In this document: one piece after another, positions 1 to 64,000 of the stretch | How the letters are laid out: the number at the start of each line of letters is the position of its first letter | Position numbering within the stretch: position 1 is the first letter of the stretch | From: a bacterium | GTDB lineage: Bacteria > JAMCPX01 | Direction: 5' to 3' | NCBI GenBank assembly: GCA_021792615.1 | Contig: JAJYUJ010000005.1 | Coordinates: 6,075-70,074, forward strand | DNA: 64,000 bases | Translations under genes and position numbers: made by a program | Notes under the pieces: generated by a model | What the model saw: only the letters and a program-made list of their open reading frames with translations | Told to the model about the DNA's origin: nothing | The model's database searches: none

Positions 1-59
1 CAGAGGATCGATATAAAAGGGTTTTTTTGCATATTTAAGGTTTACGAATTAATAAAGCT

Positions 60-620
60 ATGACCACCTATAACCTTTATAAACTTCTCAAAGAGGAGTT
101 GAACAATGGCTCATCCGACCTTGTTACGAGACCGTCCGGACAGGCGATAAGGGAACGGATTGAGAGGGATATTGCAAAGGAGAAGCAGGGTGATCTTATT
201 GCCCTCGACTTTTCGAAAATAGGGATAATTGACTACTCATGTGCCGATGAGATTGTGGCAAAGTTGATTTCAAGGCTTTGGGCTGGTGAATATGGTGATA
301 GATATGTTATTTTGACTGGCCTTAACGAGAACCAGAAGGAAAATATAGAGGTTGCTTTAGAGAGAAAAGACCTTGCTATTATGGCGGAAATGCAGGACAA
401 AGAAAAAATCCTTGTCGGGTCCCTGAACAATTATCTTAAGGAAACGCTCAATCTGATTATTAAAAAGGGCAGGATAACGGCCAAAGAGCTTTCTGATGCG
501 ATGGAACTCGAGTCTAATACGAGCGGGATGAGGCTGTTGAATCTTTACAAGAAAAGACTCGTTAAGAGAATTGATAAAGTAACAGAGAGCGGCAAAGTGT
601 GGATTTATGAGAAGATTTAA
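60..620 (+). CDS. Hypothetical regulator-like protein: N-terminal STAS-like (DUF4325-type) domain fused to a C-terminal winged-helix-like segment
   Basis: ORF of 186 aa. The N-terminal ~100 aa has the pattern of DUF4325/STAS-like proteins (LVTRPSGQAIRERIE...DFSKIGIIDYSCADEIV). The C-terminal ~70 aa (GRITAKELSDAMELESNTSGMRLLNLYKKRLV) looks like a winged HTH. Assignment is by motif recollection only. Confidence 0.45.
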   Translation: MTTYNLYKLLKEELNNGSSDLVTRPSGQAIRERIERDIAKEKQGDLIALDFSKIGIIDYSCADEIVAKLISRLWAGEYGDRYVILTGLNENQKENIEVALERKDLAIMAEMQDKEKILVGSLNNYLKETLNLIIKKGRITAKELSDAMELESNTSGMRLLNLYKKRLVKRIDKVTESGKVWIYEKI

Positions 621-756
621 CTTATGCGGCGCCGTTTGTATTACGTCCTAAACGAATCAAATACCTGTTCAACTTTTTTGATATGCAAAAAACAGAAAGC
701 CTATATCCTTGTTTAAAACCCCGGAATGGGTTATAAAGTTTAGATTAAATATTCAG

Positions 757-2142
757 ATGAAGAACTGGCTTTTAAAAAATTGGCATATCGTAATACTTGC
801 AAATGATGCCGTCGTCATATCGGTATCATGGTTTGCCGCATATGTTCTGCGATGGTTGTCGACACCCCTTTTCGGATACGCAATAAACCCTTTCCATATA
901 TATGCAGAATCCTACCCGGTGATGCTCGTTTTGTGGGTTGCCACAAACAGCATATTCGGCACGTATAAACCGGGTAAGCTCAAGAAAAATCTCGAGGAAA
1001 TCCAGGCTGTCGTACGCGGGGTCGTGCTTGCAGCCCTTGTCGTCATGTCGGTTTCTTTCCTGTTCAAAGAGTATGACTTTGCACGGTCCGTACTGCTTAT
1101 CTTTATCGGTCTGACATTCCTCCTGACCGGCATCTCCCGGGCGATCCTGTTCAGCATACCTAATAAGCTGAGAAAATCGGGATACGGCACTATCCGGTGT
1201 ATCATTGCCGGAGCCGGCACAACCGGCATACGCGCATTGCAGAGGATCTCCGATCATCCCGAAAAGGGGTACGATGTTGTCGGTTTTCTCGATGATGACC
1301 CGGACAAATTAAAGATCAACATATCAAAAAGGCCGATCCTCGGCACAATCGACAATATACGCGAAACGGTGGAACGCTACGGCATCGAGGAGGTTTTTAT
1401 AGCGATCCCTTCCCTGTCCCACGGCCGTATTATGGAATTGATCATGAAGTGCGAGGGCTTGCCCGTAGGCTTCAGGATAGCCTCGGACCTTTTCGGGGTT
1501 ATCGCCCACAATGCGGATATAGAATTTATAGAGGACTTCCCGGTATTCGATCTCAAGGAAGAAAAAGAAAACCTGGCATACGCCTTTTTGAAAAGGTCCA
1601 TGGATCTATTCATTGCGGGTATCCTCATTATCCTGCTTATCCCATTCTGGATCATCGTACCGCTCCTGATCCGGCTGGACTCGAAAGGAGGTATATTTTT
1701 CGTTCATGAAAGGATCGGATTGAACGGCGAACCGTTCAGGATATACAAATTCAGGACAATGCATACCACAACAAACCCATACGCCTATTCACCCGGCAAA
1801 GCGGATGATACCCGGATAACGAGGATCGGCAGGTTTTTGCGGCAGACAAGCCTCGATGAACTGCCGAACCTCCTGAATGTACTGAAAGGTAATATGAGTA
1901 TCGTAGGTCCAAGACCTGAAATGCCGTTTATCGTCGAAAACTATGAGGAATGGCAGAAAAAGAGACTTACCGTTAAACCGGGTATAACCGGTCTGTGGCA
2001 AATTCTCGGCAGGAAGGACATCCCGTTGCAGGAAAACCTTGAGTACGATTTTTATTACATCAAGAACAGGTCCTTTCTTCTGGATATAATAATCGTTCTG
2101 AAAACGATCCCTGCCATTCTCTCGAGAAAGGGTGCATACTGA
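757..2142 (+). CDS. Exopolysaccharide-biosynthesis polyprenyl glycosylphosphotransferase (bacterial sugar transferase, WbaP/WcaJ-like)
   Basis: N-terminal TM helices and a central Rossmann-like region. The C-terminal bacterial sugar transferase domain is present (FKRSMDLFIAGILIILLIPFWI...YKFRTM...SIVGPRPE...KPGITGLWQI). The ORF track starts at a TTG at 709, but the ATG at 757 is the more likely start. Confidence 0.8.
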   Translation: MKNWLLKNWHIVILANDAVVISVSWFAAYVLRWLSTPLFGYAINPFHIYAESYPVMLVLWVATNSIFGTYKPGKLKKNLEEIQAVVRGVVLAALVVMSVSFLFKEYDFARSVLLIFIGLTFLLTGISRAILFSIPNKLRKSGYGTIRCIIAGAGTTGIRALQRISDHPEKGYDVVGFLDDDPDKLKINISKRPILGTIDNIRETVERYGIEEVFIAIPSLSHGRIMELIMKCEGLPVGFRIASDLFGVIAHNADIEFIEDFPVFDLKEEKENLAYAFLKRSMDLFIAGILIILLIPFWIIVPLLIRLDSKGGIFFVHERIGLNGEPFRIYKFRTMHTTTNPYAYSPGKADDTRITRIGRFLRQTSLDELPNLLNVLKGNMSIVGPRPEMPFIVENYEEWQKKRLTVKPGITGLWQILGRKDIPLQENLEYDFYYIKNRSFLLDIIIVLKTIPAILSRKGAY

Positions 2143-2146
2143 TACC

Positions 2147-4816
2147 ATGCCGGACAATATAAATGAGCAGTTGAACAGCGAACTGATGCCCCTGCTCAAG
2201 AGCATAACCAATACCAATAAAAACCTCGTCGTAAAGAATTACATCATAACGCTGCGTTCCCTTTTGAACGAGTTTCATAAATCAGGCCTTGGCGGTTATG
2301 ATTTTGCGGTCATATTCAGCGACTATCTCGATTTGCTCATGGAAAGGCTGTACGCGCTGTCGGGCACCAATCAGAACGCTGCATACACCCTGGTTGCCAT
2401 AGGCGGATACGGCAGGAATGAATTAAACGCTTACTCGGACATCGATCTCCTTTTTTTGTATCAGGACACGCTCTCGGAAGGTTTTCAGAACAGCATGCTG
2501 TATCCACTGTGGGATACGAAACTCGAGATAGGTCATAGTTCAAGGACCGTAGACGAATGTATAGAAGACGCAAAAAACGATTATACCTTTCTCACCTCAT
2601 TGATGGACCAGAGGTTCATTGCGGGGAACTTCGGCCTGTTCGATTCCCTCCATACGCAGCTGTGCGGCCTGGTAAGGGGATCGCCCCAAATCTTTTTTCA
2701 GGAAAGGGAACAGGAACTTTATGCACGGCGCGCAAAATATTCGACACCGGTTTACACCCTTGAACCGAACATAAAGGAGGGACCCGGCGGGCTCAGGGAC
2801 GTTCATACCATGCTCTGGCTCACAAGACTGTTTACGGATATTCCGGACATTACCGAATTCAAAAAATCGCCGTTTTTCGATTCCGATACGTATGAGCAAT
2901 TTATTCGCAACTACAATATACTGATGAGACTGAGAAACGAGATGCACTTTTTAAGCGGCAGCAAGAATGACCGGCTGACCCTCGAGGTACAAAAACATCT
3001 CTCGACGTTTTCGGGTTATGAAAACGAAGAAGATGTCCTGGGGGTAGAAAAGTTTTTAGGCAATTTTTACGAGACCACGCACCGGATAGCAGAGCTTGCG
3101 GACGATTATATCCGGTACCTCAAAGAAAGGTATATCCTCCCCGGGAGCACGGAAAATACGGAATTCATAGGCGAATACTACATGATAACCCATAAGCAGC
3201 TCATGCTGAAGACCGGGAGTACCGACATCTACGAGAGGAAACCCGGGGAATTGATACATACCTTCCAACTACTCGTGGACCATGATGTAAAACCCGCGAT
3301 TGCACTCAAAAACACCTTAAAAAAGGAGGCATTCCGGCTTCAGGAAGAGGAACGGATAGGCGCGTTATTCCCGTCATTTATGTCCCTGTTTGAGAGCAAG
3401 AACTTAAGTAAAATATTGTTTCTGATAAATGATTATGGCATCCTCGGCATCATTATAAATGAATTCAAAGCAATAGCCAACAGGATACAGTACGACATGT
3501 ATCATATTTATACCGTCGGCATACATTCCATAAAAACCGTGGAAGAGATTGAGAAGATTCGGGATGGGAACAACGATAAATTCCTCAAGTCGCTGTATGA
3601 ACAGGTAAAAAACAGAACCGTGCTTCTGCTTGCCGCGTTCCTGCACGATATCGGCAAGGGACACGGTAAAGACCACGCGAGGAAAGGCAGTGAAATGGCC
3701 TACAACATTGCAATCAGGCTCGGTGTTCCTGAGGCAGATGCCGAGCTCGTATCCTTTCTTGTCAGAAACCATCTGATCCTTTCCGACACAGCCCAGCGAC
3801 GGGACATCAACGACGAGAAATTGATATACGAATTCTCCAAGCTTGTAAAAAGGCGGGAAAATCTCAAGATGCTCTACCTGCTTACCGTTGCGGACCTGCG
3901 CGCAGTATCATCAATCGTCTGGACAGAGTGGAAGGGGGCACTCATCAATGAACTCTATAAAAGGTCCGAAGAAGCGCTTGAGCAGGGTCTTGATATGGCA
4001 AGGCTCACAACGGAGAAGTATCATATCGCAAAAGAGCAGGTAAAAACAGACTTGAAGGGTATTGCCGATAACAGTATTATCGATGAGTTCCTCGACGGGT
4101 TCAAGTCCCGGTACTTCACGACCTATTCACCGCAGGAGATTCGGGAACACTTCGATCTCATAAACCAATTCAAGACGGACGGTATCCTTGCCGTAGCAGG
4201 AACCGTCAATCCGCAGCACGGGTACACGAAGATCAGCGTTTGCACTACGGACAGGCCCGGAATTTTTTCTATAATAGCAGGAGTATTATCGTCAACAGGG
4301 GCAAACATCATGGACGCGAATATCTCCGTGAGAAAAGACGGTATCATCATAGACGTTTTCCGTGTCGAGGATGTGGACAAACTCCATCCCTACCCTGAAT
4401 ACAAATTGCAGAAATTCATCAACGACCTCAAGGAATGCCTGTCCGGAAAGATCGCGGTTGAGTCCCTGCTGTCCGCACGGTTTAAGCCTTCCATACTGAA
4501 AGACAAGGTCATCAACAAACAGCCGACGGAGATCATCGTCAATGACGAGGTTTCCGACATATATACCCTCATTGAGATATATACGCAGGACAGGCAGCGG
4601 CTCCTGTACGATATAACCCGTACTCTCTCAAAATTCGATCTGAATATCGTCGTAGCCAAGATTACGACGAGGGTCGATCAGGTAGCGGATATCTTTTATG
4701 TCGAAAAAATCGGCGGTGGAAAGATCTCCGGTACACGGGACACAGAGACACTGGTTTCAGAATTGCGATCGATTATCGACAAAGAAAACAACGGTCAGCC
4801 TATCGATGGAAATTGA
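2147..4816 (+). CDS. glnD: [Protein-PII] uridylyltransferase / uridylyl-removing enzyme GlnD
   Basis: Nucleotidyltransferase motif GGYGRNELNAYSDIDLLFLY and an HD domain (LLAAFLHDIGKGHG) are followed by two C-terminal ACT-like domains. Length is about 890 aa. The ATG at 2147 is preferred over the GTG at 2132. Confidence 0.85.
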   Translation: MPDNINEQLNSELMPLLKSITNTNKNLVVKNYIITLRSLLNEFHKSGLGGYDFAVIFSDYLDLLMERLYALSGTNQNAAYTLVAIGGYGRNELNAYSDIDLLFLYQDTLSEGFQNSMLYPLWDTKLEIGHSSRTVDECIEDAKNDYTFLTSLMDQRFIAGNFGLFDSLHTQLCGLVRGSPQIFFQEREQELYARRAKYSTPVYTLEPNIKEGPGGLRDVHTMLWLTRLFTDIPDITEFKKSPFFDSDTYEQFIRNYNILMRLRNEMHFLSGSKNDRLTLEVQKHLSTFSGYENEEDVLGVEKFLGNFYETTHRIAELADDYIRYLKERYILPGSTENTEFIGEYYMITHKQLMLKTGSTDIYERKPGELIHTFQLLVDHDVKPAIALKNTLKKEAFRLQEEERIGALFPSFMSLFESKNLSKILFLINDYGILGIIINEFKAIANRIQYDMYHIYTVGIHSIKTVEEIEKIRDGNNDKFLKSLYEQVKNRTVLLLAAFLHDIGKGHGKDHARKGSEMAYNIAIRLGVPEADAELVSFLVRNHLILSDTAQRRDINDEKLIYEFSKLVKRRENLKMLYLLTVADLRAVSSIVWTEWKGALINELYKRSEEALEQGLDMARLTTEKYHIAKEQVKTDLKGIADNSIIDEFLDGFKSRYFTTYSPQEIREHFDLINQFKTDGILAVAGTVNPQHGYTKISVCTTDRPGIFSIIAGVLSSTGANIMDANISVRKDGIIIDVFRVEDVDKLHPYPEYKLQKFINDLKECLSGKIAVESLLSARFKPSILKDKVINKQPTEIIVNDEVSDIYTLIEIYTQDRQRLLYDITRTLSKFDLNIVVAKITTRVDQVADIFYVEKIGGGKISGTRDTETLVSELRSIIDKENNGQPIDGN

Positions 4817-5702
4817 TAACGCTATCGACACCTTCATAAATTATATAGCCTCTGAAAAGGGCTTGTCCAGAAACACCATTTCTTCCTACAGTACGGACCT
4901 CAAGAGATTTTCGGATTTTTTGCACGGCGCAGGCATAACGGATGTTTCCGGCATAACAACGGACAGGATCCTTGTTTTTCTCAAATCCTTGAAAACAAGC
5001 CGGCTGTCCTCATCTTCGGTCGTACGGTATCAGGTGACCATACGGAACTTTTTCAGATTTATGCTCAAAGAAGGAGTTTTGAAAAAAGACCCGGTCCATA
5101 TACTTGAACTCCCGAAAAGGGACAGGAAACTCCCGCAGGTGATGAATGAATCGGAGATCGAATCCCTCCTGAACAGTCCGTCGCTGATACAAGATAAGAA
5201 ACGTCAGTTACGGGACAAGGCCATGTTTGAGGTCATGTACGCAACAGGACTGCGCGTATCCGAGCTCGTTGGCTTGACGCTGAATTCCATCGAAATGACC
5301 GTGGGATTTATAAAGGTGAAAGGCAAAGGCAGCAAAGAGAGGATCGTCCCCATAGGTGACGCTGCAAAAGAAGCGGTTGCCCGCTACCTCGAAGAAGGCC
5401 GGCCGGCCTTCTTACGGCGTACAACCGATGCCCTTTTTTTAACTCAGCAGGGTGAAGCCTTTTCGCGGCAGGGATTCTGGAAGCTCCTGAAAACATATCT
5501 CAAGAAGACAAACATAACAAAGCTTGTTACACCGCATACCCTGCGGCATTCCTTTGCGACACATTTACTTGAACACGGCGCAGATCTCAGGTCTGTTCAA
5601 CTCATGCTCGGACATTCGGACATTTCAACCACGCAGATCTACACGCATATCAATACGGAGATGCTCAAACGCATATACGACAAGTACCACCCCAGGAGCT
5701 GA
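4806..5702 (+). CDS. xerD: Tyrosine site-specific recombinase XerD
   Basis: Classic XerD/XerC motifs are present: ARDKAMFEVMYATGLRVSEL, HTLRHSFATHLLEHGADLRSVQLMLGHSDISTTQIYTH and the catalytic RHRHY set. The start at ATG 4806 overlaps the glnD stop by 11 nt. The upstream in-frame extension in the ORF track is rejected. Confidence 0.85.
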   Translation: MEIDNAIDTFINYIASEKGLSRNTISSYSTDLKRFSDFLHGAGITDVSGITTDRILVFLKSLKTSRLSSSSVVRYQVTIRNFFRFMLKEGVLKKDPVHILELPKRDRKLPQVMNESEIESLLNSPSLIQDKKRQLRDKAMFEVMYATGLRVSELVGLTLNSIEMTVGFIKVKGKGSKERIVPIGDAAKEAVARYLEEGRPAFLRRTTDALFLTQQGEAFSRQGFWKLLKTYLKKTNITKLVTPHTLRHSFATHLLEHGADLRSVQLMLGHSDISTTQIYTHINTEMLKRIYDKYHPRS

Positions 5703-5726
5703 ACTACCGGCTATGCCTTTTCCGGG

Positions 5727-5981
5727 CTAATCGTGCTCTTTGAACGCCTTTTCCTGTTCCGGATCGTGTTTTCTGATCCACTCCATCAGCATTGCAGCGT
5801 GCTCTTTTTCCTCGTCCCTGTTGTGGGACAATATTCGCTTGAGACCGGGATCTTTTGTTGCTGCTATTCTCTGCTGGTACCAGTCTATCGCATCAAATTC
5901 CTCCGTCAGTGAAACACGCGCCCTTTCAAGGTCCTTCGATACATCATCGAGATTGTCCCAGTCGTTGTGTGTAGAAGACAT
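5727..5981 (-). CDS. Encapsulated-ferritin-like (EncFtn/Flp family) di-iron ferroxidase-like protein, no recognisable encapsulin-targeting tail
   Basis: The 84-aa sequence EEFDAIDWYQQRIAATKDPGLKRILSHNRDEEKEHAAMLMEWIRKH closely matches the conserved EncFtn core (ELEAVDWYQQR...HNRDEEKEHAAMTLEWLRR, recalled from R. rubrum/H. ochraceum EncFtn). A strong RBS (AGGAGG) lies 10 nt after the upstream ACAD stop. The protein ends right after the ferritin-like helix pair. Confidence 0.65.
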   Translation of the reverse strand: MSSTHNDWDNLDDVSKDLERARVSLTEEFDAIDWYQQRIAATKDPGLKRILSHNRDEEKEHAAMLMEWIRKHDPEQEKAFKEHD

Positions 5982-5990
5982 GGATACCTC

Positions 5991-7229
5991 CTATTTCAAT
6001 TCCTTCCTTGTGTAATCAAGGATAGCCCTTGCCACAACGAGTCTCTGGATCTGTCCGGTACCTTCAAACACGTCGTAGACCTTTGCGTCCCTCATCCATT
6101 TCTCCAGCAGGTGTTTCCGTGAATACCCTTCGGGTCCGTAGAGTTCTATTGCCTTCTGCGTAACTTCATCGACGACCGTACCGGCCTTTGCCTTTGCCAT
6201 GGAGGCTTCTTTAAGATTCGGCAGACTATGATCGAGCATCCATGCCGCCTTCCACGTGAGCAGCCGTGCCGCACTGATCTTTGCCTCCATATCCTCGAGC
6301 ACCGTCTCTATATATCCTCTTTTGTGGAGAGGTTTGCCGTAATTTATTTCAAGGCCGTTCTTTACGACAAAATCCTCGTATACCAAGTCGAACGCGGAAC
6401 GCGCAATGCCGATTGCCATGGCTGCAACCATAGGACGTGTTGCATCGAACGTTTGCATTGCACCTTTGAATCCTTTTTCTTCTTTCTTCTCGCCGCCAAG
6501 GAGGTTGTCCTTGTGAACGCGGCAATCTTCAAGCACGACCTCGGCCGTGTCCGAAGCACGTATCCCGAGTTTGTGCTCGAGCCTGGCCATCTTGAGACCC
6601 GGTGTTCCCTTCTCCACGACGAACGCCTTGATACCCGATCTGCCGAGATCCTTGCCGAGCGTTGCCCAGACAACATACAGGTCGGCCATATCGCCGCCCG
6701 TAACGAATATCTTGGTCCCGTTGAGTATATAATAATCCCCGTCCTTGACTGCCGTTGTAGCAACTGCAGAGGCATCGGAACCAAAACCCGGCTCTGTCAG
6801 TGCCATAGCTCCGTAACTCGGCTTGGGGCCGTTCAGAACCTTCATAAACCGCTTCTTTTGTTCCGGGGTCCCTGCTGCCATGATCGCAGCGCCGCCGAGA
6901 CCGGGCCCCGGAATTCTCAGGGTAAGTCCCGGACACCCCCATGCGATCTCTTCTATTGCAATGGCACCGAGGAGGTTCATTTCCATCTTCGGCCGGTCGT
7001 GCTTTTCTTTATGCTCTGATTTTTCTTCCGAGTCACCGCTTGCATTGGCAGTGGAAAAACTGAATCCCAGTGACCGGAACATCTCATGGGTCTTTTGTAT
7101 GAATTCCGTAGGTTCTACGTGTTCCTCTTCATCGTATTTACGCGCTATCGGCCGCATAACATCGCGTGCATAGTTATGGGTAAATTCCCTTGCCATCTTC
7201 ATTATAGGTGTGAATTCAAAGTCTATCAT
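5991..7229 (-). CDS. Acyl-CoA dehydrogenase family protein (catalytic Glu present, with an acidic/His-rich insertion)
   Basis: ACAD fold motifs are present, including the C-terminal RDAKVYDVFEGTGQIQRLVVAR with the catalytic base in the FEGT box. The start is taken at MIDFEF (7229), which has a good RBS (AAGGAGG). The 5' extension to 7325 in the ORF track overlaps the upstream gene and is rejected. Confidence 0.8.
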   Translation of the reverse strand: MIDFEFTPIMKMAREFTHNYARDVMRPIARKYDEEEHVEPTEFIQKTHEMFRSLGFSFSTANASGDSEEKSEHKEKHDRPKMEMNLLGAIAIEEIAWGCPGLTLRIPGPGLGGAAIMAAGTPEQKKRFMKVLNGPKPSYGAMALTEPGFGSDASAVATTAVKDGDYYILNGTKIFVTGGDMADLYVVWATLGKDLGRSGIKAFVVEKGTPGLKMARLEHKLGIRASDTAEVVLEDCRVHKDNLLGGEKKEEKGFKGAMQTFDATRPMVAAMAIGIARSAFDLVYEDFVVKNGLEINYGKPLHKRGYIETVLEDMEAKISAARLLTWKAAWMLDHSLPNLKEASMAKAKAGTVVDEVTQKAIELYGPEGYSRKHLLEKWMRDAKVYDVFEGTGQIQRLVVARAILDYTRKELK

Positions 7230-7239
7230 GTAAGCCTCC

Positions 7240-8337
7240 TTATACAATCGCCATAAATTCTGATACTGCAAATGACCGTGCATCCCGGTACCACATCTCG
7301 ACCGGATGTTCCCGTACGAAGCCATGGCCGCCGAGGATCTGGGTTGCGTTCCTCGTTATGAACATGGCTGTATCCGCGGCATACCGTTTTCCAAGGGATG
7401 CCTCCTTGTACGCGTCCATACCTTTATCGAGCATCCATGCGGATTTCCATGCCATCAGACGGATCGCATCGATCTCCATTGCCATCTCAGCAAGGGTGAA
7501 TGCTACCGACTGCCGTGAAGCGATCGGTTCTCCGAAAGCAATGCGCTCTTTTGCATAGGCAAGAGCATATTCGTACGCCGCCCTGCACACGCCTGTCGTA
7601 AGCGCTATGGAGGCTGTCCTCGCCCGCGCGAGAAGGTTCGCAAAACCGCCGGAGAGCTTCAACACCTCATTGCGCGCCACCCTTGAACCGTCCAGCGACA
7701 GGGTAAACTGTTTTAAAGCCCTTAATCCCTGGTTTTTTTCTCTTTCCTTGACGGTAAAACCACCTGCAGGTACTATGAAACCGTCGATACCCGCAAGCCC
7801 CTCACCGCTGCCCTTTTTTGCAAATACCAGGGTTGCAAGTGCGGAATCGGCAATCGAGACAAACGCCTTTTCTCCGTTCAGTACAAAATCGTCACCGTCA
7901 TCCGCTGCGGTTGTTTTTAAGGATTCGATATCAAACCGCACGGAAGGTTCGACAAGTGCCGCAGTAAAACCCTGGAATTGGTCCGGCTTGTTCATCGTGA
8001 AATACTTTTTTTTCTGTTCTTCCGTACCATACAGCATCAAGGGTATATTCATCAAAGACGGTGCCAGGATATTCACGGTCATCGAAAGATTGCCATAGGC
8101 GAGTTCTTCGAGTACGATAACGCTGTCCAGCGCGGAAAGCTGCCCACCTGCCCCGCCGTACGCCTCGGGGATGTATCCGGTCGTTAATCCCAGCTCATGT
8201 CCCTGTTTTATAATATCCGCCGGTATCTCACCCGATTCATCTGCCGGCCTGTCTTGCTTTCGCATGATTGTTAAAGCAAAATCCCTGCACGTATCCCTGA
8301 GCAGGGCTTGTTCTTCGCTTAATTCAAAAGAAACCAT
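7240..8337 (-). CDS. Acyl-CoA dehydrogenase family protein (short, divergent C-terminus)
   Basis: ACAD N-terminal and middle-domain motifs are present (EEQ..., GYIPEAYGG, ...WYRDARSF). The protein terminates ...AVSEFMAIV exactly where the (Y/F)EGT helix would continue. It lies 10 nt upstream of the next ACAD. Confidence 0.75.
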   Translation of the reverse strand: MVSFELSEEQALLRDTCRDFALTIMRKQDRPADESGEIPADIIKQGHELGLTTGYIPEAYGGAGGQLSALDSVIVLEELAYGNLSMTVNILAPSLMNIPLMLYGTEEQKKKYFTMNKPDQFQGFTAALVEPSVRFDIESLKTTAADDGDDFVLNGEKAFVSIADSALATLVFAKKGSGEGLAGIDGFIVPAGGFTVKEREKNQGLRALKQFTLSLDGSRVARNEVLKLSGGFANLLARARTASIALTTGVCRAAYEYALAYAKERIAFGEPIASRQSVAFTLAEMAMEIDAIRLMAWKSAWMLDKGMDAYKEASLGKRYAADTAMFITRNATQILGGHGFVREHPVEMWYRDARSFAVSEFMAIV

Positions 8338-8534
8338 AGTGCCTCCTTTGTGCTATTATGAGATGTATAAATATCTTTTTGATTAGGATGTCAATAAACT
8401 TTAATATATAAAATGAACAAAACTGGATAGCCGCTTTCGTTGGTATAACGAAGAATCAAACGCAGGTAAAAGCGAAAAGGTACTTTTCGGTAAACCGATA
8501 GGTGACTTAACTATTATAAAAGCAAATTTTCTTA

Positions 8535-9356
8535 TTATAAATTTTTGGTCAGGCCGAGCACATCGCCCATGGTGTAGACGCCGGGCTTTTTCCCCGCGAT
8601 CCATTGAGCCGCAAGCAATGCGCCCTGAGCAAAGTTCTCCCTGCTCGTTGCCCTGTGCGTTATCTCGAGCCGTTCGCCGGTACCGATAAACATGACAGTA
8701 TGCTCTCCCGCAATATCTCCTCCGCGCAGGGTCTGAATACCTATCTCTCCCCTCGGGCGGGTGCCTATTTGTCCATGGCGTTCATACCGAGCCACATCCG
8801 CAAGCTGTTTGCTGCGGGCATGGGCAATGATATCGGCCAATTTCAGGGCAGTGCCGCTCGGTGCGTCGATTTTATTCTTGTGGTGTGCCTCTACAATCTC
8901 GGCATCAAAACTGTCATCTATCGTTCCTGCCGCGAGTTCCACAAGCTTAAAAAGCAGGTTTACCAGTACGCTCATATTGGGGGACTGGACGATGGCGGTT
9001 TCTTTTCCTGCCTGATGGATCATTTCCGTCTCTTCTTTCGAAATCCCGGTTGTCCCGATGACCAGGGATATTTTTTTCTTCCTCGCATACCCGAGGATTG
9101 CCATGGTCGAAGCAGGTATCGAGAAATCTATAATACAATCAACGTGCGCCGTAATACTTGCGGGATCGTCGGTAACCATGACCCCGGAATTTTTACCCTG
9201 AATGAGCAGGCCGATATCAACGCCGATGGACGAATGGCCCTTCCGCTCTATTCCTCCAACGATACGAAACAACGGGTTCTGGGACAGAAGCCGTGCTATC
9301 TGCAGGCCCATCCTCCCCATAACGCCGTTGACGGCAACGGCAACCGGATCAGCCAT
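8535..9356 (-). CDS. dapB: 4-hydroxy-tetrahydrodipicolinate reductase
   Basis: N-terminal Rossmann motif VAVNGVMGRMG and a conserved DapB C-terminal domain. It sits in an operon with dapA, dapF and lysA. Confidence 0.85.
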   Translation of the reverse strand: MADPVAVAVNGVMGRMGLQIARLLSQNPLFRIVGGIERKGHSSIGVDIGLLIQGKNSGVMVTDDPASITAHVDCIIDFSIPASTMAILGYARKKKISLVIGTTGISKEETEMIHQAGKETAIVQSPNMSVLVNLLFKLVELAAGTIDDSFDAEIVEAHHKNKIDAPSGTALKLADIIAHARSKQLADVARYERHGQIGTRPRGEIGIQTLRGGDIAGEHTVMFIGTGERLEITHRATSRENFAQGALLAAQWIAGKKPGVYTMGDVLGLTKNL

Positions 9357-10242
9357 TGATTAGCCCCAGTTCTGTCATGGTGGTCTTCAGCTTGTTGAGG
9401 TTTGGACCTGCCATGGGCGTAAGAGGGAGCCTTATTTCATTGGAAATCCAGCCACGCAGATGCGCTGCAGCCTTCACGGGTATGGGGTTACTTTCTATAA
9501 ACATGGCATTGTGCAGCGGCCATAGCTTGAGGTTGATATCTATTGCTTTCTGCATGGTACCGCTCTTATACGCCCTGAACATCTCCACCATCTCGGCGGG
9601 TACTATATTCGATGTAACGGATATTACACCTTTAGCTCCGATGGCAATACTCGGAAGGGCCGTAAAGTCGTCTCCGGACAGTACGATAAAGCCTTTCCTG
9701 CACAGCTTCATGGTCTCGGTGACTTGCTGCAGGGATCCTGTTGCCTCTTTTATGCCGATAATATTTTTAATCTCCGAAAGCCGTGCAACGGTTTCCGGCA
9801 GCATATTGACGCCGGTCCTGCCGGGTACATTGTAAAGAATGAGCGGGATATCGACTGCTTCGGCAATCGCGCGGAAATGCTCGAACATGCCGTTCTGCGT
9901 CGGCTTGTTGTAATAAGGCGTTATCGTAAGCGCTGCGTCCGCTCCGGCTTTTTTCGCATGCGCCGTCAGCTTAATTGCCTCTTTTGTGTTGTTGGATCCT
10001 GTGCCGGCTATAACCGTCATTCTGCGGTTCACGAGCTCAAGGGTATAGTCGATGAGCATCTCATGCTCATCGAAGTCCAGAGTTGCGGATTCCCCGGTCG
10101 TCCCGCAGGGAACAATCCCGGAGATACCGGCTTTTATCTGCATTTCTACAAGCGATTGGTAAGCCTTTTTATCGACCTTGTTGTCTTTGAAAGGTGTAAT
10201 GATGGCCGTAATTATACCTTGGATCTCTTTTGTGTCAGACAT
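9349..10242 (-). CDS. dapA: 4-hydroxy-tetrahydrodipicolinate synthase
   Basis: DHDPS motifs are present: GIVPCGTTGESATL and a Schiff-base Lys region. Length is 297 aa. Confidence 0.9.
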   Translation of the reverse strand: MSDTKEIQGIITAIITPFKDNKVDKKAYQSLVEMQIKAGISGIVPCGTTGESATLDFDEHEMLIDYTLELVNRRMTVIAGTGSNNTKEAIKLTAHAKKAGADAALTITPYYNKPTQNGMFEHFRAIAEAVDIPLILYNVPGRTGVNMLPETVARLSEIKNIIGIKEATGSLQQVTETMKLCRKGFIVLSGDDFTALPSIAIGAKGVISVTSNIVPAEMVEMFRAYKSGTMQKAIDINLKLWPLHNAMFIESNPIPVKAAAHLRGWISNEIRLPLTPMAGPNLNKLKTTMTELGLING

Positions 10243-11062
10243 CTATCTCTCCTCTGAAAACTTCTTCGGCGGGACCGGTCAGAAAAACATGGTTGTCCTT
10301 GGTCCATTCAATTTCAAGGTCACCGCCCCGTAAATGTATCAATACGTTTTCCCTGCTTTTATTGTTCAATACGCCTGCAACTCCAACCGCACATGCACCT
10401 GAACCGCACCCGAGCGTCTCGCCGCTCCCGCGTTCCCAAACACGCATCTTCAGTTCGTTATCGTTGATCTTTTCAACAAACTCCACATTGGTTTTTTTGG
10501 GGAACATCTTGTTGTTTTCAAGGGCCGGACCGTATTTCTCGACATTAAACTTGTCTATCTTGTCCATAAATATCACGGTATGCGGATTACCCATGGACAC
10601 ACAGGTGATCTTGAAATCCATGTCCTCTATCTTTATAGCCCTGTTGATGACCCTTCCGCTCAGCCGAACCGGGATAAGCTTGCCGTCGAACACGGGCTCT
10701 CCCATGTCAACCCGTATCTTATCGCCCTTGATTACCGGTTTTTTTATGCCTGCAAGCGTTTCAATTTCAAGTTCTCTTTTTTTTGTGTATCCGTGCTCTA
10801 CAAGATACTTCGCGACGCAACGAATGCCGTTGCCGCACATTTCGACCTCTCCTCCGTCGGCATTAAATATCCGCATCCTGAAATCCGCGGTTTTCGAAGG
10901 CAGTATCATCAACAACTGGTCTGCACCTATACTGAATGCCGGAGTGCACAGCCTCTTAATCAGTTCGGAAGAAAGCTTTTCTTCCTTTTTCAGAGAATCT
11001 ATGATGATAAAGTGGTTGCCGGTTCCCTGCATCTTCGTAAATTTTATAGTCCTTTTAGACAT
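10235..11062 (-). CDS. dapF: Diaminopimelate epimerase
   Basis: FTKMQGTGNHFIIID is present, along with two catalytic Cys-containing motifs (MCGNGIRC, GCGSGACA). Length is 275 aa. Confidence 0.85.
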   Translation of the reverse strand: MSKRTIKFTKMQGTGNHFIIIDSLKKEEKLSSELIKRLCTPAFSIGADQLLMILPSKTADFRMRIFNADGGEVEMCGNGIRCVAKYLVEHGYTKKRELEIETLAGIKKPVIKGDKIRVDMGEPVFDGKLIPVRLSGRVINRAIKIEDMDFKITCVSMGNPHTVIFMDKIDKFNVEKYGPALENNKMFPKKTNVEFVEKINDNELKMRVWERGSGETLGCGSGACAVGVAGVLNNKSRENVLIHLRGGDLEIEWTKDNHVFLTGPAEEVFRGEIDV

Positions 11063-12329
11063 GGTTACTCCTTATTTTTATAAAGGAAGGGATCCTTTCG
11101 CCCTTTATAAGATCGTTATTCGTTTCTCTTTTTCGTATAAGATAATATTCTTTATCATCGACCAGAACCTCTGCTGCCCTTCTCCGCGAATTGTAATTGG
11201 ATGACATTGAAAATCCATACGCGCCTGCACTCATCAGGGCTATGGCCCGGCCCTGTTCGAGCAAAGGCAGGTTCCGGTCATGCGCAAAAAAATCACCCGA
11301 TTCACATATAGGGCCGACGACATCCTGTTTGAAAAGTTTCGAACGTGTTTCATCGACAGGAAGTATTTCGTGATAAGCGTCATAGAAACTTGGGCGTATT
11401 AAATCGTTCATACCTGCATCGACAATCATAAATTTTTTCATTCCATTGTCTTTTCTGTATAACACCTTTGCTGCGAGAATACCAGCATTACCGGCAAGGA
11501 CCCTCCCCGGTTCAAGAATAAGCCTGCCATCAAAATCTTTTAACGTTTTTTCTATTGCTCCCGCATAGTTGTCGGGAGACGCCGCTCTTTCATCTTTATA
11601 GGTTATGCCAAGTCCTCCGCCGATATCCATGTAGCGTATATCTATCCCGTCTTTTCTGATTTCTTTTATAAGTCCCTGCACCCGTTTTAAGGCATCTATG
11701 ACCGGTGATACCCCGGTTAACTGGGAACCGATATGCATATCGACACCGACGACCTGCAGGTGATGTTTCGACCTGGCTATGGTGTATGCCTCACGTGCAT
11801 ACCTGATATCGATGCCGAATTTGTTCTTTTTCATGCCGGTTGATATGTAGGGATGGGTATGGGGGTTTATATCAGGGTTAACCCGGATGCTGACAGGAGC
11901 TTTTACACCCATCAAGCCCGCTGCCTCATCGATAGCATCGAGTTCTTCGATGGATTCGGCATTGAACATGAGAATATCTTCGGTCAGGGCATAGATTATT
12001 TCCTCCAGTGTTTTGCCGACACCGGAATATACGATCTTTTTGCCGCGTATACCGGCACGGACAGCCCTGAAGAGTTCTCCGCCGGATACAATATCAGCAC
12101 CCGCGCCCAGTGATGAAAAGAGTGCAACGATAGCGGTATTGGAATTTGCCTTTACCGAGTAACAGATTAACGGCTTTGTTCTGACAAATGCATTCTTGAA
12201 AACATTGTAGTGGCGTTTCAATGTTTTCGCACTGTATATGTATACCGGCGTTCCGGTCTTTTCTGTTATAGCCCTGACACTGACATTTTCGCAGTACAGT
12301 TCTCCGTTTTTATAGCCAAAATAATTCAT
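11055..12329 (-). CDS. lysA: Diaminopimelate decarboxylase
   Basis: Fold-III PLP decarboxylase motifs are present (CYSVKANSN, GAGADIVSGGEL, EPGR). The start is taken at MNYFGY; the longer ORF-track start at 12377 is less likely. Confidence 0.85.
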   Translation of the reverse strand: MNYFGYKNGELYCENVSVRAITEKTGTPVYIYSAKTLKRHYNVFKNAFVRTKPLICYSVKANSNTAIVALFSSLGAGADIVSGGELFRAVRAGIRGKKIVYSGVGKTLEEIIYALTEDILMFNAESIEELDAIDEAAGLMGVKAPVSIRVNPDINPHTHPYISTGMKKNKFGIDIRYAREAYTIARSKHHLQVVGVDMHIGSQLTGVSPVIDALKRVQGLIKEIRKDGIDIRYMDIGGGLGITYKDERAASPDNYAGAIEKTLKDFDGRLILEPGRVLAGNAGILAAKVLYRKDNGMKKFMIVDAGMNDLIRPSFYDAYHEILPVDETRSKLFKQDVVGPICESGDFFAHDRNLPLLEQGRAIALMSAGAYGFSMSSNYNSRRRAAEVLVDDKEYYLIRKRETNNDLIKGERIPSFIKIRSNHV

Positions 12330-12488
12330 TTCTGTCTCCTGTCCACCCCGGCAGAAAGGCACGGCTTTCTGCCGCATACTTTCGCCCGGGGGTTCATAAT
12401 GAATGCCGTTACATCTGTTTTTTCTTTTATAATAGACATTGTCCGATAAAGCTACAGTTTTCGCGACCGGTATAAGGTGTTTATCGCA

Positions 12489-13595
12489 TTATCTCCGTCT
12501 TAATTGACCCGGCATTCTGACGGGGTAAACTATTTCATAATATTCGGACGGTGCACTTTCATTATGTTCCTCAGAGTTATCGACAGCCGTCACATAATAG
12601 GTATTAGGGCCTCGCGGTGCGCTTGTGTCCACATACGTTGTTCCTGATACCGGCTGTGCATTCAATTGTTTGAAGAATTTGTCTTTTCCCGATCTCCTGT
12701 AAATGTAATAGCCGAGTATATCCGACTCTGTGTTCGGCTCCCAGCTTAAAGCAATGCCATTTTTCAACGGCGCCCCTGCAAGGCCGTACGGCCTTGCGGG
12801 TGATACAAGATCAACCGGCATCGCCATTATCTCGGAAGACGGAACACTCTCAACCGCGGTATTGCCTATCTTCGACACGCTGGTAACCTCATAGAAGTAA
12901 GGGACATTATCCTTCAGATCTCCATCGATATAGGTCGTGCCCGATATCAGCGCCGGATTTATCGGGAACAGCGGGAAATTCCCCATCTTCAGGCTTCGGT
13001 AAATATTGTAATAAACCGTTCCCTTTATTTTCGTACCGTCAATGTATGTACCCGGCTGATCCCATGACAGTTCTATAAAATGGGAGCCGGATTGCGCCCT
13101 GATATCGGACGGGGGCATGTACGGTTTATCCCAGAAGACAACGACGGGGACAGACGGATCGCTGACGATATCGTTTTTCGTAACCGTAAAGACAAGATAG
13201 GTATAGCGAAAACCATACTCTATATCCGTATCCTTGATATTCATGAACTGTTCGCCCGGTTGATATTCATACCGCCACTGTTTGTATACCTCTTTCTCGT
13301 CCGTATTGGCCTGACTGATGGGGATACCCGCGCGTACCATGTTGAATCCTTTTATATTTTTCAAGACGGAACCGTCCGTATTTTTATCGGGGATCTTCCA
13401 TAACAGCATGATGCTCCTGCCCCGTGCTGTTGCAGTGATGTTGGTGATGGCCACCGGTTTTGCAAGGGGATAGGGCACGGGAGGTGCCTTCAGGCCGCAC
13501 CGTGCTGTGAGCAAAGCAAGCAGTATCAGCAGGAGCTTACTCCCTATAATGCGCCTAATCTTGACTGCCGGTTTATGTATATGTGCGCTACCCAT
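12489..13595 (-). CDS. Secreted hypothetical protein with fibronectin-type-III-like repeats
   Basis: An N-terminal signal peptide (LLLILLALLTARCG) is followed by repeated FN3-like segments (…YYNIYRS…, …YYIYRRSGKD…). The start is set at the ATG at 13595, which has an AAGGA RBS. Confidence 0.45.
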   Translation of the reverse strand: MGSAHIHKPAVKIRRIIGSKLLLILLALLTARCGLKAPPVPYPLAKPVAITNITATARGRSIMLLWKIPDKNTDGSVLKNIKGFNMVRAGIPISQANTDEKEVYKQWRYEYQPGEQFMNIKDTDIEYGFRYTYLVFTVTKNDIVSDPSVPVVVFWDKPYMPPSDIRAQSGSHFIELSWDQPGTYIDGTKIKGTVYYNIYRSLKMGNFPLFPINPALISGTTYIDGDLKDNVPYFYEVTSVSKIGNTAVESVPSSEIMAMPVDLVSPARPYGLAGAPLKNGIALSWEPNTESDILGYYIYRRSGKDKFFKQLNAQPVSGTTYVDTSAPRGPNTYYVTAVDNSEEHNESAPSEYYEIVYPVRMPGQLRRR

Positions 13596-14157
13596 AAATG
13601 TATCCTTTTCAATAGTACTTTTCTGCACGAACGAGATAATCTTCCCCTTCTTTCTTGCCAGGGGAAAGAAGCGGTTTACATCCTCATACTGAACAACAAG
13701 ATTTATTTGTATAGCACAGAATTGTGCTATTCTCTATGAAAAAGGAAGTGGATGTTATTTTAACTACACCCCTGCCTACGTTTCTCAACTGCTTCTCAAG
13801 GCACTGACAACGTTCATTCCTGAAGCGCGGACAGCAGGCAAGAACCGTCCCCGCGCCCCCACTATCCGGGCCATTTCGAGGGTATAAAAATGAGAGCAGT
13901 ATCCCGAATCAAGAACGGTCATTCCCTCCCGGATAAACGGGGCAAATATTGACCGTGGCCGTTGCAGCCATCCACGGACCCTCCTGTCAAGCGCCCCGGC
14001 CCGTTCAACGGGGGCACACGCGGTTCTTATCGTGTTTCATGATTTCTCCTTGAGCCCTATATTCAATTTCAATGAGCTTCCCGGGGAAAAACCTGTTCTT
14101 TGCAGTAGATAATGGATTATGCTGTCATACCGCATGTGGTTTTGATTGAACCTTCGC

Positions 14158-15288
14158 CTACTGATTACTATATTCGCCATACTCGCAGCCGGCATTTTTT
14201 ATTGCAATATGATCTATCAGTATCGTTTGGTTTCTCTTCTTTTTTAAAAGCTTTATTTCTCCCTGCCCCGTTCCACCGTTCCAGAGTTTGTTGTGCAATT
14301 TTTTCCCGTTTGGTGCCTCGTAGTTTATCAGGAGCATTTCATCTTTGCGGCACTCCAGCGTCAACTCCATGACTGATTGCCTGTTGGCAGCATGCACCTG
14401 CCATGTATTCATTGATGTGCCTTCCTTGAAGCTAAACGAGATACGTGTGCCCGTCCAAAATTTTGAAAAGTTATAATCATACATTTTTCCCTCGTAATAC
14501 ATCCCGCCGAGAAGCTTGCCCTGCAGCCCGATGCCGAATACTCTGGGCGTTCCCCCGCCCATCTCGACAGCAGAATTCGACAACACTTTCCCTGTGATAA
14601 GGCTTCTCATGTTACAGCTGCTGATCCACAACCAAGGCGAGGTAAAATCCCTTCCCCAATTTTTGTCTGCATAACCGTATGATTTTTCTGCAATGATGTC
14701 ATACACCTCTCCATCAAACGTGACTTCTCCGCTGTACTCCGTCTTGATACCTTCGGCATGCCAGAACATTTCAAAAGCATTGATGGTACGGAAAAACCCC
14801 GAGGCACCGTAGCCGACATTGTAAGCAATTTTCTTCTGAATGGACAAGTCCCATTGCATACTGCCTGCATCACACATATATTCGGGATGCTCTTGAGCTT
14901 CGTGTGCGGATACTTCACAGGAGCCTTCCATGTGGGTTTCTGTCAGCGCACAACTGCCGATTTTTATGTTCAGTTCATGGGAAGGACAGGAGAAATCACT
15001 GATAGGATAAAAATTGTGGATTTGCTTTGCATTCTTTCCCCAGGCACCAACCTTGATCAGGGCGTACGAGGGTTTGACGTCCTTTGCACGGTTTTCCGGA
15101 AGCTGTCCCAGAACCACACGCGTACCACCGAGAGCAGGATTGATGACAAAATATTCTATAAAGAATGTCTTTTCCTCACCGGTTTTTCTATTATACCCCG
15201 TAAAGTTATGCCACCACCAGTCATACCCTTGCCGGGAAAGAGCACCCTTTAACATGAAAAGGTCCCGGCTCACATCACGTTTGTTCAT
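14158..15288 (-). CDS. Tocopherol-cyclase-family protein (PF14249-like), function unknown in this context
   Basis: YGYADKNWGRDFTSPWLWISSCN matches the tocopherol cyclase signature YAEKNWGHSFPSRWFWLQAN (recalled from cyanobacterial Slr1737), and GYDWWWHNFTGY matches the N-terminal GYHWQG region. A GGAGG RBS precedes the start at 15288. Confidence 0.6.
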   Translation of the reverse strand: MNKRDVSRDLFMLKGALSRQGYDWWWHNFTGYNRKTGEEKTFFIEYFVINPALGGTRVVLGQLPENRAKDVKPSYALIKVGAWGKNAKQIHNFYPISDFSCPSHELNIKIGSCALTETHMEGSCEVSAHEAQEHPEYMCDAGSMQWDLSIQKKIAYNVGYGASGFFRTINAFEMFWHAEGIKTEYSGEVTFDGEVYDIIAEKSYGYADKNWGRDFTSPWLWISSCNMRSLITGKVLSNSAVEMGGGTPRVFGIGLQGKLLGGMYYEGKMYDYNFSKFWTGTRISFSFKEGTSMNTWQVHAANRQSVMELTLECRKDEMLLINYEAPNGKKLHNKLWNGGTGQGEIKLLKKKRNQTILIDHIAIKNAGCEYGEYSNQ

Positions 15289-15332
15289 TGCGGTCACCTC
15301 CTTATCATATACGAACAATGACGGTGAATTTG

Positions 15333-16766
15333 CTATATCTTTTTGAGGAGACTCTCGTAGTGCTTGATCTTTTTTTCGAGCTTTTCCAGAGCAATCCTCA
15401 CCTGTTTTTCTGCAGTACCTCCGGGCACAGCCCTGCCGTTGATGGAAGCCTTGATATCAAGTGCATGCCGGATGTCGGGCATGAACAGGGGAGAAAAGGT
15501 CTTAAAGGTCTCATATCCGAGTGAAGCCACATCGACGCCCTTTTTTATGGCATACAGTACTATTCTGCCGGTAACTTCGTGTGCTTTCCTGAACGGCATG
15601 CCCCGGCGTACCAGATAGTCTGCAATGTCCGTCGCAAGGAGGTTGCCATGGGATAATGAGTCTTTCAACCTATCCGTGTTGAATGACAACCCTTTGATCA
15701 ACGGTGCCCATACCTCGAGGACAAGTTTTGCAGTATCCACCGCATCGAATACCGCAGGCTTGTCTTCCTGCATATCCCGGTCATACGCAAGCGGCAGGCC
15801 CTTCATCATAGTCAGTAAATTTACAAGAGAGCCGTACACCCTGCCTGTTTTTCCCCGGGTGAGTTCTGCGACATCGGGGTTTTTTTTCTGCGGCATAATG
15901 CTGCTTCCCGTTGTAAACGCATCCGGCAGGGAAACAAATCCAAATTCATCGGTCGACCAGAGGACGATCTCCTCGGACAGCCGGGAAAAGTGCATCAAGA
16001 GCACACTGACGGTATAAACCACGTCAATGGCAAAATCCCTGTCGGAAACTGCGTCAATGCTGTTTGCGCTTATCTCTTTGAATTTCAGGAGCTTTGCCAA
16101 TGCCTCCCTGTTGACGGCGTACGGGGTGCCTGCAAGCGCTCCCGAGCCGAGCGGCATGACCGAGACAGCATAGTAAGCATGCAACAACCGTTCGATATCC
16201 CTGTTAAACATTTCCGTATATGCGAGCAGGTGGTGACTGAGCAATACGGGCTGGGCATGCTGGGTATGCGTAAATCCCGGCATAGGAATGCCCATGTATT
16301 TCGAAGCCTGCGAGCTTAGAGCGGACTGTACATCCAGCAGCTTTGCAACGATACTCCTTACCTCATCGATCGCGTAAAGCCGGAATGCCGTGACAACCTG
16401 GTCGTTGCGGCTCCGGCCGGTATGGAGCTTGGAGGCGGTATCCCCGATGATTTGTTGCAGCCTTTTTTCGATCGCCGTGTGGATATCTTCGTCCCGTTCA
16501 TCGAAAACAAACCGCTTTGTTTTGAATTCAAGTTCGATCTTGTGCAGGCCCTGCTTGATGCGGTTGTATTCCGAAGGATCGATTACACCGGCATGCAGCA
16601 ACCCTTCGGCCTGTGCACTGCTGCCTTGAATGTCGTAGAGCGCAAGCCTTGAATCCACAAGCAGGGAGTTCGTAAACCTATTGACAACCTCTGCAGGCTC
16701 CTGTTCAAACCTCCCGCCCCATAGCTTAAAAACGTTGTTCTTTTTCTGTTTTTTATCTTTTTTCAT
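15333..16766 (-). CDS. argH: Argininosuccinate lyase
   Basis: LWGGRFEQEP N-terminus and the fumarate-lyase signature GSSIMPQKKNPDVAELTRGK. Length is about 470 aa. Confidence 0.9.
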   Translation of the reverse strand: MKKDKKQKKNNVFKLWGGRFEQEPAEVVNRFTNSLLVDSRLALYDIQGSSAQAEGLLHAGVIDPSEYNRIKQGLHKIELEFKTKRFVFDERDEDIHTAIEKRLQQIIGDTASKLHTGRSRNDQVVTAFRLYAIDEVRSIVAKLLDVQSALSSQASKYMGIPMPGFTHTQHAQPVLLSHHLLAYTEMFNRDIERLLHAYYAVSVMPLGSGALAGTPYAVNREALAKLLKFKEISANSIDAVSDRDFAIDVVYTVSVLLMHFSRLSEEIVLWSTDEFGFVSLPDAFTTGSSIMPQKKNPDVAELTRGKTGRVYGSLVNLLTMMKGLPLAYDRDMQEDKPAVFDAVDTAKLVLEVWAPLIKGLSFNTDRLKDSLSHGNLLATDIADYLVRRGMPFRKAHEVTGRIVLYAIKKGVDVASLGYETFKTFSPLFMPDIRHALDIKASINGRAVPGGTAEKQVRIALEKLEKKIKHYESLLKKI

Positions 16767-16815
16767 GACTTGTTTATACTACATGAACAGGGACGGATAA
16801 ACAAGTTTTTTGTGG

Positions 16816-18435
16816 TTACTGGGACGTAATGGTAAACTCGACCCGCCTGTTTTCTGCCCTGCCTTTTGCAGTCCTGTTGTTCGCAATAGGCGAGGCCATG
16901 CCGTAGCCTTTTGCCGTCATTCGCCGGGCATTTACCCCTTTACGGACAAGATAGTTCATGACTGCCTCGGCACGGGCCTGGGAAAGCCTGAGGTTCGTCG
17001 AAGGTTTGCCGATATTATCGGTATAGCCTTCGATACGGATCGATATCCCGGGATTTTGTATAAGCAACCCGGCAAGTTCGTTCAATATGCCGAATGAAAC
17101 AGGCATGATCCTCGATTTACCGAGCTGGAAAAAGATCTTCTCGGTTATCACGATCCTCTTTTTGTCTTTTTCTATGAATACCCGCTGCTTGTTCATTGCA
17201 ACAGGCGGCGGTGCAGATTGTTCCGTCTCCAGAACAAAATCAACCGCTGTCTTGAAACCTTTGTCTATATGGATGTCCTTTGCCTGCGCCTTATACCCTG
17301 CCATCGAAGCAGACAGGGTATAATCGCCTGCCGGAAGTTTTATAAAGAACCCGCCGGTTGCAGCATCCCCGGTGACCTGTTGGCTTATCTGAGGCATACC
17401 GACAGCACGGGAATACACCGCAGCACTTATTGTTGCCGTCAATGGTTTGCCCTCAAGATTTGTTACCCTGCCATAAGCAGCACCAATCGTGGATTGCTTT
17501 TCCAGTGCAATGACTGTGGAAACTGTCGCTCCCGGCTGTACGGTCACCGTGACCGTGCTGGCTGTATACCCTTCTTTATATGCAGACAGGGTAACACTGC
17601 CGGGTTTAAGGCCGGGTGTTGTAAAACTACCGTTGATCGGGTCCGTCGAGAGATCCGTCAAGCCCGTATTTACCATCCGGACAATGGCCCTGCCCAAAGG
17701 AGCTGATGTTCCTTGATCGACCACCCTGCCCTGTATCTTGCCGGTATAGGTGTGTTCAGGAGACGAAAGCGGGATAAATCTCTTCACTACCCTGACGTTT
17801 TCCCGTTTGTTAAACGTATACGTAACCATACCCACGACATACGGTATATCCCGTATACCTGCCTCTGCACTGATGATAAAATCATCTATTCTTATATTCA
17901 GCCCGATGGGGATGTATATGGTAGGAAAGGGCAGGTAGTATTTTCCTATTTGGTTCTCCAGGTCTTTGGCCTTTTGCGGATCAACACTCGGGTCGGTAGG
18001 CAGGCCCCAATGATACAGGTGGACAATCCCCCAGCCCATGCCGATGCCGGTATAAAGATTTACAGGCCAGGAGGGAAATGCCGTAACAATCTCCGCCACA
18101 TCAAACATAAACATATCGGCATGTGCTGCGGTAAAATCCTGTGTGTTGGGAAGTGTACGGTAATGGCTGTATGCAAGGCTGTACCTGCTCGAGAAAACCC
18201 CTTTGGGCCCGTCGCTTCCATAAGAAATGTAGCTCACCCCGACGGTATATCCTTCCATGTTATAGGTACTGTCCGTAGTTTTGAGTGCATTTCTTGCAAA
18301 TGAAGGCAGCCCTGTCCAGCCGGAACTTACAGAGATGCCGCTACGTGCGACAGGATCCGCCATGACTCGGGGTACCAAAACCATGGAAACCACACCCATA
18401 AGAAACAGTACTAAGACATAACGGTTTTTTTTCAT
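16816..18435 (-). CDS. OmpA-family outer-membrane protein with carboxypeptidase-regulatory-like beta-sandwich domains
   Basis: A signal peptide is followed by two Ig-like/CarboxypepD_reg-like segments (GRVVDQGTSAPLGRAIV..., GRVTNLEGKPL...). The C-terminal OmpA domain is present (NLRLSQARAEAVMNYLVRKGV...GYGMASPIANNRTAKGRAENRRVEF). Confidence 0.75.
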   Translation of the reverse strand: MKKNRYVLVLFLMGVVSMVLVPRVMADPVARSGISVSSGWTGLPSFARNALKTTDSTYNMEGYTVGVSYISYGSDGPKGVFSSRYSLAYSHYRTLPNTQDFTAAHADMFMFDVAEIVTAFPSWPVNLYTGIGMGWGIVHLYHWGLPTDPSVDPQKAKDLENQIGKYYLPFPTIYIPIGLNIRIDDFIISAEAGIRDIPYVVGMVTYTFNKRENVRVVKRFIPLSSPEHTYTGKIQGRVVDQGTSAPLGRAIVRMVNTGLTDLSTDPINGSFTTPGLKPGSVTLSAYKEGYTASTVTVTVQPGATVSTVIALEKQSTIGAAYGRVTNLEGKPLTATISAAVYSRAVGMPQISQQVTGDAATGGFFIKLPAGDYTLSASMAGYKAQAKDIHIDKGFKTAVDFVLETEQSAPPPVAMNKQRVFIEKDKKRIVITEKIFFQLGKSRIMPVSFGILNELAGLLIQNPGISIRIEGYTDNIGKPSTNLRLSQARAEAVMNYLVRKGVNARRMTAKGYGMASPIANNRTAKGRAENRRVEFTITSQ

Positions 18436-18463
18436 GAAAGCGTCTTTTATGTTTATCACAATT

Positions 18464-18949
18464 CTATTTTGATTTTGAGTTGGAGGCCTTCTGCCTGCTG
18501 CGTGCTTTCATTACTTCCATCATATTGTTATAGAGAAAAACTCCCTGTTTATTGCCGTCTGCCTGCGAACCTTTCAGTTTTTCCATGCTGCTGCTGGGCA
18601 CATAACAATCGTACAGTTTCCAGCCTGCAGTGTCTCCGTCAATGCGTGCATCATAGCAGTTCCAATCTTTCACTATCCCGTAATACCATGAAACATCGGG
18701 CATGGTGTTGAGACAGCTTCCCATCACGGCCCACTGGTCAACATCACTCATCAGGGAAGTGCGCTGACAATCCCGTACATCCGCGCTGACCTGGGGATTG
18801 TCCGGTATTTTATAGTAAAAAGCATGGAGTGCCGGCATACACCCCGACACTATCGAAAATATACCCGCACCGAACAGAAGAGCGAATAAACTTTTCACCC
18901 TTTTACGAATCCCTGCACCTTTTTGAATGAATAAGCCTCTCGATTCCAT
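18464..18949 (-). CDS. Hypothetical lipoprotein
   Basis: A signal peptide with lipobox IVSGC is present. The 161-aa sequence has no recognised domain and carries several Cys and Trp/Tyr-rich motifs. Confidence 0.45.
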   Translation of the reverse strand: MESRGLFIQKGAGIRKRVKSLFALLFGAGIFSIVSGCMPALHAFYYKIPDNPQVSADVRDCQRTSLMSDVDQWAVMGSCLNTMPDVSWYYGIVKDWNCYDARIDGDTAGWKLYDCYVPSSSMEKLKGSQADGNKQGVFLYNNMMEVMKARSRQKASNSKSK

Positions 18950-19073
18950 AACTTGCCTCCTTATGAATTTATGAGAGCATAAACTCGCTAAAACCTCAAA
19001 CGGGAAAGTATATATTGGACGAATCTATGCTTGTCAAGGCTCTGGAGGAGCCCATGGCAGAAACATTACTTCA

Positions 19074-20780
19074 TCATACACCAGCACCCTGCATCTTTTC
19101 CCGGTCGATGGTATCGGGCGTAACCCCTTCTTTTGATAAAACACCTTTGATGACCCGCTGGGTTTCTGTCTTCGGCAGTTCCTGCATAATGCGAAAATAA
19201 CGCGGAATGGCAAACAGGGCGAGGTGTTCTTTCAAAAAGGAGCTCACTTCTTTGACATCCAGCTTCCCGCCTTCAACCGGTACCACGGCAGCCATAACAT
19301 CATCCTCGCCAAGCTCCGAAGGTACGCCGTAAACCGCGCATTCGAGGATGCCCGGGTACTGCAGAATTGCATGTTCAACCTCATAGGCGGAAATGTTCTC
19401 CCCCCTGCGTCTCAGAGATTCCGTTTTCCTGCCGATAAAATAGAGATATCCTTTTTTGTCCGCATGGACGAGGTCTCCGGTATGCAGCCATCCGTCCCTG
19501 AGTTTCGACGAGGTCGCCTTTTCGTCCTTGTAGTATACCACGTCCTTATTGGCTTTTTTGCCGGTGAAGAAAATCAGCTCGCCGGACTGTCCCTGCCGTA
19601 CGTCCTTGTTCTCATCGTCAACGATCCGGTACTTTGCGCCGAGCGGCTTGCCCATACTGCCGGCAGGCGCCTGCCCGTAGTTCATGACGATGATACCGCC
19701 GCCGTCCACCGCACCGTAACCCTCGATCAGCTGAACGCCGAACCGTTTCTCGAACGGCCCCCACATGTCGGACGGGCACGCTGCAGAGAGCACGTGTTTC
19801 ACCGAGTGATTGCGATCGCCGGCTTGCTGCGGCTGTTTCATCAAAATCGGGATGATACCGCCAATAGTGTTGAATACCGTCGCTTTGGTTTCGCGTACCT
19901 CGTTCCAGAACCTGCTCGCACTGAATTTCTCCCTGAGCGCTACCTGTGCTCCGACGTTCATGGCTGCAGTAACGGTGAGCAGGATCGCGTTCGCATGGAA
20001 CAGGGGCAGGCAGGTGAAATACACGTCGTCCCTGGTGAGGAGCACGCGGTTGATAAGCTTCATCTTCCGGACGTTCGTACGTCCGTAAAAGGTCGGTACG
20101 CCTTTCGGAAGGCCGGTCGTGCCGGACGTGTAGAGAAGCATGCACCGATCGCCTTCCCGCGCGCTCACCCCCGGCTTCGCGGTGCTGATGCCGGGACCGT
20201 ACGCCTCGTCCAGCACTTGCCGGGACAGAGAGGATGCCGGGACCTGTTTGTCGGCACCGTTCGCGGTGATAACGAGCGGAGGCGAAGGAAGATCGCTTTT
20301 TATCTTTTCGTAGTACTGCAGGAGTTCCTGATCGATGCACGCATAACGCGCATCCGAGTGCTTGAATATATGCGCGAGCTGGGTCGAGCGCAGGGCTATG
20401 TTCACCGGCACCGCACACATACCGAGCTTTTGCGCACCGAAGAATACGTCGAGCCATCGCGGTGAATTCTTCATCACGATCGCGATCGCCTGACCGGGTT
20501 CTGCACCGAGTCCCCTCAAATAGTTTGCGACCCTGTTTGCGTTCCCGTCCATCTCCGCATAGGTATATGACCTGCCATAGAAGTCCAGAAACAGCCTGTC
20601 TCCGTGCCGGGCCGCGCACTCTTCTAATAGCCCTGCGTGAGAAACATCGTGCGCTATGGTCAGCTTGCCCCGCGACCGGCTCAGGCGGATGGTATCCCCC
20701 AGCGTGCCGCGCCTGAATTCTTCCCATCCCAGCACAACGGCCCCGGCGAATAATTTCCTCAGAAAGGTAGACGTCTTCAT
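19074..20780 (-). CDS. AMP-dependent acyl-CoA synthetase/ligase
   Basis: AMP-binding motifs are present: LLYTSGTTGLPKGV, the YGxxE region (IEGYGAVDGG) and the C-terminal GWLHTGDLVHADKKGYLYFIGRKTESLRRRGENIS. The true start is MKTSTF at 20780. The ORF-track start at 21131 runs through the 3' end of the thiolase gene in another frame, which is a GC-rich read-through artefact. Confidence 0.75.
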   Translation of the reverse strand: MKTSTFLRKLFAGAVVLGWEEFRRGTLGDTIRLSRSRGKLTIAHDVSHAGLLEECAARHGDRLFLDFYGRSYTYAEMDGNANRVANYLRGLGAEPGQAIAIVMKNSPRWLDVFFGAQKLGMCAVPVNIALRSTQLAHIFKHSDARYACIDQELLQYYEKIKSDLPSPPLVITANGADKQVPASSLSRQVLDEAYGPGISTAKPGVSAREGDRCMLLYTSGTTGLPKGVPTFYGRTNVRKMKLINRVLLTRDDVYFTCLPLFHANAILLTVTAAMNVGAQVALREKFSASRFWNEVRETKATVFNTIGGIIPILMKQPQQAGDRNHSVKHVLSAACPSDMWGPFEKRFGVQLIEGYGAVDGGGIIVMNYGQAPAGSMGKPLGAKYRIVDDENKDVRQGQSGELIFFTGKKANKDVVYYKDEKATSSKLRDGWLHTGDLVHADKKGYLYFIGRKTESLRRRGENISAYEVEHAILQYPGILECAVYGVPSELGEDDVMAAVVPVEGGKLDVKEVSSFLKEHLALFAIPRYFRIMQELPKTETQRVIKGVLSKEGVTPDTIDREKMQGAGV

Positions 20781-20799
20781 GTGCGATACTCCGGTCTGC

Positions 20800-22194
20800 C
20801 TACTTTTCCAGGATATGGATACACAGTGCGGCCTCTTCGTTGCCGAGTGCTCCGCCGCCGTTCTCTGCCAGCGCAATGTGCGCGTCCCGGACCTGCCGTT
20901 TCCCCGCCTCGCCCCTGAGTTGCGTAACAAGCTCGTTGATCTGCGCAAGGCCCGACGCACCGATGGGATGCCCGCGTGAGAGCAGCCCCCCGGAGGTGTT
21001 GATGGGTTTTTTCCCGCCGACCCTGGTCTCTCCCCGCTCCGCGTATACGCCGCCTTCTCCCTCGGGGAAAAATCCGAGTGCCTCGGTCTGGTGCAGCTCG
21101 CCGTACGCGGTCGCATCGTGCACTTCGGCAAGGTCTATGTCTTTCGGACCCAGCCCCGACTTCTCATACGCAATCCTGCCTGCCCGTTCCCCGATGTCCG
21201 GCTCGTCCTGGGTTCGCGTCCGTCCGGATGCAAGCACCGATGCCCTGACCTTCACCGCCCGCGCCAGCATGCCCAGCCGTTTCACGACGTCTCCGCTGGC
21301 GAGAATTGCAGAAGCGGCACCATCGCCGATCGGTGCGCACATCGCCCTCGTGAGGGGATAAGAGACCATGCGGTCGTTGAGGACATCGTCAACGGACACG
21401 TCGAAGGTATACTGGGCATTGGGATTCATGGTCGAGTGCCAGTGGTTCTTCGATGCTATGACGGCGAGCTGCCGCGGCGTGCTGCCGTACTTCTTCATAT
21501 GTGCCCGTGCAGCAAATGCGTAGACATCCATGAACGGCGAGTGATCGGCACCCGCTCCCTTGCCGGTGCCATTGAGGCCCGTGAGCAATTTTTTTACATT
21601 TCCGTAGCCCATGCTCTCGCCGAGAATGACATACGTTGCAAACATGTCCCAGTAGTTCTGCAGTTTTCCGCGCATACCGGCCTTGTTCTTTTTCGTCCGC
21701 GGCCTCGTGACGCCGGCCGGTACGTTCTTCGGTACTTCGAGCATCTCCGGTGCTGTCTTCTTAATATATTCGATCTGATCAAAGATACCGCCCACATCGA
21801 GCCCGCTCATAAACCCGGCGAACATCAGGTACTTATTCATCGCGTAAACCTTTTCCACGCCGATCGCCAGGGACACGTCCGTCATCCCGGACGCGACGTC
21901 CTTCCATGCGCTGTGAAAGGCCGTTGACCCTCCGGCGCATGCGTTTTCGACATTGGTTATGGGTATACCCTCTATGCCGAGGGGCCGCAGGGCGACCTGA
22001 CCGCGGATACAGTGCTGGAAGTTCCTCATCCCCCAGCCAGAGTTGGAAAACCATGCGGACTGGATGTCCTTTTTTTCGATACCCGCATCCTTGAATACCC
22101 CCTCGATAGTCCAGGCCGCAAGTTCCTTGATGCTGTTATCAAGGTACCTGCCGAACTTAATGGTGTGCGAACCGATTACATAAACGTCTCTCAT
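20800..22194 (-). CDS. Thiolase-family protein (SCP-x / nonspecific lipid-transfer-type thiolase) with an internal insertion
   Basis: A thiolase N-terminal catalytic Cys region (NVENACAGGSTAF) and C-terminal His/Cys motifs (NTSGGLLSRGHPIGASG) are present. There is a ~90-aa insertion relative to compact SCP2-thiolases. Confidence 0.75.
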   Translation of the reverse strand: MRDVYVIGSHTIKFGRYLDNSIKELAAWTIEGVFKDAGIEKKDIQSAWFSNSGWGMRNFQHCIRGQVALRPLGIEGIPITNVENACAGGSTAFHSAWKDVASGMTDVSLAIGVEKVYAMNKYLMFAGFMSGLDVGGIFDQIEYIKKTAPEMLEVPKNVPAGVTRPRTKKNKAGMRGKLQNYWDMFATYVILGESMGYGNVKKLLTGLNGTGKGAGADHSPFMDVYAFAARAHMKKYGSTPRQLAVIASKNHWHSTMNPNAQYTFDVSVDDVLNDRMVSYPLTRAMCAPIGDGAASAILASGDVVKRLGMLARAVKVRASVLASGRTRTQDEPDIGERAGRIAYEKSGLGPKDIDLAEVHDATAYGELHQTEALGFFPEGEGGVYAERGETRVGGKKPINTSGGLLSRGHPIGASGLAQINELVTQLRGEAGKRQVRDAHIALAENGGGALGNEEAALCIHILEK

Positions 22195-22206
22195 CCTAAA
22201 ATCCTC

Positions 22207-22530
22207 CTAAAATTTGCGCGGTGGTTCGGCACTGCCGCGGTCGAGATAATAGAAATGTTTCGTGAATTTAATGAATTCTTTGATCTCTATTGAATGCTGC
22301 GGACATATTGCAACACAATCCCCGCATGATATGCAGAACGGCAATTCTTCGACCATGCGCGCTTTTTTATTCACGACTTCGAGGGAATGGGCCGGACACG
22401 GTTTGATACAGTAACCGCATCCGTCACAGGTGTTCTGATCGATAACAACAACCCCGAAGGTAACATCCCTGCCGAGCTTATTGAAGCTCTCGATGTATAT
22501 TCTTTTCTTTATCGTTAAGTGTTCAGACAT
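22207..22530 (-). CDS. 2x[4Fe-4S] ferredoxin
   Basis: Two CxxCxxCxxxCP motifs are present (CDGCGYCIKPCP, CISCGDCVAICP). The start is taken at MSEHL (22530). The ORF track gives a longer start. Confidence 0.7.
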   Translation of the reverse strand: MSEHLTIKKRIYIESFNKLGRDVTFGVVVIDQNTCDGCGYCIKPCPAHSLEVVNKKARMVEELPFCISCGDCVAICPQHSIEIKEFIKFTKHFYYLDRGSAEPPRKF

Positions 22531-22540
22531 AGTATGCCTC

Positions 22541-23287
22541 TCAGTAAACGACTTTAAAGGTTCCATTCTCGCCGAACCAGTCGATCGCCTGCGTTTCCCG
22601 GCTGACATTCCCGTCGGGAACCCCGCGCGGATAGCCTATCGCAATAGACGTAACAAGCTTGTACGGATAGCGGATACCAAGACGTTTCCTCCACTTCGCG
22701 TACATCTTCAGCGGCGTCATAAAACTGACCCAGCATGTCCCCAGACCGTAGCTGTGTGCGGTCAGTACCATGTTCTCTCCTGCAATACCCGTGTCGAGTG
22801 ACGGGTCACCCGGCGAACGCTTGTCCGCAAGCAGAATGAGCACGGTCGGCGCACCATGCCATAATCCAAGTTTTCCATCGGCGATAAGCCGCATGGCTCC
22901 GAACGGTACCGGATGGAACATATTCGGCAGAAAGCGCATCAGGAATTTTGCAACCCATTCCTTATGCTTTGTCCATGAACCGAGGTACCATGCAAACCGC
23001 ATTACCAGTTTCAACTTTTTTATCACATCATCTTCCATTTCTTTGATCATCTTCTGGTCCTGCACCACGATAAACTTCCACGGCTGTCCGTTGCCGGCGG
23101 ATGGTGCAAACCTGCCTGCTTCTATAATCCTCCGGACGATGTATTCCGGAACTTGTTTGTTTTTCTCATAAAACCGGACGCTCCTGCGGCTGTAAATAAC
23201 GTTTTCGACGGAATTAAACGCATCACCAGGCTCCGGGAAGCGGGTACCCGTCTCAGGTGCAATTCGTGTATCATTCAGGTGTATCAT
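22541..23287 (-). CDS. Nitroreductase-family flavoprotein (candidate enone reductase)
   Basis: Nitroreductase signatures RRSVRFY and APSAGNGQPWKFIVV are present. The start is taken at MIHLND (23287), which has a GGAGAA RBS. Length is 248 aa. Confidence 0.7.
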   Translation of the reverse strand: MIHLNDTRIAPETGTRFPEPGDAFNSVENVIYSRRSVRFYEKNKQVPEYIVRRIIEAGRFAPSAGNGQPWKFIVVQDQKMIKEMEDDVIKKLKLVMRFAWYLGSWTKHKEWVAKFLMRFLPNMFHPVPFGAMRLIADGKLGLWHGAPTVLILLADKRSPGDPSLDTGIAGENMVLTAHSYGLGTCWVSFMTPLKMYAKWRKRLGIRYPYKLVTSIAIGYPRGVPDGNVSRETQAIDWFGENGTFKVVY

Positions 23288-23327
23288 AGGTATTCTCCTT
23301 GCGGCACAAATGTATTCTTTGTGATCT

Positions 23328-24455
23328 TTATTGACCTTTCGCCATCGCACTTACCAGTCCGAGCTTACGCAGGGGGAACAGCCCCAGCAGCGCTTGTACC
23401 TGCTTGGCGTCCCGGAAACGCTTCTCCTGACCATAGTCTTTCATGTAACCGTTACCACCCAGGATCTGTATGCCGTCCGTAGTCAGTTTGCACGCCAGCT
23501 CGGACAGGTGCAGTGCAGCGGCACGGGCTGAGAGCCCCCACTGCGGGTCCTGCTGATCCACAGCCATCGCAGCCCCGGAAACTACCATGTCCGCTATCCC
23601 GGCCTGTACGGCCATGTCACCGAGCAACATGCGCAGTGCCGACCAGTTGATAATCTCCCGGCCGCCCTGAAAGCGCTCCTGACTGTAGGAAAGGGCCTCC
23701 TGAAATGCACCCTTCATGATACCGCACTGGATGGCGGCAACTGCCGCGTGCATTCGGTCGGAAGCATGATCGAAACAACGCGCTCCGTCGCCTTCCTTGC
23801 CTACCGGTCTTCCTTCAACCCCTGCAAGTGTAAGATCCACGCCGGGACATGCATGCAGACCCAGACTGAATATGGGCTCGCTCTTCGTAAGTCCCTTTCC
23901 TCCCTGGTCGATGAGAAAGAACGTATACCCGTCCTGACCTTTGATGCGTGCCGGTACCAGAGCATGACCTGCCATACCGCCAAGAACAACGTATTCGATC
24001 GTGCCGCTGAGACTGTAGGTACCACCGGTCCTGACGGCATCGAGACGGGTTTGGGTCTCGCCGGGGTTGCAGAAAGCCGGGTAAGCGATCAAGGTGGAGC
24101 GGGCATCGGTTGCCTGTCCCATGATGTCTTTCAGGGTATCTTTACCTCCGGCCGCAAGCATAATCTCCTGGGCAAGGACATTGGTAAAAATAATACCGCT
24201 CAAGCTGGCGTCCACCGCACTGATCCGGTCGAGGATGACGCACAGGGCACCGATGCCCTGCCCGGCACCGCTGCACTCCTCCGGTACGGTTATGCCCAGC
24301 AGCCCGGCTTCGTAAGCCCTGGCCACCACGGGATCGAAAAAAGGTCCGAAGGGGTAGCTGTCGTTGACCTTCCGGTTAGCCGTGAGTTCTCTGACTGCGA
24401 AATTGTGTGCCAGGTCTTCAAAAGGTTTTAATTCGGATTTTATCGTCGTTAACAT
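23328..24455 (-). CDS. Acyl-CoA dehydrogenase-like protein lacking the catalytic glutamate (probable non-catalytic beta subunit)
   Basis: An ACAD fold is present, but the C-terminal (Y/F)EGT box reads RDAKQVQALLG, so there is no Glu. It lies immediately downstream of a full ACAD. Confidence 0.7.
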   Translation of the reverse strand: MLTTIKSELKPFEDLAHNFAVRELTANRKVNDSYPFGPFFDPVVARAYEAGLLGITVPEECSGAGQGIGALCVILDRISAVDASLSGIIFTNVLAQEIMLAAGGKDTLKDIMGQATDARSTLIAYPAFCNPGETQTRLDAVRTGGTYSLSGTIEYVVLGGMAGHALVPARIKGQDGYTFFLIDQGGKGLTKSEPIFSLGLHACPGVDLTLAGVEGRPVGKEGDGARCFDHASDRMHAAVAAIQCGIMKGAFQEALSYSQERFQGGREIINWSALRMLLGDMAVQAGIADMVVSGAAMAVDQQDPQWGLSARAAALHLSELACKLTTDGIQILGGNGYMKDYGQEKRFRDAKQVQALLGLFPLRKLGLVSAMAKGQ

Positions 24456-24467
24456 GGTTACCTCCGC

Positions 24468-25976
24468 CTATTCATCAAATGAACGGGCCTGCGGGATGGA
24501 ACTCCCGATCAGGTTATTGAAAAGGTTGATACGGTTCAACTGATTGGTGCCTTCGTAGATCTGCAGGAGCTTGGAGTCCCGCAGGAACTTTTCGGCACCG
24601 CGCTCGTGCCGCAGTCCGGCCTGTCCCATCAACTCAACGGCCATCTGGCTGTTCTTTACTCCCATGTCTGTTCCTACGATTTTTGCCAGAGACGCCCACC
24701 CGGAACAGCGCTGCTGCACCTCCATGGACTGGCTGTCCACAAAAAGCCTGCGGAATATCCGCTGTGTGATCTCAAAGTCCAGGAGCGGGCTTATCAGGTA
24801 ATTAAAAATGAATTTCGGCGCGTACTTCTGGTAATAATAGACCGGCTTTCGCTGGAGGATATTGTAGATGCCCCCCGGCAGCCCGTTGGCATAGTTCGCC
24901 TCGGTATAGCTCAGCCTGCCGATGACGACGTTCTTGTACATCTCCGCCAGCATTGCCTGGGCCCACTCATGGTTGATGAGGAGCTTTCCGTCGACCTCGG
25001 TCTCGCCGGCGAACTTGAGGGCCGTCTCGTATGCCCCCCTGGCCACGCCGGTACCGAACGCCCCGACTGCCGGCCTGGTGACTGAGACAACAAAATGGAT
25101 ATACTGCTCTATGAGGTCCGCAATCGGCCGTGTCCCGAAGCCCTCCCGTATGCGGGAATCTCTCAGGACATATTCATCCGGTATAAAACAATCTTCAAAG
25201 ATCAATTCGCTTGCTGGGCATGCCCGCTGGCCCATTTTGTCCTCGTGCTTGCCGAAGGTAAATCCTTTCGTACCGGTCCTGACCGCAAACGTCACGGTAT
25301 TTTCCGAGGCCTTTTTCAGGTCCGAATAGGCTATGAGGCAGCACCATTCGGAGACATGACCCATGGAAATGAAGATCTTGCTTCCGTTCACGATATAACC
25401 GCCCTTGACCTTCTCGGCGTGGCAGTTCAGACGGGCACGGTCGATCAGCTCATTCTCTTCCACATCCGTACCCGCGCCGGGCTCTGTTAAAGCAAGGGAA
25501 ATGATGCACGGTTTGCCGGTCTTTTGTCCCCTGACCACCTCCCTGAATATCTTGTTGGCAAGGGACACGTTCCATGAAGCGAGGATCCCCGCCACACCAA
25601 GATAGTGGACAAAGACCACGTTTGCTATGCCTACGCAGGCCGAGGAAAGCTCTTCGACCACATACGCGCTGGCAGGCATGTTGAACCCCTGCCCGCCGAA
25701 CAACTTCGGAATAAACATGGTGTAAAAACCCCATTCATTGGCCTTTTTGACAAGGTCCCAGGGCAGGTACTCCGGGTCAGCATGCGTCTGCCGGTCAATC
25801 TCGAGTGCATGCGGCCGGACGACCTCATCGTTGAATTTTTTTGCCAGGGCAACGGCCTTTCGGGTTTCTTTCAGCATACCCCTGGGTAGTTTCGGCATGG
25901 CCTGCAAACTGAACAGGCTTTCATCGAAGCGCGATTCACGGTCCGGCAAAGATTTACTTCCTTCCGGTGAAATCAT
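24468..25976 (-). CDS. Acyl-CoA dehydrogenase (long form; catalytic Glu present)
   Basis: ACAD motifs are present, including RDSKLLQIYEGTNQLNRI. The start is taken at MISPEG (25976), which has an AAGGAGGAG RBS. Length is about 503 aa. Confidence 0.75.
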   Translation of the reverse strand: MISPEGSKSLPDRESRFDESLFSLQAMPKLPRGMLKETRKAVALAKKFNDEVVRPHALEIDRQTHADPEYLPWDLVKKANEWGFYTMFIPKLFGGQGFNMPASAYVVEELSSACVGIANVVFVHYLGVAGILASWNVSLANKIFREVVRGQKTGKPCIISLALTEPGAGTDVEENELIDRARLNCHAEKVKGGYIVNGSKIFISMGHVSEWCCLIAYSDLKKASENTVTFAVRTGTKGFTFGKHEDKMGQRACPASELIFEDCFIPDEYVLRDSRIREGFGTRPIADLIEQYIHFVVSVTRPAVGAFGTGVARGAYETALKFAGETEVDGKLLINHEWAQAMLAEMYKNVVIGRLSYTEANYANGLPGGIYNILQRKPVYYYQKYAPKFIFNYLISPLLDFEITQRIFRRLFVDSQSMEVQQRCSGWASLAKIVGTDMGVKNSQMAVELMGQAGLRHERGAEKFLRDSKLLQIYEGTNQLNRINLFNNLIGSSIPQARSFDE

Positions 25977-25992
25977 AACTCCTCCTTTATCC

Positions 25993-26763
25993 TCAATCGT
26001 CGATGAGGTTCCTCGGCGGAAACAGGACCATCTCATTGACCGGTATATACTGGAACACAAGCGGTTTTTTGCTCAAACCTATACTGTTCAGTTCCATGGC
26101 TATTTTGTGGTCATTGCCGATATCGAGCACCGCCGCATTCCTGTCCATGGTCTGCTTGAATTCGATGGGATTTGTATAGATGTTCGCGCAAAGGGGTACG
26201 CCGTCTTTCACGGAATAAGTCTTGAACCTGAGTGTCTTACCCTGTGAAGTGCTTTGTTTTTTGCCCCGGAGTGAAAGGATCTTTTTGCCGTTCTCGGAAA
26301 GCGTACATTCGAGATACTCCTTTTCCCTCTTGAAGGCTATGTCCGCAATGAATTTTGGATAGCCGTAAAGCTCCACACCGGCATATCGGGCTATCTCCGT
26401 TGTAACAGGCAGGTGCCAGACATATGCATGGAAGCAGTGCTTGCCCATATCCGATAGTATCGTAATGCCCGGCACAGGCTTTTTACCGAAACCGATTATA
26501 ATGGAGATGCTGAACTCATTGTACGGATCGATGTCCGTTTTACGGTACTCGAACGCCGAGAATCCGACAAGACACCTTCCGGGGAATACCTCTGCAGGAT
26601 GCATATCCGGATGCGGCAGGTATTTCTTCACCTTTTTTGTCGAGGCTGTGAATATTGCCGTCATGGCGGTGTTGTCGTAATAAAATACCGGGATCGTGCC
26701 TTTAAACCCCGATTCGTTCTGAACCTCCCATTGAACAATACCCTTGAACAGTTCTCCTTTCAT
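25993..26763 (-). CDS. Acetoacetate-decarboxylase-family protein (candidate double-bond isomerase, CLA-DC-like)
   Basis: ELYGYPKFIADIAFK aligns with the ADC active-site segment ELSAYPKKLGYPKLFVD (Schiff-base Lys). At about 256 aa, the length matches ADC-family proteins. Confidence 0.65.
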   Translation of the reverse strand: MKGELFKGIVQWEVQNESGFKGTIPVFYYDNTAMTAIFTASTKKVKKYLPHPDMHPAEVFPGRCLVGFSAFEYRKTDIDPYNEFSISIIIGFGKKPVPGITILSDMGKHCFHAYVWHLPVTTEIARYAGVELYGYPKFIADIAFKREKEYLECTLSENGKKILSLRGKKQSTSQGKTLRFKTYSVKDGVPLCANIYTNPIEFKQTMDRNAAVLDIGNDHKIAMELNSIGLSKKPLVFQYIPVNEMVLFPPRNLIDD

Positions 26764-26773
26764 ATGTTCCTCC

Positions 26774-27700
26774 TTATTTTGCTTTCAGGCTATCCACCAT
26801 CTCGATAAACGCCTCTTCTGCCGTTTTTGTCGGCCTCCAGTGCAGATCTTTTTCGGCCTTTGCATTGCTTATGTTCATCGGATACCTGCCGAGTTCGACC
26901 CAATGGCTTGAAAAACTCATAATGCCGAGCTTGAAATTCAGGTCCGCAAGTACCTTTGCGATCCTGTAGGGAATGCCGATCGCTTTTTTATCCAATATCT
27001 CAGACATCCTCTTGATAGTCAGGGCACCGGTGTGGATATTGAAAGCACCGGGATGGTCCTCGATAATGGCTGTAAAAAATGCACTGCTTACATCACCTTC
27101 ATACACCAGCGGCAACCCGTATGTATTCCCCCGCACGTACGTTATCACCGGAAACTTAACGACATCTGCGAAAAAGTTGTTGACATTTTTGCCGCAGAAA
27201 ATGGAAGGGCGCATCCTCGTAAGGATCATGTTTGGATTTTTTCTTTCAAACTCATCGAGCATCCCTTCAACGATCCGTTTGGTGTCTGAATAATAGGAAG
27301 CTTTATTCCCCTGAAGGGGAGAATCCTCGGTAATCGTATAATCACGATCAACACAACCATACGCTGCAACACTGCTTGCGATGACCAGTTTCCCGGGTTT
27401 ATTTTCCTCACAGGAGGCGAGGAGATTTTTTGTTCCGTTGAGATTGATATCATAGGTGAGCTTCTTGTCTTTTATCTCCTGAACAATGAAGGTCAGGTGA
27501 ACAATGGTATCACAGCCTTTCAGCGCGTTTCCCAGGGCATTATCCCGCACATCGCACCGGACAAAGGTGAGCTTCTTATGCTGGAACAAAGGCTCCTTCA
27601 GATCGATACCGGTTATGGATTCGACCGCATCGCTGCGTACGAGGGATTTTGTGAGGAGCGTGCCCAGATAGCCGGATATACCGGTTATGCCTACCTTCAT
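26774..27700 (-). CDS. NAD(P)-dependent epimerase/dehydratase-family (extended SDR) oxidoreductase (candidate hydroxy-fatty-acid dehydrogenase)
   Basis: Glycine-rich N-terminus GITGISGYLG and the catalytic YxxxK (YYSDTK). Length is 308 aa. Confidence 0.75.
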   Translation of the reverse strand: MKVGITGISGYLGTLLTKSLVRSDAVESITGIDLKEPLFQHKKLTFVRCDVRDNALGNALKGCDTIVHLTFIVQEIKDKKLTYDINLNGTKNLLASCEENKPGKLVIASSVAAYGCVDRDYTITEDSPLQGNKASYYSDTKRIVEGMLDEFERKNPNMILTRMRPSIFCGKNVNNFFADVVKFPVITYVRGNTYGLPLVYEGDVSSAFFTAIIEDHPGAFNIHTGALTIKRMSEILDKKAIGIPYRIAKVLADLNFKLGIMSFSSHWVELGRYPMNISNAKAEKDLHWRPTKTAEEAFIEMVDSLKAK

Positions 27701-28329
27701 GACCCGCTCCTTTCTCTGTGAATGCCGTCGAGCGTAAAACTTACGAGAATTTTTACCAGTTCATCCCGTTCATATCCATCGTAAATATACAATTGTGCAA
27801 CCTGCGAAAGCATTCCAACCATCGCCCATCCAATGGTTTTAGCCTCCAGACGCTTCATGGGCCTGATGAATCCAAGCTGGGACGCGGTCAAAACCCTTAT
27901 GCTCGTGTCTTCTGCAATGTTCTTATAGGTCTGCCATAAAATACCCGCCAATTCTTCATTGTGGCTCAAGCCTTCGCGGAAAAGGATCATGAAGTGGCTT
28001 CTGTAATTGTCCACATACTCGAAGAACGAACTGTATATGGCGTGCTGTGCGGTGGTTATGTCCCCGGGGCCGGCTGTCCTGCCTTTAAATGACTCCAGTT
28101 GTTTTTGAAACACATCCTCTATGTAATTTCTCAACTCAGAGCCTATTCGTACAACCGCTTCGCCGAACACATGGGATTTGTCTTTGAAGTACAGGTAAAA
28201 CGTTCCGGTACCAACACCTGCTTTCTTTGTAATCATAGGAACGGTTGTCTTTCTGAATCCCTTTGCCCCTATTACCTTGATTGCCGCATCTATCAAGCGC
28301 CTCTTGATAATCTCTTTTTTATTTACCAT
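27697..28329 (-). CDS. TetR/AcrR-family transcriptional regulator
   Basis: N-terminal HTH (GFRKTTVPMITKKAGVGTGTFYLYFKDK) and an alpha-helical ligand-binding C-terminus. Length is 210 aa. Confidence 0.8.
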   Translation of the reverse strand: MVNKKEIIKRRLIDAAIKVIGAKGFRKTTVPMITKKAGVGTGTFYLYFKDKSHVFGEAVVRIGSELRNYIEDVFQKQLESFKGRTAGPGDITTAQHAIYSSFFEYVDNYRSHFMILFREGLSHNEELAGILWQTYKNIAEDTSIRVLTASQLGFIRPMKRLEAKTIGWAMVGMLSQVAQLYIYDGYERDELVKILVSFTLDGIHRERSGS

Positions 28330-28356
28330 ATCGATCCTCTCGGAAACGCATCGAAC

Positions 28357-29976
28357 TTACCTGAGCAGGGTGGGAAGCATCTTGAACAATGCCAGAGGGT
28401 TATTGACCTGCGTGTAAACCGGAGGGACCTTCTCACCTGTATTTAAAAGATTACTCACTGCTATTTTCGCACATCTGATCGAAGACTCGACCAGCATGAC
28501 GCATTCTCCGCTCTCGGTAAACTGCCCCATAAAAGCAAGGTTGGTCGATCCTTGCGGTACTACCTGTGGCCTGTCGCTCCTTTTTCTCGGCAAAAAGTGA
28601 CTCATGACATACGGCAGCATCGCCGGGACACAGGTCGAATTCTTGAGGATGAGCGGCAGCTCTTTATCAAACCCAAGATGGCCGCACACTTCCGTCATGA
28701 TGTCCTCACCGTTGCATTCGGACATCTTCTTGTTTACATAGTTTCCCTTTTCAAACGGCATAAATCCGCATGCGGCCCATATATATCTGCCATTGGGCTG
28801 ATTACGGAAGTGCGGCTGGGCGGGGACAAGCACCGACGAATGCCAGTTGGACTCTGTTAACGTTACCATGTTTGCCTGGCCAGGCTTGTTTCCGGTAAAC
28901 TTTTCGTACAAATTTATAAATGTCCGGTCCCTGCTGTCTACCATGAAAATCATCCACGCGGACTGATCTCTATGACTGTCGAAATTAGCAGGATTGCCCA
29001 GTCCGGAACCCGGACGTTTTTTTACGATATTTTCCCAGAGTGTCCATGAGCCGTCCAGTTTCCCGCTTTCAAGGGCTGCCGGTTCCGTTACGGAACCCCG
29101 TCTCAAATCTGCAACCATCGATCCGTTGGTGACGAATACAAAGTCATTGTCTCCGACATCAATCTTTTCGTTTTTTCCGTTTCTTGCATAGTAGAAGCGT
29201 TCAACGGTCAACTCGTCCTGTACCGGTTTAAAATCGAGGTCTGTTACCTTGCACCGCATCTCAAAATGAACGCCTTTTTCTTCCAGCCATTTCCGCATTG
29301 GCTCGGTCATTGAATTATAATTATTGTACGGTGTGACCACTTCCGCCCTGCCGCTCACCATTTTATGGACATCCTGCATAAATCTGCGCGCATAGCGCTT
29401 CATCTCAACAAGATCATTCCAATACTCGATGGCAAACATCGAAGAAAAAACCTTCCAGAAATTGGTAGTAAAAAAGGTGGGATCGAACCATGAGTCAATC
29501 CGGCGGTTCTCGATCCGGCTTTCCGGGATGTATACCAGCTTTAACAACTTGCCCAGATGCTTCCATTTCAACCCCATGGACTCCGCATTATCGGTGCGTT
29601 GATGGGCATGGATTAAGCGCGATCTGGCGTTCTTTTTGTGTTTATCGTTATATTCGAAAATTTCATCCGTGACCGATTTATCCGGTTGATCCAAAGAAGG
29701 TATCTCCGATAAGACATCCCAGGTACAATTGTAGACCTTACGATGAAACTTCCAGTCGCCGAACGTAAAGTAACTCGTATCAGGCGTGCCTTCACCGTAT
29801 AAACTCCCGCCAACACTTTCCCGTCCCTCAAAAATATGGATATTCTTCCCCGAAACGTGTGCATCCCTCACAGCAAAAATAGCTGCGGACAAACCGGCCA
29901 TTCCGCCTCCGGCAATATAGACCTTCGTTTTATCCGTTACAGCGGGGACCCGTCCGACAACACCTTTCACCTTCAT
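28357..29976 (-). CDS. Oleate/linoleate hydratase (FAD-dependent, myosin-cross-reactive-antigen family)
   Basis: An FAD-binding GxGxxG (YIAGGGMAGLSAA) is present, plus long-range similarity to MCRA hydratases (…FEGRESVGGSL…, …WMIFMVDSRD…). At 539 aa, the length is typical for the family. A TetR gene immediately downstream is a common arrangement. Confidence 0.8.
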   Translation of the reverse strand: MKVKGVVGRVPAVTDKTKVYIAGGGMAGLSAAIFAVRDAHVSGKNIHIFEGRESVGGSLYGEGTPDTSYFTFGDWKFHRKVYNCTWDVLSEIPSLDQPDKSVTDEIFEYNDKHKKNARSRLIHAHQRTDNAESMGLKWKHLGKLLKLVYIPESRIENRRIDSWFDPTFFTTNFWKVFSSMFAIEYWNDLVEMKRYARRFMQDVHKMVSGRAEVVTPYNNYNSMTEPMRKWLEEKGVHFEMRCKVTDLDFKPVQDELTVERFYYARNGKNEKIDVGDNDFVFVTNGSMVADLRRGSVTEPAALESGKLDGSWTLWENIVKKRPGSGLGNPANFDSHRDQSAWMIFMVDSRDRTFINLYEKFTGNKPGQANMVTLTESNWHSSVLVPAQPHFRNQPNGRYIWAACGFMPFEKGNYVNKKMSECNGEDIMTEVCGHLGFDKELPLILKNSTCVPAMLPYVMSHFLPRKRSDRPQVVPQGSTNLAFMGQFTESGECVMLVESSIRCAKIAVSNLLNTGEKVPPVYTQVNNPLALFKMLPTLLR

Positions 29977-30250
29977 AGTACGTTACCCTCCTTGAGCTGA
30001 AATTAAAAAAATATCTCTGAAAAATATCTTTCAATAAGCATCTCCCTGAAAGCGCCCCCACTAAAATTAGCTTTTTACACATATTCCATGCGATGTCAAG
30101 AAAAATATATTCAGTATTATTGATTATGTTATATCCATATTTTACATGTAGTTACATTATATATATGAATATTATTTCATATTTATTTCTCTTTTGTGAA
30201 TTAACTTATAAAAAATATGCGTTTGATAAATAGGAAAGTTTATGCAATGA
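29977..30250 (-). promoter_or_regulatory. AT-rich putative promoter/operator region of the hydratase operon
   Basis: About 270 nt of very AT-rich sequence lie directly upstream of the hydratase start. It holds short direct repeats (AAATATCT x2; TTACAT x2 around the ACATGT palindrome). No experimental support. Confidence 0.3.
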
Positions 30251-30561
30251 ACGAGGGGGTATCCACCCGGCAGTGAAGGGGCGAGCGTCAAATAAAGGTA
30301 GTCTTCGAAAATCCGGGAAAAGAAACACAGAAGTTCTGTCATTGCAGGCCGACGGGCACACAGCGAAGCTGGGTCGAGCAATCCCTATGCTTGTAGATTG
30401 CTTCGTCTTCCCGCCTCCGGCTGGACTCCTCGCAATGACAAGCTTACAGAGGACTTAAACCTCGTCTTAACCCCCCTTTTCCCACTTATCAGGGGGGGTA
30501 CTTTCACCTGTCAAGGGAGAATGAGGGGGTTACGGATCGCGGGATTGAGCGAATAAGTAAA

Positions 30562-30580
30562 CTTTTCTCCCGTATGTTCC
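30562..30580. repeat. 17-nt direct repeat copy 1 (GTATGTTCCGGGTAACT)
   Basis: It occurs 10 nt below the thioesterase stop. A near-identical copy is at 31283–31300 (GTATGTTCCGGGTTACT). Confidence 0.5.
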
Positions 30581-30589
30581 GGGTAACTA

Positions 30590-31063
30590 TTACGTTCCCT
30601 GCACCTTGCGGCCAAGGCGTTCTCTCTGACGCATCTCGCCCTGCTGCCATCGCTCGCGCTCTTCATCTGATACCAGCGATAGACGCGGGACCTCTACGGG
30701 ACGTCCCTCTCCATTCAGTGCAACGTAGACGATATACGCCCGGTTCGTTATTCTTCGTCTGCCGGTTAGGATCTCTTCCGCTTCGACCACAACCTCTGTT
30801 TCCATGGAGGTGCGGCCCACATATGTAAGACGTGCACTGAAAGTGACAAGGTCACCTATATGGACGGGCTCAAGAAATGTAAGGGAATCCACGGCAACCG
30901 TGACAGCCGGTTCCCTTGCATGACGTGTGGCACACATAGCACCGGCATCATCCATAAGCTTCATGAGCACACCACCGTGTATATTGCCGAGGTTGTTTGC
31001 GTGCTCGGGCTGCATAAGCTGGCTCAAAACGAGTTCAGAATCTTTAACCTTTTTGGCTTCCAT
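30590..31063 (-). CDS. Acyl-CoA thioesterase (hotdog fold, YciA-like)
   Basis: The hotdog thioesterase motif NNLGNIHGGVLMKLMDDAGAM...VTVAVDSLTFLEPVHIGDLV is present. Length is 157 aa. Confidence 0.75.
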   Translation of the reverse strand: MEAKKVKDSELVLSQLMQPEHANNLGNIHGGVLMKLMDDAGAMCATRHAREPAVTVAVDSLTFLEPVHIGDLVTFSARLTYVGRTSMETEVVVEAEEILTGRRRITNRAYIVYVALNGEGRPVEVPRLSLVSDEERERWQQGEMRQRERLGRKVQGT

Positions 31064-31282
31064 AGAAAGTATCCTTTCTCTTTTTTATCATTTAAAAGCC
31101 GTTCTACCCTTTTCAGTAACGGTTTTTGTTTAAATATAATCCTCAAAAGTGAATTGGGAAGACTGGCCCTCGTGAAAACGGGGTGAAGGAAGGTTGTGCT
31201 CAGAATACTCTGTAGTAAAAAGAACTTGTTTTTGCGGGCAGAAACGAATAACTCTGTCATCAGTACGGACAAACAAACCTTT

Positions 31283-31300
31283 GTATAGTATGTTCCGGGT
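31283..31300. repeat. 17-nt direct repeat copy 2 (GTATGTTCCGGGTTACT)
   Basis: Located about 13 nt below the purM stop. It matches 30562–30580 at 16 of 17 positions. Confidence 0.5.
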
Positions 31301-31312
31301 TACTCTTCGATA

Positions 31313-32344
31313 TTATATAAATTCCACCCTTTGCATTTTTTCGCCAAAGCGGCGCATTTCCCCTATGACAAATGCCTTCTGCCGCTGGGCTCGTATTGTG
31401 GTTAAGGCCTTTTGAGCGCTGTTCTTGTCCACAACGAGTACCATACCGAGTCCGTTATTGAATGTCCTTATCATCTCCATGTCATCGACATTGCCGAGCC
31501 CCTTGATCATCTCAAAGACCACTGGCCTGTCCCATGAATCCGTTTCAATAACAGCACTGAACTGTTTCGGGAAGACGCGCGGCAGGTTTTCGGTTATACC
31601 GCCCCCTGTTATGTGCGCCGCTGCCTTTATGAGCTTTTGTTGTACCAGCTTTTCTATGACCCGCACATAGATGATCGTCGGCTTGAGCAGCTCTTCACCG
31701 AGGGTGCACCCGAGCTCATCGATATAAGCGCCGAGCTTCATCTTTTTCTTTTCGAGGAGTACATACCGTGCCAGGGAATAACCGTTGCTGTGGAGCCCGC
31801 TGGAGCCTATGCCGATCAGCACATCCCCCTGCCGTATCGCAGACCCGTCTATGATCCTGTCTTTCTCGACAACGCCGGTCACAAATCCTGCAAGGTCATA
31901 CTCGTCGTCCGCATAAAAACCGGGCAGTTCCGCTGTTTCTCCTCCTATCAATGTACAATCGGCCTGTTTACATCCGTTCACGATCCCCTTCACGATATCC
32001 GTAACGATGTCGAGACGGATCTTCGATGTGGCTATATAATCGAGGAACACCGCGGGCCGCGCTCCGTTCACCACGATATCGTTCACATTCATGGCCACGA
32101 GATCGATGCCGACCGTATCGTGAATGTCCATCTCAAAGGCGATCTTGAGTTTTGTTCCCACACCGTCGGTCGACGTGACTATCACCGGATGCCTGTACTG
32201 CCTCCTGTCTATCTCAAACAGGCCTGCAAAACCGCCGATGCCCGACAGTACGCCTTTTTTGATGGTACTCCGCGCCAAAGGCTTTATCCGTTCGACAAAG
32301 GCATTGCCCTTGTCTATACTGACACCGGCATCGCTGTACTTCAT
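31313..32344 (-). CDS. purM: Phosphoribosylformylglycinamidine cyclo-ligase (AIR synthetase)
   Basis: YSDAGVSIDKGN...GIGGFAGLF N-terminus and the conserved PurM C-terminal domain. Length is 343 aa. Confidence 0.9.
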   Translation of the reverse strand: MKYSDAGVSIDKGNAFVERIKPLARSTIKKGVLSGIGGFAGLFEIDRRQYRHPVIVTSTDGVGTKLKIAFEMDIHDTVGIDLVAMNVNDIVVNGARPAVFLDYIATSKIRLDIVTDIVKGIVNGCKQADCTLIGGETAELPGFYADDEYDLAGFVTGVVEKDRIIDGSAIRQGDVLIGIGSSGLHSNGYSLARYVLLEKKKMKLGAYIDELGCTLGEELLKPTIIYVRVIEKLVQQKLIKAAAHITGGGITENLPRVFPKQFSAVIETDSWDRPVVFEMIKGLGNVDDMEMIRTFNNGLGMVLVVDKNSAQKALTTIRAQRQKAFVIGEMRRFGEKMQRVEFI

Positions 32345-32345
32345 G

Positions 32346-33497
32346 TTAATCTGCTTTCTTTCTCAGAAATGTGGGAATATCGAGTTCATCTTCGTCATAT
32401 CCGGTCAGCATGACCTTTTTAACGGATTTCACAGAATCGATCTCGTCTATCTTTTTATCCGTGCGCTTAAACGCCGGGATATCCCTGTCTCCGTTGTTGT
32501 GGATAACCGAAAGCTTGCCCGGGTACTTGTCCTTCGTATTCCTCTCTCCGAAGCCGGTCGCAATCACCGTAACATTGAGGTTTTCACCCATATTGTCGTC
32601 AATGACCGTGCCGTAGATCACATTGGCATTTTCATCGACCTGTTCCTTGACAAGCTCGCATGCCTCTTTCACTTCGTTGAGCGTAAGGGACGCATCGCCG
32701 GTAATATTGATCAACACACCTTTCGCACCGTTTATGGATATATCCTCGAGCAAGGGGTTCGATATGGCTTCCTGAGCAGCATCCTTTGCCCTCTTCTCAC
32801 CGCCGCTTTTCCCGGTACCCATCATGGCCATACCCATCTCGCCCATGACCGTTTTTACATCGGCAAAATCAACATTCACGAGCCCCGGGATTGTTATGAT
32901 GTCCGATATGCCTCTGACGGCATGAACGAGCACATCATCAACCTTCACGTAGGCTTCGAGTACCGTGGTCTTATTATCCGAGATATTGAACAACCGGTCG
33001 TTCGGAATAACGATCAGGGTGTCGACATACTGGCTCAGCTCTTCGATGCCCTTTTCCGCCTTTGAAATTCTCTTCTTCCCTTCAAATTCGAACGGCTTGG
33101 TCACTACGGCCACGACGAGCGCACCGAGAGACTTGGCGAGCTCCGCTATTACCGGACTTGCGCCGGTCCCGGTTCCTCCTCCCATACCCGCGGTCAGGAA
33201 GATCATGTCGGCACCGGTCAACGCATCTTTTATCTTCGCCTCATCCTCCAACGCTGCTTCTTTCCCAATGTCCGGATTTGCACCAGCACCGAGCCCTTTC
33301 GTCAATTTGGCGCCGAGCTGAATTTTGTAGGTCGCCTTGTTTCTCGTCAGCACCTGCATATCCGTATTGGCAGCAATAAAGTCTACACCTTTCATTCCCT
33401 GCTTTATCATTGTATTCACGGCATTTCCTCCGCCGCCGCCCACACCAATCACCTTGATCTTTGCAGAATGATGATACTCATTACTTAACTCAAACAT
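32346..33497 (-). CDS. ftsZ: Cell division GTPase FtsZ
   Basis: Tubulin signature GGGTGTG and [14 protein letters not shown] are present. The start is taken at MFELS, which has an AAGGAGGA RBS. Confidence 0.95.
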
Positions 33498-33498
33498 T

Positions 33499-34725
33499 TT
33501 ATCCTCCTTTTCTAACAAACAATTTTGAAGCTATATTCGAAAAAAACTCTCTGATACTTCTCAGCAGATCTATGTCCCTGCCGTTGTACGCCCTGACATG
33601 TGTATGTTTACTCCCGTAGATGACCAACCCCACCGCTGTTGCGTACGACGGGTCCTTCACGACGTCCGTAAGCCCTCCGACACCGAGGGGAAAACCGATC
33701 CGTACCGGCAGATTGAATATCTGTTCACCGAGGTCGACAATGCCGTCCAGCAAAGAACTACCGCCGGTCAGGACAACACCCGCCGAAATAAACTCCTTGA
33801 ATCCGGACTTCACGAGCTCCTTGTCGACGAGAGACAGGATCTCTTCGACCCTGAGTTCTATTATCTCTGCGAGCGTCGAGCGGGATATTGTCCTCGGCTT
33901 CCTGTTGCCGATACCCGGGACTTCGACCATCTCGGCCTTGTCCACGTTTGTCCTCAGCGCAGTGCCGTATTTTATCTTGATCTTCTCGGCTTCATGGATG
34001 GGCGTTCTTAAACCAACGGACACGTCCTTGGTGATGTGTTCGCCTCCAAGGCCTATAACACTCGTGTATTTTATGCTTCCGTCGTAGAATATCGCTATGT
34101 CAGTCGTGCCCCCGCCGATATCTACGATAACGACACCGAGGTCCTTCTCTTCCGGGTTCAACACTGCTTCACTCGAGGCTATGGATTGAAGGGCGATGTC
34201 GGAAACGATAAGTCCCGACCTGTTGCATGCCTTTATGATGTTCATCGAAGACGACATGTTCGCAGTCACGATGTGCACCTTGGCTTCAAGCCGTACGCCG
34301 GACATTCCGGTCGGGTCCTTTATACCTCCCTGATCGTCGATTATGAACTCATACGGTATAACATGGATGACCTCCCTGTCCTGGGGTATGGGCATAGCCT
34401 TTGCGGCATCAACGACCCTCTTGATATCGCTTGCTTTCACTTCCCGGTCTTTTATCGCGATCACACCGTTACTGTTGAAGCTCTTGATGTGATCCCCGGC
34501 TATGCCGGTGTAGATACTCGATATGTCATAGTCGGACATAAGCTCCGCTTCTTCGATGGCCTGCCGAATTGCCTTGACCGTCGCTTCGATATTGATGATG
34601 TTCCCCTTGCTCAAGCCGTGAGACGGCGACACCTTCCCTATACCGACGATATCTATCATGCCTTCTTTCAGCTCTCCCACAATCGCGCATATCTTTGTTG
34701 TGCCTATATCAAGGCCAACAATCAT
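33499..34725 (-). CDS. ftsA: Cell division protein FtsA
   Basis: Actin-like ATPase motifs ([22 protein letters not shown]). It lies immediately upstream of ftsZ. Confidence 0.9.
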
Positions 34726-34726
34726 A

Positions 34727-35650
34727 TTATCCTTTTTTGGCACTGTTGTTCACCTCCTTTAATGGATTCGCAACACCTGTGTTGCCTGTCAAAGAATGGC
34801 TGTTATGCCCCTGTCCATCCGTGCCGGACAGGACGCCCTGCTTATAACGGAAAACCCCCATACCGGAAAAACGCAGATCGACACGGGAAAACAGCTGCAT
34901 CCTGTCTCCGAAATGCCGTATTAAATCGTTCAACTTGTCTATCCTCGAAACAAGCTCGTTCCTGCCGAACTTGATTAGCAGTCCGTCTGTCGTGATTACC
35001 GAATACCCGGTAGCGTCGACGTGAAGCTCCGATATATCCTTTCCGACGACAATCGAATTCCGGTCGAGTTCCTGTATAAAGGACACAGCATCGGCGACGG
35101 GCTGCAGCGGTACGTCCATAAAGCCGGGGTTTCTGAACACAAAACCGGTAATAACCGGATAATTGGTTGAATCGTTTTCGTTCAACTGCTTGAAAATGAT
35201 GCCGTGATCATCAACATAGTACAGCCTGTCCAGCAGGATCATACAGTATGCCTTTCGCTCGGTAACCGTAATATCGATCCTGTGCGGCGGCGACTTTCTT
35301 ATGGACACGCTGTTTATCCAGGGTATGGACAAAATGTTCTTTCTTATGGTTTTCAGCGGAATGGAGAAGATATTCTCTCCCATGCTCAGTCCTGAAGCCT
35401 TTATGATCTCCATCGGCAGAACGTGTTCGTATCCTCTGACACTCACCTGTTTCAGGGCAAATATTTTCGATGTGCTGACAAAGCCCGCAGCTTTATTGTA
35501 CAAGACATAGCTGCCGAAACACAGACCCGCGACGGCAAGGAGAGAGCCGGAATATTTCAGGTAGGAACGCATCCCGACGCGCCTCTTAAGGCGCATGTGC
35601 GATGCGTTCTTATGCCGCGCTTTGAAATCAAAACCCACGAATTCACTCAT
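34727..35650 (-). CDS. ftsQ: Cell division protein FtsQ/DivIB
   Basis: A single TM helix followed by POTRA-like and FtsQ beta domains. Its position between ddl and ftsA supports the call. Confidence 0.7.
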   Translation of the reverse strand: MSEFVGFDFKARHKNASHMRLKRRVGMRSYLKYSGSLLAVAGLCFGSYVLYNKAAGFVSTSKIFALKQVSVRGYEHVLPMEIIKASGLSMGENIFSIPLKTIRKNILSIPWINSVSIRKSPPHRIDITVTERKAYCMILLDRLYYVDDHGIIFKQLNENDSTNYPVITGFVFRNPGFMDVPLQPVADAVSFIQELDRNSIVVGKDISELHVDATGYSVITTDGLLIKFGRNELVSRIDKLNDLIRHFGDRMQLFSRVDLRFSGMGVFRYKQGVLSGTDGQGHNSHSLTGNTGVANPLKEVNNSAKKG

Positions 35651-36600
35651 TCAATTTTTCCTTTTAACGAAGCAGATTGCAGTATGCCTTCAATAAGGCC
35701 TTCATAATTCATACCCTTGCTCTCGGCTATTTTCGGCACGTAGCTCAACGAGGTAAGTCCCGGGAGCGTATTGACTTCCAGCAGATATGGCCGGCCGGCA
35801 GATGCAACCTTGAAATCGATCCTCGAGTAAAAGCTGCATCCGAGCAGTGCATGCGCATTCAAAGCGGCCTCTTCAATAGACTTGACCACGCTGTCCGGAA
35901 ACGATGGAGGGATATTGAACACCTCCATTCCCTCCGTATACTTGACTTCGTAATCCAGGAACTCTCTTTGGGATCCGCCCTGAATCCCGATCTCCATGGA
36001 TCCGAGGACTTTATCGTCATAAATCGCAACGGTAATATCCTTGCCCTCTATGAATTTTTCTATGAGCACACGGCGGTCATACTTGAAGGCCCCTGCAAAT
36101 GCCGCGGGCAGATCTCCGGGCGCCGTTACCTTGCTGATCCCGATACTCGAACCTTCGCAGGCCGGTTTTATGATGTATGGCAGGTTCATACCACTCTCTT
36201 TTATCAGTTGCGCATACTCGATAGGCTTGTTCACGGCAAGGTATTGCGGCGTCAGTATGCCTGCACTGGTAAGAAGGTGCTTCGTAAAGATTTTATCCAT
36301 TGCGACCGCACTTGCCGTCGTACCGGAACCTGTATACGGAATACCCATCAGTTCCAAAAGCCCCTGTACAACGCCGTCTTCTCCCCATTTGCCGTGGAGT
36401 GCGTTGAATGCTATCTCTATGTTCATTTCTTTCAGTTTTAAGGGCAGGCCCCGGTCTACTTCCACCGTAACCGCATGATACCCGAGTGCGGTCAGCGCAT
36501 GAAAAACCGCTTCGCCGGTCATCTTCGAGATGCCCCTCTCTGCGGACAGGCCGCCGAGCAAAACGCCGATCTTCATTTTTTTCGTTACCGTGTTCTTCAT
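35647..36600 (-). CDS. ddl: D-alanine--D-alanine ligase
   Basis: ATP-grasp Ddl motifs are present (VLLGGLSAE...NALHGKWGEDG...EVNTLPGLT). Confidence 0.9.
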   Translation of the reverse strand: MKNTVTKKMKIGVLLGGLSAERGISKMTGEAVFHALTALGYHAVTVEVDRGLPLKLKEMNIEIAFNALHGKWGEDGVVQGLLELMGIPYTGSGTTASAVAMDKIFTKHLLTSAGILTPQYLAVNKPIEYAQLIKESGMNLPYIIKPACEGSSIGISKVTAPGDLPAAFAGAFKYDRRVLIEKFIEGKDITVAIYDDKVLGSMEIGIQGGSQREFLDYEVKYTEGMEVFNIPPSFPDSVVKSIEEAALNAHALLGCSFYSRIDFKVASAGRPYLLEVNTLPGLTSLSYVPKIAESKGMNYEGLIEGILQSASLKGKIE

Positions 36601-37514
36601 TGTTCACCTATAATAACGACTTCCAGTTCAAGTTTTACCTTGGTTTTCTCTTTTACTTTCTCCATACCCGCATCAATAAGCGTCATCACGTCTTCCGCAT
36701 GCGCATTCCCCGTATTGACGATGAAATTCGTGTGGAGCTCCGAATACTTCGCTCCCCGTACCCTGACACCACGCATACCGGCTTCGTCCAGCAGCATCCA
36801 GGCCTTTGTCCCATGAGGGTTCTTGAATATCGAACCGCTGCTCGGGTAGTTGAGGGGTTGTGATTGCGTTTTTTCTTTAAGGACGGCCGCTATTTTTTTG
36901 CTCACGGCAGCCTTATCCGCCTTGCGGAGGTTGAAAACGGCCGATACGACGATGCTGCTCGAAGAGAGTTCTTTGCATGTTCTGTAGCCGAACCCCATTG
37001 CTTTTTTATTGAGTGTCCTTGTCTTGCCCGTCCTTTCTATAAAAGTAACGGTCTCTATGACATCCGACAGCGTGCCGTGCCCGGTACCGGCATTCATGAC
37101 GATCGCGCCTCCGGTTGTGCCCGGTATGCCGGCGAGCGGTTCCATGCCGGACAATCCGTTTTCCTCACAGTACTTAACGAGCCCTGCGAGAGGCTTGCCT
37201 GCCCCGGCTCTTATGCGCAAAACGGATTCATCCTCAGAGACAACTTCAATAGAATCGAACGTGCCCTTCATCCTGAGCACCGGATTCTGAATGCCTCCGT
37301 CCCGTACGATAAGGTTGGTTCCGGCACCTATAACAAAGTATCGCTGCTCGTTACGCTTGGCCCAATCTATGAAATTGAATATATCGTCTTCATCGCGCGG
37401 CGTAACCATGCACGCACAGAGGCCTCCGACCTGCATGCTGGTATATTCTTTCATCGGGACATCGAACAGGACATCACCTTTTACAATCTCTTTTATTTCT
37501 TTAAAATCAGGCAT
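36597..37514 (-). CDS. murB: UDP-N-acetylenolpyruvoylglucosamine reductase
   Basis: An FAD-binding PCMH domain (YTSMQVGG...GAGTNLIV) and a MurB C-terminal domain are present. Confidence 0.85.
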   Translation of the reverse strand: MPDFKEIKEIVKGDVLFDVPMKEYTSMQVGGLCACMVTPRDEDDIFNFIDWAKRNEQRYFVIGAGTNLIVRDGGIQNPVLRMKGTFDSIEVVSEDESVLRIRAGAGKPLAGLVKYCEENGLSGMEPLAGIPGTTGGAIVMNAGTGHGTLSDVIETVTFIERTGKTRTLNKKAMGFGYRTCKELSSSSIVVSAVFNLRKADKAAVSKKIAAVLKEKTQSQPLNYPSSGSIFKNPHGTKAWMLLDEAGMRGVRVRGAKYSELHTNFIVNTGNAHAEDVMTLIDAGMEKVKEKTKVKLELEVVIIGEQ

Positions 37515-38883
37515 TCTTTTTTAACCTCTTAATAAACGCATCTCCGACCGTTAGTATATCACCGGCTCCCTGGGTTATGACCATGTCGCCCGGAACAACG
37601 ATTTTTTCCAGCGCATCCACGATCTTGTCCTTATCCGGTATGTACCGGACGTCCTTGTACCCCATATCCTTCATGGCGCTGTAGAGCTTATACGCGTCCA
37701 CACCTTCTATAGGCTCTTCTCCCGCAGGATATATGTCCGTGATAATGAGGACATCGGCCTGATAAAATGCCGTAAGAAAATCGTTGAACAACAGCATGGT
37801 CCTCGTGTACCGGTGCGGCTGAAAAACGACAATGAGTCTGCGATTCCAGCCGTTTTTCGCACCCGCAAGCGTGGCCTTGATCTCTTTCGGATGATGACCG
37901 TAATCGTCCACGACGATGATATCGTTGATGTTCGCTTTTATCTGGAACCGTCTCTCCACACCATTGAATTTCTCTATCCCTTCCCGTATCTTTCCAGGCT
38001 CGAGTTCAAGCTCAACACCGGCGGCAATTCCCGCAAGCGCATTGTATACGTTGTGTATGCCCGGCATATGAATGGTGAAAGAGCCGAAAGGCTTGCCCCG
38101 CACGATAACGGAGAAATCGCACGCTCCGCCTCTCTGAACCACATTGTATCCCTGAACGTCTGCCTGTGCGGACAGGCCGTACGTCATCCTTCTCACCTTG
38201 AGTCTCGGCATAATGGATGCGACGTTTTCTTCATCGAGACATAAGATCGCAAGGCCGTAGAAAGGTACCTTGTTGATAAATTCCACGTACGCATCCTTCT
38301 CCTTCTCAAACGTCTTGTAGTAATCCAGGTGTTCGGGGTCTATGTTCGTTACAATCGCGATGGTCGGGGTAAGCTTCAGGAAGCTGCCGTCGCTTTCATC
38401 CGCTTCGGCGACAAGGTACTCGCTCTGGCCGAGTTTGGCGTTGGAACCGAATATGTTGACCTTACCGCCGACGATGCTCGTAGGATCGAGCCCGCCCTCC
38501 GCGAGCACCAGGGAAACGAGGGAGGTCGTCGTGGTCTTTCCATGACTCCCCGCTATCGCAACGGCATACTTGACCCGCATTAGCTCGGCAAGCATCTCTG
38601 CTCTCGGTATAGCGGGTATGTTATGTTCACGTGCGTAGACGAGTTCGGGGTTGTCGTCTTTTACCGCTGAGGAGAACACAACGACGTGTGCGTCTTTTGC
38701 GTTCACCGCCTTATGACCGATCATAATTGCAGCACCGAGGGCCTGGAGCCTTTCCGTTACCTTGGATGATTTGAGGTCGGAACCGCTTACCTCGTATCCT
38801 ATATTCAGGAGAAGCTCGGCTATCCCGCTCATGCCGGCCCCCCCGATACCCACAAAATGTATGTGCCTTATTCTTTTGTGCAT
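37507..38883 (-). CDS. murC: UDP-N-acetylmuramate--L-alanine ligase
   Basis: IHFVGIGGAGMSGIAELL and the Mur ligase P-loop GSHGKTTTTS are present. The start is taken at MHKRI (38883). Confidence 0.9.
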   Translation of the reverse strand: MHKRIRHIHFVGIGGAGMSGIAELLLNIGYEVSGSDLKSSKVTERLQALGAAIMIGHKAVNAKDAHVVVFSSAVKDDNPELVYAREHNIPAIPRAEMLAELMRVKYAVAIAGSHGKTTTTSLVSLVLAEGGLDPTSIVGGKVNIFGSNAKLGQSEYLVAEADESDGSFLKLTPTIAIVTNIDPEHLDYYKTFEKEKDAYVEFINKVPFYGLAILCLDEENVASIMPRLKVRRMTYGLSAQADVQGYNVVQRGGACDFSVIVRGKPFGSFTIHMPGIHNVYNALAGIAAGVELELEPGKIREGIEKFNGVERRFQIKANINDIIVVDDYGHHPKEIKATLAGAKNGWNRRLIVVFQPHRYTRTMLLFNDFLTAFYQADVLIITDIYPAGEEPIEGVDAYKLYSAMKDMGYKDVRYIPDKDKIVDALEKIVVPGDMVITQGAGDILTVGDAFIKRLKKNA

Positions 38884-39968
38884 GTTTTTGCCTTTCCTGC
38901 CAGCGTTATCATTGCATCCACAATGTCTGACGCTGCACCGGGTTTTGCCCATTTCATCATCGCTGCGGACATGTCTTTCATCCTGCCTTCGTCGGCGATC
39001 AGGTCGTGGATATGTTTTACGAGGAGTCCCGGTTCTGTAGTTGAGGCAGGTATCGTAACAGCTCCGCCATGAAATAAAACTTCCCTTGCATTGAGCGTCT
39101 GGTGATCCGAGGCAGCGGACGGGTACGGTATGAGGATGGACGGTATCCCGTAAGCTGCAAGCTCGAACAGGGTGGATGCGCCTGCCCGTGATACCGCAAT
39201 ATCCGCCTGCCCGAATACCGGTGCCATATTGTCTATAAAATCAAACACATCCGCCTTGAATCCAAACCGGTCGTATGCGCTCTTGACAGAGCCGCGGTCC
39301 GCTGTTCCTGTCTGGTGTATGAACCTGACCATGTCCCTTATATCCCTGAGGCCGTCGAGCCCCTGCACCATCATCTCGTTTATCTGGTGCGCGCCCTGGC
39401 TCCCGCCGAGTATGAGGATGGTTTTTACCGCTGCTGCATGCGACTTCCGCTCTTGCATTGCGTACCGGACCGGCAGGCCCGTCAACCGCGTCTTGCCGTC
39501 AGGCAGGTACTTTTGGGATGTTTCGAAGGATATAAATATCTCTTTCACGAACCTTGCAAGGACCTTGTTCGCAAGGCCGGGTACGGAGTTCTGTTCATGG
39601 ATAGCGGCAGGGATACGCATCAGGATTGCCGTCATGACGATCGGAAACGAGGCATACCCTCCTACACCGAGTACGGCATCCGGCATGAATTCCCGTATTA
39701 TTCTTTTTGATTCTACCATAGATTCGAGCAGGAGGAATAGAGACGACAGTTTTTCCCCGGCTGTTTTGTTCTTGAAGCCCTTAACGCTCAGGAGCCTCCG
39801 GTTACCCGGAGGAAGCGTCCATTTTCTGCTTTCTATACCAGAATCCGATCCAACATACATATAGACAATACCTTCTTTTCTCTTTATGATCTCATTCATA
39901 ACTGCCTGTGCGGGGAAAAAGTGTCCACCGCTACCCCCACCTGCTATTATCAGCCTCATCGCTTCCAT
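38868..39968 (-). CDS. murG: UDP-N-acetylglucosamine--N-acetylmuramyl-(pentapeptide) pyrophosphoryl-undecaprenol GlcNAc transferase
   Basis: GT28 motifs are present (IAGGGSGGHFFPA; a C-terminal GGS...G motif). Confidence 0.9.
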   Translation of the reverse strand: MEAMRLIIAGGGSGGHFFPAQAVMNEIIKRKEGIVYMYVGSDSGIESRKWTLPPGNRRLLSVKGFKNKTAGEKLSSLFLLLESMVESKRIIREFMPDAVLGVGGYASFPIVMTAILMRIPAAIHEQNSVPGLANKVLARFVKEIFISFETSQKYLPDGKTRLTGLPVRYAMQERKSHAAAVKTILILGGSQGAHQINEMMVQGLDGLRDIRDMVRFIHQTGTADRGSVKSAYDRFGFKADVFDFIDNMAPVFGQADIAVSRAGASTLFELAAYGIPSILIPYPSAASDHQTLNAREVLFHGGAVTIPASTTEPGLLVKHIHDLIADEGRMKDMSAAMMKWAKPGAASDIVDAMITLAGKAKTCTKE

Positions 39969-41049
39969 CGTTCACCCTTCTTGATAAATTCAATATTATG
40001 CCAACCGAGATAAGCTCTGCCGTCAATGAACTGCCGCCGTAGCTTATAAACGGCATGGTAAGCCCCTTTGTCGGCAGCAGCCCCAGCGTAACCGCTATGT
40101 TTATAATCACCTGGAGGGCAATAAATAAGGTCAATCCATAGACCGTTGCCTTCGTAAAGGTGCTCCCGGAACGTGCCGCTATGGAAAAAGCCCGGGTGAT
40201 CAGAAAGATGAATACCCCGATCACCGCCGCTACACCGATAAACCCGAGCTCTTCCGCGATAACCGAAAAGATAAAGTCCGTATGTGCCTCGGGCAGATAA
40301 AACAACTTTTCAAAGCTGTTGCCGATCCCGACACCCGTTATGCCGCCTGCACCGTAAGCAAGGGTGGACTGCACAATCTGGAACCCGCCCGTTTGCGCAT
40401 GCTGCCAGGGATCAAGGAATGCCTTCACACGGTTCAGCCTGTACGTGGAATGCATTACGAGTAACACGGCAACAGGTATGACGGGAATAATGACCAGAGC
40501 CAGAGACACAACGCTCGCACCCGTCAGATAGAGGATCGAGAACACCACGGTCGTGATAATGACTGCGCTTCCGAAATCGGGTTCCCTCAGGATCAGCACC
40601 AGGACGACGGCCGTGTAGATCAACGGCAGTAAAACAGGCGGTGCATTGTTGAGTCTCTGACCTTTTTCTTCGAGCACATGGGCTATAAGCACTATCAATA
40701 CGGGCTTTGCGAATTCCGACGGCTGGAGCGTAAATGCACCGAGTCGCAGCCACCGGTGTGAGCCGCTGACGACAACACCGATATGCGGTACAAAGACAAG
40801 GACCAGCAATAAAATGATAAACCCGTATAAGATGTTCGAGTATTTTCTCAGCAAATCGATGTTTATGACAGCGGCAAAACTTCCCGCGAGCAGCCCGAGG
40901 ACGAGATACACAAGCTGACGCTCAACAAAATAGTACTTTGTGCCGTACGCCTTCAATGCATAGATCGAACTTGCACTGAAGACCATGATCACGCCGAAAA
41001 GGCATAGTGCCAGGGTTGCAAGTATGATGCCGCGGTCATAGTCCTTCAT
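39931..41049 (-). CDS. ftsW: Peptidoglycan glycosyltransferase / lipid II flippase FtsW (SEDS family)
   Basis: A polytopic membrane protein with SEDS motifs, in the canonical position between murD and murG. Confidence 0.85.
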   Translation of the reverse strand: MKDYDRGIILATLALCLFGVIMVFSASSIYALKAYGTKYYFVERQLVYLVLGLLAGSFAAVINIDLLRKYSNILYGFIILLLVLVFVPHIGVVVSGSHRWLRLGAFTLQPSEFAKPVLIVLIAHVLEEKGQRLNNAPPVLLPLIYTAVVLVLILREPDFGSAVIITTVVFSILYLTGASVVSLALVIIPVIPVAVLLVMHSTYRLNRVKAFLDPWQHAQTGGFQIVQSTLAYGAGGITGVGIGNSFEKLFYLPEAHTDFIFSVIAEELGFIGVAAVIGVFIFLITRAFSIAARSGSTFTKATVYGLTLFIALQVIINIAVTLGLLPTKGLTMPFISYGGSSLTAELISVGIILNLSRRVNDGSDEADNSRWG

Positions 41050-42406
41050 GCGGAGCCTCCCCGTTTATTTTTATAACCGCGGATGTAAACATGTCGCCCC
41101 TTTGCTTGTAATCGAGGAACATATCAAAGCTTGAACAAGCAGGGGACAGGAGTACACTATCACCGCGCCGTGCATCGTGGACCGCTGCAGCAACCGCGGA
41201 TTCCATCGAATCAACCGGCGTTATTCTTACAAGGTCATGGAATGCCTTTGTGATCCGTTCTTTCGCTTCACCCATGACGATGAGCAGCTTCACCTTTTCC
41301 CTGATGAGCCCCGACAAAGGACTGTAATCACCTTCCTTGTCCCTTCCTCCCATGATTAGGATCACCGGGGCAGACATGGTTTTCAGTGCAACAACCACTG
41401 CATCGACATTCGTGGCCTTTGAATCGTCATAGTATTTTATACCCCGGATATCCGCCACAAGCTGAATCCTGTGAGGAAGACCTTTGAAGCCGTTTATCGT
41501 TTCCTGGATAACACCGTCCGGCACATCGAGCAGTTTTGACACGATAATGCATGCCATCACATTCTGGACATTGTGCTTGCCTGTCAAAACCGGGTTATTC
41601 AGAGTAAAGGCAGTTTTATATCCGGACCCGTCAATAAAGAGTATCTCCCCGTTTTTATAATAAGCACCCCTCCTCGTCCTCTTGCTCGTGGTAAAACAGT
41701 AGGGCCTTGACTTGATCGTTCTCTTCCCTTTTACCGTGTATTTGTCTTCGGCATTGATGACCGCATAATCGTCTATGGATTGGTTCATGAATATCCTGAG
41801 TTTCGCCTTTGCGTAATCGTTTATGTCTTTATACCGGTCGAGATGATCGTCCGTGATGTTGAGCAATCCCGCTATCCATGGTCTGAAGCTGACGATACCC
41901 TCGAGCTGGTAGCTTGACAGCTCGAGAAGGTACAATCCGTATTCGCTGTCATGCTCAACGAGCTGAATAAACGGTGTGCCGATATTCCCCCCGACTCCGG
42001 CCTTTTTGCCCGCATTGTTCACTATCATGCCGAGCAGGGTAACCGTGGTGGTTTTCCCATTGGTCCCGGTAATGCCGATGATTTTTTTCTCCGTGAATCT
42101 GGACGCAAACTCGATCTCGCTTATCACCTCCGCACCTTTTTGCCGGGCCGTTTGAATGCCTTTCAATGCCATAGGCACACCCGGGCTGACAATAACAAGT
42201 TCTTCGTTGTCCAGCGCATTGCCGTCCCAGCCGCCGACCATGGTTATCGCGGATTTCATACTGTCGAGGCCGTTGATCTCCGAACCGGGTTTCCGGTCAT
42301 AGCAGGTAACCCGGGCACCTCTCTTCAGGATAAAGCCGGTAACGGCAAGACCCGTACCGCCCATGCCGATAACCGCTGTTTTTTTGCCCCGTAATTCCAT
42401 CATCAC
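41036..42406 (-). CDS. murD: UDP-N-acetylmuramoylalanine--D-glutamate ligase
   Basis: An N-terminal Rossmann (KTAVIGMGGTG) and the Mur ligase P-loop GTNGKTTT are present. Confidence 0.9.
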   Translation of the reverse strand: MMMELRGKKTAVIGMGGTGLAVTGFILKRGARVTCYDRKPGSEINGLDSMKSAITMVGGWDGNALDNEELVIVSPGVPMALKGIQTARQKGAEVISEIEFASRFTEKKIIGITGTNGKTTTVTLLGMIVNNAGKKAGVGGNIGTPFIQLVEHDSEYGLYLLELSSYQLEGIVSFRPWIAGLLNITDDHLDRYKDINDYAKAKLRIFMNQSIDDYAVINAEDKYTVKGKRTIKSRPYCFTTSKRTRRGAYYKNGEILFIDGSGYKTAFTLNNPVLTGKHNVQNVMACIIVSKLLDVPDGVIQETINGFKGLPHRIQLVADIRGIKYYDDSKATNVDAVVVALKTMSAPVILIMGGRDKEGDYSPLSGLIREKVKLLIVMGEAKERITKAFHDLVRITPVDSMESAVAAAVHDARRGDSVLLSPACSSFDMFLDYKQRGDMFTSAVIKINGEAPHEGL

Positions 42407-43479
42407 CTCAACTTGAGCGTTGCCAGGCCGAGGAGTGCGAGCAAAATGGATATGATCCAGAACCTAACCGTTATTTTCGGCTCGACCCATCCCTTCAATT
42501 CAAAATGGTGGTGAATCGGCGCCATTGCAAATACGCGCCTGCCGATCAATTTGAAGGAACTCACCTGTGTTATTACCGAGAGGGCCTCAATCACGAAAAC
42601 ACCTCCGATAATCGCAAGCAGTATCTCCTGCTTGAGTATAATGGCCACGATACCGAGAACACCTCCCAGTCCGAGAGAACCCGTATCACCCATGAATATC
42701 TCTGCAGGGTAGGTGTTAAACCACAGGAATCCCATAGAGGCGCCGATAACGGCGCCTGCGAAGGTTGCTATTTCTCCTGTCCCGGGAATGGCGGCGAACA
42801 TCAGATATTCGGAGAATTTTACGTTGCCGAGCACATAGGCGAACACCGCATACACGCCGAAACAGGTCATAACAGGGACGATTGCAAGGCCGTCCTGCCC
42901 GTCGGTGAGATTAACCGCATTCGATGTCCCTATGACGATAAAGAGGAATAACACAAAGTACACCCAGCCCAGATTAACGACGAATCTTTTGAAGAACGGG
43001 AATGTGAGCGTATAATTCAAGTCGTCAAACCGTAAGAGCAAATAGATAACCGCAATGGTCAGGACCGTCTCAAGCACCAGCTTGTAGCTTCCCTTCAGCC
43101 CCTTTGAACTCCTGTCTTTAAGCTTTTTATAGTCATCCGTAAAACCGATGGCTCCAAAACCCAGGAGTGCGAACAGGAGTATCCATACATACACATTGGC
43201 GATATCCATCCACAGTAAGGTCGAAACAAGAATGGACAGTATCATCAAGACCCCGCCCATGGTCGGCGTTCCTTTCTTGCTGATGTGGTTTTTGGGGCCG
43301 TCGGACCGCACAACCTGTCCCATGCCTATTCTCGTCATGAACTTTATAAAGGGGGCCCCGAAGATCATGCTGATAACCAATGCGGTTATCATCGCACTCA
43401 AGGTCCTGAATGTTATGTACTTTAAAACATGAAATATAATAAATTGCTTTGCCAGTGGATATAAAAGATATTCAAGCAT
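42403..43479 (-). CDS. mraY: Phospho-N-acetylmuramoyl-pentapeptide transferase
   Basis: Polytopic membrane protein with MraY motifs (NAVNLTDGQDGLA, HHHFE). Confidence 0.9.
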   Translation of the reverse strand: MLEYLLYPLAKQFIIFHVLKYITFRTLSAMITALVISMIFGAPFIKFMTRIGMGQVVRSDGPKNHISKKGTPTMGGVLMILSILVSTLLWMDIANVYVWILLFALLGFGAIGFTDDYKKLKDRSSKGLKGSYKLVLETVLTIAVIYLLLRFDDLNYTLTFPFFKRFVVNLGWVYFVLFLFIVIGTSNAVNLTDGQDGLAIVPVMTCFGVYAVFAYVLGNVKFSEYLMFAAIPGTGEIATFAGAVIGASMGFLWFNTYPAEIFMGDTGSLGLGGVLGIVAIILKQEILLAIIGGVFVIEALSVITQVSSFKLIGRRVFAMAPIHHHFELKGWVEPKITVRFWIISILLALLGLATLKLR

Positions 43480-44878
43480 CTTTGCTCCTCATAATACTAT
43501 CGTACCCGCTCAATACCTGCTCCAGTTTCATGCTCCTTGACCCTTTTATATAAATCACGGTACCGTCTTTCGATAACGATACCAGTTCCCGGACAGCGGA
43601 CTGGATATCGCCGGCCTGGAGAGCATAAATCTGTTTTTTCCCGGATGAACGGATACCTTCAAACGTGTTGTCCGAGAACCTGCCCATCAAAATAAATTTG
43701 TTTATACCCTGTCCGGCAAGATACAGGCCGAGATCGAAATGGTGCTGCGCCGTCTGCTCGCCGAGTTCGAGCATATCTCCTATAACGGCTACGATCCTTT
43801 CTGCCCCGTACCGCTCTATAGCTGACTGGAAACCACCTTGCATCGAATCCGGGTTGGCGTTGTACGTATCATCGATAATCGTTATGTTATTTTTATAGGA
43901 CATGCTGTTGCCTCTCCCTTTGAATACCGTAAACCGCTCGCACGCCGAGCGTATGGCGTCCCATCCTACCTGCAAGTGTCTTGCACACAGCATGGAGAGA
44001 GCCATATCGTAAAGATAGTGCTTGCCTGAAACCGGCGTGCTGAAGCTGCGCTCTTCGCCTTCATACAGAATCCTGAAATCCATGCCCTTATCCGTAAGGT
44101 TGTAAGAAAGTATTCGCAGCTGGGCATGCCCGGAAAAACCCGCCGTGATGACCCTGCCCTTAAAGCGATTGGCTATATCCATGACAAAAGGATCGTCTGC
44201 ATTCATCACCGCAGTCCCCTGCTGTGACATGGCGGAAAACATCTCTGATTTTGCCCGTGCAACGCCCTGGAGGTCTTTGAAAAATTCAAGGTGCGCCCTG
44301 CCGATGTTCGTCAGAATGCCTATGTCCGGGGAAGCTATACCGGCAAGGTTTGCCAATTCTCCATACCTGCTTGTCCCGAGTTCCAGCACCCACACCTGCG
44401 TGTCCTGCTCCATGTTGAGTATGGACAGGGGCAGGCCTATAAGATTGTTGAGATTACCCTGTGTCTTCCCGCACCTGAACGATTCCGACAGAAGCGCATA
44501 CAGCATTTCTTTTGTGGTTGTTTTCCCGTTGCTGCCGGTGACGGTTATGACGGCCGGCTTGTACCGTTCCCGTAGAGCATGCGCCAGCGCTCCAAGGGAT
44601 TGGACCGTATCCGGAACGGAAAAAACAGCGGTCTTACCGCTGAATCCGCCGGCCAGATGCTCCAGGCTTTTATTGAGCACGACACCGGCAGCCCCCTGAC
44701 GGACGGCATCGTTCGCAAAGGTATGACCATCGAATCGTTCGCCTTTGATAGCAAAGAACAGCATATTCTGAAGAGGCTTCCTTGTGTCCGTCGATGCACC
44801 CTGAGCGCACCAGTCCGTGCCGGCATGGGACACCGTTATGTTTTTTAACTTCTGCATATCCTGCATATCTATCTTCAA
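43472..44878 (-). CDS. murF: UDP-N-acetylmuramoyl-tripeptide--D-alanyl-D-alanine ligase
   Basis: The Mur ligase P-loop TGSNGKTTTKEML is present, in dcw context. Confidence 0.85.
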   Translation of the reverse strand: MKIDMQDMQKLKNITVSHAGTDWCAQGASTDTRKPLQNMLFFAIKGERFDGHTFANDAVRQGAAGVVLNKSLEHLAGGFSGKTAVFSVPDTVQSLGALAHALRERYKPAVITVTGSNGKTTTKEMLYALLSESFRCGKTQGNLNNLIGLPLSILNMEQDTQVWVLELGTSRYGELANLAGIASPDIGILTNIGRAHLEFFKDLQGVARAKSEMFSAMSQQGTAVMNADDPFVMDIANRFKGRVITAGFSGHAQLRILSYNLTDKGMDFRILYEGEERSFSTPVSGKHYLYDMALSMLCARHLQVGWDAIRSACERFTVFKGRGNSMSYKNNITIIDDTYNANPDSMQGGFQSAIERYGAERIVAVIGDMLELGEQTAQHHFDLGLYLAGQGINKFILMGRFSDNTFEGIRSSGKKQIYALQAGDIQSAVRELVSLSKDGTVIYIKGSRSMKLEQVLSGYDSIMRSKDA

Positions 44879-46392
44879 TGTTTTATTCCAAAATAATCAT
44901 GGACGTTTTCCCGGTCGCTGAAGTGAATGGTTTTGTCTTTGAATATTTGATAGTCTTCATGTCCTTTGCCCGCTATGAGCAGGACATCGCCTTTCTCGGC
45001 TATCTCCAGTGCTTTCCTGATCGCCTGTTTCCTGTCCGCAACCACGGTATAAACCTTTGAATCGTAACGTCTGCCGGAATCCATCGATTCGACTTTCGGT
45101 GTATTTGTTATGCCTCTCTCTATTTCCGAGATAATGGTTTCCGGCTGTTCGGAGCGCGGGTTGTCGGATGTTATGACGGTTATATCCGCAAGCCGTACTG
45201 CAATTTCACCCATGATCGGCCTCTTGCCCTTATCCCTGTCTCCTCCGCACCCGAACACACATATTATCCTTTTCTTCTTCAACCCGCTCAATGCGGTCAA
45301 AACCTTTTCGAGCGCATCAGGACTGTGCGCATAATCCACGAACACATAAACATCCTTGGGGTTTTCTACCCGTTCCACCCTTCCCGGCACATGCTTCAAC
45401 GCTCCAATCCCGTGTTTGATGTGATCGATGGATATGTTCGACACGATGGCAGTGGCAACCGCTGCCATGATATTATAAATATTGTAGGAACCCACAAGGG
45501 GTGACTTCAGGTCTATGATACCTATGGGGGTTGAAAGTTTCATCGTGATGCCGTCGAGCGATGCCGTTGACTCCACCGGCCTGATATCTGCCTGTTTTGA
45601 ATTCCCGAATCTGAGAATATGGATGCCCCTTTTTATCCTGAGCTTGTTTATCCAGGGATCATCGCTGTTCAGGATGGCAAATTTCTTGCTCTTATGGCTT
45701 GCGACAAGCAGTTTCTCGAACAAGAGCGATTTTGCGGCAAAATAGTTTTCCATGGTCTTGTGATAATCAAGGTGGTCCTGCGTAAGATTGGTGAAGATTG
45801 CCACATCGAAGTCGATGCCGTTTACCCTGCCCTGTGCGATTGCATGCGAGGATACTTCCATGACGAGATCGGTCGCCCCCTGCGACAGATACTCGCTCAT
45901 CATCATATTGAGGTCCAGAGACTCGGGTGTTGTATTGACGGCCTTTACCTTCTTATTCATATACCGGTAATTGATGGTGCCTATCACCATGGGTTTTTTT
46001 TTGGCTGAAGCGAGTATGGATTCTACAAGATACGTCGTCGTCGTCTTGCCGTTCGTACCGGTTATCCCGACTACAAACAAGTCCGCAGCCGGGTTATTAT
46101 AAAACTCCCTTGATAGTAGCGACAGTGCACTGCGGGGATCATCCACAATGATCTGTACTGCCCCGTCCATTGAAGGGTTGTATGTCTTTGCAACGATTGC
46201 AACCGCACCGTTGCGGACAGCTTCCTGCTCGTACTTTACGCCGTCCTCTTTTTCTCCGGGCATTGCTACAAACAAATAATTGTTGTGCACTTTCCTTGAA
46301 TCATACGCAATGCCTTTGATTTCTCCGGATACATCTCCATGAAGAGATACAACATGGATGCTTTTCAATAGTTTCTTTATGTCCATACTCAT
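44875..46392 (-). CDS. murE: UDP-N-acetylmuramoyl-L-alanyl-D-glutamate--2,6-diaminopimelate ligase
   Basis: P-loop GITGTNGKTTTTYL and the DNPR-like motif (SDNPRSE), consistent with meso-DAP specificity. Confidence 0.9.
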   Translation of the reverse strand: MSMDIKKLLKSIHVVSLHGDVSGEIKGIAYDSRKVHNNYLFVAMPGEKEDGVKYEQEAVRNGAVAIVAKTYNPSMDGAVQIIVDDPRSALSLLSREFYNNPAADLFVVGITGTNGKTTTTYLVESILASAKKKPMVIGTINYRYMNKKVKAVNTTPESLDLNMMMSEYLSQGATDLVMEVSSHAIAQGRVNGIDFDVAIFTNLTQDHLDYHKTMENYFAAKSLLFEKLLVASHKSKKFAILNSDDPWINKLRIKRGIHILRFGNSKQADIRPVESTASLDGITMKLSTPIGIIDLKSPLVGSYNIYNIMAAVATAIVSNISIDHIKHGIGALKHVPGRVERVENPKDVYVFVDYAHSPDALEKVLTALSGLKKKRIICVFGCGGDRDKGKRPIMGEIAVRLADITVITSDNPRSEQPETIISEIERGITNTPKVESMDSGRRYDSKVYTVVADRKQAIRKALEIAEKGDVLLIAGKGHEDYQIFKDKTIHFSDRENVHDYFGIKH

Positions 46393-48458
46393 CCCTTCGT
46401 CGCCTTCATGGAGTGAGGGCCGTCCCGTTTGCCGCTATACACGGACTTCTTCGCTTGCGGGATATACCGTGTGCCCGATCGCACGACGCGCCCGCCCTGC
46501 ATACCCATTTTCATGGAAAACAACACCCGTACGGGTCCCCCGGAATACGGGGTATAGGATCGGGGGCTCTGATCAACGGCATAACCGGAACCTTTTATCA
46601 CGACATCGCTTATGCCTGCCTGCTTTGCTTGTTTTAGCACGGCCCTCATTGTTTTGCCCGCGAAATCGGGCACGAAGCCCGTCTGGGTTATTCCGTTGAA
46701 CTGCGCCTGTTCTATATCCACGGACGAGGGCTCGCCGGAAGGCATTGCCATGATATTCAATTTCGAAGGAACACCGAGATACGGCAGCACCTTTTCCGCC
46801 ACATCTTTGAAAACCGGTGCAGCGCTCGATCCTCCGTAAGGATTTTTTTGAGGATCGACAAGCATGATAAGCATAACAATCTTTGGATTGTGTGCGGGTA
46901 CAAATCCGAGGAAAGATGCAACAAACCTGTTTTTATAATACGTGCCCGTTAATGGATCGGGGATCTGTGCTGTTCCGGTTTTACCCGCCACCGTATAGCC
47001 GTTCATCGCCGCATTGATTCCCGTTCCTCCGTCATTGACGACACCGATCATCATATCGGTCATGATCCGTGCCGTATGCCCGGATATGACCCTTCTTCTG
47101 ATGACGGGCTGAAACGTCTGGACCCTGCCGTCCGGTTTCCTTATCTCTTTTATGATCCTCGGTGCAAGCAGCAACCCTCCGTTGGCTATTGCAGACATTG
47201 CCGTAACAAGCTGAATGGGGGTTGCGGATACACCCTGGCCGAACGGTATGGTATCTATGGAAACGCCAGACCATTTGTCCACGGGGTTCAGTATGCCCGG
47301 GGATTCTCCCGGCAATTCAATGCCGGTCTGGCTGCCGAACCCGAATTGTCTCAGATACCGGTAAAGACTGGTACTGCCCAGTTTCTCCCCTATTTTCGCG
47401 GCACCGATGTTGCTGCTATACTTGAGAATATCTCCGATGCTGAGCATGTTGAAATCGCCTTCTGCGTCCTTTATGACTATGTTGTACACCTTGTAGTGGC
47501 CGTCCTCACAGAATATTTTTTCATTCGGGGAAATCACGCCGGCATCAAGGGCCGATGAAATCACAAACGGCTTGAATATAGAGCCAGGTTCATAGGTATT
47601 TTCAACAGCCGTATCCTTGAACACGGACATGGGATAATCCCTGTACACATTGGGATTGAAGTCCGGTATGCTTGCCATTGCAAGTATCCCGCCTGTCGCG
47701 GGGTTCATGATGATACCGATGCCCTTCTTTGCTTCCTGCTCTGCTACGGCTTTCTTGAGCGCCTCCTGCAGTATGAACTGGATGTTCAGATCGAGAGTCG
47801 TCACGACACTGTCTCCGCTCGGTGAAACATCGTCGGTGAGGTCACCCGTATAAATGGGGCTGTTGCGTCCATCGACATCGATGACCGCCGAAAACGGGGT
47901 GCCGCTTAAATACCCGTTCAGGGACAGTTCTATACCCGCAAGACCGTTGGAGTCTATACCGACAAAACCCAGTACATTGCTTGCAAGTTTAAGGTCGGGA
48001 TAATACCTTCTGTATTCTTTCAAAGAGTATATACCCGGTAAATGGTATTGCATGAGTTTGCGTGCCGTGTCCGGATCGACAAGTCTTTTTATCCAGACAA
48101 ACTGCCGGTCCGATTCCAGTTTTTTGAGAACGGTATCCGCGTTAAGCTTGAGGATGTTACCGGTAATGATCGCTGTCCTGCTTTTGTTTTTTATCTTTGC
48201 AGGGTCCGCATAAAACGAGTCTACCAGCACACTCTGTGCAAGTATCCTGCCGTCCCTGTCCATGATTAAACCCCGTGCCGGAAGAAGGGTGACCTCTCTC
48301 GAATACTGCTTTCTCGCTAACTCCGCATACCTCCTGCCCTTTATTACCTCGAGGTAAAATGCCTTTGACAGCACAACTGCAAAACCTGCCATGATACACA
48401 GGTATATAATGAATAGTCTTACGAGATGTTGTTCATGTATACGCTTTACCGAGTCCAT
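46389..48458 (-). CDS. ftsI: Peptidoglycan D,D-transpeptidase FtsI (class B PBP) with a C-terminal PASTA domain
   Basis: A PBP dimerisation domain and transpeptidase motifs (SxxK in SIFKPF, SxN, KTG in KTGTA) are present. The C-terminal ~70 aa (VPDFAGKTMRAVLKQAKQAGISDVVIKGSGYAVDQSP) is PASTA-like. Confidence 0.85.
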   Translation of the reverse strand: MDSVKRIHEQHLVRLFIIYLCIMAGFAVVLSKAFYLEVIKGRRYAELARKQYSREVTLLPARGLIMDRDGRILAQSVLVDSFYADPAKIKNKSRTAIITGNILKLNADTVLKKLESDRQFVWIKRLVDPDTARKLMQYHLPGIYSLKEYRRYYPDLKLASNVLGFVGIDSNGLAGIELSLNGYLSGTPFSAVIDVDGRNSPIYTGDLTDDVSPSGDSVVTTLDLNIQFILQEALKKAVAEQEAKKGIGIIMNPATGGILAMASIPDFNPNVYRDYPMSVFKDTAVENTYEPGSIFKPFVISSALDAGVISPNEKIFCEDGHYKVYNIVIKDAEGDFNMLSIGDILKYSSNIGAAKIGEKLGSTSLYRYLRQFGFGSQTGIELPGESPGILNPVDKWSGVSIDTIPFGQGVSATPIQLVTAMSAIANGGLLLAPRIIKEIRKPDGRVQTFQPVIRRRVISGHTARIMTDMMIGVVNDGGTGINAAMNGYTVAGKTGTAQIPDPLTGTYYKNRFVASFLGFVPAHNPKIVMLIMLVDPQKNPYGGSSAAPVFKDVAEKVLPYLGVPSKLNIMAMPSGEPSSVDIEQAQFNGITQTGFVPDFAGKTMRAVLKQAKQAGISDVVIKGSGYAVDQSPRSYTPYSGGPVRVLFSMKMGMQGGRVVRSGTRYIPQAKKSVYSGKRDGPHSMKATKG

Positions 48459-48459
48459 C

Positions 48460-48780
48460 CTACCTGTCTATTGATAGTAACTGTTTGCTGTCCGGATAAA
48501 CCATATTCAACCTCGTTTTCGCTATCGTTTCGATCCTGCTCCTGCTTTTGAGCGTGGCTATTTCAAGATTGTACTTATCGATCTGCTCGGTCAAGTTCTG
48601 TGTTTGTAAAGCCAGCGCGGACATCCGGTAACTTGCCGCTATGAAGTTTATCCGGCTCCATATCAGGATCAGGGTAAAGAAAAGGATCACCGCAAGCGTT
48701 ATGAGGATCTTGAATGGAGCTATACTTATTGCCGGTACTGCCTGATAATCTATTGCTCTGTTATCTGCATAAGCTTTCAT
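48460..48780 (-). CDS. ftsL: Cell division protein FtsL
   Basis: A small bitopic protein with one TM helix plus a coiled-coil, in the conserved position between rsmH and ftsI. Confidence 0.55.
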   Translation of the reverse strand: MKAYADNRAIDYQAVPAISIAPFKILITLAVILFFTLILIWSRINFIAASYRMSALALQTQNLTEQIDKYNLEIATLKSRSRIETIAKTRLNMVYPDSKQLLSIDR

Positions 48781-48793
48781 ATACTATTACCTC

Positions 48794-49675
48794 CTAAGCT
48801 ATCCGTTTTATGGCCCTCAGGCGTGCGCTCCGCGCCCTGGTGTTGTTCCGTAATTCTTCCGCATCCGGCACTGCCGGTTTGCGGGTAAGTATTTTGAATA
48901 CCGGCTTTGCAAGAAGCGCAAACTGCCTGAATGCCTGTTTGACAATTCTGTCTTCGAGAGAATGGAACGATATGACGATCAGCACGCCGCCTACATTCAG
49001 AAAGTCTCCTGCCTTTTGCAGAAAGGCCTTCAGGTTTTCCAATTCATCGTTTACAAATATCCTTATTGCCTGAAATGTTTTCGTGGCCGGATGTATGCCG
49101 TGACGGCCGTGGACGGTACCCGATATTACCGATGCGAGTTCTGCCGTATTTTTCAGGTGTGATTTTTTCCTTGCATCAACAATCGCTTTTGCAATTTTTC
49201 TGTACTGTCTTTCTTCGCCATATTCTTTTATAATTTTTGCAAGCCTTTCCTGGGCAAACTTGTTGACGACTTCGTAAGCGGTAATACCTTTTGACCTGTC
49301 ATATCGCATGTCGAGCGGTCCCTCACTTGAAAAGCTGAAACCACGGACGCTATCCTGTATCTGGGCAGTATTAAACCCGAGATCGACGATAATACCGTCA
49401 AATTTTTCACCGCCCGTTTCTTGTACAATATCTTCGATATCCCTGTAATTGGCCTGGAGAAAACGTGTTCTTGCTTTAAATGCATCCAGATTTTCCTTTG
49501 CCCTGCTCAGCATGGTGTCATCCGCATCCGAACAAACGACAAAGCCTCCCGGGACGGACGCTTCAAGGATAGCACGTGCATGCCCGCCCTCACCGGTTGT
49601 CGCATCCAGATACCTGCCGGTATCACGTGGATTCATGTAGTCGATGACCTTGTTTAACATTACCGGTATGTGCAT
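48794..49675 (-). CDS. rsmH: 16S rRNA (cytosine1402-N4)-methyltransferase
   Basis: HIPVMLNKVIDYMNP...DATTGEGGHA SAM-methyltransferase motifs are present. It lies immediately downstream of mraZ. Confidence 0.9.
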   Translation of the reverse strand: MHIPVMLNKVIDYMNPRDTGRYLDATTGEGGHARAILEASVPGGFVVCSDADDTMLSRAKENLDAFKARTRFLQANYRDIEDIVQETGGEKFDGIIVDLGFNTAQIQDSVRGFSFSSEGPLDMRYDRSKGITAYEVVNKFAQERLAKIIKEYGEERQYRKIAKAIVDARKKSHLKNTAELASVISGTVHGRHGIHPATKTFQAIRIFVNDELENLKAFLQKAGDFLNVGGVLIVISFHSLEDRIVKQAFRQFALLAKPVFKILTRKPAVPDAEELRNNTRARSARLRAIKRIA

Positions 49676-50119
49676 CTATACTCCCAACTGAGCAATGCCT
49701 TTTTTGATATTCGAGAAGTTGTTTTTTATCCTCTGGTGTTCCTGTTCGAAGGTTGCAACATCCCAGATGGAAAAAATCTCGTCACCGCCTGCGATGATAA
49801 CCTCTTCCCCGAGGTGTGCTTCTTCCCGGAGGTATGCGGGGATAAAAAGCCTCCCGAGGCCGTCTATCTCATATTCAAATGCATCACCGTAGTGGAACAG
49901 CTTATAATCTTCCACAACATCCAGCGTCGGCGGTAATGCCTTGATCCTTTCCTTGCGCAGTTTGAATACCTGATACGGGTATACCTCGAGCCAATTCTGG
50001 TTATTTGTCAGTATTACCCTGTTATCGTACTCATCGGTCAGTATTTTTCTGAATGCCGATGGCACGCTGACGCGCCCTTTTTTGTCAATCCTATGTCTGT
50101 ATCTCCCAATAAACTCCAT
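49676..50119 (-). CDS. mraZ: Transcriptional regulator MraZ
   Basis: MEFIGRYRHRIDKKGRVSVPSAFR and duplicated MraZ/SpoVT-AbrB domains are present. Confidence 0.9.
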   Translation of the reverse strand: MEFIGRYRHRIDKKGRVSVPSAFRKILTDEYDNRVILTNNQNWLEVYPYQVFKLRKERIKALPPTLDVVEDYKLFHYGDAFEYEIDGLGRLFIPAYLREEAHLGEEVIIAGGDEIFSIWDVATFEQEHQRIKNNFSNIKKGIAQLGV

Positions 50120-50140
50120 ACAATTTTGTTATACTCTTAT

Positions 50141-50168
50141 GCCCCTTTATACCACTTCATACCACCAT
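50141..50168 (-). promoter_or_regulatory. Putative MraZ operator: three pentamer direct repeats at 10-bp spacing (GTGGT-N5-GTGGT-N5-GGGGC on the coding strand)
   Basis: Read on the minus strand, the sequence is TGGTGGTATGAAGTGGTATAAAGGGGCAT, lying about 25–50 nt upstream of the mraZ start. The spacing and G-rich pentamers resemble the E. coli MraZ-binding TGGGN direct repeats. Confidence 0.4.
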
Positions 50169-50280
50169 ATAATTAAATGTCAAGTTCTTATTGATAAAAA
50201 AACAGGGTACGGAACGCCAACAAAACTGGAATTGCTATTGAGGAATCGAACGACCGCCAAAAGCAGCGGTTTCAATAATC

Positions 50281-51297
50281 CTAACTCACCTTTACGATTT
50301 GTTTACCGAGGTTTTCACCTTTGAATAGTCCGATAAACGCCCTGGGTGCATTTTCAAGTCCCTCGACAACATGCTCTGCATATTTCAATTTCTTCTGCGA
50401 AACCCATTGTGCAAGCTGTCGGATACCTTCATCGCTTCTGTCTGCATAATCCATCACGATGAACCCTTTCATCAATGCGCTCTTTACCAGCAGGTATGAC
50501 TGCACCCTGGGGCCGGTTTCTGGCTTGGTCATATTATACTGGGATATCTGTCCGCACAGAACAACGCGTGCCTTATAGTTGAGCAGCGGCATAACGGCGT
50601 CCGAAATCTCTCCCCCAACATTATCGAAATAAATATCGACCCCGTTCGGACAGACATCTTTAATCGCTTTCTTTATGTCCGGGGCCGTTTTATAGTTTAT
50701 TGCCGTATCAAACCCGAGATCGTGAACGAGATAGCCGGTCTTTTCATCCGAGCCTGCAATCCCGATGACCCGGCAGCCTTTTATCTTTGCAATCTGACCC
50801 GCCACAGTTCCCACCGCTCCTGCCGCACCGGATACGACAACGGTTTCTCCGGACGATGGTTTACCGATATCGAGTAAGCCGAAGTATGCCGTAAGCCCGG
50901 GCATGCCGAGTATGCCGAGTGCCGTTGATACGGGTGCGATCCCGGGATCGAACTTTCTGAGTTCCCTGCTGTCCGCCCCGTTGTAATCGCGCCAGCCCAG
51001 GTTGCCGGTAACGATGTCACCTGCTTTAAGATCCGGAGACTTGGTCTGCACAACCTCCCCAACAATGCCTCCTGTTATGGCCTTTTCGAGCTCGAAGGGG
51101 GAAATATAGGTTTTTACGCCGCTCATCCGCCCCCGCATATACGGGTCGACGGAAAGGTACAGGGTCTTGACGAGCACCATACCGTCCCTGCACACGGGCA
51201 TCTCCGTTTCGATAAGACTGAAATCTTCTTCCCGCGGCATACCCTCGGGTCTTCTTATCAAGATTATTTCTCTGTTTTTGTTCGTCGTCATGTGCAT
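50281..51297 (-). CDS. NADP-dependent oxidoreductase, medium-chain dehydrogenase/reductase family (YncB / 2-alkenal-reductase-like)
   Basis: MDR fold with GxGxxG (VSGAAGAVGTVAGQIAK). There is no Zn-binding Cys ligand, and it resembles leukotriene-B4-12-HDH/prostaglandin reductase type enone reductases. Confidence 0.75.
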   Translation of the reverse strand: MHMTTNKNREIILIRRPEGMPREEDFSLIETEMPVCRDGMVLVKTLYLSVDPYMRGRMSGVKTYISPFELEKAITGGIVGEVVQTKSPDLKAGDIVTGNLGWRDYNGADSRELRKFDPGIAPVSTALGILGMPGLTAYFGLLDIGKPSSGETVVVSGAAGAVGTVAGQIAKIKGCRVIGIAGSDEKTGYLVHDLGFDTAINYKTAPDIKKAIKDVCPNGVDIYFDNVGGEISDAVMPLLNYKARVVLCGQISQYNMTKPETGPRVQSYLLVKSALMKGFIVMDYADRSDEGIRQLAQWVSQKKLKYAEHVVEGLENAPRAFIGLFKGENLGKQIVKVS

Positions 51298-51435
51298 TCC
51301 TCCTTTGCACAGAATATAAGTACTCGAACACCCTCATTCCAGACACGGGAACAACCGGATGTTATAACGAGTCGTGCTGCTTGTTGATTTACAAACCAAA
51401 ATGCTTTATATAAAGTAACTTATTAAAAATGGAGC

Positions 51436-52671
51436 ATGGAGATGGATATTGAACGAATAAGAAAAGATTTTCCGGTACTGTCCCGCATGGTAAGGGACAA
51501 GAAGCTTGTATATCTTGACAACGCCGCAACCACGCAAAAGCCATCGGTCGTCATAGATGCGGTAGCCGACCTTTACAAGAACTATAATGCAAACGTTCAC
51601 CGGGGCGTATACCTGCTTGCAGAGGAATCGACACAGGCTTATGAAGATTCACGGGAAGCTGTGCGCAGGTTCATCAACGCGAACAGCACCAAAGAGATTG
51701 TTTTTACCCGCAATGCAACCGAGGCACTGAATCTTATAGCCTATACATGGGGAGAAGCGAACATCCATGCCGGCGATGAGATCGTTGTGAGCATTATGGA
51801 GCATCACAGCAACTATGTACCGTGGTTCAGGCTTGCTCACAGAAAGGGTGCCGTTATCAAGATCGTGCCCTCAAGGATGGATGGAGAGCTTGATATGGAC
51901 GCTTTCAAATCCATGCTGTCGGATAAAACCAAACTTGTCGGTATTGTACATATGTCGAACGTTTTCGGCACGATAAACCCGGTAAAAGAAATCACGGCGC
52001 TTGCGCACAAGAAGGGTGCCGCCGTCGTCGTTGACGGTGCACAGAGTGCACCGCACATGAAGATTGATGTCCGGGACATTGATTGCGATTTCTTTGCCGT
52101 ATCGGGGCATAAGATGCTCGGACCGACCGGCATCGGCGCATTGTACGCAAAAGAATCATATCTCGAATCCATGGAGCCCTTCTTAAGCGGCGGCGAAATG
52201 ATCCTGAAGGTCACACTTGACAGCGTCGTGTACAATGAACTGCCGTGGAAGTTTGAAGCGGGTACTCCGAACTATGAGGGAGCGATCGGGTTAAAGGCTG
52301 CAATAGGGTATCTCGAAAAAATGGGGATGGACACTATCGAATCCTATGAAAGAGAGCTGACGGCATATGCACTCGAAAAGATGAAAACGGTGCCGGGAAT
52401 CTTTATCTATGGTCCTCTGCGTGCGGAAAAGAAGGGGGGCATCATTGCATTCAACATCAAGGGCGTTCACTCGCATGACATCGGTACGATTCTCGACAGC
52501 GAGGGTATAGCGATAAGGGCCGGCCATCACTGTGCACAGCCGCTCATGATAGACTGCGGCGTATCCGCAATGGCAAGAGCGAGTTTCTATTTCTACAACA
52601 CGAAGCAGGAGATAGATTCATTGGTTGCCGCGTTAAAGAAATCAAAGGAGATATTCGGTCATGTCGCTTGA
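51436..52671 (+). CDS. sufS: Cysteine desulfurase SufS
   Basis: RKDFPVL...YLDNAATTQKP N-terminus, the PLP Lys in SGHKMLGPTGIG and a class-II (SufS) C-terminus (RAGHHCAQP). Confidence 0.85.
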   Translation: MEMDIERIRKDFPVLSRMVRDKKLVYLDNAATTQKPSVVIDAVADLYKNYNANVHRGVYLLAEESTQAYEDSREAVRRFINANSTKEIVFTRNATEALNLIAYTWGEANIHAGDEIVVSIMEHHSNYVPWFRLAHRKGAVIKIVPSRMDGELDMDAFKSMLSDKTKLVGIVHMSNVFGTINPVKEITALAHKKGAAVVVDGAQSAPHMKIDVRDIDCDFFAVSGHKMLGPTGIGALYAKESYLESMEPFLSGGEMILKVTLDSVVYNELPWKFEAGTPNYEGAIGLKAAIGYLEKMGMDTIESYERELTAYALEKMKTVPGIFIYGPLRAEKKGGIIAFNIKGVHSHDIGTILDSEGIAIRAGHHCAQPLMIDCGVSAMARASFYFYNTKQEIDSLVAALKKSKEIFGHVA

Positions 52672-53083
52672 AGAACTCTTCAAAGAAATTATCATAGAAC
52701 ACTATCAGCACCCGAAAAACCAGGGACACCTTGAGCATCCGGACGCCAAATCGGACGGCTCCAATCCCCTTTGCGGCGATGAAATAGCAATGGAACTCAT
52801 CTTTGATGGTAACGTCGTACGGAATGTCATGTTTACCGGCAATGGCTGTTCGATCAGCCAGTCCGCAGCCTCACTGATAACAGAAGCGATAAAGGGAAAG
52901 ACCATCGAAGAAACAAGGACCATCATGAACGAGTATAAAAATATGCTCGCGGGAAAAGAATATAATGCAGACATACTCGGGGACCTCGAGGCCCTTTCCG
53001 ATGTTAAGAGGTACCCTGCAAGGGTCAAGTGCGCGAGCCTGAGCGTCGCCGTGCTGGACCAGGCGTTACAGCAAAAAAAATAG
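52661..53083 (+). CDS. sufU: SufU-type Fe-S cluster assembly/sulfur-transfer scaffold (Zn-dependent IscU-like)
   Basis: Conserved Cys motifs NPLCGDEIAM, GNGCSISQSAAS and VKCASLSV. It is translationally coupled to sufS. Confidence 0.8.
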   Translation: MSLEELFKEIIIEHYQHPKNQGHLEHPDAKSDGSNPLCGDEIAMELIFDGNVVRNVMFTGNGCSISQSAASLITEAIKGKTIEETRTIMNEYKNMLAGKEYNADILGDLEALSDVKRYPARVKCASLSVAVLDQALQQKK

Positions 53084-53146
53084 TACACACAGCATGATGC
53101 ACTTCATGGGTGAAACCAAGTTCTTTATACGAAGGGGGAACAGAGG

Positions 53147-53935
53147 ATGAAAATAGATTATTTCGGTGATTTGAAAAAGATCAGAAATACTAAACCGCTG
53201 GTGCACCACATAACGAACTATGTCGTTATGAATGTGAGTGCAAATATTACACTCTCGCTCGGAGCTTCGCCGGTCATGGCACATGCGCTGCCCGAGGTCG
53301 AGGACATGGTCTCGATTGCCGGTGTGCTGTATATAAACATCGGCACGCTGAGCGACCGCTGGATCGAATCCATGCTTGCTGCCGGAAAAATGGCAAACAA
53401 GAAACACATTCCTGTATTGCTTGATCCCGTTGGTGCCGGCGCAACACGCTATAGAACGGAAACGGCAAAAAAGATTTTAAAGGAAGTAAAAGTCGACGTT
53501 CTCAAAGGCAATGCCGGAGAGATGCAGTCGCTTGCGGGAGAGAAGGTCATGGTCAAGGGCGTCGATTCCACAACCTCCGCAGGTATGGGAACGGCCGGGG
53601 CGCTTGCAAAAGAGTACGGATTGACTGCAGTCATTACGGGGCAAGAGGATTATGTATCAAACGGCAGTCAGTCGGCCACAGTAAAAAACGGAACCGAAAT
53701 GTTTTCGCGCATTACCGGTGCAGGATGCATGCTGGGATCCGTTATCGCAAGCTTCATGGCTGTTCAAAAGGATATGTTTGCGTCAGCGATCGAAGGGCTT
53801 GTTACGTTCGAAATTGCAGGAGAAAAGGCAGCGGCACGTACAAAGCTTCCGGGCAGTTTCATGACCGCACTCATAGACGAGATTTCACTTTTGAATGAGG
53901 ACACGTACAAGCTCTCTGATGTTACTATCAAGTGA
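53147..53935 (+). CDS. thiM: Hydroxyethylthiazole kinase
   Basis: PLVHHITNYVVMN...LSLGASPVMAH, a Cys-containing active-site region and ribokinase-like ThiM architecture. Length is 262 aa. Confidence 0.85.
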   Translation: MKIDYFGDLKKIRNTKPLVHHITNYVVMNVSANITLSLGASPVMAHALPEVEDMVSIAGVLYINIGTLSDRWIESMLAAGKMANKKHIPVLLDPVGAGATRYRTETAKKILKEVKVDVLKGNAGEMQSLAGEKVMVKGVDSTTSAGMGTAGALAKEYGLTAVITGQEDYVSNGSQSATVKNGTEMFSRITGAGCMLGSVIASFMAVQKDMFASAIEGLVTFEIAGEKAAARTKLPGSFMTALIDEISLLNEDTYKLSDVTIK

Positions 53936-54110
53936 ATTTTATGCAGATACAGTCACTCTCGTTATGCTATCATTGCCATGAGCCTCAGAGTATGCCGCGC
54001 CGGAGCAGTCCCGCGACACGAGCGGATTGCCGGACCCGGCTTTGCTGTGTACCCGCCGATCGCAATGACTCCGTAACGATGCTGAATACCCGCGCCGGGT
54101 GAATTCGAAT

Positions 54111-54740
54111 ATGCTCGTAAAACCCGAACTCCCGTCAGGCATATACGGCATTACCTCGCGTGATTTTGGAACATCCCACGAGCAATCTGCTCTCTATCTG
54201 CTGCAGGCAGGGGTAAAGATCATCCAATACCGTGAAAAGGACGCACAAACACGGACAATGTTCGATGAGGCAATGAAGATCAAACTATTGTGCAAACAAT
54301 ACAATGCCCTGTTTATAGTCAATGACAGAATAGATATCGCGCTTGCCGTTGATGCAGACGGCGTTCATGTCGGGCAGGATGATATGCCTGCCGAGATCGC
54401 CAGGAAGTACCTCGGCGATAAGATCGTAGGGGTATCGGTCAGGAATGAAGAAGAGGTAAGGACCGCACAAGCCCGGGGAGCTGATTACTTCGGTGCAGGC
54501 GCTGTTTACCCGACATCGACAAAGCAGGACAGCACCTGTATCGGTTTAGCCATGTTTGCAAAGATAGCAAAAATGGCAAAGGTCCCTGTTTATGCTATCG
54601 GCGGCATTACCATGAATAACCTCGGGGAATTAAAGCGATATAACATCCGCGGGGCAGCTGTGATTTCAGCCATCCTGAATACCCCTGCCCCGGAACATAC
54701 TGCCCGGGAATTCATCCGCATCTGGGAATCAAAAGACTGA
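54111..54740 (+). CDS. thiE: Thiamine-phosphate synthase
   Basis: GIYGIT...IQYREKD and the TIM-barrel ThiE motifs (VNDRIDIALAVDADGVHVGQDD; GAVYPTSTK). The ATG at 54111 is preferred over the GTG at 54099. Confidence 0.85.
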   Translation: MLVKPELPSGIYGITSRDFGTSHEQSALYLLQAGVKIIQYREKDAQTRTMFDEAMKIKLLCKQYNALFIVNDRIDIALAVDADGVHVGQDDMPAEIARKYLGDKIVGVSVRNEEEVRTAQARGADYFGAGAVYPTSTKQDSTCIGLAMFAKIAKMAKVPVYAIGGITMNNLGELKRYNIRGAAVISAILNTPAPEHTAREFIRIWESKD

Positions 54741-54822
54741 CCAAAACATTTCACGCCGGTTGCTTTTTTTTGCACAATCTTTTATAGAGCAACATGAATA
54801 CAAAGAAGAGAAGGAGACTGAC

Positions 54823-55992
54823 ATGCCGTTCAAATATGCACAAAGACTCGGGATGCTGCCGAAATACTTATTTGCCGAACTCGACAGGATTAAATCCGAA
54901 CAGATTGCCGCAGGAAAGGACATCATAGACCTCGGAGTCGGTGACCCCGATCTGCCGACATCCGTTGAGGTGGTCGAAGCCCTGCAATCCGCAGCTCAGG
55001 ACCCGGCAAACCATATTTATCCCTCTTATTCGGGCATGGACAGGTTCAGGGAGGTTGCAGCACAATGGTTTTATGAACGATTCGGCGTCAAGCTCGATTA
55101 CAAAAAACATGTCCTCTCGCTCATAGGATCAAAGGAAGGTATTGCGCATTTCCCTCTGGCATTCGTCAACCCGGGGGATGTCGTACTCTACACAGAGCCC
55201 GGTTATCCGGTGTATTTTGCTTCGACCATCTTTGCAGGTGGAACAGCGTATGCCCTGCCCCTGACGCGGGAGAACGACTTTATACCGTCACTTGAGGACA
55301 TTCCGGAGCAGATCCTGCAAAAAGCAAAGATGCTGTTTATCAATTATCCGAACAACCCGACATCCGCAACTGCCGGGGAAGCCTTCTTCAAAAAGGTCAT
55401 TGCCTTTGCGAAGAAACACCATATCATCATAGCCCATGATGCGGCATACTCAGAGATCTACTTCGGGGAGAAAACGCATTCCATACTCGAATATCCCGGT
55501 GCAATGGATGTTGCCATAGAGTTCCATTCCCTGTCGAAAACATTCAGCATGACAGGATGGAGGATCGGGTTTGCCTGCGGCAACGAGGAGTTGATAGCAG
55601 GTATCGGCAAGATAAAGACGAACATAGATTCCGGTGTGTTCCAGGCAGTTCAGTGGGCCGGAATCAAAGCATTGACCCTTGGAGATGCGCTCACTGAGCC
55701 GCTGAGAAAGATATACAAAAAACGCGTACACATGGTTACTTCTGCGCTGTCCGCTGCAGGGCTTGATCCGTTCAACGGAAACTCCACGTTCTATATCTGG
55801 ACGAAACTGCCCAACAATATCGATTCGATGTCCTTTACGATGAAGCTGATCCAACAGGCAGGCATCGTGGTTTCACCGGGCATAGGGTTCGGCAAGTCCG
55901 GCGAAGGTTATTTCAGGATCTCTGTGACCAATAAAGATGAGCTTATCCAACAGGCATGCGAAAAAATAACGAAGGTATTGACTAAAGGTTGA
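54823..55992 (+). CDS. dapL: Class I/II PLP aminotransferase, probable LL-diaminopimelate aminotransferase
   Basis: The N-terminus LPKYLFAELDRIK...GVGDPDLP resembles the DapL N-terminus (AGYLFPEI...GIGDTTEP), and the fold-type-I PLP Lys is present (SLSKTFSMTGWR). dapC/dapD/dapE are absent from the nearby dap operon. Ambiguity with a generic aspartate aminotransferase remains. The start at 54823 has an AAGGAG RBS. Confidence 0.55.
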   Translation: MPFKYAQRLGMLPKYLFAELDRIKSEQIAAGKDIIDLGVGDPDLPTSVEVVEALQSAAQDPANHIYPSYSGMDRFREVAAQWFYERFGVKLDYKKHVLSLIGSKEGIAHFPLAFVNPGDVVLYTEPGYPVYFASTIFAGGTAYALPLTRENDFIPSLEDIPEQILQKAKMLFINYPNNPTSATAGEAFFKKVIAFAKKHHIIIAHDAAYSEIYFGEKTHSILEYPGAMDVAIEFHSLSKTFSMTGWRIGFACGNEELIAGIGKIKTNIDSGVFQAVQWAGIKALTLGDALTEPLRKIYKKRVHMVTSALSAAGLDPFNGNSTFYIWTKLPNNIDSMSFTMKLIQQAGIVVSPGIGFGKSGEGYFRISVTNKDELIQQACEKITKVLTKG

Positions 55993-56102
55993 CCAGGACA
56001 TGCAAGAGGGAAGCCAGCTCATCCATGATAAGAAAGAGTTGTTCGTGTCTGCCCGCAAAACACATTCGAGGAATACCTTTATGTGTATGATTTTATTCGT
56101 GG

Positions 56103-56477
56103 CTAATGGATATGATTATGTCCGTGGTTATGTTCCAACTCATGCATGTTCCGGCCGCCTTGCAGTTCGCCGGTAATGAATTTCTCAATGGTATGTTTGA
56201 TATCTCCACTTACCCCTACAATCGTTTGAATACCGAACCCGGAAAAAAAGTCCACTGCCCTCGGTCCCATACCACCGGCAATTATATAGTTTGCACCTTT
56301 TTGGTGTAAGAACTGTGGTATTTCGCCAGGCTGATGGTCTTCCAGCCCTGGATTATCTATTACCTCTTTTTTGCCAATCTTACCGTCTTCAATGTCCACA
56401 AGGGTATACGATTGACATCTTCCGAAATGGGGCGATACAAAATCACCGTCCGTTGCTATTGCAACTCTTATCTGCAT
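56103..56477 (-). CDS. NifB/NifX-family (dinitrogenase FeMo-cofactor-binding-like) domain protein with a His-rich C-terminal tail
   Basis: IAIATDGDFVSPHFGRCQSYTLVDIEDGK is typical of the NifX/NafY/DUF134 fold. The C-terminus is HELEHNHGHNHIH. The start is taken at MQIRV, which has an AAGGAGGA RBS. Confidence 0.6.
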   Translation of the reverse strand: MQIRVAIATDGDFVSPHFGRCQSYTLVDIEDGKIGKKEVIDNPGLEDHQPGEIPQFLHQKGANYIIAGGMGPRAVDFFSGFGIQTIVGVSGDIKHTIEKFITGELQGGRNMHELEHNHGHNHIH

Positions 56478-56645
56478 ATTTTCCTCCTTAAATTTAATGC
56501 CGTCAGAAACCCGCATTTTATTCTCATGGGGCGAACGAACAATCTTTTTTAGAAAATAAGCATATGTTCATAACTTGTCAAGGCTTTCGGAATTTTATGA
56601 TTATGAACCAAGCGCGGCAGAAACATGCCGTTCAATCTGAAGACC

Positions 56646-58220
56646 CTAAAGATAATTTTTATAGTCTATCCATGAAAAGACGTTGTCTTTTGACTCGAGT
56701 TCGTCCAGCAGCCTGTGTTCTATCCGGTTGTTCTGTATCTGCTCATAGAGTTTCGTAAACCTCGCTATGTGAGATATAAAACGCCTTTTGGCGTATGCAA
56801 CCATAGTGCCGGAATTCATGATAAACGGCCAGTCGCTTGACTGAGCAAGCAGCAACTCCCGCAATGCCTGGTTTATTGCCCTGTGCAGTTTGAGGGATAC
56901 GCCCGATATCTGCATGAGTTCATTCATTCTGTCCTGAGCAATGTGCAGGTGCCGGTATATCCAATCGTTTGTCCCGTTCAGCCATACCTCATGGTATCCT
57001 TTATCGCCCCAGCTTGACTGGGAAGGCTGCGCAATCTGGTTCTCAGGGTACTCCTTGAGATACATGGCCGGGGTTATTGATTTTACAGGTCCGTTAATCT
57101 CGTGCAGTTTTCTGAAAACCTGTTCAAGAAAATCCGGCCCTTCAAACCACCAATGACCGAACAACTCCGCATCATACGTTGCTATAATAAGCGGCTTTCT
57201 GTCCATATTGTCTGCAAGGTATTCGATATGTTTTCCCCGGTTAAATACAAAGTTGCCCGCATGTGTTATTATCTTATCCGCTGCCCGTTGAGGAACGTAC
57301 GGCTGTTTTTGATCCGTTTTCCCTGTGATCCGGTAATACTTGATGCCGAGGTTCGAACGTGAACCGTCGCTGTGCAAGTAAGGCTTTACATACTCGAAAT
57401 CGAGGTCATAGCCGACATCCCGGTAAAATTCCCGGTAATCGTAGTCCCCGGGATAGCCTTCTTTTGCACTCCAGACCTGTTTTGCAGACTGAATGTCCCT
57501 GCCAAAAAAGTTTACACCTGCCTCAGAGCAAAGAGGTGCATAAACGCCGTACCGCGGTCTGACGGATGCGTTCAATATTCCGTGTGCATCAAGAAAGGTA
57601 TAGTGTATGCCATGGTGATTCAATATTTTATCAAGTCCTTCTATGTACGCATTCTCAGGGAGCCATATACCTTTAGGTTGTGTTCCCAGATGGCGGATAT
57701 AGGTTTCAACTCCGACATGCACCTGCGCATCCTGCCATTTTTCATCTACGATAAGAGGGAGGTATGCGTGCGTCGCTGCGGACGTTACGATCTCCACCGG
57801 TCCGGCCTCCATAAATTCCCTGAAACCCAGTATGATATTTCCATGGTACTTGTTTTCGAACATATCCCTAAAATGGACAAACCGGCTGTGGTACATCTTC
57901 GCAAGAGGATTTATAGCCGGATCATTTGCTGTGCGCACTATTTCTTTTTCGCTTAACTCTATGAGGTTCGAGAGGTACCGCCTGTACCGTTTCATCAAAA
58001 GGTCATCACCGAGCATTTCAAGCAGCGTCGGGGTAAGGCTGAGTGTTATGTGAAAATCGATGTTATCTCTTGTTAAACGGTCAAACACATCAAGCAGGGG
58101 AATATAGGTTTCTGTTATGGCTTCGTACAGCCAGTCCTCTTCGAGAAAATCATTGTATTCAGGGTGCCGGACGTACGGAAGGTGAGAGTGCAGGACGATT
58201 GCAAGGTATCCGGCGGTCAT
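56646..58220 (-). CDS. Glycoside hydrolase family 57 1,4-alpha-glucan branching enzyme
   Basis: The N-terminus LAIVLHSHLPYVRHPE and GH57 catalytic-region motifs (…WLPENAY…, …YDAELFGHWWFEG…) are present. Length is about 524 aa. Confidence 0.8.
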   Translation of the reverse strand: MTAGYLAIVLHSHLPYVRHPEYNDFLEEDWLYEAITETYIPLLDVFDRLTRDNIDFHITLSLTPTLLEMLGDDLLMKRYRRYLSNLIELSEKEIVRTANDPAINPLAKMYHSRFVHFRDMFENKYHGNIILGFREFMEAGPVEIVTSAATHAYLPLIVDEKWQDAQVHVGVETYIRHLGTQPKGIWLPENAYIEGLDKILNHHGIHYTFLDAHGILNASVRPRYGVYAPLCSEAGVNFFGRDIQSAKQVWSAKEGYPGDYDYREFYRDVGYDLDFEYVKPYLHSDGSRSNLGIKYYRITGKTDQKQPYVPQRAADKIITHAGNFVFNRGKHIEYLADNMDRKPLIIATYDAELFGHWWFEGPDFLEQVFRKLHEINGPVKSITPAMYLKEYPENQIAQPSQSSWGDKGYHEVWLNGTNDWIYRHLHIAQDRMNELMQISGVSLKLHRAINQALRELLLAQSSDWPFIMNSGTMVAYAKRRFISHIARFTKLYEQIQNNRIEHRLLDELESKDNVFSWIDYKNYL

Positions 58221-58891
58221 CGCTTTCTTGATGTTATATTTTCCCTGACATAAGGGGCTGCCTTTTCGTACGCTGCGTACGAGTCCATAAATGAATTTGT
58301 TTGCCGATCCATAGGGCTTTTACCCGAACCGGTATAATCTATATCAGACGGCCATGCACGCGGCATTCTTACCGTATTAGACACGGCAATGACACGGAAT
58401 TCGCCTCCGGGTTTGATATAGCCAAGTTCGCTTCTCACGGTATCCGCCGGATCCGGTAAATTAATATACCAATTACTGGAATTACCTACATTGATGCTTG
58501 CGTACAAATGATTGTTCTGCCGGTAAACCCGGAGTATCAATGATTTCCCGGCGACGAGTGATCTGTCTACCTCCCAGTAAACAAAGATCCACCACGGATC
58601 CCGCGGCAAGAGCATAAGCTTTGATATGCCGGTATACACAGGCAGGACCTCTTCATACGCCGGCTCAACAACCCGTTGCTTCAGAGCAACATGAGGCTTT
58701 GGATGCAGTATCGCTGTTCGCTGCTGTTTTTTGCCCTTTAATGTTGCGGATATGGCACGAGATCGCGCAGAAAGTACAATGGCTTTGATGAGCTGCGGCT
58801 TCGTCATGGTACGCTTCAGGCTTACCTTAAGCTGCTTTGCAAGTTTTCTTAACTCGATTATAGTCAGTACTTTGAGGTCCTTGCTCTTCAT
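58217..58891 (-). CDS. DUF4912-like protein (N-terminal Rho-N/SAP-like helix-hairpin), partner of the GH57 branching enzyme
   Basis: The N-terminus LKVLTIIELRKLAKQLKV is a Rho-termination-factor-N-like motif. A conserved Trp/Tyr-rich C-terminal domain is also present (WWIFVYWEV). The gene is translationally coupled to the GH57 gene. Confidence 0.55.
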   Translation of the reverse strand: MKSKDLKVLTIIELRKLAKQLKVSLKRTMTKPQLIKAIVLSARSRAISATLKGKKQQRTAILHPKPHVALKQRVVEPAYEEVLPVYTGISKLMLLPRDPWWIFVYWEVDRSLVAGKSLILRVYRQNNHLYASINVGNSSNWYINLPDPADTVRSELGYIKPGGEFRVIAVSNTVRMPRAWPSDIDYTGSGKSPMDRQTNSFMDSYAAYEKAAPYVRENITSRKR

Positions 58892-59048
58892 AATTATACC
58901 ATAATACCTTTACCCTTTTTGTCAATCAGACACACGAAAACTGTGCCCTGTACGTGCATTCCGTAACCAGCCCATCTACACCTCCTTGTTGCATTTTCCG
59001 GGTTAATGAGCCGGGTTTTTAAAGGAGTAAATGGTAACCCCTGAAATA

Positions 59049-59080
59049 AAAAAAAGGCAGGGTAATTTCCCTGCCTTTAG
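59049..59080 (-). terminator. Rho-independent terminator hairpin (GGCAGGG-loop-CCCTGCC) with A-run and T-run flanks, potentially bidirectional
   Basis: AAAAAAAAGGCAGGGTAATTTCCCTGCCTTT. On the minus strand the stem is followed by a U8 tract. It lies about 280 nt downstream of the RRM gene stop. Confidence 0.45.
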
Positions 59081-59361
59081 GTTTACCTTCACAATTCAAC
59101 AAGCTATAACTAACGTCTGAGAAACGTTACGTTCTCTGTTCGAAAGTGAAGGTTGTCTTATAACAAAGATAATGCTCATTGTAAGCACTTTCAAGTTAAG
59201 TCTAACCTCTTATTCCCGTCATATATGGCGGGACTTTCTACTGAGATAAAGATTTAACCTTTCGTTCAGACAATACGCTTATCGGTATCGCTACAACAAC
59301 AGATCTCTTATGTCTTACTGGCGGGGTGAATCTCCCGCCTATACTGATCTTAAACGAATTA

Positions 59362-59664
59362 TTATCTGTATCCGCCGCCGTTTCCTCCGTATCCGCCTTT
59401 TCTGGGGCCGTCTCTCTTTTCCATGGGCTTCGCTTCATTTACTTTGATGCTCCTGCCCTTGAAGTCATTGCCATTCAGTTGTTCAATGGCCTTTTTTGCC
59501 TCTTCATCGTTTGTCATTTCAACGAATCCAAAACCTTTTGACCGATCCGAATACTTATCCTTAATTACGGTAGCACTCTGAACCGCGCCAATCTTCCCGA
59601 ACAATCCCTTGAGATCGTCTTCCGTGGTGTCAAACGTCAAGTTGCCTACATACAGTTTCAACAT
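59362..59664 (-). CDS. Glycine-rich RNA-binding protein (single RRM domain)
   Basis: RNP-2 (LYVGNL) and RNP-1 (KGFGFVEM) motifs are present. The C-terminus is a Gly-rich tail, GGYGGNGGGYR. Confidence 0.85.
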   Translation of the reverse strand: MLKLYVGNLTFDTTEDDLKGLFGKIGAVQSATVIKDKYSDRSKGFGFVEMTNDEEAKKAIEQLNGNDFKGRSIKVNEAKPMEKRDGPRKGGYGGNGGGYR

Positions 59665-59790
59665 TTTTCTTCTCCTTTGTTTTAGTATGGATCATTTTTT
59701 GATAAAAGTAACTAATTTTTTTATACACCGGCAACAGGGAACGAAGTCAAGACTTTATTTTCAGCATGATTTTCTGTTCACCTGCCATGG

Positions 59791-61422
59791 TTACGGCTGA
59801 GCCTGGACACGCTTTTGTTTTTCAAATGCCTTTATAAACGCCCCTACAAACTGCGGATCGAACTGTGTTCCGGAGAATCTTTTCAATTCTGCAATGGCAA
59901 CCTCAGACGTCAGTCCCTTCCGGTACGGCCTGTCGGTCGTCATGGCATCATAGGTGTCCGCTATAGCTATTATTCTGGCGATCCTCGGGAGGCCATCACC
60001 GGAAAGTCCGTCGGGGTAGCCTTCCCCGTTGTACCATTCATGATGATGAAGTATACCAGGGATAATATTTTTTATCTGCGGGATCTTGCCGAGTATGTCG
60101 GCTCCGATGGAAGGATGTGCCTTCATTTTTTCAAACTCTGTCTCATCAAGCTTTGCAGGCTTCCGCAGCACACTGTCGTCGATACCAATCTTCCCGACAT
60201 CGTGAAGAAGCGCGCCCATCTTTAATCTGTCTTTCTCTTCTGCCTCAAGATGTATTTCATCAGCAATCATAAGCGAGTATTTCACTACCCGCTTTGTGTG
60301 CCCCCCTGTATAGGGGTCTCTTTTTTCAATCGCTTCTGCAAGGGATTCTACAACCTCGACAAATGTTCTTTTTAGTTCCTCATGCAGTGACGCATTCTCG
60401 AGAGCTATAGCCACTTGGTCAGACAGGGATGTCAGAAGTTTAAGATCTTGTTTTGTGAATAGCCCCTCTTTCTTGTTTAAAGCCTGCATGACACCGACGA
60501 CCTCGCCGCTGGACATCACCGGCACGCACAGTATGTTTTTCGTCACAAAACCGGTCTTTTCGTCAGCCTTCTTATAAAACCGTTCATCCTGCGCAGTATC
60601 ATTTACAATGACGGGCTGTTTTTGCTGGGCAACCCAGCCCGCTATGCCCTGCCCGAATTTAAGGCGTATTTCCTTGAGGGTCTTTTCGCTGTCACCGAGC
60701 GCTACCTCGAAAAATAATTCCCTTTTCTCCTTATCGACCAGCAGGAGGGAACCGACTTCGGCTTTGACCAATGAGATAATCGCTTTCATAGCGCCCCGGA
60801 CGACAGCCCTTGTATCAAGATTGGAGTTGAGCATCTTCGACAGCTCATACAGCTTTGCCTGCATATCGATAAACTTCTTTTGTTCCGACTCATCGATAAG
60901 GTGTTTCATAAAAACAGCAATATGCCGCGATAGTCCGGACAATGTGCGCATATCCTGCCTGTTGAACATACCGTTTTTTTTATTCAGTACCTCAACGACA
61001 CCGATAATGCGATCCCCGTATTTTATGGGACAAGCGAGAATGTCGCTCGTTGAAAAGCTTTTGTTCGAGCTGACTTCTCCCATCCATGCCGGATCTTTTG
61101 AAGCATCTTTGGTAAGATAGTTTTTGCCGGTGATCGCCACCTTACCGACAATGCCTTTGCCCTTTTCAAGCTTTTTCCCCAGAAGGTTTTCGTCCCCGCC
61201 TTTTACGGCGATGAAAATCGGGGACCCATCCTCGCTGTCGATGATAAACAAGCTGCCTGCCTTACATGTCAGTTCTTTTATGATGAGACGCAGGAGCTCG
61301 CTGTAAATCCTGTCGATAATAGCGGCACCGGTGCTCTGTTGGGGGAGCAGTTCATAGATATCAAGCAGCTCTTTCAAAAAGTTGCGTTCCTGTGTGCTGG
61401 TTTTGATTGCTTGAGCAGACAC
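59791..61422 (-). CDS. GAF-GAF-HD-GYP protein (putative c-di-GMP phosphodiesterase/sensor)
   Basis: Two GAF-like segments are followed by an HD domain (LLHDVGKIG) and the HD-GYP signature HHHEWYNGEGYPDGL. Confidence 0.85.
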   Translation of the reverse strand: MSAQAIKTSTQERNFLKELLDIYELLPQQSTGAAIIDRIYSELLRLIIKELTCKAGSLFIIDSEDGSPIFIAVKGGDENLLGKKLEKGKGIVGKVAITGKNYLTKDASKDPAWMGEVSSNKSFSTSDILACPIKYGDRIIGVVEVLNKKNGMFNRQDMRTLSGLSRHIAVFMKHLIDESEQKKFIDMQAKLYELSKMLNSNLDTRAVVRGAMKAIISLVKAEVGSLLLVDKEKRELFFEVALGDSEKTLKEIRLKFGQGIAGWVAQQKQPVIVNDTAQDERFYKKADEKTGFVTKNILCVPVMSSGEVVGVMQALNKKEGLFTKQDLKLLTSLSDQVAIALENASLHEELKRTFVEVVESLAEAIEKRDPYTGGHTKRVVKYSLMIADEIHLEAEEKDRLKMGALLHDVGKIGIDDSVLRKPAKLDETEFEKMKAHPSIGADILGKIPQIKNIIPGILHHHEWYNGEGYPDGLSGDGLPRIARIIAIADTYDAMTTDRPYRKGLTSEVAIAELKRFSGTQFDPQFVGAFIKAFEKQKRVQAQP

Positions 61423-61430
61423 ACTCTCTC

Positions 61431-62591
61431 CTATTTTACCTTCTCGAACAAATGTTTTATCGTGTCCTCTGCCCGTTCATTCACTATTTTTAAAACCATA
61501 GATTTCACGGAATCATACTTTTTTACGATATCCTGGAAATCTTCTTTTTTCAGTTTCATCAGCCTGCTCTGATTGAGTGTCTTTACGGTTGCAGTTCTTT
61601 CTTTTCCCGTAATGAGAGCGACCTCGCCGAATATATCGCCTTCGCCGAGTTGGGCGAGTATGACATTGTTGCCGTTTTGATCCACCGTACTTACCTGAAG
61701 TGCACCATCTTTGACCACATACATCGCATCTCCCCGTTCTCCTTCTTTTACGATGACTTTGCCGGCATCGACGACCATAAGACTAAACCTGTTTACAATT
61801 TCTGCTCTTTCGTTATAGTTTAAATCGCTGAAGACAGGCGTCAAGGCAATGATATTGTCCAGGACCCGCTTCTTGTAGAAATCAACCAGCACTTTTGAAA
61901 CATTTGGATGCCTCTGCGCGACATCCTCCATGTCCTGTTTTTTAAATTCGTAAACCTCAACCATGCTTGTAGCGGCAATGGTTGCCTGCCTCTTCCCTCC
62001 CGTAAAGAAGCCGAATTCGCCGAAAAAATCCCCGTCCGAGAGCGTATCGAGCAGGACGTCTTTACCGTCTTTGTCTCTTTTATACACACTGACAATACCG
62101 GATATGATGAAATAAATGGAATCACCCTTGCTGCCTTCTTTTACTATGACCGTCTGGTCCTCAAATGTTAAGTCCTTCGCAATCTTGAGTATATCTTTCA
62201 ATTCTGGTTCTTCAATCTCCGAAAAGATTGGAATCTTTTTTGTAATATCCCTGACTGGTTTATTACCCTCTTTGGACAACTTTTTGAGCAGATTATTTTT
62301 TTCCTCCGCAGCTTCTTTATTGGTAGAATCAAAAGAAAGGATTCTCTCAATCGAAGAAAGGGCCGATTGCATATCATTCTGACGTATAAATTTTTTGTAT
62401 GCCATCATGAAGTTCTTTACAGCCTTTTTTTCTTCATTGATGTTTGCATAACATTCCCCCAGAGAGTTCCAGATCCAGGGATCGTTGGTCTCTATGACGG
62501 AAAGCTTTTCGAGCTCCTCGATGGCTTTTTCATAACTACCGTCCATAAGATAGTGTTCCGTATCTTTTCTTATCTTGTTTTTATCCAGCAT
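61431..62591 (-). CDS. TPR-like N-terminus plus tandem cyclic-nucleotide-binding (CAP_ED) domain protein
   Basis: Two cNMP-binding cassettes are present (FGEFGFFTGGKRQATIAAT...; FGEVALITGKERTATVKTL...) after a TPR-like N-terminal ~110 aa. There is no enzymatic or DNA-binding output domain. Confidence 0.8.
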   Translation of the reverse strand: MLDKNKIRKDTEHYLMDGSYEKAIEELEKLSVIETNDPWIWNSLGECYANINEEKKAVKNFMMAYKKFIRQNDMQSALSSIERILSFDSTNKEAAEEKNNLLKKLSKEGNKPVRDITKKIPIFSEIEEPELKDILKIAKDLTFEDQTVIVKEGSKGDSIYFIISGIVSVYKRDKDGKDVLLDTLSDGDFFGEFGFFTGGKRQATIAATSMVEVYEFKKQDMEDVAQRHPNVSKVLVDFYKKRVLDNIIALTPVFSDLNYNERAEIVNRFSLMVVDAGKVIVKEGERGDAMYVVKDGALQVSTVDQNGNNVILAQLGEGDIFGEVALITGKERTATVKTLNQSRLMKLKKEDFQDIVKKYDSVKSMVLKIVNERAEDTIKHLFEKVK

Positions 62592-62703
62592 ATTCGCGGT
62601 TTCCCTTACCGATCATAAAACCCAAATACAACGTAACCTGAAAAATTGCAACAGCTATGCGTACGGTGCAATAGTATTGAAACATAAAAAATATCACTTG
62701 CGG

Positions 62704-63099
62704 ATGTCATTGGTATGGGGTATACAAGCATGCAAGATGCATACCTATAATGAACATAGGAAAAGCAAGCGGGTAAAAACCAGGCTGAGGGTAAATTGCA
62801 AGAGTGACGGTATTTTCTTTTCTGACTTTACAAGGGATGTTGGTCTTGGGGGAATGGGGGTAGAAACAGCGACATTGATCAGAGAGGGAACTGTTGTGGA
62901 ATTATTTCTTCATCTTCCAAACGAAAAAGATCCACTTATCCTGAGTGGAAAGGTTGTCTGGTCAAAATCCACAGATGCTCCGGAGAAAACCACGTCCAAT
63001 GTTGTTATAGGCATACAGTTTGAGAACATGAAACCCGAACATAACAATAAACTTCATAATTTTATCGAAAATCATACCATCGACAGTTCATTGTCATGA
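62704..63099 (+). CDS. PilZ-domain protein (c-di-GMP receptor)
   Basis: The RxxxR motif (HRKSKRVKTR) and the D/NxSxxG motif (DVGLGGMGVE) are present at canonical spacing. The start is uncertain, with ATGs at 62704 and 62737. The ORF-track start at 62575 overlaps the cNMP gene on the opposite strand. Confidence 0.65.
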   Translation: MSLVWGIQACKMHTYNEHRKSKRVKTRLRVNCKSDGIFFSDFTRDVGLGGMGVETATLIREGTVVELFLHLPNEKDPLILSGKVVWSKSTDAPEKTTSNVVIGIQFENMKPEHNNKLHNFIENHTIDSSLS

Positions 63100-63132
63100 A
63101 CTGCGGATTATTTCCCGGCAAAACGTAAAAAT

Positions 63133-63499
63133 AGATCAGGATAACTGTAAGCCGGATTCTGTTCATTATGGCTATTTATCTGGGACTGCCATTGCTGACA
63201 GCCTCAAGCAGCCGACCCGCAGGCATCGGACGGGCAGCCCTCAAGCGCCTGCTTATTCGGTTTTGCTTCGGATGGGGTTTACAGAGCTGCCCTGTTCGCA
63301 CAGGGCACTGGTAAGCTCTTACCTCACCGTTTCACCCTTATCCCGCCATAGGCGGGACGGTTTGCTTTCTGTTGCACTCTCCTTATGCCGTCTGTGACGG
63401 CACAGCCGCCGTTAGCGGCCATCCTGCCCTTTGAAGTCCGGACTTTCCTCCCTGTTGTACCTGAAGGGTAAGCAGAGCAGCCATCCATTATCCTGATCA
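63133..63499 (-). ncRNA. rnpB: RNase P RNA, bacterial type A
   Basis: Reverse complement of 63133–63499. The P4 strands AGGGAGGAAAGUCCGGACU and ACAGAAUCCGGCUUA are present. GGGCAGG, GUGCAACAGAAAGCAAACCG and GGAUAAGGGUGAAACGGUGAGGUAAGAGCUUACCAGUGCC closely match E. coli M1 RNA. The P1 helix is GAUCAGGAU/AUCCUGAUC. Confidence 0.85.
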
Positions 63500-63528
63500 A
63501 AAGTATTGTAACCTATACTGTAAAAGAG

Positions 63529-64000
63529 TCAACCCAAAAGATCCCCGGTCTTTGTTCGTCTTCCATTGGCATAACTGAAGGCATCCATTGTTTTACGGCC
63601 GGAAGGTTTTACCGATTTTATTATAAGCACTCCGGCACCGGTTGCCACATGAATGCCCTGTTTATCTATAGTTATGATGCTGCCAGCCTGCTCGCTTGAT
63701 TTATCATTCAACGCCTCGGTACCACGTACCTGTATAATTTCCCCATTATGGGATGTCCACGCACCCGGCCATTCGATCAATGCCCTGACCAGATTATGGA
63801 GTTCCACAGCCGGCCTGGTAAAGTCCAGCCTGCCTTCTTCTTTGCTTATTTTGGGAGCTAATGTCGCAAGCTCATGTTGTTGGGCAACAGGCTCAATTTG
63901 TTTTCTTTCGAGGAGGTCGAGGGTTTTTAACAGCATGTCCGCACCGAATACCGCGAGCTTTTCACCGAGTGTTATGGCATCATCGTTCGGTGCAATGCCT
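63529..64000 (-). CDS. fmt: Methionyl-tRNA formyltransferase, C-terminal portion (N-terminus lies beyond the window end)
   Basis: C-terminal domain motifs LDFTRPAVELHNLVRALIEWPGAW... are present. The reading frame stays open to position 64000. Confidence 0.75.
   Translation of the reverse strand, partial: GIAPNDDAITLGEKLAVFGADMLLKTLDLLERKQIEPVAQQHELATLAPKISKEEGRLDFTRPAVELHNLVRALIEWPGAWTSHNGEIIQVRGTEALNDKSSEQAGSIITIDKQGIHVATGAGVLIIKSVKPSGRKTMDAFSYANGRRTKTGDLLG

Follow-up and report, generated by a model that had tools for sequence, protein, structure and literature searches.

A tail-less EncFtn-like protein of the shell-less class encoded behind an acyl-CoA dehydrogenase gene pair in a clade of uncultured bacteria

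EncFtn-like proteins that occur without an encapsulin shell have been recognized since 2016, with a crystal structure available from 2009; to our knowledge, none of them has a demonstrated function. The tail-less forms are described in the literature under two names, "Non-EncFtn" (He et al., 2016; PMC5012862) and "s-FLP" (2024 review; PMC11202242), and the review leaves open whether s-FLPs can be encapsulated. Their structural prototype, NE0167 from Nitrosomonas europaea (PDB 3K6C), is decameric in the crystal (PMC11202242). In the absence of a shell, Flp rings cannot store iron (PMC5012862; PMC8346489).

Here we describe an EncFtn-like protein of 84 aa encoded in a 64-kb stretch of bacterial DNA (hereafter the window), where its gene is the third of a cassette that begins with two acyl-CoA dehydrogenase genes, ACAD-A and ACAD-B (Table 1). 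This gene is a member of the known shell-less class and does not represent an encapsulin system stripped of its shell; the conserved linkage to the ACAD genes is the sole new element, given that short, shell-less relatives are known and common.

Table 1. Features of the cassette and its borders, in window coordinates.
Feature	Coordinates	Strand	Basis
xerD, 298 aa as called in locus L001	4806..5702	(+)	TIGR02225, E = 6e-111
s-FLP / Non-EncFtn-class gene, 84 aa, tail-less, EncFtn-like	5727..5981	(-)	PF22277, AF2, homologues
Shine-Dalgarno AGGAGG, 5 nt ahead of the s-FLP start (ATG); overlaps the ACAD-B stop (TAG)	5987..5992	(-)	sequence
ACAD-B, 412 aa, full-length acyl-CoA dehydrogenase	5991..7229	(-)	Pfam ACAD N/M/C domains
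Shine-Dalgarno GGAGG, directly after the ACAD-A TAA stop, 5 nt before the ACAD-B ATG	7235..7239	(-)	sequence
ACAD-A, 365 aa, ACAD-fold subunit	7240..8337	(-)	three Pfam ACAD domains
Region upstream of the cassette: 197-nt spacer after dapB and sigma70-like match	8338..8541	(-)	consensus scan

The 84-aa open reading frame contains the motifs DWYQQR, HNRDEEKEHAAM, and EWIRK, and matches positions 2–80 of the 85-position EncFtn-like profile PF22277 (E = 4.2e-32; 110.2 bits against a cutoff of 27). This places it far ahead of every other Pfam ferritin-like family, with Rubrerythrin (21.8 bits), COQ7 (20.7 bits), and DUF2383 each falling under their own cutoffs. Against the PDB, the best match is 3K6C (E = 2e-23, 57% identity, 85.5 bits), followed by the EncFtn of Rhodospirillum rubrum (5DA5; E = 1.5e-20, 76.4 bits), to which the protein aligns without gaps. 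The AF2 model (pLDDT 88.5) has helices at residues 4–9, 13–41, 45–72, and 74–83: two long antiparallel helices flanked by a short one at each terminus, as expected for the EncFtn-like fold. In Foldseek, the model reaches TM scores of 0.81 to 3K6C and 0.85 to 5DA5, and 3K6C leads by sequence as well as by Foldseek E-value, although its lead over 5DA5 is modest. Together with a partial, sub-cutoff match to TIGR04535, these results bear out the family assignment of the original prediction. As in the s-FLP/Non-EncFtn class, the protein consists of an EncFtn-like domain alone, lies within the range of ∼84–95 aa, and has neither a targeting peptide nor an adjoining shell gene; it is almost certainly an s-FLP.

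The sub-threshold Rubrerythrin and COQ7 matches could be taken to indicate another ferritin-like family, or the frame could be read as a truncated pseudogene of a targeting-peptide-bearing EncFtn, but we assign such readings virtually no probability, as no other ferritin-like family exceeds 22 bits against the 110 of EncFtn-like, a strong ribosome binding site precedes the gene, and the length and terminus of the protein are exactly conserved across domains of life. The gene is under strong purifying selection (dN/dS ∼0.05 between species, with synonymous sites saturated). Its profile score, conserved length, and dN/dS rule out a chance open reading frame or pseudogene.

Along the ungapped alignment with R. 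rubrum EncFtn, whose ligands are numbered E32/E62/H65/Y39/E31/E34/H57/E61/E64 (PMC5012862), an offset of 4 gives E28/E58/H61/Y35/E27/D30/H53/E57/E60 in the 84-aa protein. The predicted di-iron site is thus composed of E28, E58, and H61 (with Y35), the predicted entry site of E27 and D30, and the predicted outer site of H53, E57, and E60. All of these positions are invariant in 21 diverse homologues, with the exception of position 30.

The protein stops at ...AFKEHD, straight after helix 74–83, and its C-terminus has no GSL/IGSL/GSLK-type targeting peptide. Its match to the EncFtn cargo model TIGR04535 covers only positions 2–79 of 114 and, at 99.4 bits, stays below the cutoff of 125. When the six-frame window ORFs of at least 50 aa were searched with an HMM of five confirmed encapsulin shells (E-value limit 10), no shell was found among them; tblastn of one confirmed shell against the 64-kb window returned chance matches only (E > 2), and Pfam scans of most of the remaining large window genes recovered housekeeping and lipid-metabolism genes and no shell. 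The immediate neighbours are ACAD-B and a convergent xerD, with no adjacent PF04454 shell gene. XerD scores 370 bits against TIGR02225, above the cutoff of 329.6, and the stop of its gene lies 24 nt from that of the s-FLP gene, so that xerD bounds the cassette. The protein had been predicted to lack a targeting tail and a nearby shell gene and to be followed by convergent xerD: the last stands on the TIGR02225 match, the missing shell on the HMM and tblastn searches within the window, and the missing tail on the truncated, sub-cutoff TIGR04535 match and on a comparison of C-termini across loci.

That comparison draws on 80 loci from species-representative genomes, those most closely related to the window protein. 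Of these, 75 are short and shell-less, whereas in the other five a Linocin_M18 shell gene follows immediately downstream (E = 1e-76 in Pfam for the one that was scanned); as a positive control, the five-shell HMM recovers all five shell loci at E < 1e-112. Four proteins have a C-terminus reaching 32–47 residues beyond the 84-aa end, and all four belong to the shell loci; three of them carry a GSLG/IGSL-type motif (GSLGLGG, SLGIGSLRG, GLTIGGL). The fifth shell locus (L055) has an extension of only 15 residues. Neither a shell gene nor a GSLG-type motif occurs in any of the other 75 loci, and an adjacent shell gene thus tracks an extended C-terminus. Two classes of short form can be told apart by their C-termini, each strongly conserved: one of 84 aa ending in F.EHD and one of 95 aa ending in ...IAH[DE]. 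Twenty loci, archaeal and bacterial, show precisely this 84-aa length and F.EHD terminus, as do nearly all of the best 120 database matches. Among DPANN archaea, proteins of the 84-aa type are common, and one is encoded on a 1.2-Mb Micrarchaeota chromosome (L017). Archaeal proteins with unrelated neighbours are 60–69% identical to the window s-FLP and share all of its ligands. The "orphan" status originally ascribed to the protein therefore stands insofar as it is shell-less and tail-less, but not as an exception, because the class is known and 75 of the 80 closest relatives are likewise short and shell-less.

The protein might nevertheless be encapsulin cargo, if a shell were encoded elsewhere in the genome and bound through a non-canonical contact such as the C-terminal ...EHD. 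The striking conservation of both short C-termini suggests a function, and the 2024 review argues that a shell could in principle accommodate s-FLPs and allows for an undefined binding sequence (PMC11202242). We nonetheless consider encapsulation of this kind improbable, given that GSLG-type motifs are missing from all shell-less loci and from the window protein, that every tail of 32–47 residues comes with an adjacent shell gene, and that the 84-aa type is so common in DPANN archaea, L017 included; as a weaker point, N. europaea is not mentioned in the encapsulin catalogue in the accessible part of PMC8346489. The 84-aa protein is thus probably not encapsulated, and of the alternatives first put forward, a free EncFtn-type ferroxidase is better supported, there being no tail and no shell gene nearby.

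Read directly from the sequence, the gap between ACAD-A and ACAD-B is 10 nt, as originally stated, whereas the one between ACAD-B and the 84-aa gene is 9 nt rather than 10. The cassette occurs in four species-level genomes (L001, ∼20 kb of the 195-kb contig DAHVIG010000002.1 in GCA_027322025.1; L007; L010; and L016), in which the flanking genes differ. The stop-GGAGG-ATG layout before the s-FLP gene is also present in L007 and L010 (GGAGC in L016), the GGAGG after the ACAD-A stop is conserved in all three, and the junctions have thus been kept across the four species while synonymous sites saturate. The short gaps and conserved junctions agree with the predicted tight operonic coupling. Upstream, a consensus scan gave weak matches to a sigma70-like promoter (TTTATA-17-TATAAT, 8541–8513), which reaches 7 nt into the coding end of dapB, and to a terminator-like hairpin (8489–8473) in the spacer after dapB; this region is probably the start of a three-gene transcript. 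In other strains, an IS element lies in the dapB-cassette spacer. A search for terminators and promoters between the three cassette genes found consensus-level matches only, with promoters at approximately the chance rate.

When both ACADs were compared by BLAST with the ORFs of 95 loci, ACADs adjoined the s-FLP gene only in the clade of the window, ruling out a general association of the two; at L048, an unrelated ACAD is encoded on the opposite strand, at a distance of 5 kb. The clade is made up of uncultured bacteria, with relatives deposited as "Deltaproteobacteria bacterium." The linkage is accordingly as unusual as predicted, being limited to one clade, and it is conserved there. A literature search for papers linking EncFtn to acyl-CoA dehydrogenase, or describing an "orphan" EncFtn, returned none.

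The ACAD-B open reading frame spans 5991–7325 (-), with the real start at the ATG at 7229, as in the L001 gene call. The protein carries the catalytic-Glu motif VFEGTGQIQRL and a TEPGFGSD motif, its best PDB match is 1UKW (E = 2e-75), and the family alignment reveals a clade-specific, K/E-rich insert of ∼25 aa in its N-terminal domain. ACAD-A ends ∼22 residues short of normal ACADs (its alignment to 1UKW stops at residue 357 of 379), and its last helix is therefore missing; its nucleotide-site motif is degenerate, with VEPSVRFD in place of the TEPxxGSD that ACAD-B retains in canonical form. Judging from these motifs, ACAD-A is probably a non-catalytic partner of ACAD-B, and the two probably form a heteromeric acyl-CoA dehydrogenase. 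Relatives of ACAD-A (364–369 aa) pair with an ACAD of ∼400 aa in other phyla, and the pair is found without an s-FLP in Binatia and a further uncultured lineage, and probably elsewhere.

An s-FLP so closely coupled to such a heteromer could be its dedicated partner, either as a di-iron, O2-reducing sink that replaces ETF or as an acyl-CoA oxygenase/desaturase module. The cassette and its translationally coupled junctions remain intact in four species as flanks change and synonymous sites saturate, none of the scanned window genes has an ETF domain, and the charged insert of ACAD-B could be a docking site. For each partner, ∼11–13 sequence clusters lie in an identity band of 74% or more, with a sharp gap beneath it; this pattern fits one-to-one co-inheritance. 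We give this reading little credence, however: in other lineages the ACAD pair manages without an s-FLP, the s-FLP is little changed from archaeal proteins that share its ligands and have unrelated neighbours, the di-iron site of EncFtn is exposed to solvent and serves as a ferroxidase site, not as a substrate pocket, and we found no precedent in the literature. It is very improbable that the tail-less EncFtn ring is here the dedicated partner of a heteromeric ACAD, for example as a di-iron module taking flavin electrons or scavenging reduced oxygen species. If true, it would amount to a self-contained, ETF-independent acyl-CoA oxidizing system and to the first physiological role for the Non-EncFtn/s-FLP class.

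Outside this clade, the surroundings of s-FLP genes are diverse. All-against-all clustering of the genes within 4 kb of the s-FLP yielded no dominant neighbour family, with no family in more than ∼6 of 80 loci; spurious ORFs that overlap the s-FLP gene made up the largest clusters. Often, however, s-FLPs outside the clade sit beside oxidative-stress genes. These include superoxide reductase and rubrerythrin (L019), two rubrerythrin-like genes (L020), glutaredoxin and a thioredoxin-reductase-like gene (L013), a thioredoxin-domain flavoprotein disulfide reductase that we read as AhpF (L043, L080, and L083), rubrerythrin with DUF3501 (five loci), and Usp (L027, L039, and L081). These neighbours are the only support, and an indirect one, for the speculation in the original prediction that the protein might handle O2 or H2O2 from ACAD oxidase side-reactions in a putatively anaerobic host.

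The heterogeneity of s-FLP contexts across the 80 loci would also fit a neutral accident, in which a small, horizontally mobile stress gene landed behind an ACAD operon in the ancestor of the clade and stayed there. The bacterial and archaeal 84-aa proteins are 60–70% identical, suggesting horizontal spread of the s-FLP; the cassette does not extend beyond one narrow clade, the ACAD pair occurs in other phyla without the s-FLP, and ∼75 further s-FLP loci lack a nearby ACAD. Nevertheless, rearrangement has affected both flanks in the four species, yet the cassette and its 8–10-nt coupled junctions have persisted through synonymous saturation. Selection on co-expression usually leaves such a pattern, and we regard an accident as unlikely.

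On balance, we lean toward a tail-less cytosolic ferroxidase or scavenger that was recruited into an ACAD operon. The s-FLP is most likely a free cytosolic ferroxidase or oxidant scavenger. As in the solved homologues, two chains would pair, with E28, E58, and H61 (and Y35) of each forming a di-iron ferroxidase centre, and five dimers would assemble into a ring-shaped decamer, which would act in the cytosol and not within an encapsulin, oxidizing Fe(II) by means of O2 or H2O2. Since EncFtn rings without a shell cannot store mineral, iron storage is a less likely physiological output than stress protection through removal of oxidant and Fe(II). In this clade, the gene would have been recruited as the third cistron behind the truncated, degenerate ACAD-A and the catalytic ACAD-B, and the most likely reason for the linkage would be co-expression of an oxidant/iron scavenger with an autoxidizable flavoenzyme; a protective role tied to the ACADs is conceivable, if doubtful. 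The ACAD-ACAD-s-FLP operon offers a concrete system in which to seek a partner or phenotype for an s-FLP, and the survey adds three handles: the shell-less majority (75 versus 5), the two C-terminal classes, and the recurring oxidative-stress neighbours.

Among solved proteins, the closest relative is NE0167, which resembles the window protein in being a single EncFtn-like domain without a targeting peptide. It differs in its genomic context and in being of the 95-aa form with a ...DYLFTxKPIAH-type end, which occurs mostly in Proteobacteria, whereas proteins of the 84-aa, F.EHD type are found in many Archaea as well. The EncFtn proteins of R. rubrum (Rru_A0973, 5DA5) and Haliangium ochraceum (5N5F) have the same fold as the window protein (TM 0.85), and their ferroxidase centre and both secondary metal sites match except for E34, which is replaced by D; the chemistry is likely the same, namely Fe(II) oxidation at a di-iron site in the dimer interface. 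Unlike the window protein, they have a C-terminal extension of ∼30–45 aa with a GSLK-type peptide and an adjoining Linocin_M18 shell gene. For the ACAD genes, the comparison is with the ChsE4-ChsE5 and FadE pairs of Mycobacterium tuberculosis, which are heteromeric (α2β2) acyl-CoA dehydrogenases. A ferritin-like third gene, here the s-FLP, is reported with no known ACAD pair, and the best PDB matches of the cassette ACADs are homotetrameric short-/medium-chain enzymes; the likeness lies in gene layout and motifs. The cassette ACAD genes are likewise adjacent and translationally coupled, and by its motifs one subunit would have a complete active site, while the other combines a degenerate nucleotide-site motif with a shortened C-terminus.

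A Pfam profile search assigns the 84-aa protein encoded behind two acyl-CoA dehydrogenase (ACAD) genes, here termed s-FLP, to the EncFtn-like family PF22277 (EncFtn, encapsulated ferritin; 110 bits, E=4e-32, profile positions 2-80 of 85), in agreement with the original prediction. Rubrerythrin, COQ7, and Ferritin, considered as other candidate families, reached at most 22 bits, under their cutoffs. The NCBIfam cargo model TIGR04535 aligns only at profile positions 2-79 of 114 (99 bits against a cutoff of 125); the domain is present, but the protein lacks the C-terminal linker and the targeting peptide, as had been predicted. The closest solved relative is NE0167 from Nitrosomonas europaea (3K6C, E=2e-23), and the second is the R. 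rubrum EncFtn (5DA5, E=1.5e-20, ungapped across 74 residues). An AlphaFold model from 21 homologues (pLDDT 88.5) has the expected layout, two long antiparallel helices with a short helix at either end of the chain (the C-terminal one at residues 74-83), and superposes on 3K6C and 5DA5 with TM 0.81-0.85. In the ligand numbering of He et al. (2016; PMC5012862), the ferroxidase-centre residues E32/E62/H65/Y39 correspond to E28/E58/H61/Y35 of s-FLP, the entry site E31/E34 to E27/D30, and the outer site H57/E61/E64 to H53/E57/E60; with the exception of position 30, these ligands are invariant in 21 diverse homologues.

The three genes ACAD-A, ACAD-B, and s-FLP form an operon (the cassette), with junctions read directly from the sequence as TAA-GGAGG-CTTAC-ATG (ACAD-A/ACAD-B) and TAG-GAGGT-ATCC-ATG (ACAD-B/s-FLP). 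Both gaps had been given as 10 nt, which is correct for the former and off by one for the latter (9 nt), the rest of the predicted layout being exact. This includes the convergent xerD gene downstream (TIGR02225 match above cutoff; 24 nt stop to stop). Promoter and terminator calls at the cassette are consensus matches only. In five other assemblies (L002-L006), an IS element (an 81-aa ORF and a 308-aa rve transposase) lies between dapB and the cassette, joined in L002 by RHS/YD-repeat toxin genes. Insertions thus have a hot spot in this spacer, whereas the other side, cassette-xerD-glnD, is constant.

Features of the window, with coordinates
Feature	Position	Strand	Remarks
186-aa ORF	60-620	+	
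s-FLP ORF, 84 aa	5727-5981	-	six-frame ORF list; MSSTHNDWDNLDDVSKDLERARVSLTEEFDAIDWYQQRIAATKDPGLKRILSHNRDEEKEHAAMLMEWIRKHDPEQEKAFKEHD
s-FLP terminus, ...KEHD	5727-5738	-	
ACAD-B, 412 aa	5991-7229	-	upstream of s-FLP; ORF reaches 7325, source assembly calls start at ATG 7229
K/E-rich insert in ACAD-B	~6975-7075	-	residues ~52-85; SLGFSFSTANASGDSEEKSEHKEKHDRPKMEMN
ACAD-A, 365 aa	7240-8337	-	upstream of ACAD-B
Spacer upstream of ACAD-A	~8338-8534		
386-aa PF14249 protein	14158-15318	-	
161-aa ORF	18464-18949	-	
Same-strand cluster	19074-29976	-	
First ACAD pair, 375-aa member	23328-24455	-	
First ACAD pair, larger member	24468-26060	-	

EncFtn-related proteins without an encapsulin were set apart as the Non-EncFtn group by He et al. 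(2016; PMC5012862), and a 2024 review (PMC11202242) names them s-FLPs, with 3K6C as an example, without deciding on their encapsulation. Homologues numbered 1071 in a protein search; the 120 best, from bacteria and many archaea, are nearly all 83-84 aa long; species-representative genomes contain at least 594 related loci, of which the best 80 were surveyed. Twenty of these 80 end like the window protein, in ...F.EHD* (one with one extra residue), and belong mostly to DPANN, Hadarchaeota, and Thermococci, plus a few bacteria. Approximately 55, mostly from Proteobacteria, are NE0167-like, with 8-17 extra residues and typically ...DYLFTxKPIAH[DE]*. The remaining class has 32-47 extra residues (4/80; GSLG/IGSL-type motifs in three), and a Linocin_M18 encapsulin shell gene directly downstream in every case; the Anaeromyxobacter locus L055 also has one despite an extension of just 15 residues. 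One of these five shells was identified by Pfam (E=1e-76), and an HMM from the five recovers all of them at E<1e-112, so the method detects shells where present, with every long tail among the best 80 loci. The same HMM finds none in the other 75 loci, nor in the 64-kb window, as predicted for the surroundings of s-FLP. Short shell-less EncFtn-like genes are thus the majority among its close relatives in this set, and the orphan state is not unusual, being that of a class already described. A His-acidic terminus is conserved in both short classes (F.EHD* in the 84-aa type, ...PIAH[DE]* in the 95-aa type; loci L016-L095); conservation this strong points to a possible additional metal site or a role in docking, neither described in the literature.

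When all fetched loci were searched by BLAST with the two ACADs, the order ACAD-A, ACAD-B, s-FLP was found only in the window's own clade: the source MAG and strains of its species (L001-L006), L007, L016, and L010, with s-FLP identities to the window of 81, 77, and 74% for the last three, respectively. The flanks differ: upstream lies dapB or an IS element in the window strains, a CbiA-like gene in L007, and a large phosphoesterase in L010; downstream lies xerD in the window, ruvX in L007, and a GNA1162-like gene in L010. In L016, the downstream ORF matches the L007 ruvX in size and position. Between cassette species, the s-FLP gene is saturated at synonymous sites (pS 0.57-1.0; pN 0.05-0.16), and dN/dS, where computable, is ∼0.05, which indicates purifying selection; the stop-GGAGG-ATG junctions are also kept. 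The identity distributions of s-FLP and ACAD-A mirror each other, with ∼11-13 clusters at ≥74% followed by a gap, past which the next s-FLP (69%) has glutaredoxin/thioredoxin-reductase surroundings and ACAD-A identities resume at ≤51%. Taken together, the differing flanks, saturated synonymous sites, retained junctions, and mirrored distributions show that the cassette is an old, selected unit. It is restricted to a single lineage of uncultured bacteria; relatives of this lineage carry the deposit name 'Deltaproteobacteria bacterium'.

The pair itself, a short ACAD-A (364-369 aa) with an ACAD-B of ∼400 aa, is widespread in the absence of a ferritin-like gene; examples come from a Binatia genome and from a MAG that has the pair next to glycyl-radical enzymes. 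In alignment, ACAD-A ends ∼22 residues before ACAD-B, so that the last helix is missing, and has VEPSVRFD in place of the canonical TEPGFGSD of ACAD-B, whose VFEGTGQIQRL motif, with the catalytic Glu, is also intact. Such a combination of a shortened, degenerate chain and a catalytic one presumably resembles that of known alpha2beta2 ACADs. ACAD-B of the cassette clade carries a K/E-rich insert of ∼25 residues in its N-terminal domain, absent or much shorter in pairs without s-FLP.

The first ACAD pair of the window is only distantly related to this one, and its larger member has a long insert in the C-terminal domain. Its cluster also contains an MCRA-family hydratase, a TetR regulator, an NAD epimerase/3beta-HSD-like gene, an acetoacetate-decarboxylase-like gene, a nitroreductase, a thiolase-like gene, and an AMP-ligase. 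Elsewhere, a 386-aa protein matches the tocopherol-cyclase family (PF14249, E=1.5e-12), unusual for a bacterium deposited as deltaproteobacterial; its gene is flanked by an fn3-domain lipoprotein-like gene and argininosuccinate lyase. Neither the 186-aa nor the 161-aa ORF matches a Pfam family at E≤1e-4; the former recurs in strain L003 beside the same sugar-transferase gene.

Across the 80 loci, annotated by crude ORF calling and Pfam spot checks, the immediate neighbours of s-FLP are heterogeneous, yet oxidant-defence genes recur. By Pfam, a Thermococci MAG (L019) has desulfoferrodoxin/superoxide reductase upstream and rubrerythrin downstream, L020 has rubrerythrin-like genes on both sides, and L013 has a thioredoxin-reductase-like gene; a glutaredoxin gene adjoins the latter. 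Pfam also confirms, in Marinobacter (L043), a flavoprotein disulfide reductase of 521 aa that contains a thioredoxin domain; its sequence reads as that of a putative AhpF, and it has relatives in L080 and L083. Five proteobacterial loci have rubrerythrin and DUF3501 near s-FLP, a universal stress protein gene adjoins it in L027, L039, and L081, and a gene named from sequence alone as indolepyruvate-oxidoreductase-like is near it in these three and L042. Directly downstream of the 84-aa s-FLP in L020 (an uncultured archaeon), the 194-aa rubrerythrin-like protein at 6308-6892(+) has a weak EncFtn-like Pfam match in its second half (E=5e-6). It may be a four-helix relative beside the two-helix form, in which case the pair is relevant to the proposal of He et al. 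(2016; PMC5012862) that ferritins arose by duplication.

By analogy with the solved homologues, s-FLP chains would form di-iron centres at the dimer interface, assemble as a ring decamer, and oxidise Fe(II) with O2 or H2O2. Since EncFtn rings alone store no iron (PMC5012862; PMC8346489), a free s-FLP ring would be better described as scavenging Fe(II) and oxidant than as storing iron. A neutral hitch-hiking origin behind the ACAD pair is possible, as is a dedicated partnership with the ACADs; the position behind a flavoenzyme pair fits local protection, the role originally suggested, as a putative function. Our literature search found no paper mentioning a link between EncFtn-like proteins and ACADs, and what is new is only the lineage-specific operon of s-FLP with a probable heteromeric ACAD. 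The protein has every testable feature of the EncFtn-like fold family and of the s-FLP/Non-EncFtn class, whereas the targeting peptide and adjacent shell gene of encapsulin cargo EncFtn are both absent; it is a further member of a known, functionally uncharacterised class.

Follow-up and report, generated by a model that had tools for sequence, protein, structure and literature searches.

A tight ten-gene deltaproteobacterial operon joins an oleate-hydratase-family flavoprotein to two widespread acyl-CoA enzyme modules

Ten open reading frames, all on the minus strand, form one co-directional run from 29976 to 19074 of the window, the 64,000-nucleotide (nt) stretch of contig JAJYUJ010000005.1 that was analysed (Table 1). 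In 5′ to 3′ gene order the intergenic spacing is 27, −4, 10, 16, 12, 40, 10, 12 and 19 nt, in agreement with an earlier note that had described ten minus-strand genes separated by 40 nt or less, and all ten genes have an ATG start codon preceded, at 5–10 nt, by a GGAG/AGGAGG-like Shine–Dalgarno sequence. Pfam searches upheld the family label that the note had given to each product, and an oleate-hydratase-family gene does lie with acyl-CoA ligase, acyl-CoA dehydrogenase (ACAD) pair, thiolase and ferredoxin genes in one tight unit. Six products annotated by NCBI in the same species (‘MAG: Deltaproteobacteria bacterium’; sequences identical to, or sharing 90%-identity clusters with, the window proteins) were checked (MCL4468559, -560, -561, -564, -567 and -568), and their numbering fits ten consecutive genes because the accession gaps match the remaining four. 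As many as 16 proteins share a 90%-identity cluster, on more than ten separate contigs that reach 195 kb in length, and one genome (L088; GCA_021833125.1) carries a copy of the whole cluster that is 98–100% identical to the window. Given this annotation, the many contigs and the L088 copy, the arrangement is neither an assembly artefact nor due to chance: the ten genes are a genuine tight operon, apparently with one promoter. The host is an uncultured deltaproteobacterium, probably an anaerobic one; HdN1, the only isolate found, has a stand-alone thiolase only, with no informative context.

Table 1 Features of the operon and its upstream region
Feature	Position	Strand	Size (aa)	Supporting match or motif
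MCRA/OhyA-like flavoprotein	28357..29976	-	539	Pfam MCRA, E 1.4e-163
TetR-family regulator	27697..28329	-	210	Pfam TetR_N, E 5e-14
Extended SDR, Epimerase/3beta-HSD type	26774..27700	-	308	Pfam Epimerase, 3e-23; 3Beta_HSD, 1e-17
ADC-fold protein	25993..26763	-	256	Pfam ADC, E 5.7e-17
ACAD-alpha, catalytic	24468..25976	-	502	All three Acyl-CoA_dh Pfam domains (N/M/C)
ACAD-beta, without catalytic Glu	23328..24455	-	375	ACAD Pfam domains
Nitroreductase-fold flavoprotein	22541..23287	-	248	Pfam Nitroreductase, E 2.9e-31
2x[4Fe-4S] ferredoxin	22207..22530	-	107	Fer4 dicluster Pfam
Long SCP2/BbsB-type thiolase	20800..22194	-	464	Pfam Thiolase_C_1, E 1e-39
AMP-forming acyl-CoA ligase	19074..20780	-	568	Pfam AMP-binding, E 4e-66
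Candidate operon promoter TTTTTCTTGACAT	30072..30105	-		-35 hexamer TTGACA at 30099-30094
AT-rich imperfect palindrome ATGAAATAATATTCAT (minus strand)	30159..30186	.		Inverted-repeat pairs I1, I2

The candidate promoter consists of TTGACA, 16 nt closing with a conserved ATGTG, and then TAAAAA. A TTTCTTGACAT...ATGTG element lies 5′ of the hydratase gene (ohyA) in the window and in L088, the TetR protein of which is 100% identical to that of the window, and 5′ of tetR in two further loci (L086 and L091) where tetR opens the cluster; we infer that it is a promoter common to three lineages. The AT-rich palindrome shares bases with a second promoter-like site (30200–30171) and has a related counterpart (ATGAAATATTATTCAC) upstream of tetR in L086; it is a candidate operator to which TetR may bind. 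In L100, ohyA and a tetR–ligase–thiolase set are preceded by palindromes identical to each other.

The MCRA protein has LAH (4IA5; E 1e-103) and Em-OAH (4UIR) as its nearest solved relatives and retains GxGxxG and Tyr195 (Y241 in Em-OAH). Its family label, given in the earlier note as MCRA/CLA-HY type, stands at the level of Pfam, but the protein scores 534.5 bits against the NCBIfam oleate hydratase model, under the cut-off of 567, and its RGGREM loop reads FGDWKF, which puts Lys in place of the catalytic Glu. Because this Glu and both Arg residues are gone, oleate hydration is a putative activity. The gene occupies the 5′ end of the cluster in the window and in L088 and the 3′ end in L091 (82% identity), and is absent from the nine-gene cluster of the close relative L086 and from the genome loci that carry the ADC gene (0 of 83). 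It thus behaves as a divergent, accessory and mobile component. Its coupling to the CoA-dependent genes is genuine: one lineage has it at the 5′ end of the nine-gene cluster and another at the 3′ end, both with the common promoter element, and in L100 it shares a palindrome with the tetR–ligase–thiolase set. Relatives in the 55–65% identity range adjoin a ligase (52%) and the same long thiolase (63%) in L100, an ACAD and an SCP2-domain protein in L101, a thiolase and an ACAD-alpha-like gene in L113, and an extended SDR in L104.

Such hydratases occur as stand-alone detoxification enzymes in other bacteria, and S. aureus OhyA has reportedly been proposed to inactivate toxic unsaturated fatty acids. 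The hydratase might likewise be a co-regulated detoxification enzyme whose product is not passed on to the nine other enzymes, and the cluster does manage without it in L086, as do the 83 ADC loci. We regard this as improbable, in view of its independent recruitment, under one promoter, at either end of the cluster, the repeated occurrence of its relatives beside genes for ligase, thiolase, ACAD and SDR in other lineages, and the candidate operator shared in L100.

The extended SDR contains the YxxxK motif and matches NSDHL best in the PDB (6JKG; E 6e-11), with no match to Pfam adh_short; a classical adh_short SDR replaces it in about 30 related loci. The Pfam match of the ADC-fold protein spans only positions 15–145 of the 238 in the profile, a PDB sequence search gave no match, and Foldseek with an AlphaFold model (pLDDT 92) retrieved ADC-superfamily structures only, at TM 0.5–0.66 and 10–15% identity. 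The protein is about equidistant from all solved members of the superfamily, a comparison made on solved structures. Invariant YGYPK (K137) and PYNE (E83) motifs align with the Schiff-base residues K115 and E76 of CaADC, and the carboxylate-binding Arg of true ADC (R29 in CaADC) is an invariant N31. Judged from sequence and model, the protein represents a new ADC-superfamily subfamily in which the Schiff-base Lys is kept; its family divides into at least 550 clusters when grouped at 90% identity, with 55–80% identity across phyla. The ADC label of the earlier note holds in that broad sense.

ACAD-alpha has MCAD as its best PDB match (E 9e-45), a catalytic Glu (IYEGT, residue 475) and a C-terminal domain enlarged by about 60 inserted residues (residues ~362–421 do not align with MCAD). 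In ACAD-beta, alignment to 3NF4 places Leu at the catalytic Glu position of the FEGT motif, confirming the loss of this residue noticed earlier. The nitroreductase, which carries about 45 inserted residues, is nearest to 5J62 (E 6e-17) and belongs to a family of at least 1650 members, the best 120 of which are all at least 59% identical. CLA-ER (4QLX) matches it with E 4e-4 over 56 residues, ranks 50 among its 56 PDB sequence matches and is not among its top 50 Foldseek matches. The ferredoxin carries two CxxCxxCxxxCP motifs (residues 35 and 66) and is the constant partner of the nitroreductase: its gene comes next in five of the six other contexts read (48–59% identical and directly 3′ in L115–L117), and in the sixth (L120) no ferredoxin was called in a 350-nt gap without called genes.

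Comparison across genomes resolves the operon into three parts, two modules and the accessory hydratase. Module A comprises TetR, the SDR, the ADC-fold protein and ACAD alpha/beta; among 51 well-flanked loci from several phyla, ACAD-alpha adjoins the ADC gene in 40 and ACAD-beta adjoins ACAD-alpha in 39, and in most genomes the ADC gene, ACAD alpha/beta and an SDR occur together without hydratase or nitroreductase. Module B comprises the nitroreductase, ferredoxin, long thiolase and ligase. It recurs elsewhere, often alongside ACAD alpha/beta, extended SDR and radical-SAM genes, and the nitroreductase–ferredoxin pair is usually accompanied by thiolase, ACAD alpha/beta and ligase genes and not by an ADC gene. 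Thiolase copies (68–71% identical) lie 3′ of this pair in L116 and L117, and ligase copies (48% identical) occur in the L117 and L071 clusters. Both modules are widespread, uncharacterised (‘orphan’) acyl-CoA enzyme sets, and their gene content elsewhere marks the cassette as a fusion of the two with an accessory hydratase.

The earlier note had seen here all four enzyme types of Lactobacillus polyunsaturated fatty-acid saturation, acting at the CoA level. [quoted passage not shown] A ferredoxin-driven route of this kind would hydrate at C10, oxidize to the 10-oxo acid, bring the C12 double bond into conjugation with the ADC-fold enzyme and reduce the enone with nitroreductase and ferredoxin, leaving ligase, ACAD and thiolase as add-ons. 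All four superfamilies are present, the SDR and ADC genes are adjacent like cla-dh and cla-dc, a Schiff-base Lys without the carboxylate-binding Arg is compatible with a mid-chain ketone, and, from redox potentials, a ferredoxin would suit a reductive electron sink better than an oxidative role. The match nevertheless ends at the superfamily level. Dozens of other nitroreductases are at least as close to the operon's nitroreductase as CLA-ER is, the SDR is of the extended class whereas CLA-DH is a classical short-chain enzyme, and the MCRA protein has no canonical catalytic loop. The two modules also travel separately, the ADC-fold gene nearly always with ACAD alpha/beta and the nitroreductase–ferredoxin pair usually with thiolase, ACADs and ligase, pairings that make no sense for pure free-fatty-acid saturation. 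The resemblance to the Lactobacillus genes is thus one of broad protein families, and we consider biohydrogenation of this type rather unlikely.

The thiolase has BbsB (7PXP; E 2.6e-62) as its nearest PDB match and retains the nucleophilic Cys (NACAGGS) and GHP; its HDAT motif resembles HDAF of BbsB. It carries an insertion of about 78 residues (residues ~120–222 are extra relative to BbsB) and has no DUF35 partner. The ligase matches PRK06155 ATP-dependent acyl-CoA ligase best in NCBIfam (464 bits), followed by long-chain fatty-acid–CoA ligase models; oxalyl-CoA synthetase (6QJZ) and FATP2 are nearest in the PDB. A heteromeric ACAD in which the beta subunit is inactive, together with an SCP2/BbsB-type thiolase, is an established pattern for the degradation of steroid side chains and benzylsuccinate, a hallmark of branched or bulky acyl-CoA substrates. 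The nine genes might accordingly degrade a bulky non-fatty lipid acid, such as an isoprenoid, steroid, bile-acid or hopanoid-derived side chain, with the MCRA enzyme hydrating its C=C bond. The 3Beta_HSD/NSDHL matches of the SDR (and a weak one to SdmB), a steroid-22-oyl-CoA synthetase model among the ligase matches, the remodelled MCRA loop and a geranylgeranyl-reductase-like gene beside one MCRA relative (L103) would fit. However, steroid ACADs are missing from the top PDB matches of ACAD-alpha, the cluster holds no MaoC hydratase, aldolase, KstD or KSI-type gene, a Ptb/Buk pair in L071 suggests ordinary acyl-CoA end products and, to our knowledge, fatty acids are the sole substrates known for MCRA-family enzymes. 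We therefore think such a substrate unlikely, if a little less so than biohydrogenation.

Related clusters offer further clues. L071 combines nitroreductase–ferredoxin–ligase and ACAD alpha/beta–ADC–SDR sets with genes for Ptb, butyrate kinase and an ADP-forming acyl-CoA synthetase. CoA transferases, ligases and an ABC uptake system are found in L005, and in L118 the cluster has ETF genes as neighbours. An alpha/beta hydrolase lies alongside in L091, L117 and L119, with matches to haloalkane-dehalogenase-type models and to the hydrolase half of the PRK05855 hydrolase–SDR fusion model, which may be epoxide-hydrolase-like. Together with BchE/HpnJ-like radical-SAM genes in sister clusters, these hydrolases may be alternative means of oxygenating an aliphatic chain; the radical-SAM genes could also signal lipid tailoring, which would count against a catabolic role. 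A biosynthetic cluster that tailors membrane or storage lipids, for instance by Claisen condensation, reduction and decarboxylation to give keto-, hydroxy- or branched long-chain products, has little probability in our estimate. The B12/radical-SAM enzymes (HpnJ/BchE/PhpK type) and hydrolases of sister clusters, an OleABCD-like set of thiolase, SDR, AMP-ligase and alpha/beta hydrolase, and the possible decarboxylation of 2-alkyl-3-oxo acids by an ADC-fold enzyme speak for it, but the thiolase is of the SCP2/BbsB and not the OleA/FabH type, OleD model matches reach 38–48 bits against a cut-off of 580, no ACP or acyltransferase gene is present, and TetR control with ABC importers, CoA transferases, Ptb/Buk and ETF neighbours indicates catabolism.

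We tentatively favour a TetR-controlled unit, built from two orphan modules and an accessory hydratase, for the anaerobic catabolism of long-chain fatty acids that are unsaturated and/or oxygenated at mid-chain. The closeness of ACAD-alpha to MCAD rather than to steroid ACADs counts for fatty-acid catabolism. Oleate can be beta-oxidized without hydration, which leaves the gain from a hydratase doubtful and weighs against this reading. Neither the window cluster nor the related clusters that were examined contain an enoyl-CoA hydratase gene (crotonase or MaoC), which means that the cluster does not encode all of a beta-oxidation cycle. We infer the substrate, the order of the steps and the direction of the pathway, with the roles of the ADC-fold protein, nitroreductase and ferredoxin, as follows. 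The MCRA enzyme would convert an isolated C=C bond of a free fatty acid into a mid-chain secondary alcohol, the SDR would oxidize it to a ketone and the ligase would form the CoA thioester. The heteromeric ACAD, with a single active site per alpha/beta pair and hence possibly a roomy pocket, and the long thiolase would then shorten the bulky oxygenated acyl-CoA in beta-oxidation-type steps. In a known route, oleate passes through 10-hydroxystearate and 10-ketostearate and, after three rounds of beta-oxidation, stops at 4-ketolaurate, which blocks further rounds (PMC7411827); 4-hydroxy acids require atypical ACADs (PMC12440821). The Schiff-base Lys of the ADC-fold protein could act on the keto group as an enone isomerase/hydratase or a beta-keto decarboxylase, and the nitroreductase, with electrons from its dedicated ferredoxin, could reduce a conjugated C=C bond (enone or dienoyl). 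These two activities would clear the keto or enone group; with that group in place, beta-oxidation stalls once the 4-oxo/4-hydroxy stage is reached.

The region 19074-29976 holds ten genes, all on the minus strand, with intergenic gaps of 27, -4, 10, 16, 12, 40, 10, 12 and 19 nt, and an ATG start with a Shine–Dalgarno-like sequence is present at 10 of 10. The gene calls bear out the run of ten close-set minus-strand genes described in an earlier note on this DNA, no gap being larger than 40 nt; Pfam upheld all ten family labels proposed there, and the 2x[4Fe-4S] ferredoxin indeed carries two CxxCxxCxxxCP motifs. A 98–100% identical copy from another assembly (L088) preserves all ten genes and their order. 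Six operon products were looked up in the NCBI annotation of a same-species record, 'MAG: Deltaproteobacteria bacterium' (MCL4468559, -560, -561, -564, -567 and -568), and the span of numbers, MCL4468559 to -568, fits ten genes in succession. The 90%-identity clusters of the operon proteins have up to 16 members, on more than 10 contigs of up to 195 kb.

Genes of the operon, in 5' to 3' order
Product	Position	Strand	Length
MCRA/oleate-hydratase-family protein	first operon gene	(-)	539 aa
TetR regulator	second operon gene	(-)	210 aa
Extended SDR	26774-27700, third operon gene	(-)	308 aa
ADC-family protein	fourth operon gene	(-)	256 aa
ACAD-alpha	fifth operon gene	(-)	502 aa
ACAD-beta	sixth operon gene	(-)	375 aa
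Nitroreductase-fold protein	seventh operon gene	(-)	248 aa
2x[4Fe-4S] ferredoxin	eighth operon gene	(-)	107 aa
Thiolase	ninth operon gene	(-)	464 aa
AMP-forming ligase	tenth operon gene	(-)	568 aa

The predicted co-transcription of the ten genes is well supported. A split of the operon by internal terminators or promoters was considered and rejected, because such sites are not above expectation from shuffled sequence (20 versus 14.2 +/- 4.1 and 14 versus 12.5 +/- 3.5), and all of the internal terminator-like sites lie within coding sequence. Upstream of the hydratase gene (ohyA), a 613-nt spacer separates it from a 4HBT thioesterase gene; the promoter-proximal half of this leader is AT-rich, and no structured RNA in it matched Rfam at E <= 1. 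An element, TTTCTTGACAT...ATGTG, lies 5' of ohyA in the window and L088 and 5' of tetR in two related lineages (L086 and L091), and the AT-rich region around it also shares an imperfect palindrome, ATGAAATA(A/T)TATTCA. The element common to these loci suggests that one ancestral promoter/operator region heads the cluster in all three lineages, with ohyA in the window positioned between this shared candidate promoter and tetR. The distal half of the spacer (30330-30589) is GC-rich and contains a C/G-run inverted repeat, TAACCCCCCT / AGGGGGGGTA, at 30468-30500, which has no Rfam match.

Further upstream lie the 4HBT hotdog thioesterase gene (30590-31063, (-)), which is present in L088 and is not beside the cluster in L086, then an AIRS-family gene and a complete dcw cell-division/murein cluster from mraZ to ftsZ (32346-50119, (-)). 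Elsewhere in the window are a full-length bacterial class A RNase P RNA (63132-63496, (-); 298 bits) and a tocopherol-cyclase-family domain protein (14158-15318, (-); PF14249, E 1.5e-12) that is unusual for a deltaproteobacterial MAG. In a comparison of 19074-25976 with the rest of the window, third-position GC was 0.64-0.72 in the thiolase, ligase, ACAD-alpha and ACAD-beta genes and 0.52-0.60 in ohyA, tetR, the SDR, ADC, nitroreductase and ferredoxin genes and most of the window, a contrast suggesting that the operon is mosaic in origin or that some of its genes differ in codon bias.

The earlier note read the operon as a CoA-level, ferredoxin-coupled version of the linoleate saturation system of Lactobacillus plantarum (CLA-HY, -DH, -DC and -ER), and its account of that system is correct (PMC9241672). 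In L. plantarum one transcript carries neighbouring SDR and ADC-family genes together with a flavin reductase gene (PMC9241672). The operon resembles it in drawing on the same four superfamilies (MCRA, SDR, ADC and nitroreductase) and in the adjacency of the SDR and ADC genes. It differs in having a CoA ligase and a thiolase, and in carrying the hydratase within the operon rather than unlinked. The claim that all four saturation enzymes are present is overstated, in that the nitroreductase is not CLA-ER-specific, the SDR is of the extended class and a loop of the MCRA protein is changed. The nitroreductase, which comes with a ferredoxin partner, matches PF00881 (E 2.9e-31) and nitroreductase structures in Foldseek (probability 1.0), and its PDB matches are led by uncharacterised 'hub' nitroreductases (5J62, E 6e-17). 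CLA-ER (4QLX) ranks 50th of 56 sequence matches (E 4.4e-4, 23 bits, over the 56 residues 25-80) and is not among the top 50 structural matches of the pLDDT-80 model. Assignment of the SDR to the CLA-DH type likewise fails: CLA-DH is a classical SDR, whereas the operon protein matches only the extended-SDR families Epimerase, 3Beta_HSD and GDP_Man_Dehyd, with no adh_short match at E <= 0.01, and its best PDB match is NSDHL (E 6e-11). Classical SDRs occupy this position in related loci. In L088 the SDR (9057-10004) has 315 aa and overlaps the ADC start, compared with 308 aa followed by a 10-nt gap in the window, a small C-terminal strain difference. The correspondence with the CLA system thus appears to hold only at the superfamily level. 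CoA-level biohydrogenation would account for the ADC, nitroreductase, SDR and MCRA quartet and leaves unexplained the modular structure described below; we regard it as unlikely.

As for the hydratase, the CLA-HY label holds for its overall architecture and fails at its active-site loop. The protein matches PF06100 over its full length (E 1.4e-163, residues 17-507, profile positions 2-494 of 495) and L. acidophilus linoleate hydratase at E 1e-103, and falls below the cut-off of the NCBI oleate-hydratase equivalog (NF010584; 534.5 bits versus 567). It keeps the GxGxxG FAD motif (GGGMAG, residues 23-28), and Tyr195 (EMKRYARRF), aligned with the LKLYMHRF motif of 4UIR, corresponds to the second catalytic Tyr (Em-OAH Y241). 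The RGGREM loop, which holds the catalytic Glu (Em-OAH E122 / Sa-OhyA E82) and the gatekeeper Arg, is replaced by FGDWKF: the Glu becomes Lys76, and both Arg residues are gone, replaced by Phe and Trp. Relatives at 55–65% identity have RG[DA]RK at this loop. The RGGREM catalytic Glu is also reported to be missing from Rhodococcus OhyRe, so its loss is no proof of inactivity.

The position of the hydratase gene varies between lineages. L086, whose proteins are 66–94% identical, has the nine genes from TetR to ligase and lacks a clustered hydratase; downstream it shares the neighbours found in the window (a 158-aa protein, an OmpA-like protein and argH). In L091 (60–90% identical) the nine genes are followed, 39 nt past the ligase, by a hydratase (82% identical) and then by an alpha/beta hydrolase gene. 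Among the relatives at 55–65% identity, the hydratase adjoins TetR, ligase and long thiolase genes in L100, genes for an ACAD, an SCP2-domain protein and a DUF2148 protein in L101, a thiolase and an ACAD-alpha-like gene in L113, and an extended SDR gene in L104; about half of such contexts have no such neighbour genes. Two identical copies of a palindrome, AGTGAGYRCTCACT, occur in L100 (at about 780-800 and about 2640-2660), one ahead of the MCRA gene and the other ahead of tetR–ligase–thiolase, and are likely to be a shared TetR operator in that organism. The differing positions, together with the one relative without the gene, point to gain, loss or relocation of the hydratase more than once, and this variation combined with shared regulation argues for functional coupling to the cluster rather than chance adjacency. 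The hydratase thus appears to be accessory and yet truly linked to the cluster. That it is merely co-regulated, and serves in detoxification, we consider improbable.

The ADC-fold protein belongs to a family of at least 550 clusters at 90% identity, 55–80% identical to the window protein, whose carriers include Smithella/Syntrophaceae, Desulfobacterales, Spirochaetota/Leptospirales, Myxococcota, Aquabacterium, Acidimicrobiia and others. We counted neighbours at the 51 ADC genome loci flanked by 4 kb or more on each side (83 loci in all); for loci lacking ACADs, the noise in greedy ORF maps of high-GC DNA was too great for them to be used. ACAD-alpha is adjacent in 40 and ACAD-beta in 39 of the 51; an extended SDR occurs at 10, nitroreductase plus ferredoxin at 2, a thiolase at 1 and the hydratase at 0, and a classical adh_short SDR is found at about 30 of the 83. 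These counts therefore define a first module (A), composed of SDR, ADC-fold protein and ACAD-alpha/beta, with TetR as an optional member. In Smithella-type loci the classical SDR beside the ADC gene (L001, 9080-9937) matches the C-terminal half of NCBIfam PRK05855, a hydrolase–SDR fusion model (E 2.9e-56).

For the ADC-fold protein, likeness to the family of CLA-DC was found in the fold and in putative catalytic residues. The protein scores 62.5 bits against PF06314 (cut-off 29.8), over profile positions 15-145 of 238 only, and has no phmmer match in the PDB. Its model (pLDDT 92) retrieves exclusively ADC-superfamily structures in Foldseek (ADC, MppR, Sbi00515 and Swit_4259; TM 0.5-0.66) at 10–15% identity. 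K137 (YGYPK, the GxPK Schiff-base lysine of the superfamily) and E83 (PYNE), its paired Glu, are invariant in 30 sequences and align with K115 and E76, the Schiff-base residues of C. acetobutylicum ADC (sequence verified against 3BH2), an alignment of low hhalign probability that rests on the agreement of motif and fold. The carboxylate-binding R29 of that enzyme is replaced by an invariant Asn, and the usual association with ACAD-alpha/beta further distinguishes the family from known superfamily members and from the CLA system. A tblastn search of plasmids with C. acetobutylicum ADC gave no Lactobacillus record among the matches listed. By these comparisons the protein represents a putative new subfamily, set apart from the solved members of the superfamily (CLA-DC is not among them); it probably still forms an imine with a ketone and is not obviously an acetoacetate-type decarboxylase.

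A second module is centred on the nitroreductase, a family with at least 1650 matches, the best 120 of which are all at least 59% identical. A ferredoxin gene directly follows it in five of the six other contexts read; in the sixth (L120) no ferredoxin gene is called and a 350-nt uncalled gap lies there. The same long thiolase is present in five nitroreductase contexts (68–71% identical where measured), an ACAD-alpha/beta pair, a ligase and an extended SDR are often present, and an ADC gene is absent from all six. In a spirochaete (Spirochaetota, L071), one strand carries nitroreductase–ferredoxin–ligase, ADP-forming acyl-CoA synthetase, Ptb, an ACT protein, butyrate kinase, ACAD-alpha/beta, ADC and an adh_short SDR. 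From these contexts, module B therefore consists of nitroreductase, ferredoxin and long thiolase, with the ligase as an optional member, and ACAD-alpha/beta and SDR are frequently shared with module A. In the window operon, modules A and B are fused.

Other genes recur beside module B: a radical-SAM gene (BchE/HpnJ/PhpK-like) in three nitroreductase contexts and an alpha/beta hydrolase gene in two. In two unrelated MAGs, large radical-SAM genes lie directly upstream of the nitroreductase–ferredoxin pair (L117, 6217-7950; L119, 7253-8986), and in L115 (4909-6846) such a gene lies about 1.1 kb upstream, with two genes between. All three are weakly HpnJ/BchE/PhpK-like, and only L115 has a recorded B12-binding domain. 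In L091 the alpha/beta hydrolase encoded after ohyA (11254-12102) matches the N-terminal half of PRK05855 (E 1.6e-34); we take such PRK05855-matching hydrolases to be epoxide-hydrolase-like. The radical-SAM neighbours would fit a role in biosynthetic lipid tailoring, to which we assign a low probability. TetR control, the ligase, the MCAD-like ACAD-alpha, the repeated MCRA linkage and the catabolic neighbours at sister loci (Ptb/Buk, ADP-forming synthetase, CoA transferases, an ABC importer and ETF) together point to catabolism of an exogenous lipid acid.

The ACAD pair bears out the claim that ACAD-beta has no catalytic Glu: ACAD-alpha has Glu475 (IYEGT) and ACAD-beta a Leu at the same site, a pair kept at 39-40 of the 51 ADC loci. 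An adjacent pair with one member lacking the catalytic base implies a putative heteromeric enzyme with one predicted active site per heterodimer and a bulky substrate. The alpha2-beta2 enzymes ChsE1-E2, ChsE4-E5 and Scd1AB, which act on steroid and bile-acid side chains, are likewise encoded by two adjacent genes with one base-less product. Membership of this steroid type is not supported, because the closest relatives of ACAD-alpha are MCAD-type enzymes (E 9e-45); the subunit also has an insertion of about 60 residues, the operon has no MaoC hydratase or Ltp2-type aldolase, and the module occurs in Desulfobacterota, Spirochaetota and other phyla. Membership of the Syntrophus cyclohexanecarboxyl-CoA dehydrogenases was rejected, as the NCBIfam models give only 122-129 bits versus a cut-off of 650. 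A second adjacent ACAD pair at 5991-8337 (-), comprising a 365-aa gene and a 444-aa ORF whose real start is probably later, is only 24–28% identical to the operon pair and may be another two-gene ACAD unit.

The thiolase is closest to BbsB, a benzoylsuccinyl-CoA thiolase subunit (7PXP, E 2.6e-62), and to SCP2 and archaeal thiolases, and it matches Thiolase_C_1 at E 1e-39. Its nucleophilic Cys (NACAGGS) and GHP His align with those of 7PXP, and both proteins have HDA(F/T) without a second Cys. Unlike BbsAB and the archaeal thiolase–DUF35 systems, it has an insertion of about 78 residues and no DUF35 (BbsA-like) partner ORF in the operon or in L086, L088, L091 and L116-L120, and its gene lies directly after the ferredoxin gene, or one gene on, in most contexts read. 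The only isolate found as a cultured carrier is HdN1, a gamma proteobacterium and anaerobic alkane degrader, in which a 63% identical long thiolase (L121, FP929140.1 4537789-4559177) stands alone beside a rubredoxin gene and a gene for a 209-aa protein. The ligase matches generic long-chain and 'ATP-dependent acyl-CoA ligase' models. The combination of thiolase, SDR, AMP-ligase and alpha/beta hydrolase resembles the family set of the OleABCD olefin/beta-lactone pathway. We rejected that pathway, because the thiolase is of the SCP2/BbsB type and not a FabH-like OleA and OleD models score 38-48 bits versus a cut-off of 580; no OleC model occurs among the best 25 of 103 ligase matches. A bulky lipid other than a fatty acid would suit the predicted heteromeric ACAD and the BbsB-like thiolase, and would also agree with the remodelled MCRA loop and an SDR resembling 3beta-HSD; we think such a substrate rather unlikely.

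Our tentative proposal, held at somewhat below even confidence, is that the operon hydrates an unsaturated fatty acid and drives the product through a modified beta-oxidation. The MCRA protein would perform the hydration, after which the alcohol would be oxidised and the acid activated, and the oxygenated acyl-CoA would then enter the modified cycle. The ADC-fold enzyme would serve as a ketone-directed isomerase, hydratase or decarboxylase and the ferredoxin-fed nitroreductase as an ene-reductase, the two jointly removing the obstructing keto or enone function. In any beta-oxidation reading the main gap is the missing enoyl-CoA hydratase, for which there is no gene in the operon or the related clusters examined.

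The rationale for this pathway comes from two precedents. In Micrococcus luteus and other actinobacteria, oleate is converted to 10-hydroxystearate and 10-ketostearate and, by three rounds of beta-oxidation, to 4-ketolaurate, which blocks further beta-oxidation (PMC7411827), and 4-hydroxy acids need atypical ACAD systems (PMC12440821). The actinobacterial route resembles our proposal in that a hydratase and a secondary-alcohol dehydrogenase feed beta-oxidation; it stalls at 4-ketolaurate or gamma-dodecalactone, and its genes are not described as one cassette. The operon adds the ADC-fold protein, the nitroreductase–ferredoxin pair and the predicted heteromeric ACAD, which might resolve the 4-keto block. 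The lva operon of P. putida and ACAD10–ACAD11 likewise bring together a ligase, an SDR and an atypical ACAD for gamma-oxygenated acyl-CoAs, which ordinary beta-oxidation does not process (PMC12440821). Membership of the LvaC/ACAD10/ACAD11 group was rejected: the ACAD is predicted to be heteromeric here, ACAD-alpha has the canonical Glu in place of their Asp, the operon has no APH-type kinase gene, and ACAD10/11 are not among the PDB matches of ACAD-alpha. An APH gene does lie near one sister cluster (L118), but beyond divergent ETF genes.

A broader version of this proposal, which we consider possible though doubtful, is that the operon and both orphan modules represent undescribed, oxygen-independent handling of keto and enone groups on aliphatic acyl-CoA chains. 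Around a ketone in mid-chain, the ADC-fold Schiff-base enzyme paired with the predicted heteromeric ACAD, and the ferredoxin-coupled nitroreductase-fold ene-reductase paired with the lid-bearing thiolase, would jointly catalyse isomerisation, hydration, reduction or cleavage. Unlike the LvaABC/ACAD10-11 solution, such a system would get past the 4-oxo/4-hydroxy block without a kinase. In sister clusters, alpha/beta hydrolases and BchE-like radical-SAM enzymes may take the place of the hydratase as front ends that install oxygen, in which case hydratases, hydrolases and radical-SAM enzymes would be interchangeable in that role. Literature searches on the ADC plus ACAD module and on oleate-hydratase neighbourhoods returned nothing relevant, and we found no paper describing the ADC-fold/ACAD-alpha/beta module, the nitroreductase–ferredoxin–thiolase module or an MCRA gene in such a cluster.

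The cluster is real and widespread. It is uncharacterised, lends itself to experiment and consists of known enzyme families in a beta-oxidation-like setting. Even without a mechanism it is a defined, testable ten-gene unit, with natural variants that lack the hydratase or carry it at the other end and are usable as controls. If the proposal is true, it would give a function to two large orphan sets, the ADC-fold family (at least 550 clusters at 90% identity) and the nitroreductase–ferredoxin–thiolase set (well over 1000 members), both of which are widely found among syntrophs, sulfate reducers, spirochaetes and other bacteria of sediments and digesters. The ADC fold, the nitroreductase fold and MCRA proteins without the canonical Glu would each gain in known catalytic range, which bears on the biocatalysis of hydroxy and keto fatty acids. 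The proposal would also show how anaerobes dispose of hydroxy-, oxo- and unsaturated fatty acids on which ordinary beta-oxidation stalls, such as 10-hydroxy- and 10-oxostearate, known microbial hydration products of oleate (PMC7411827).
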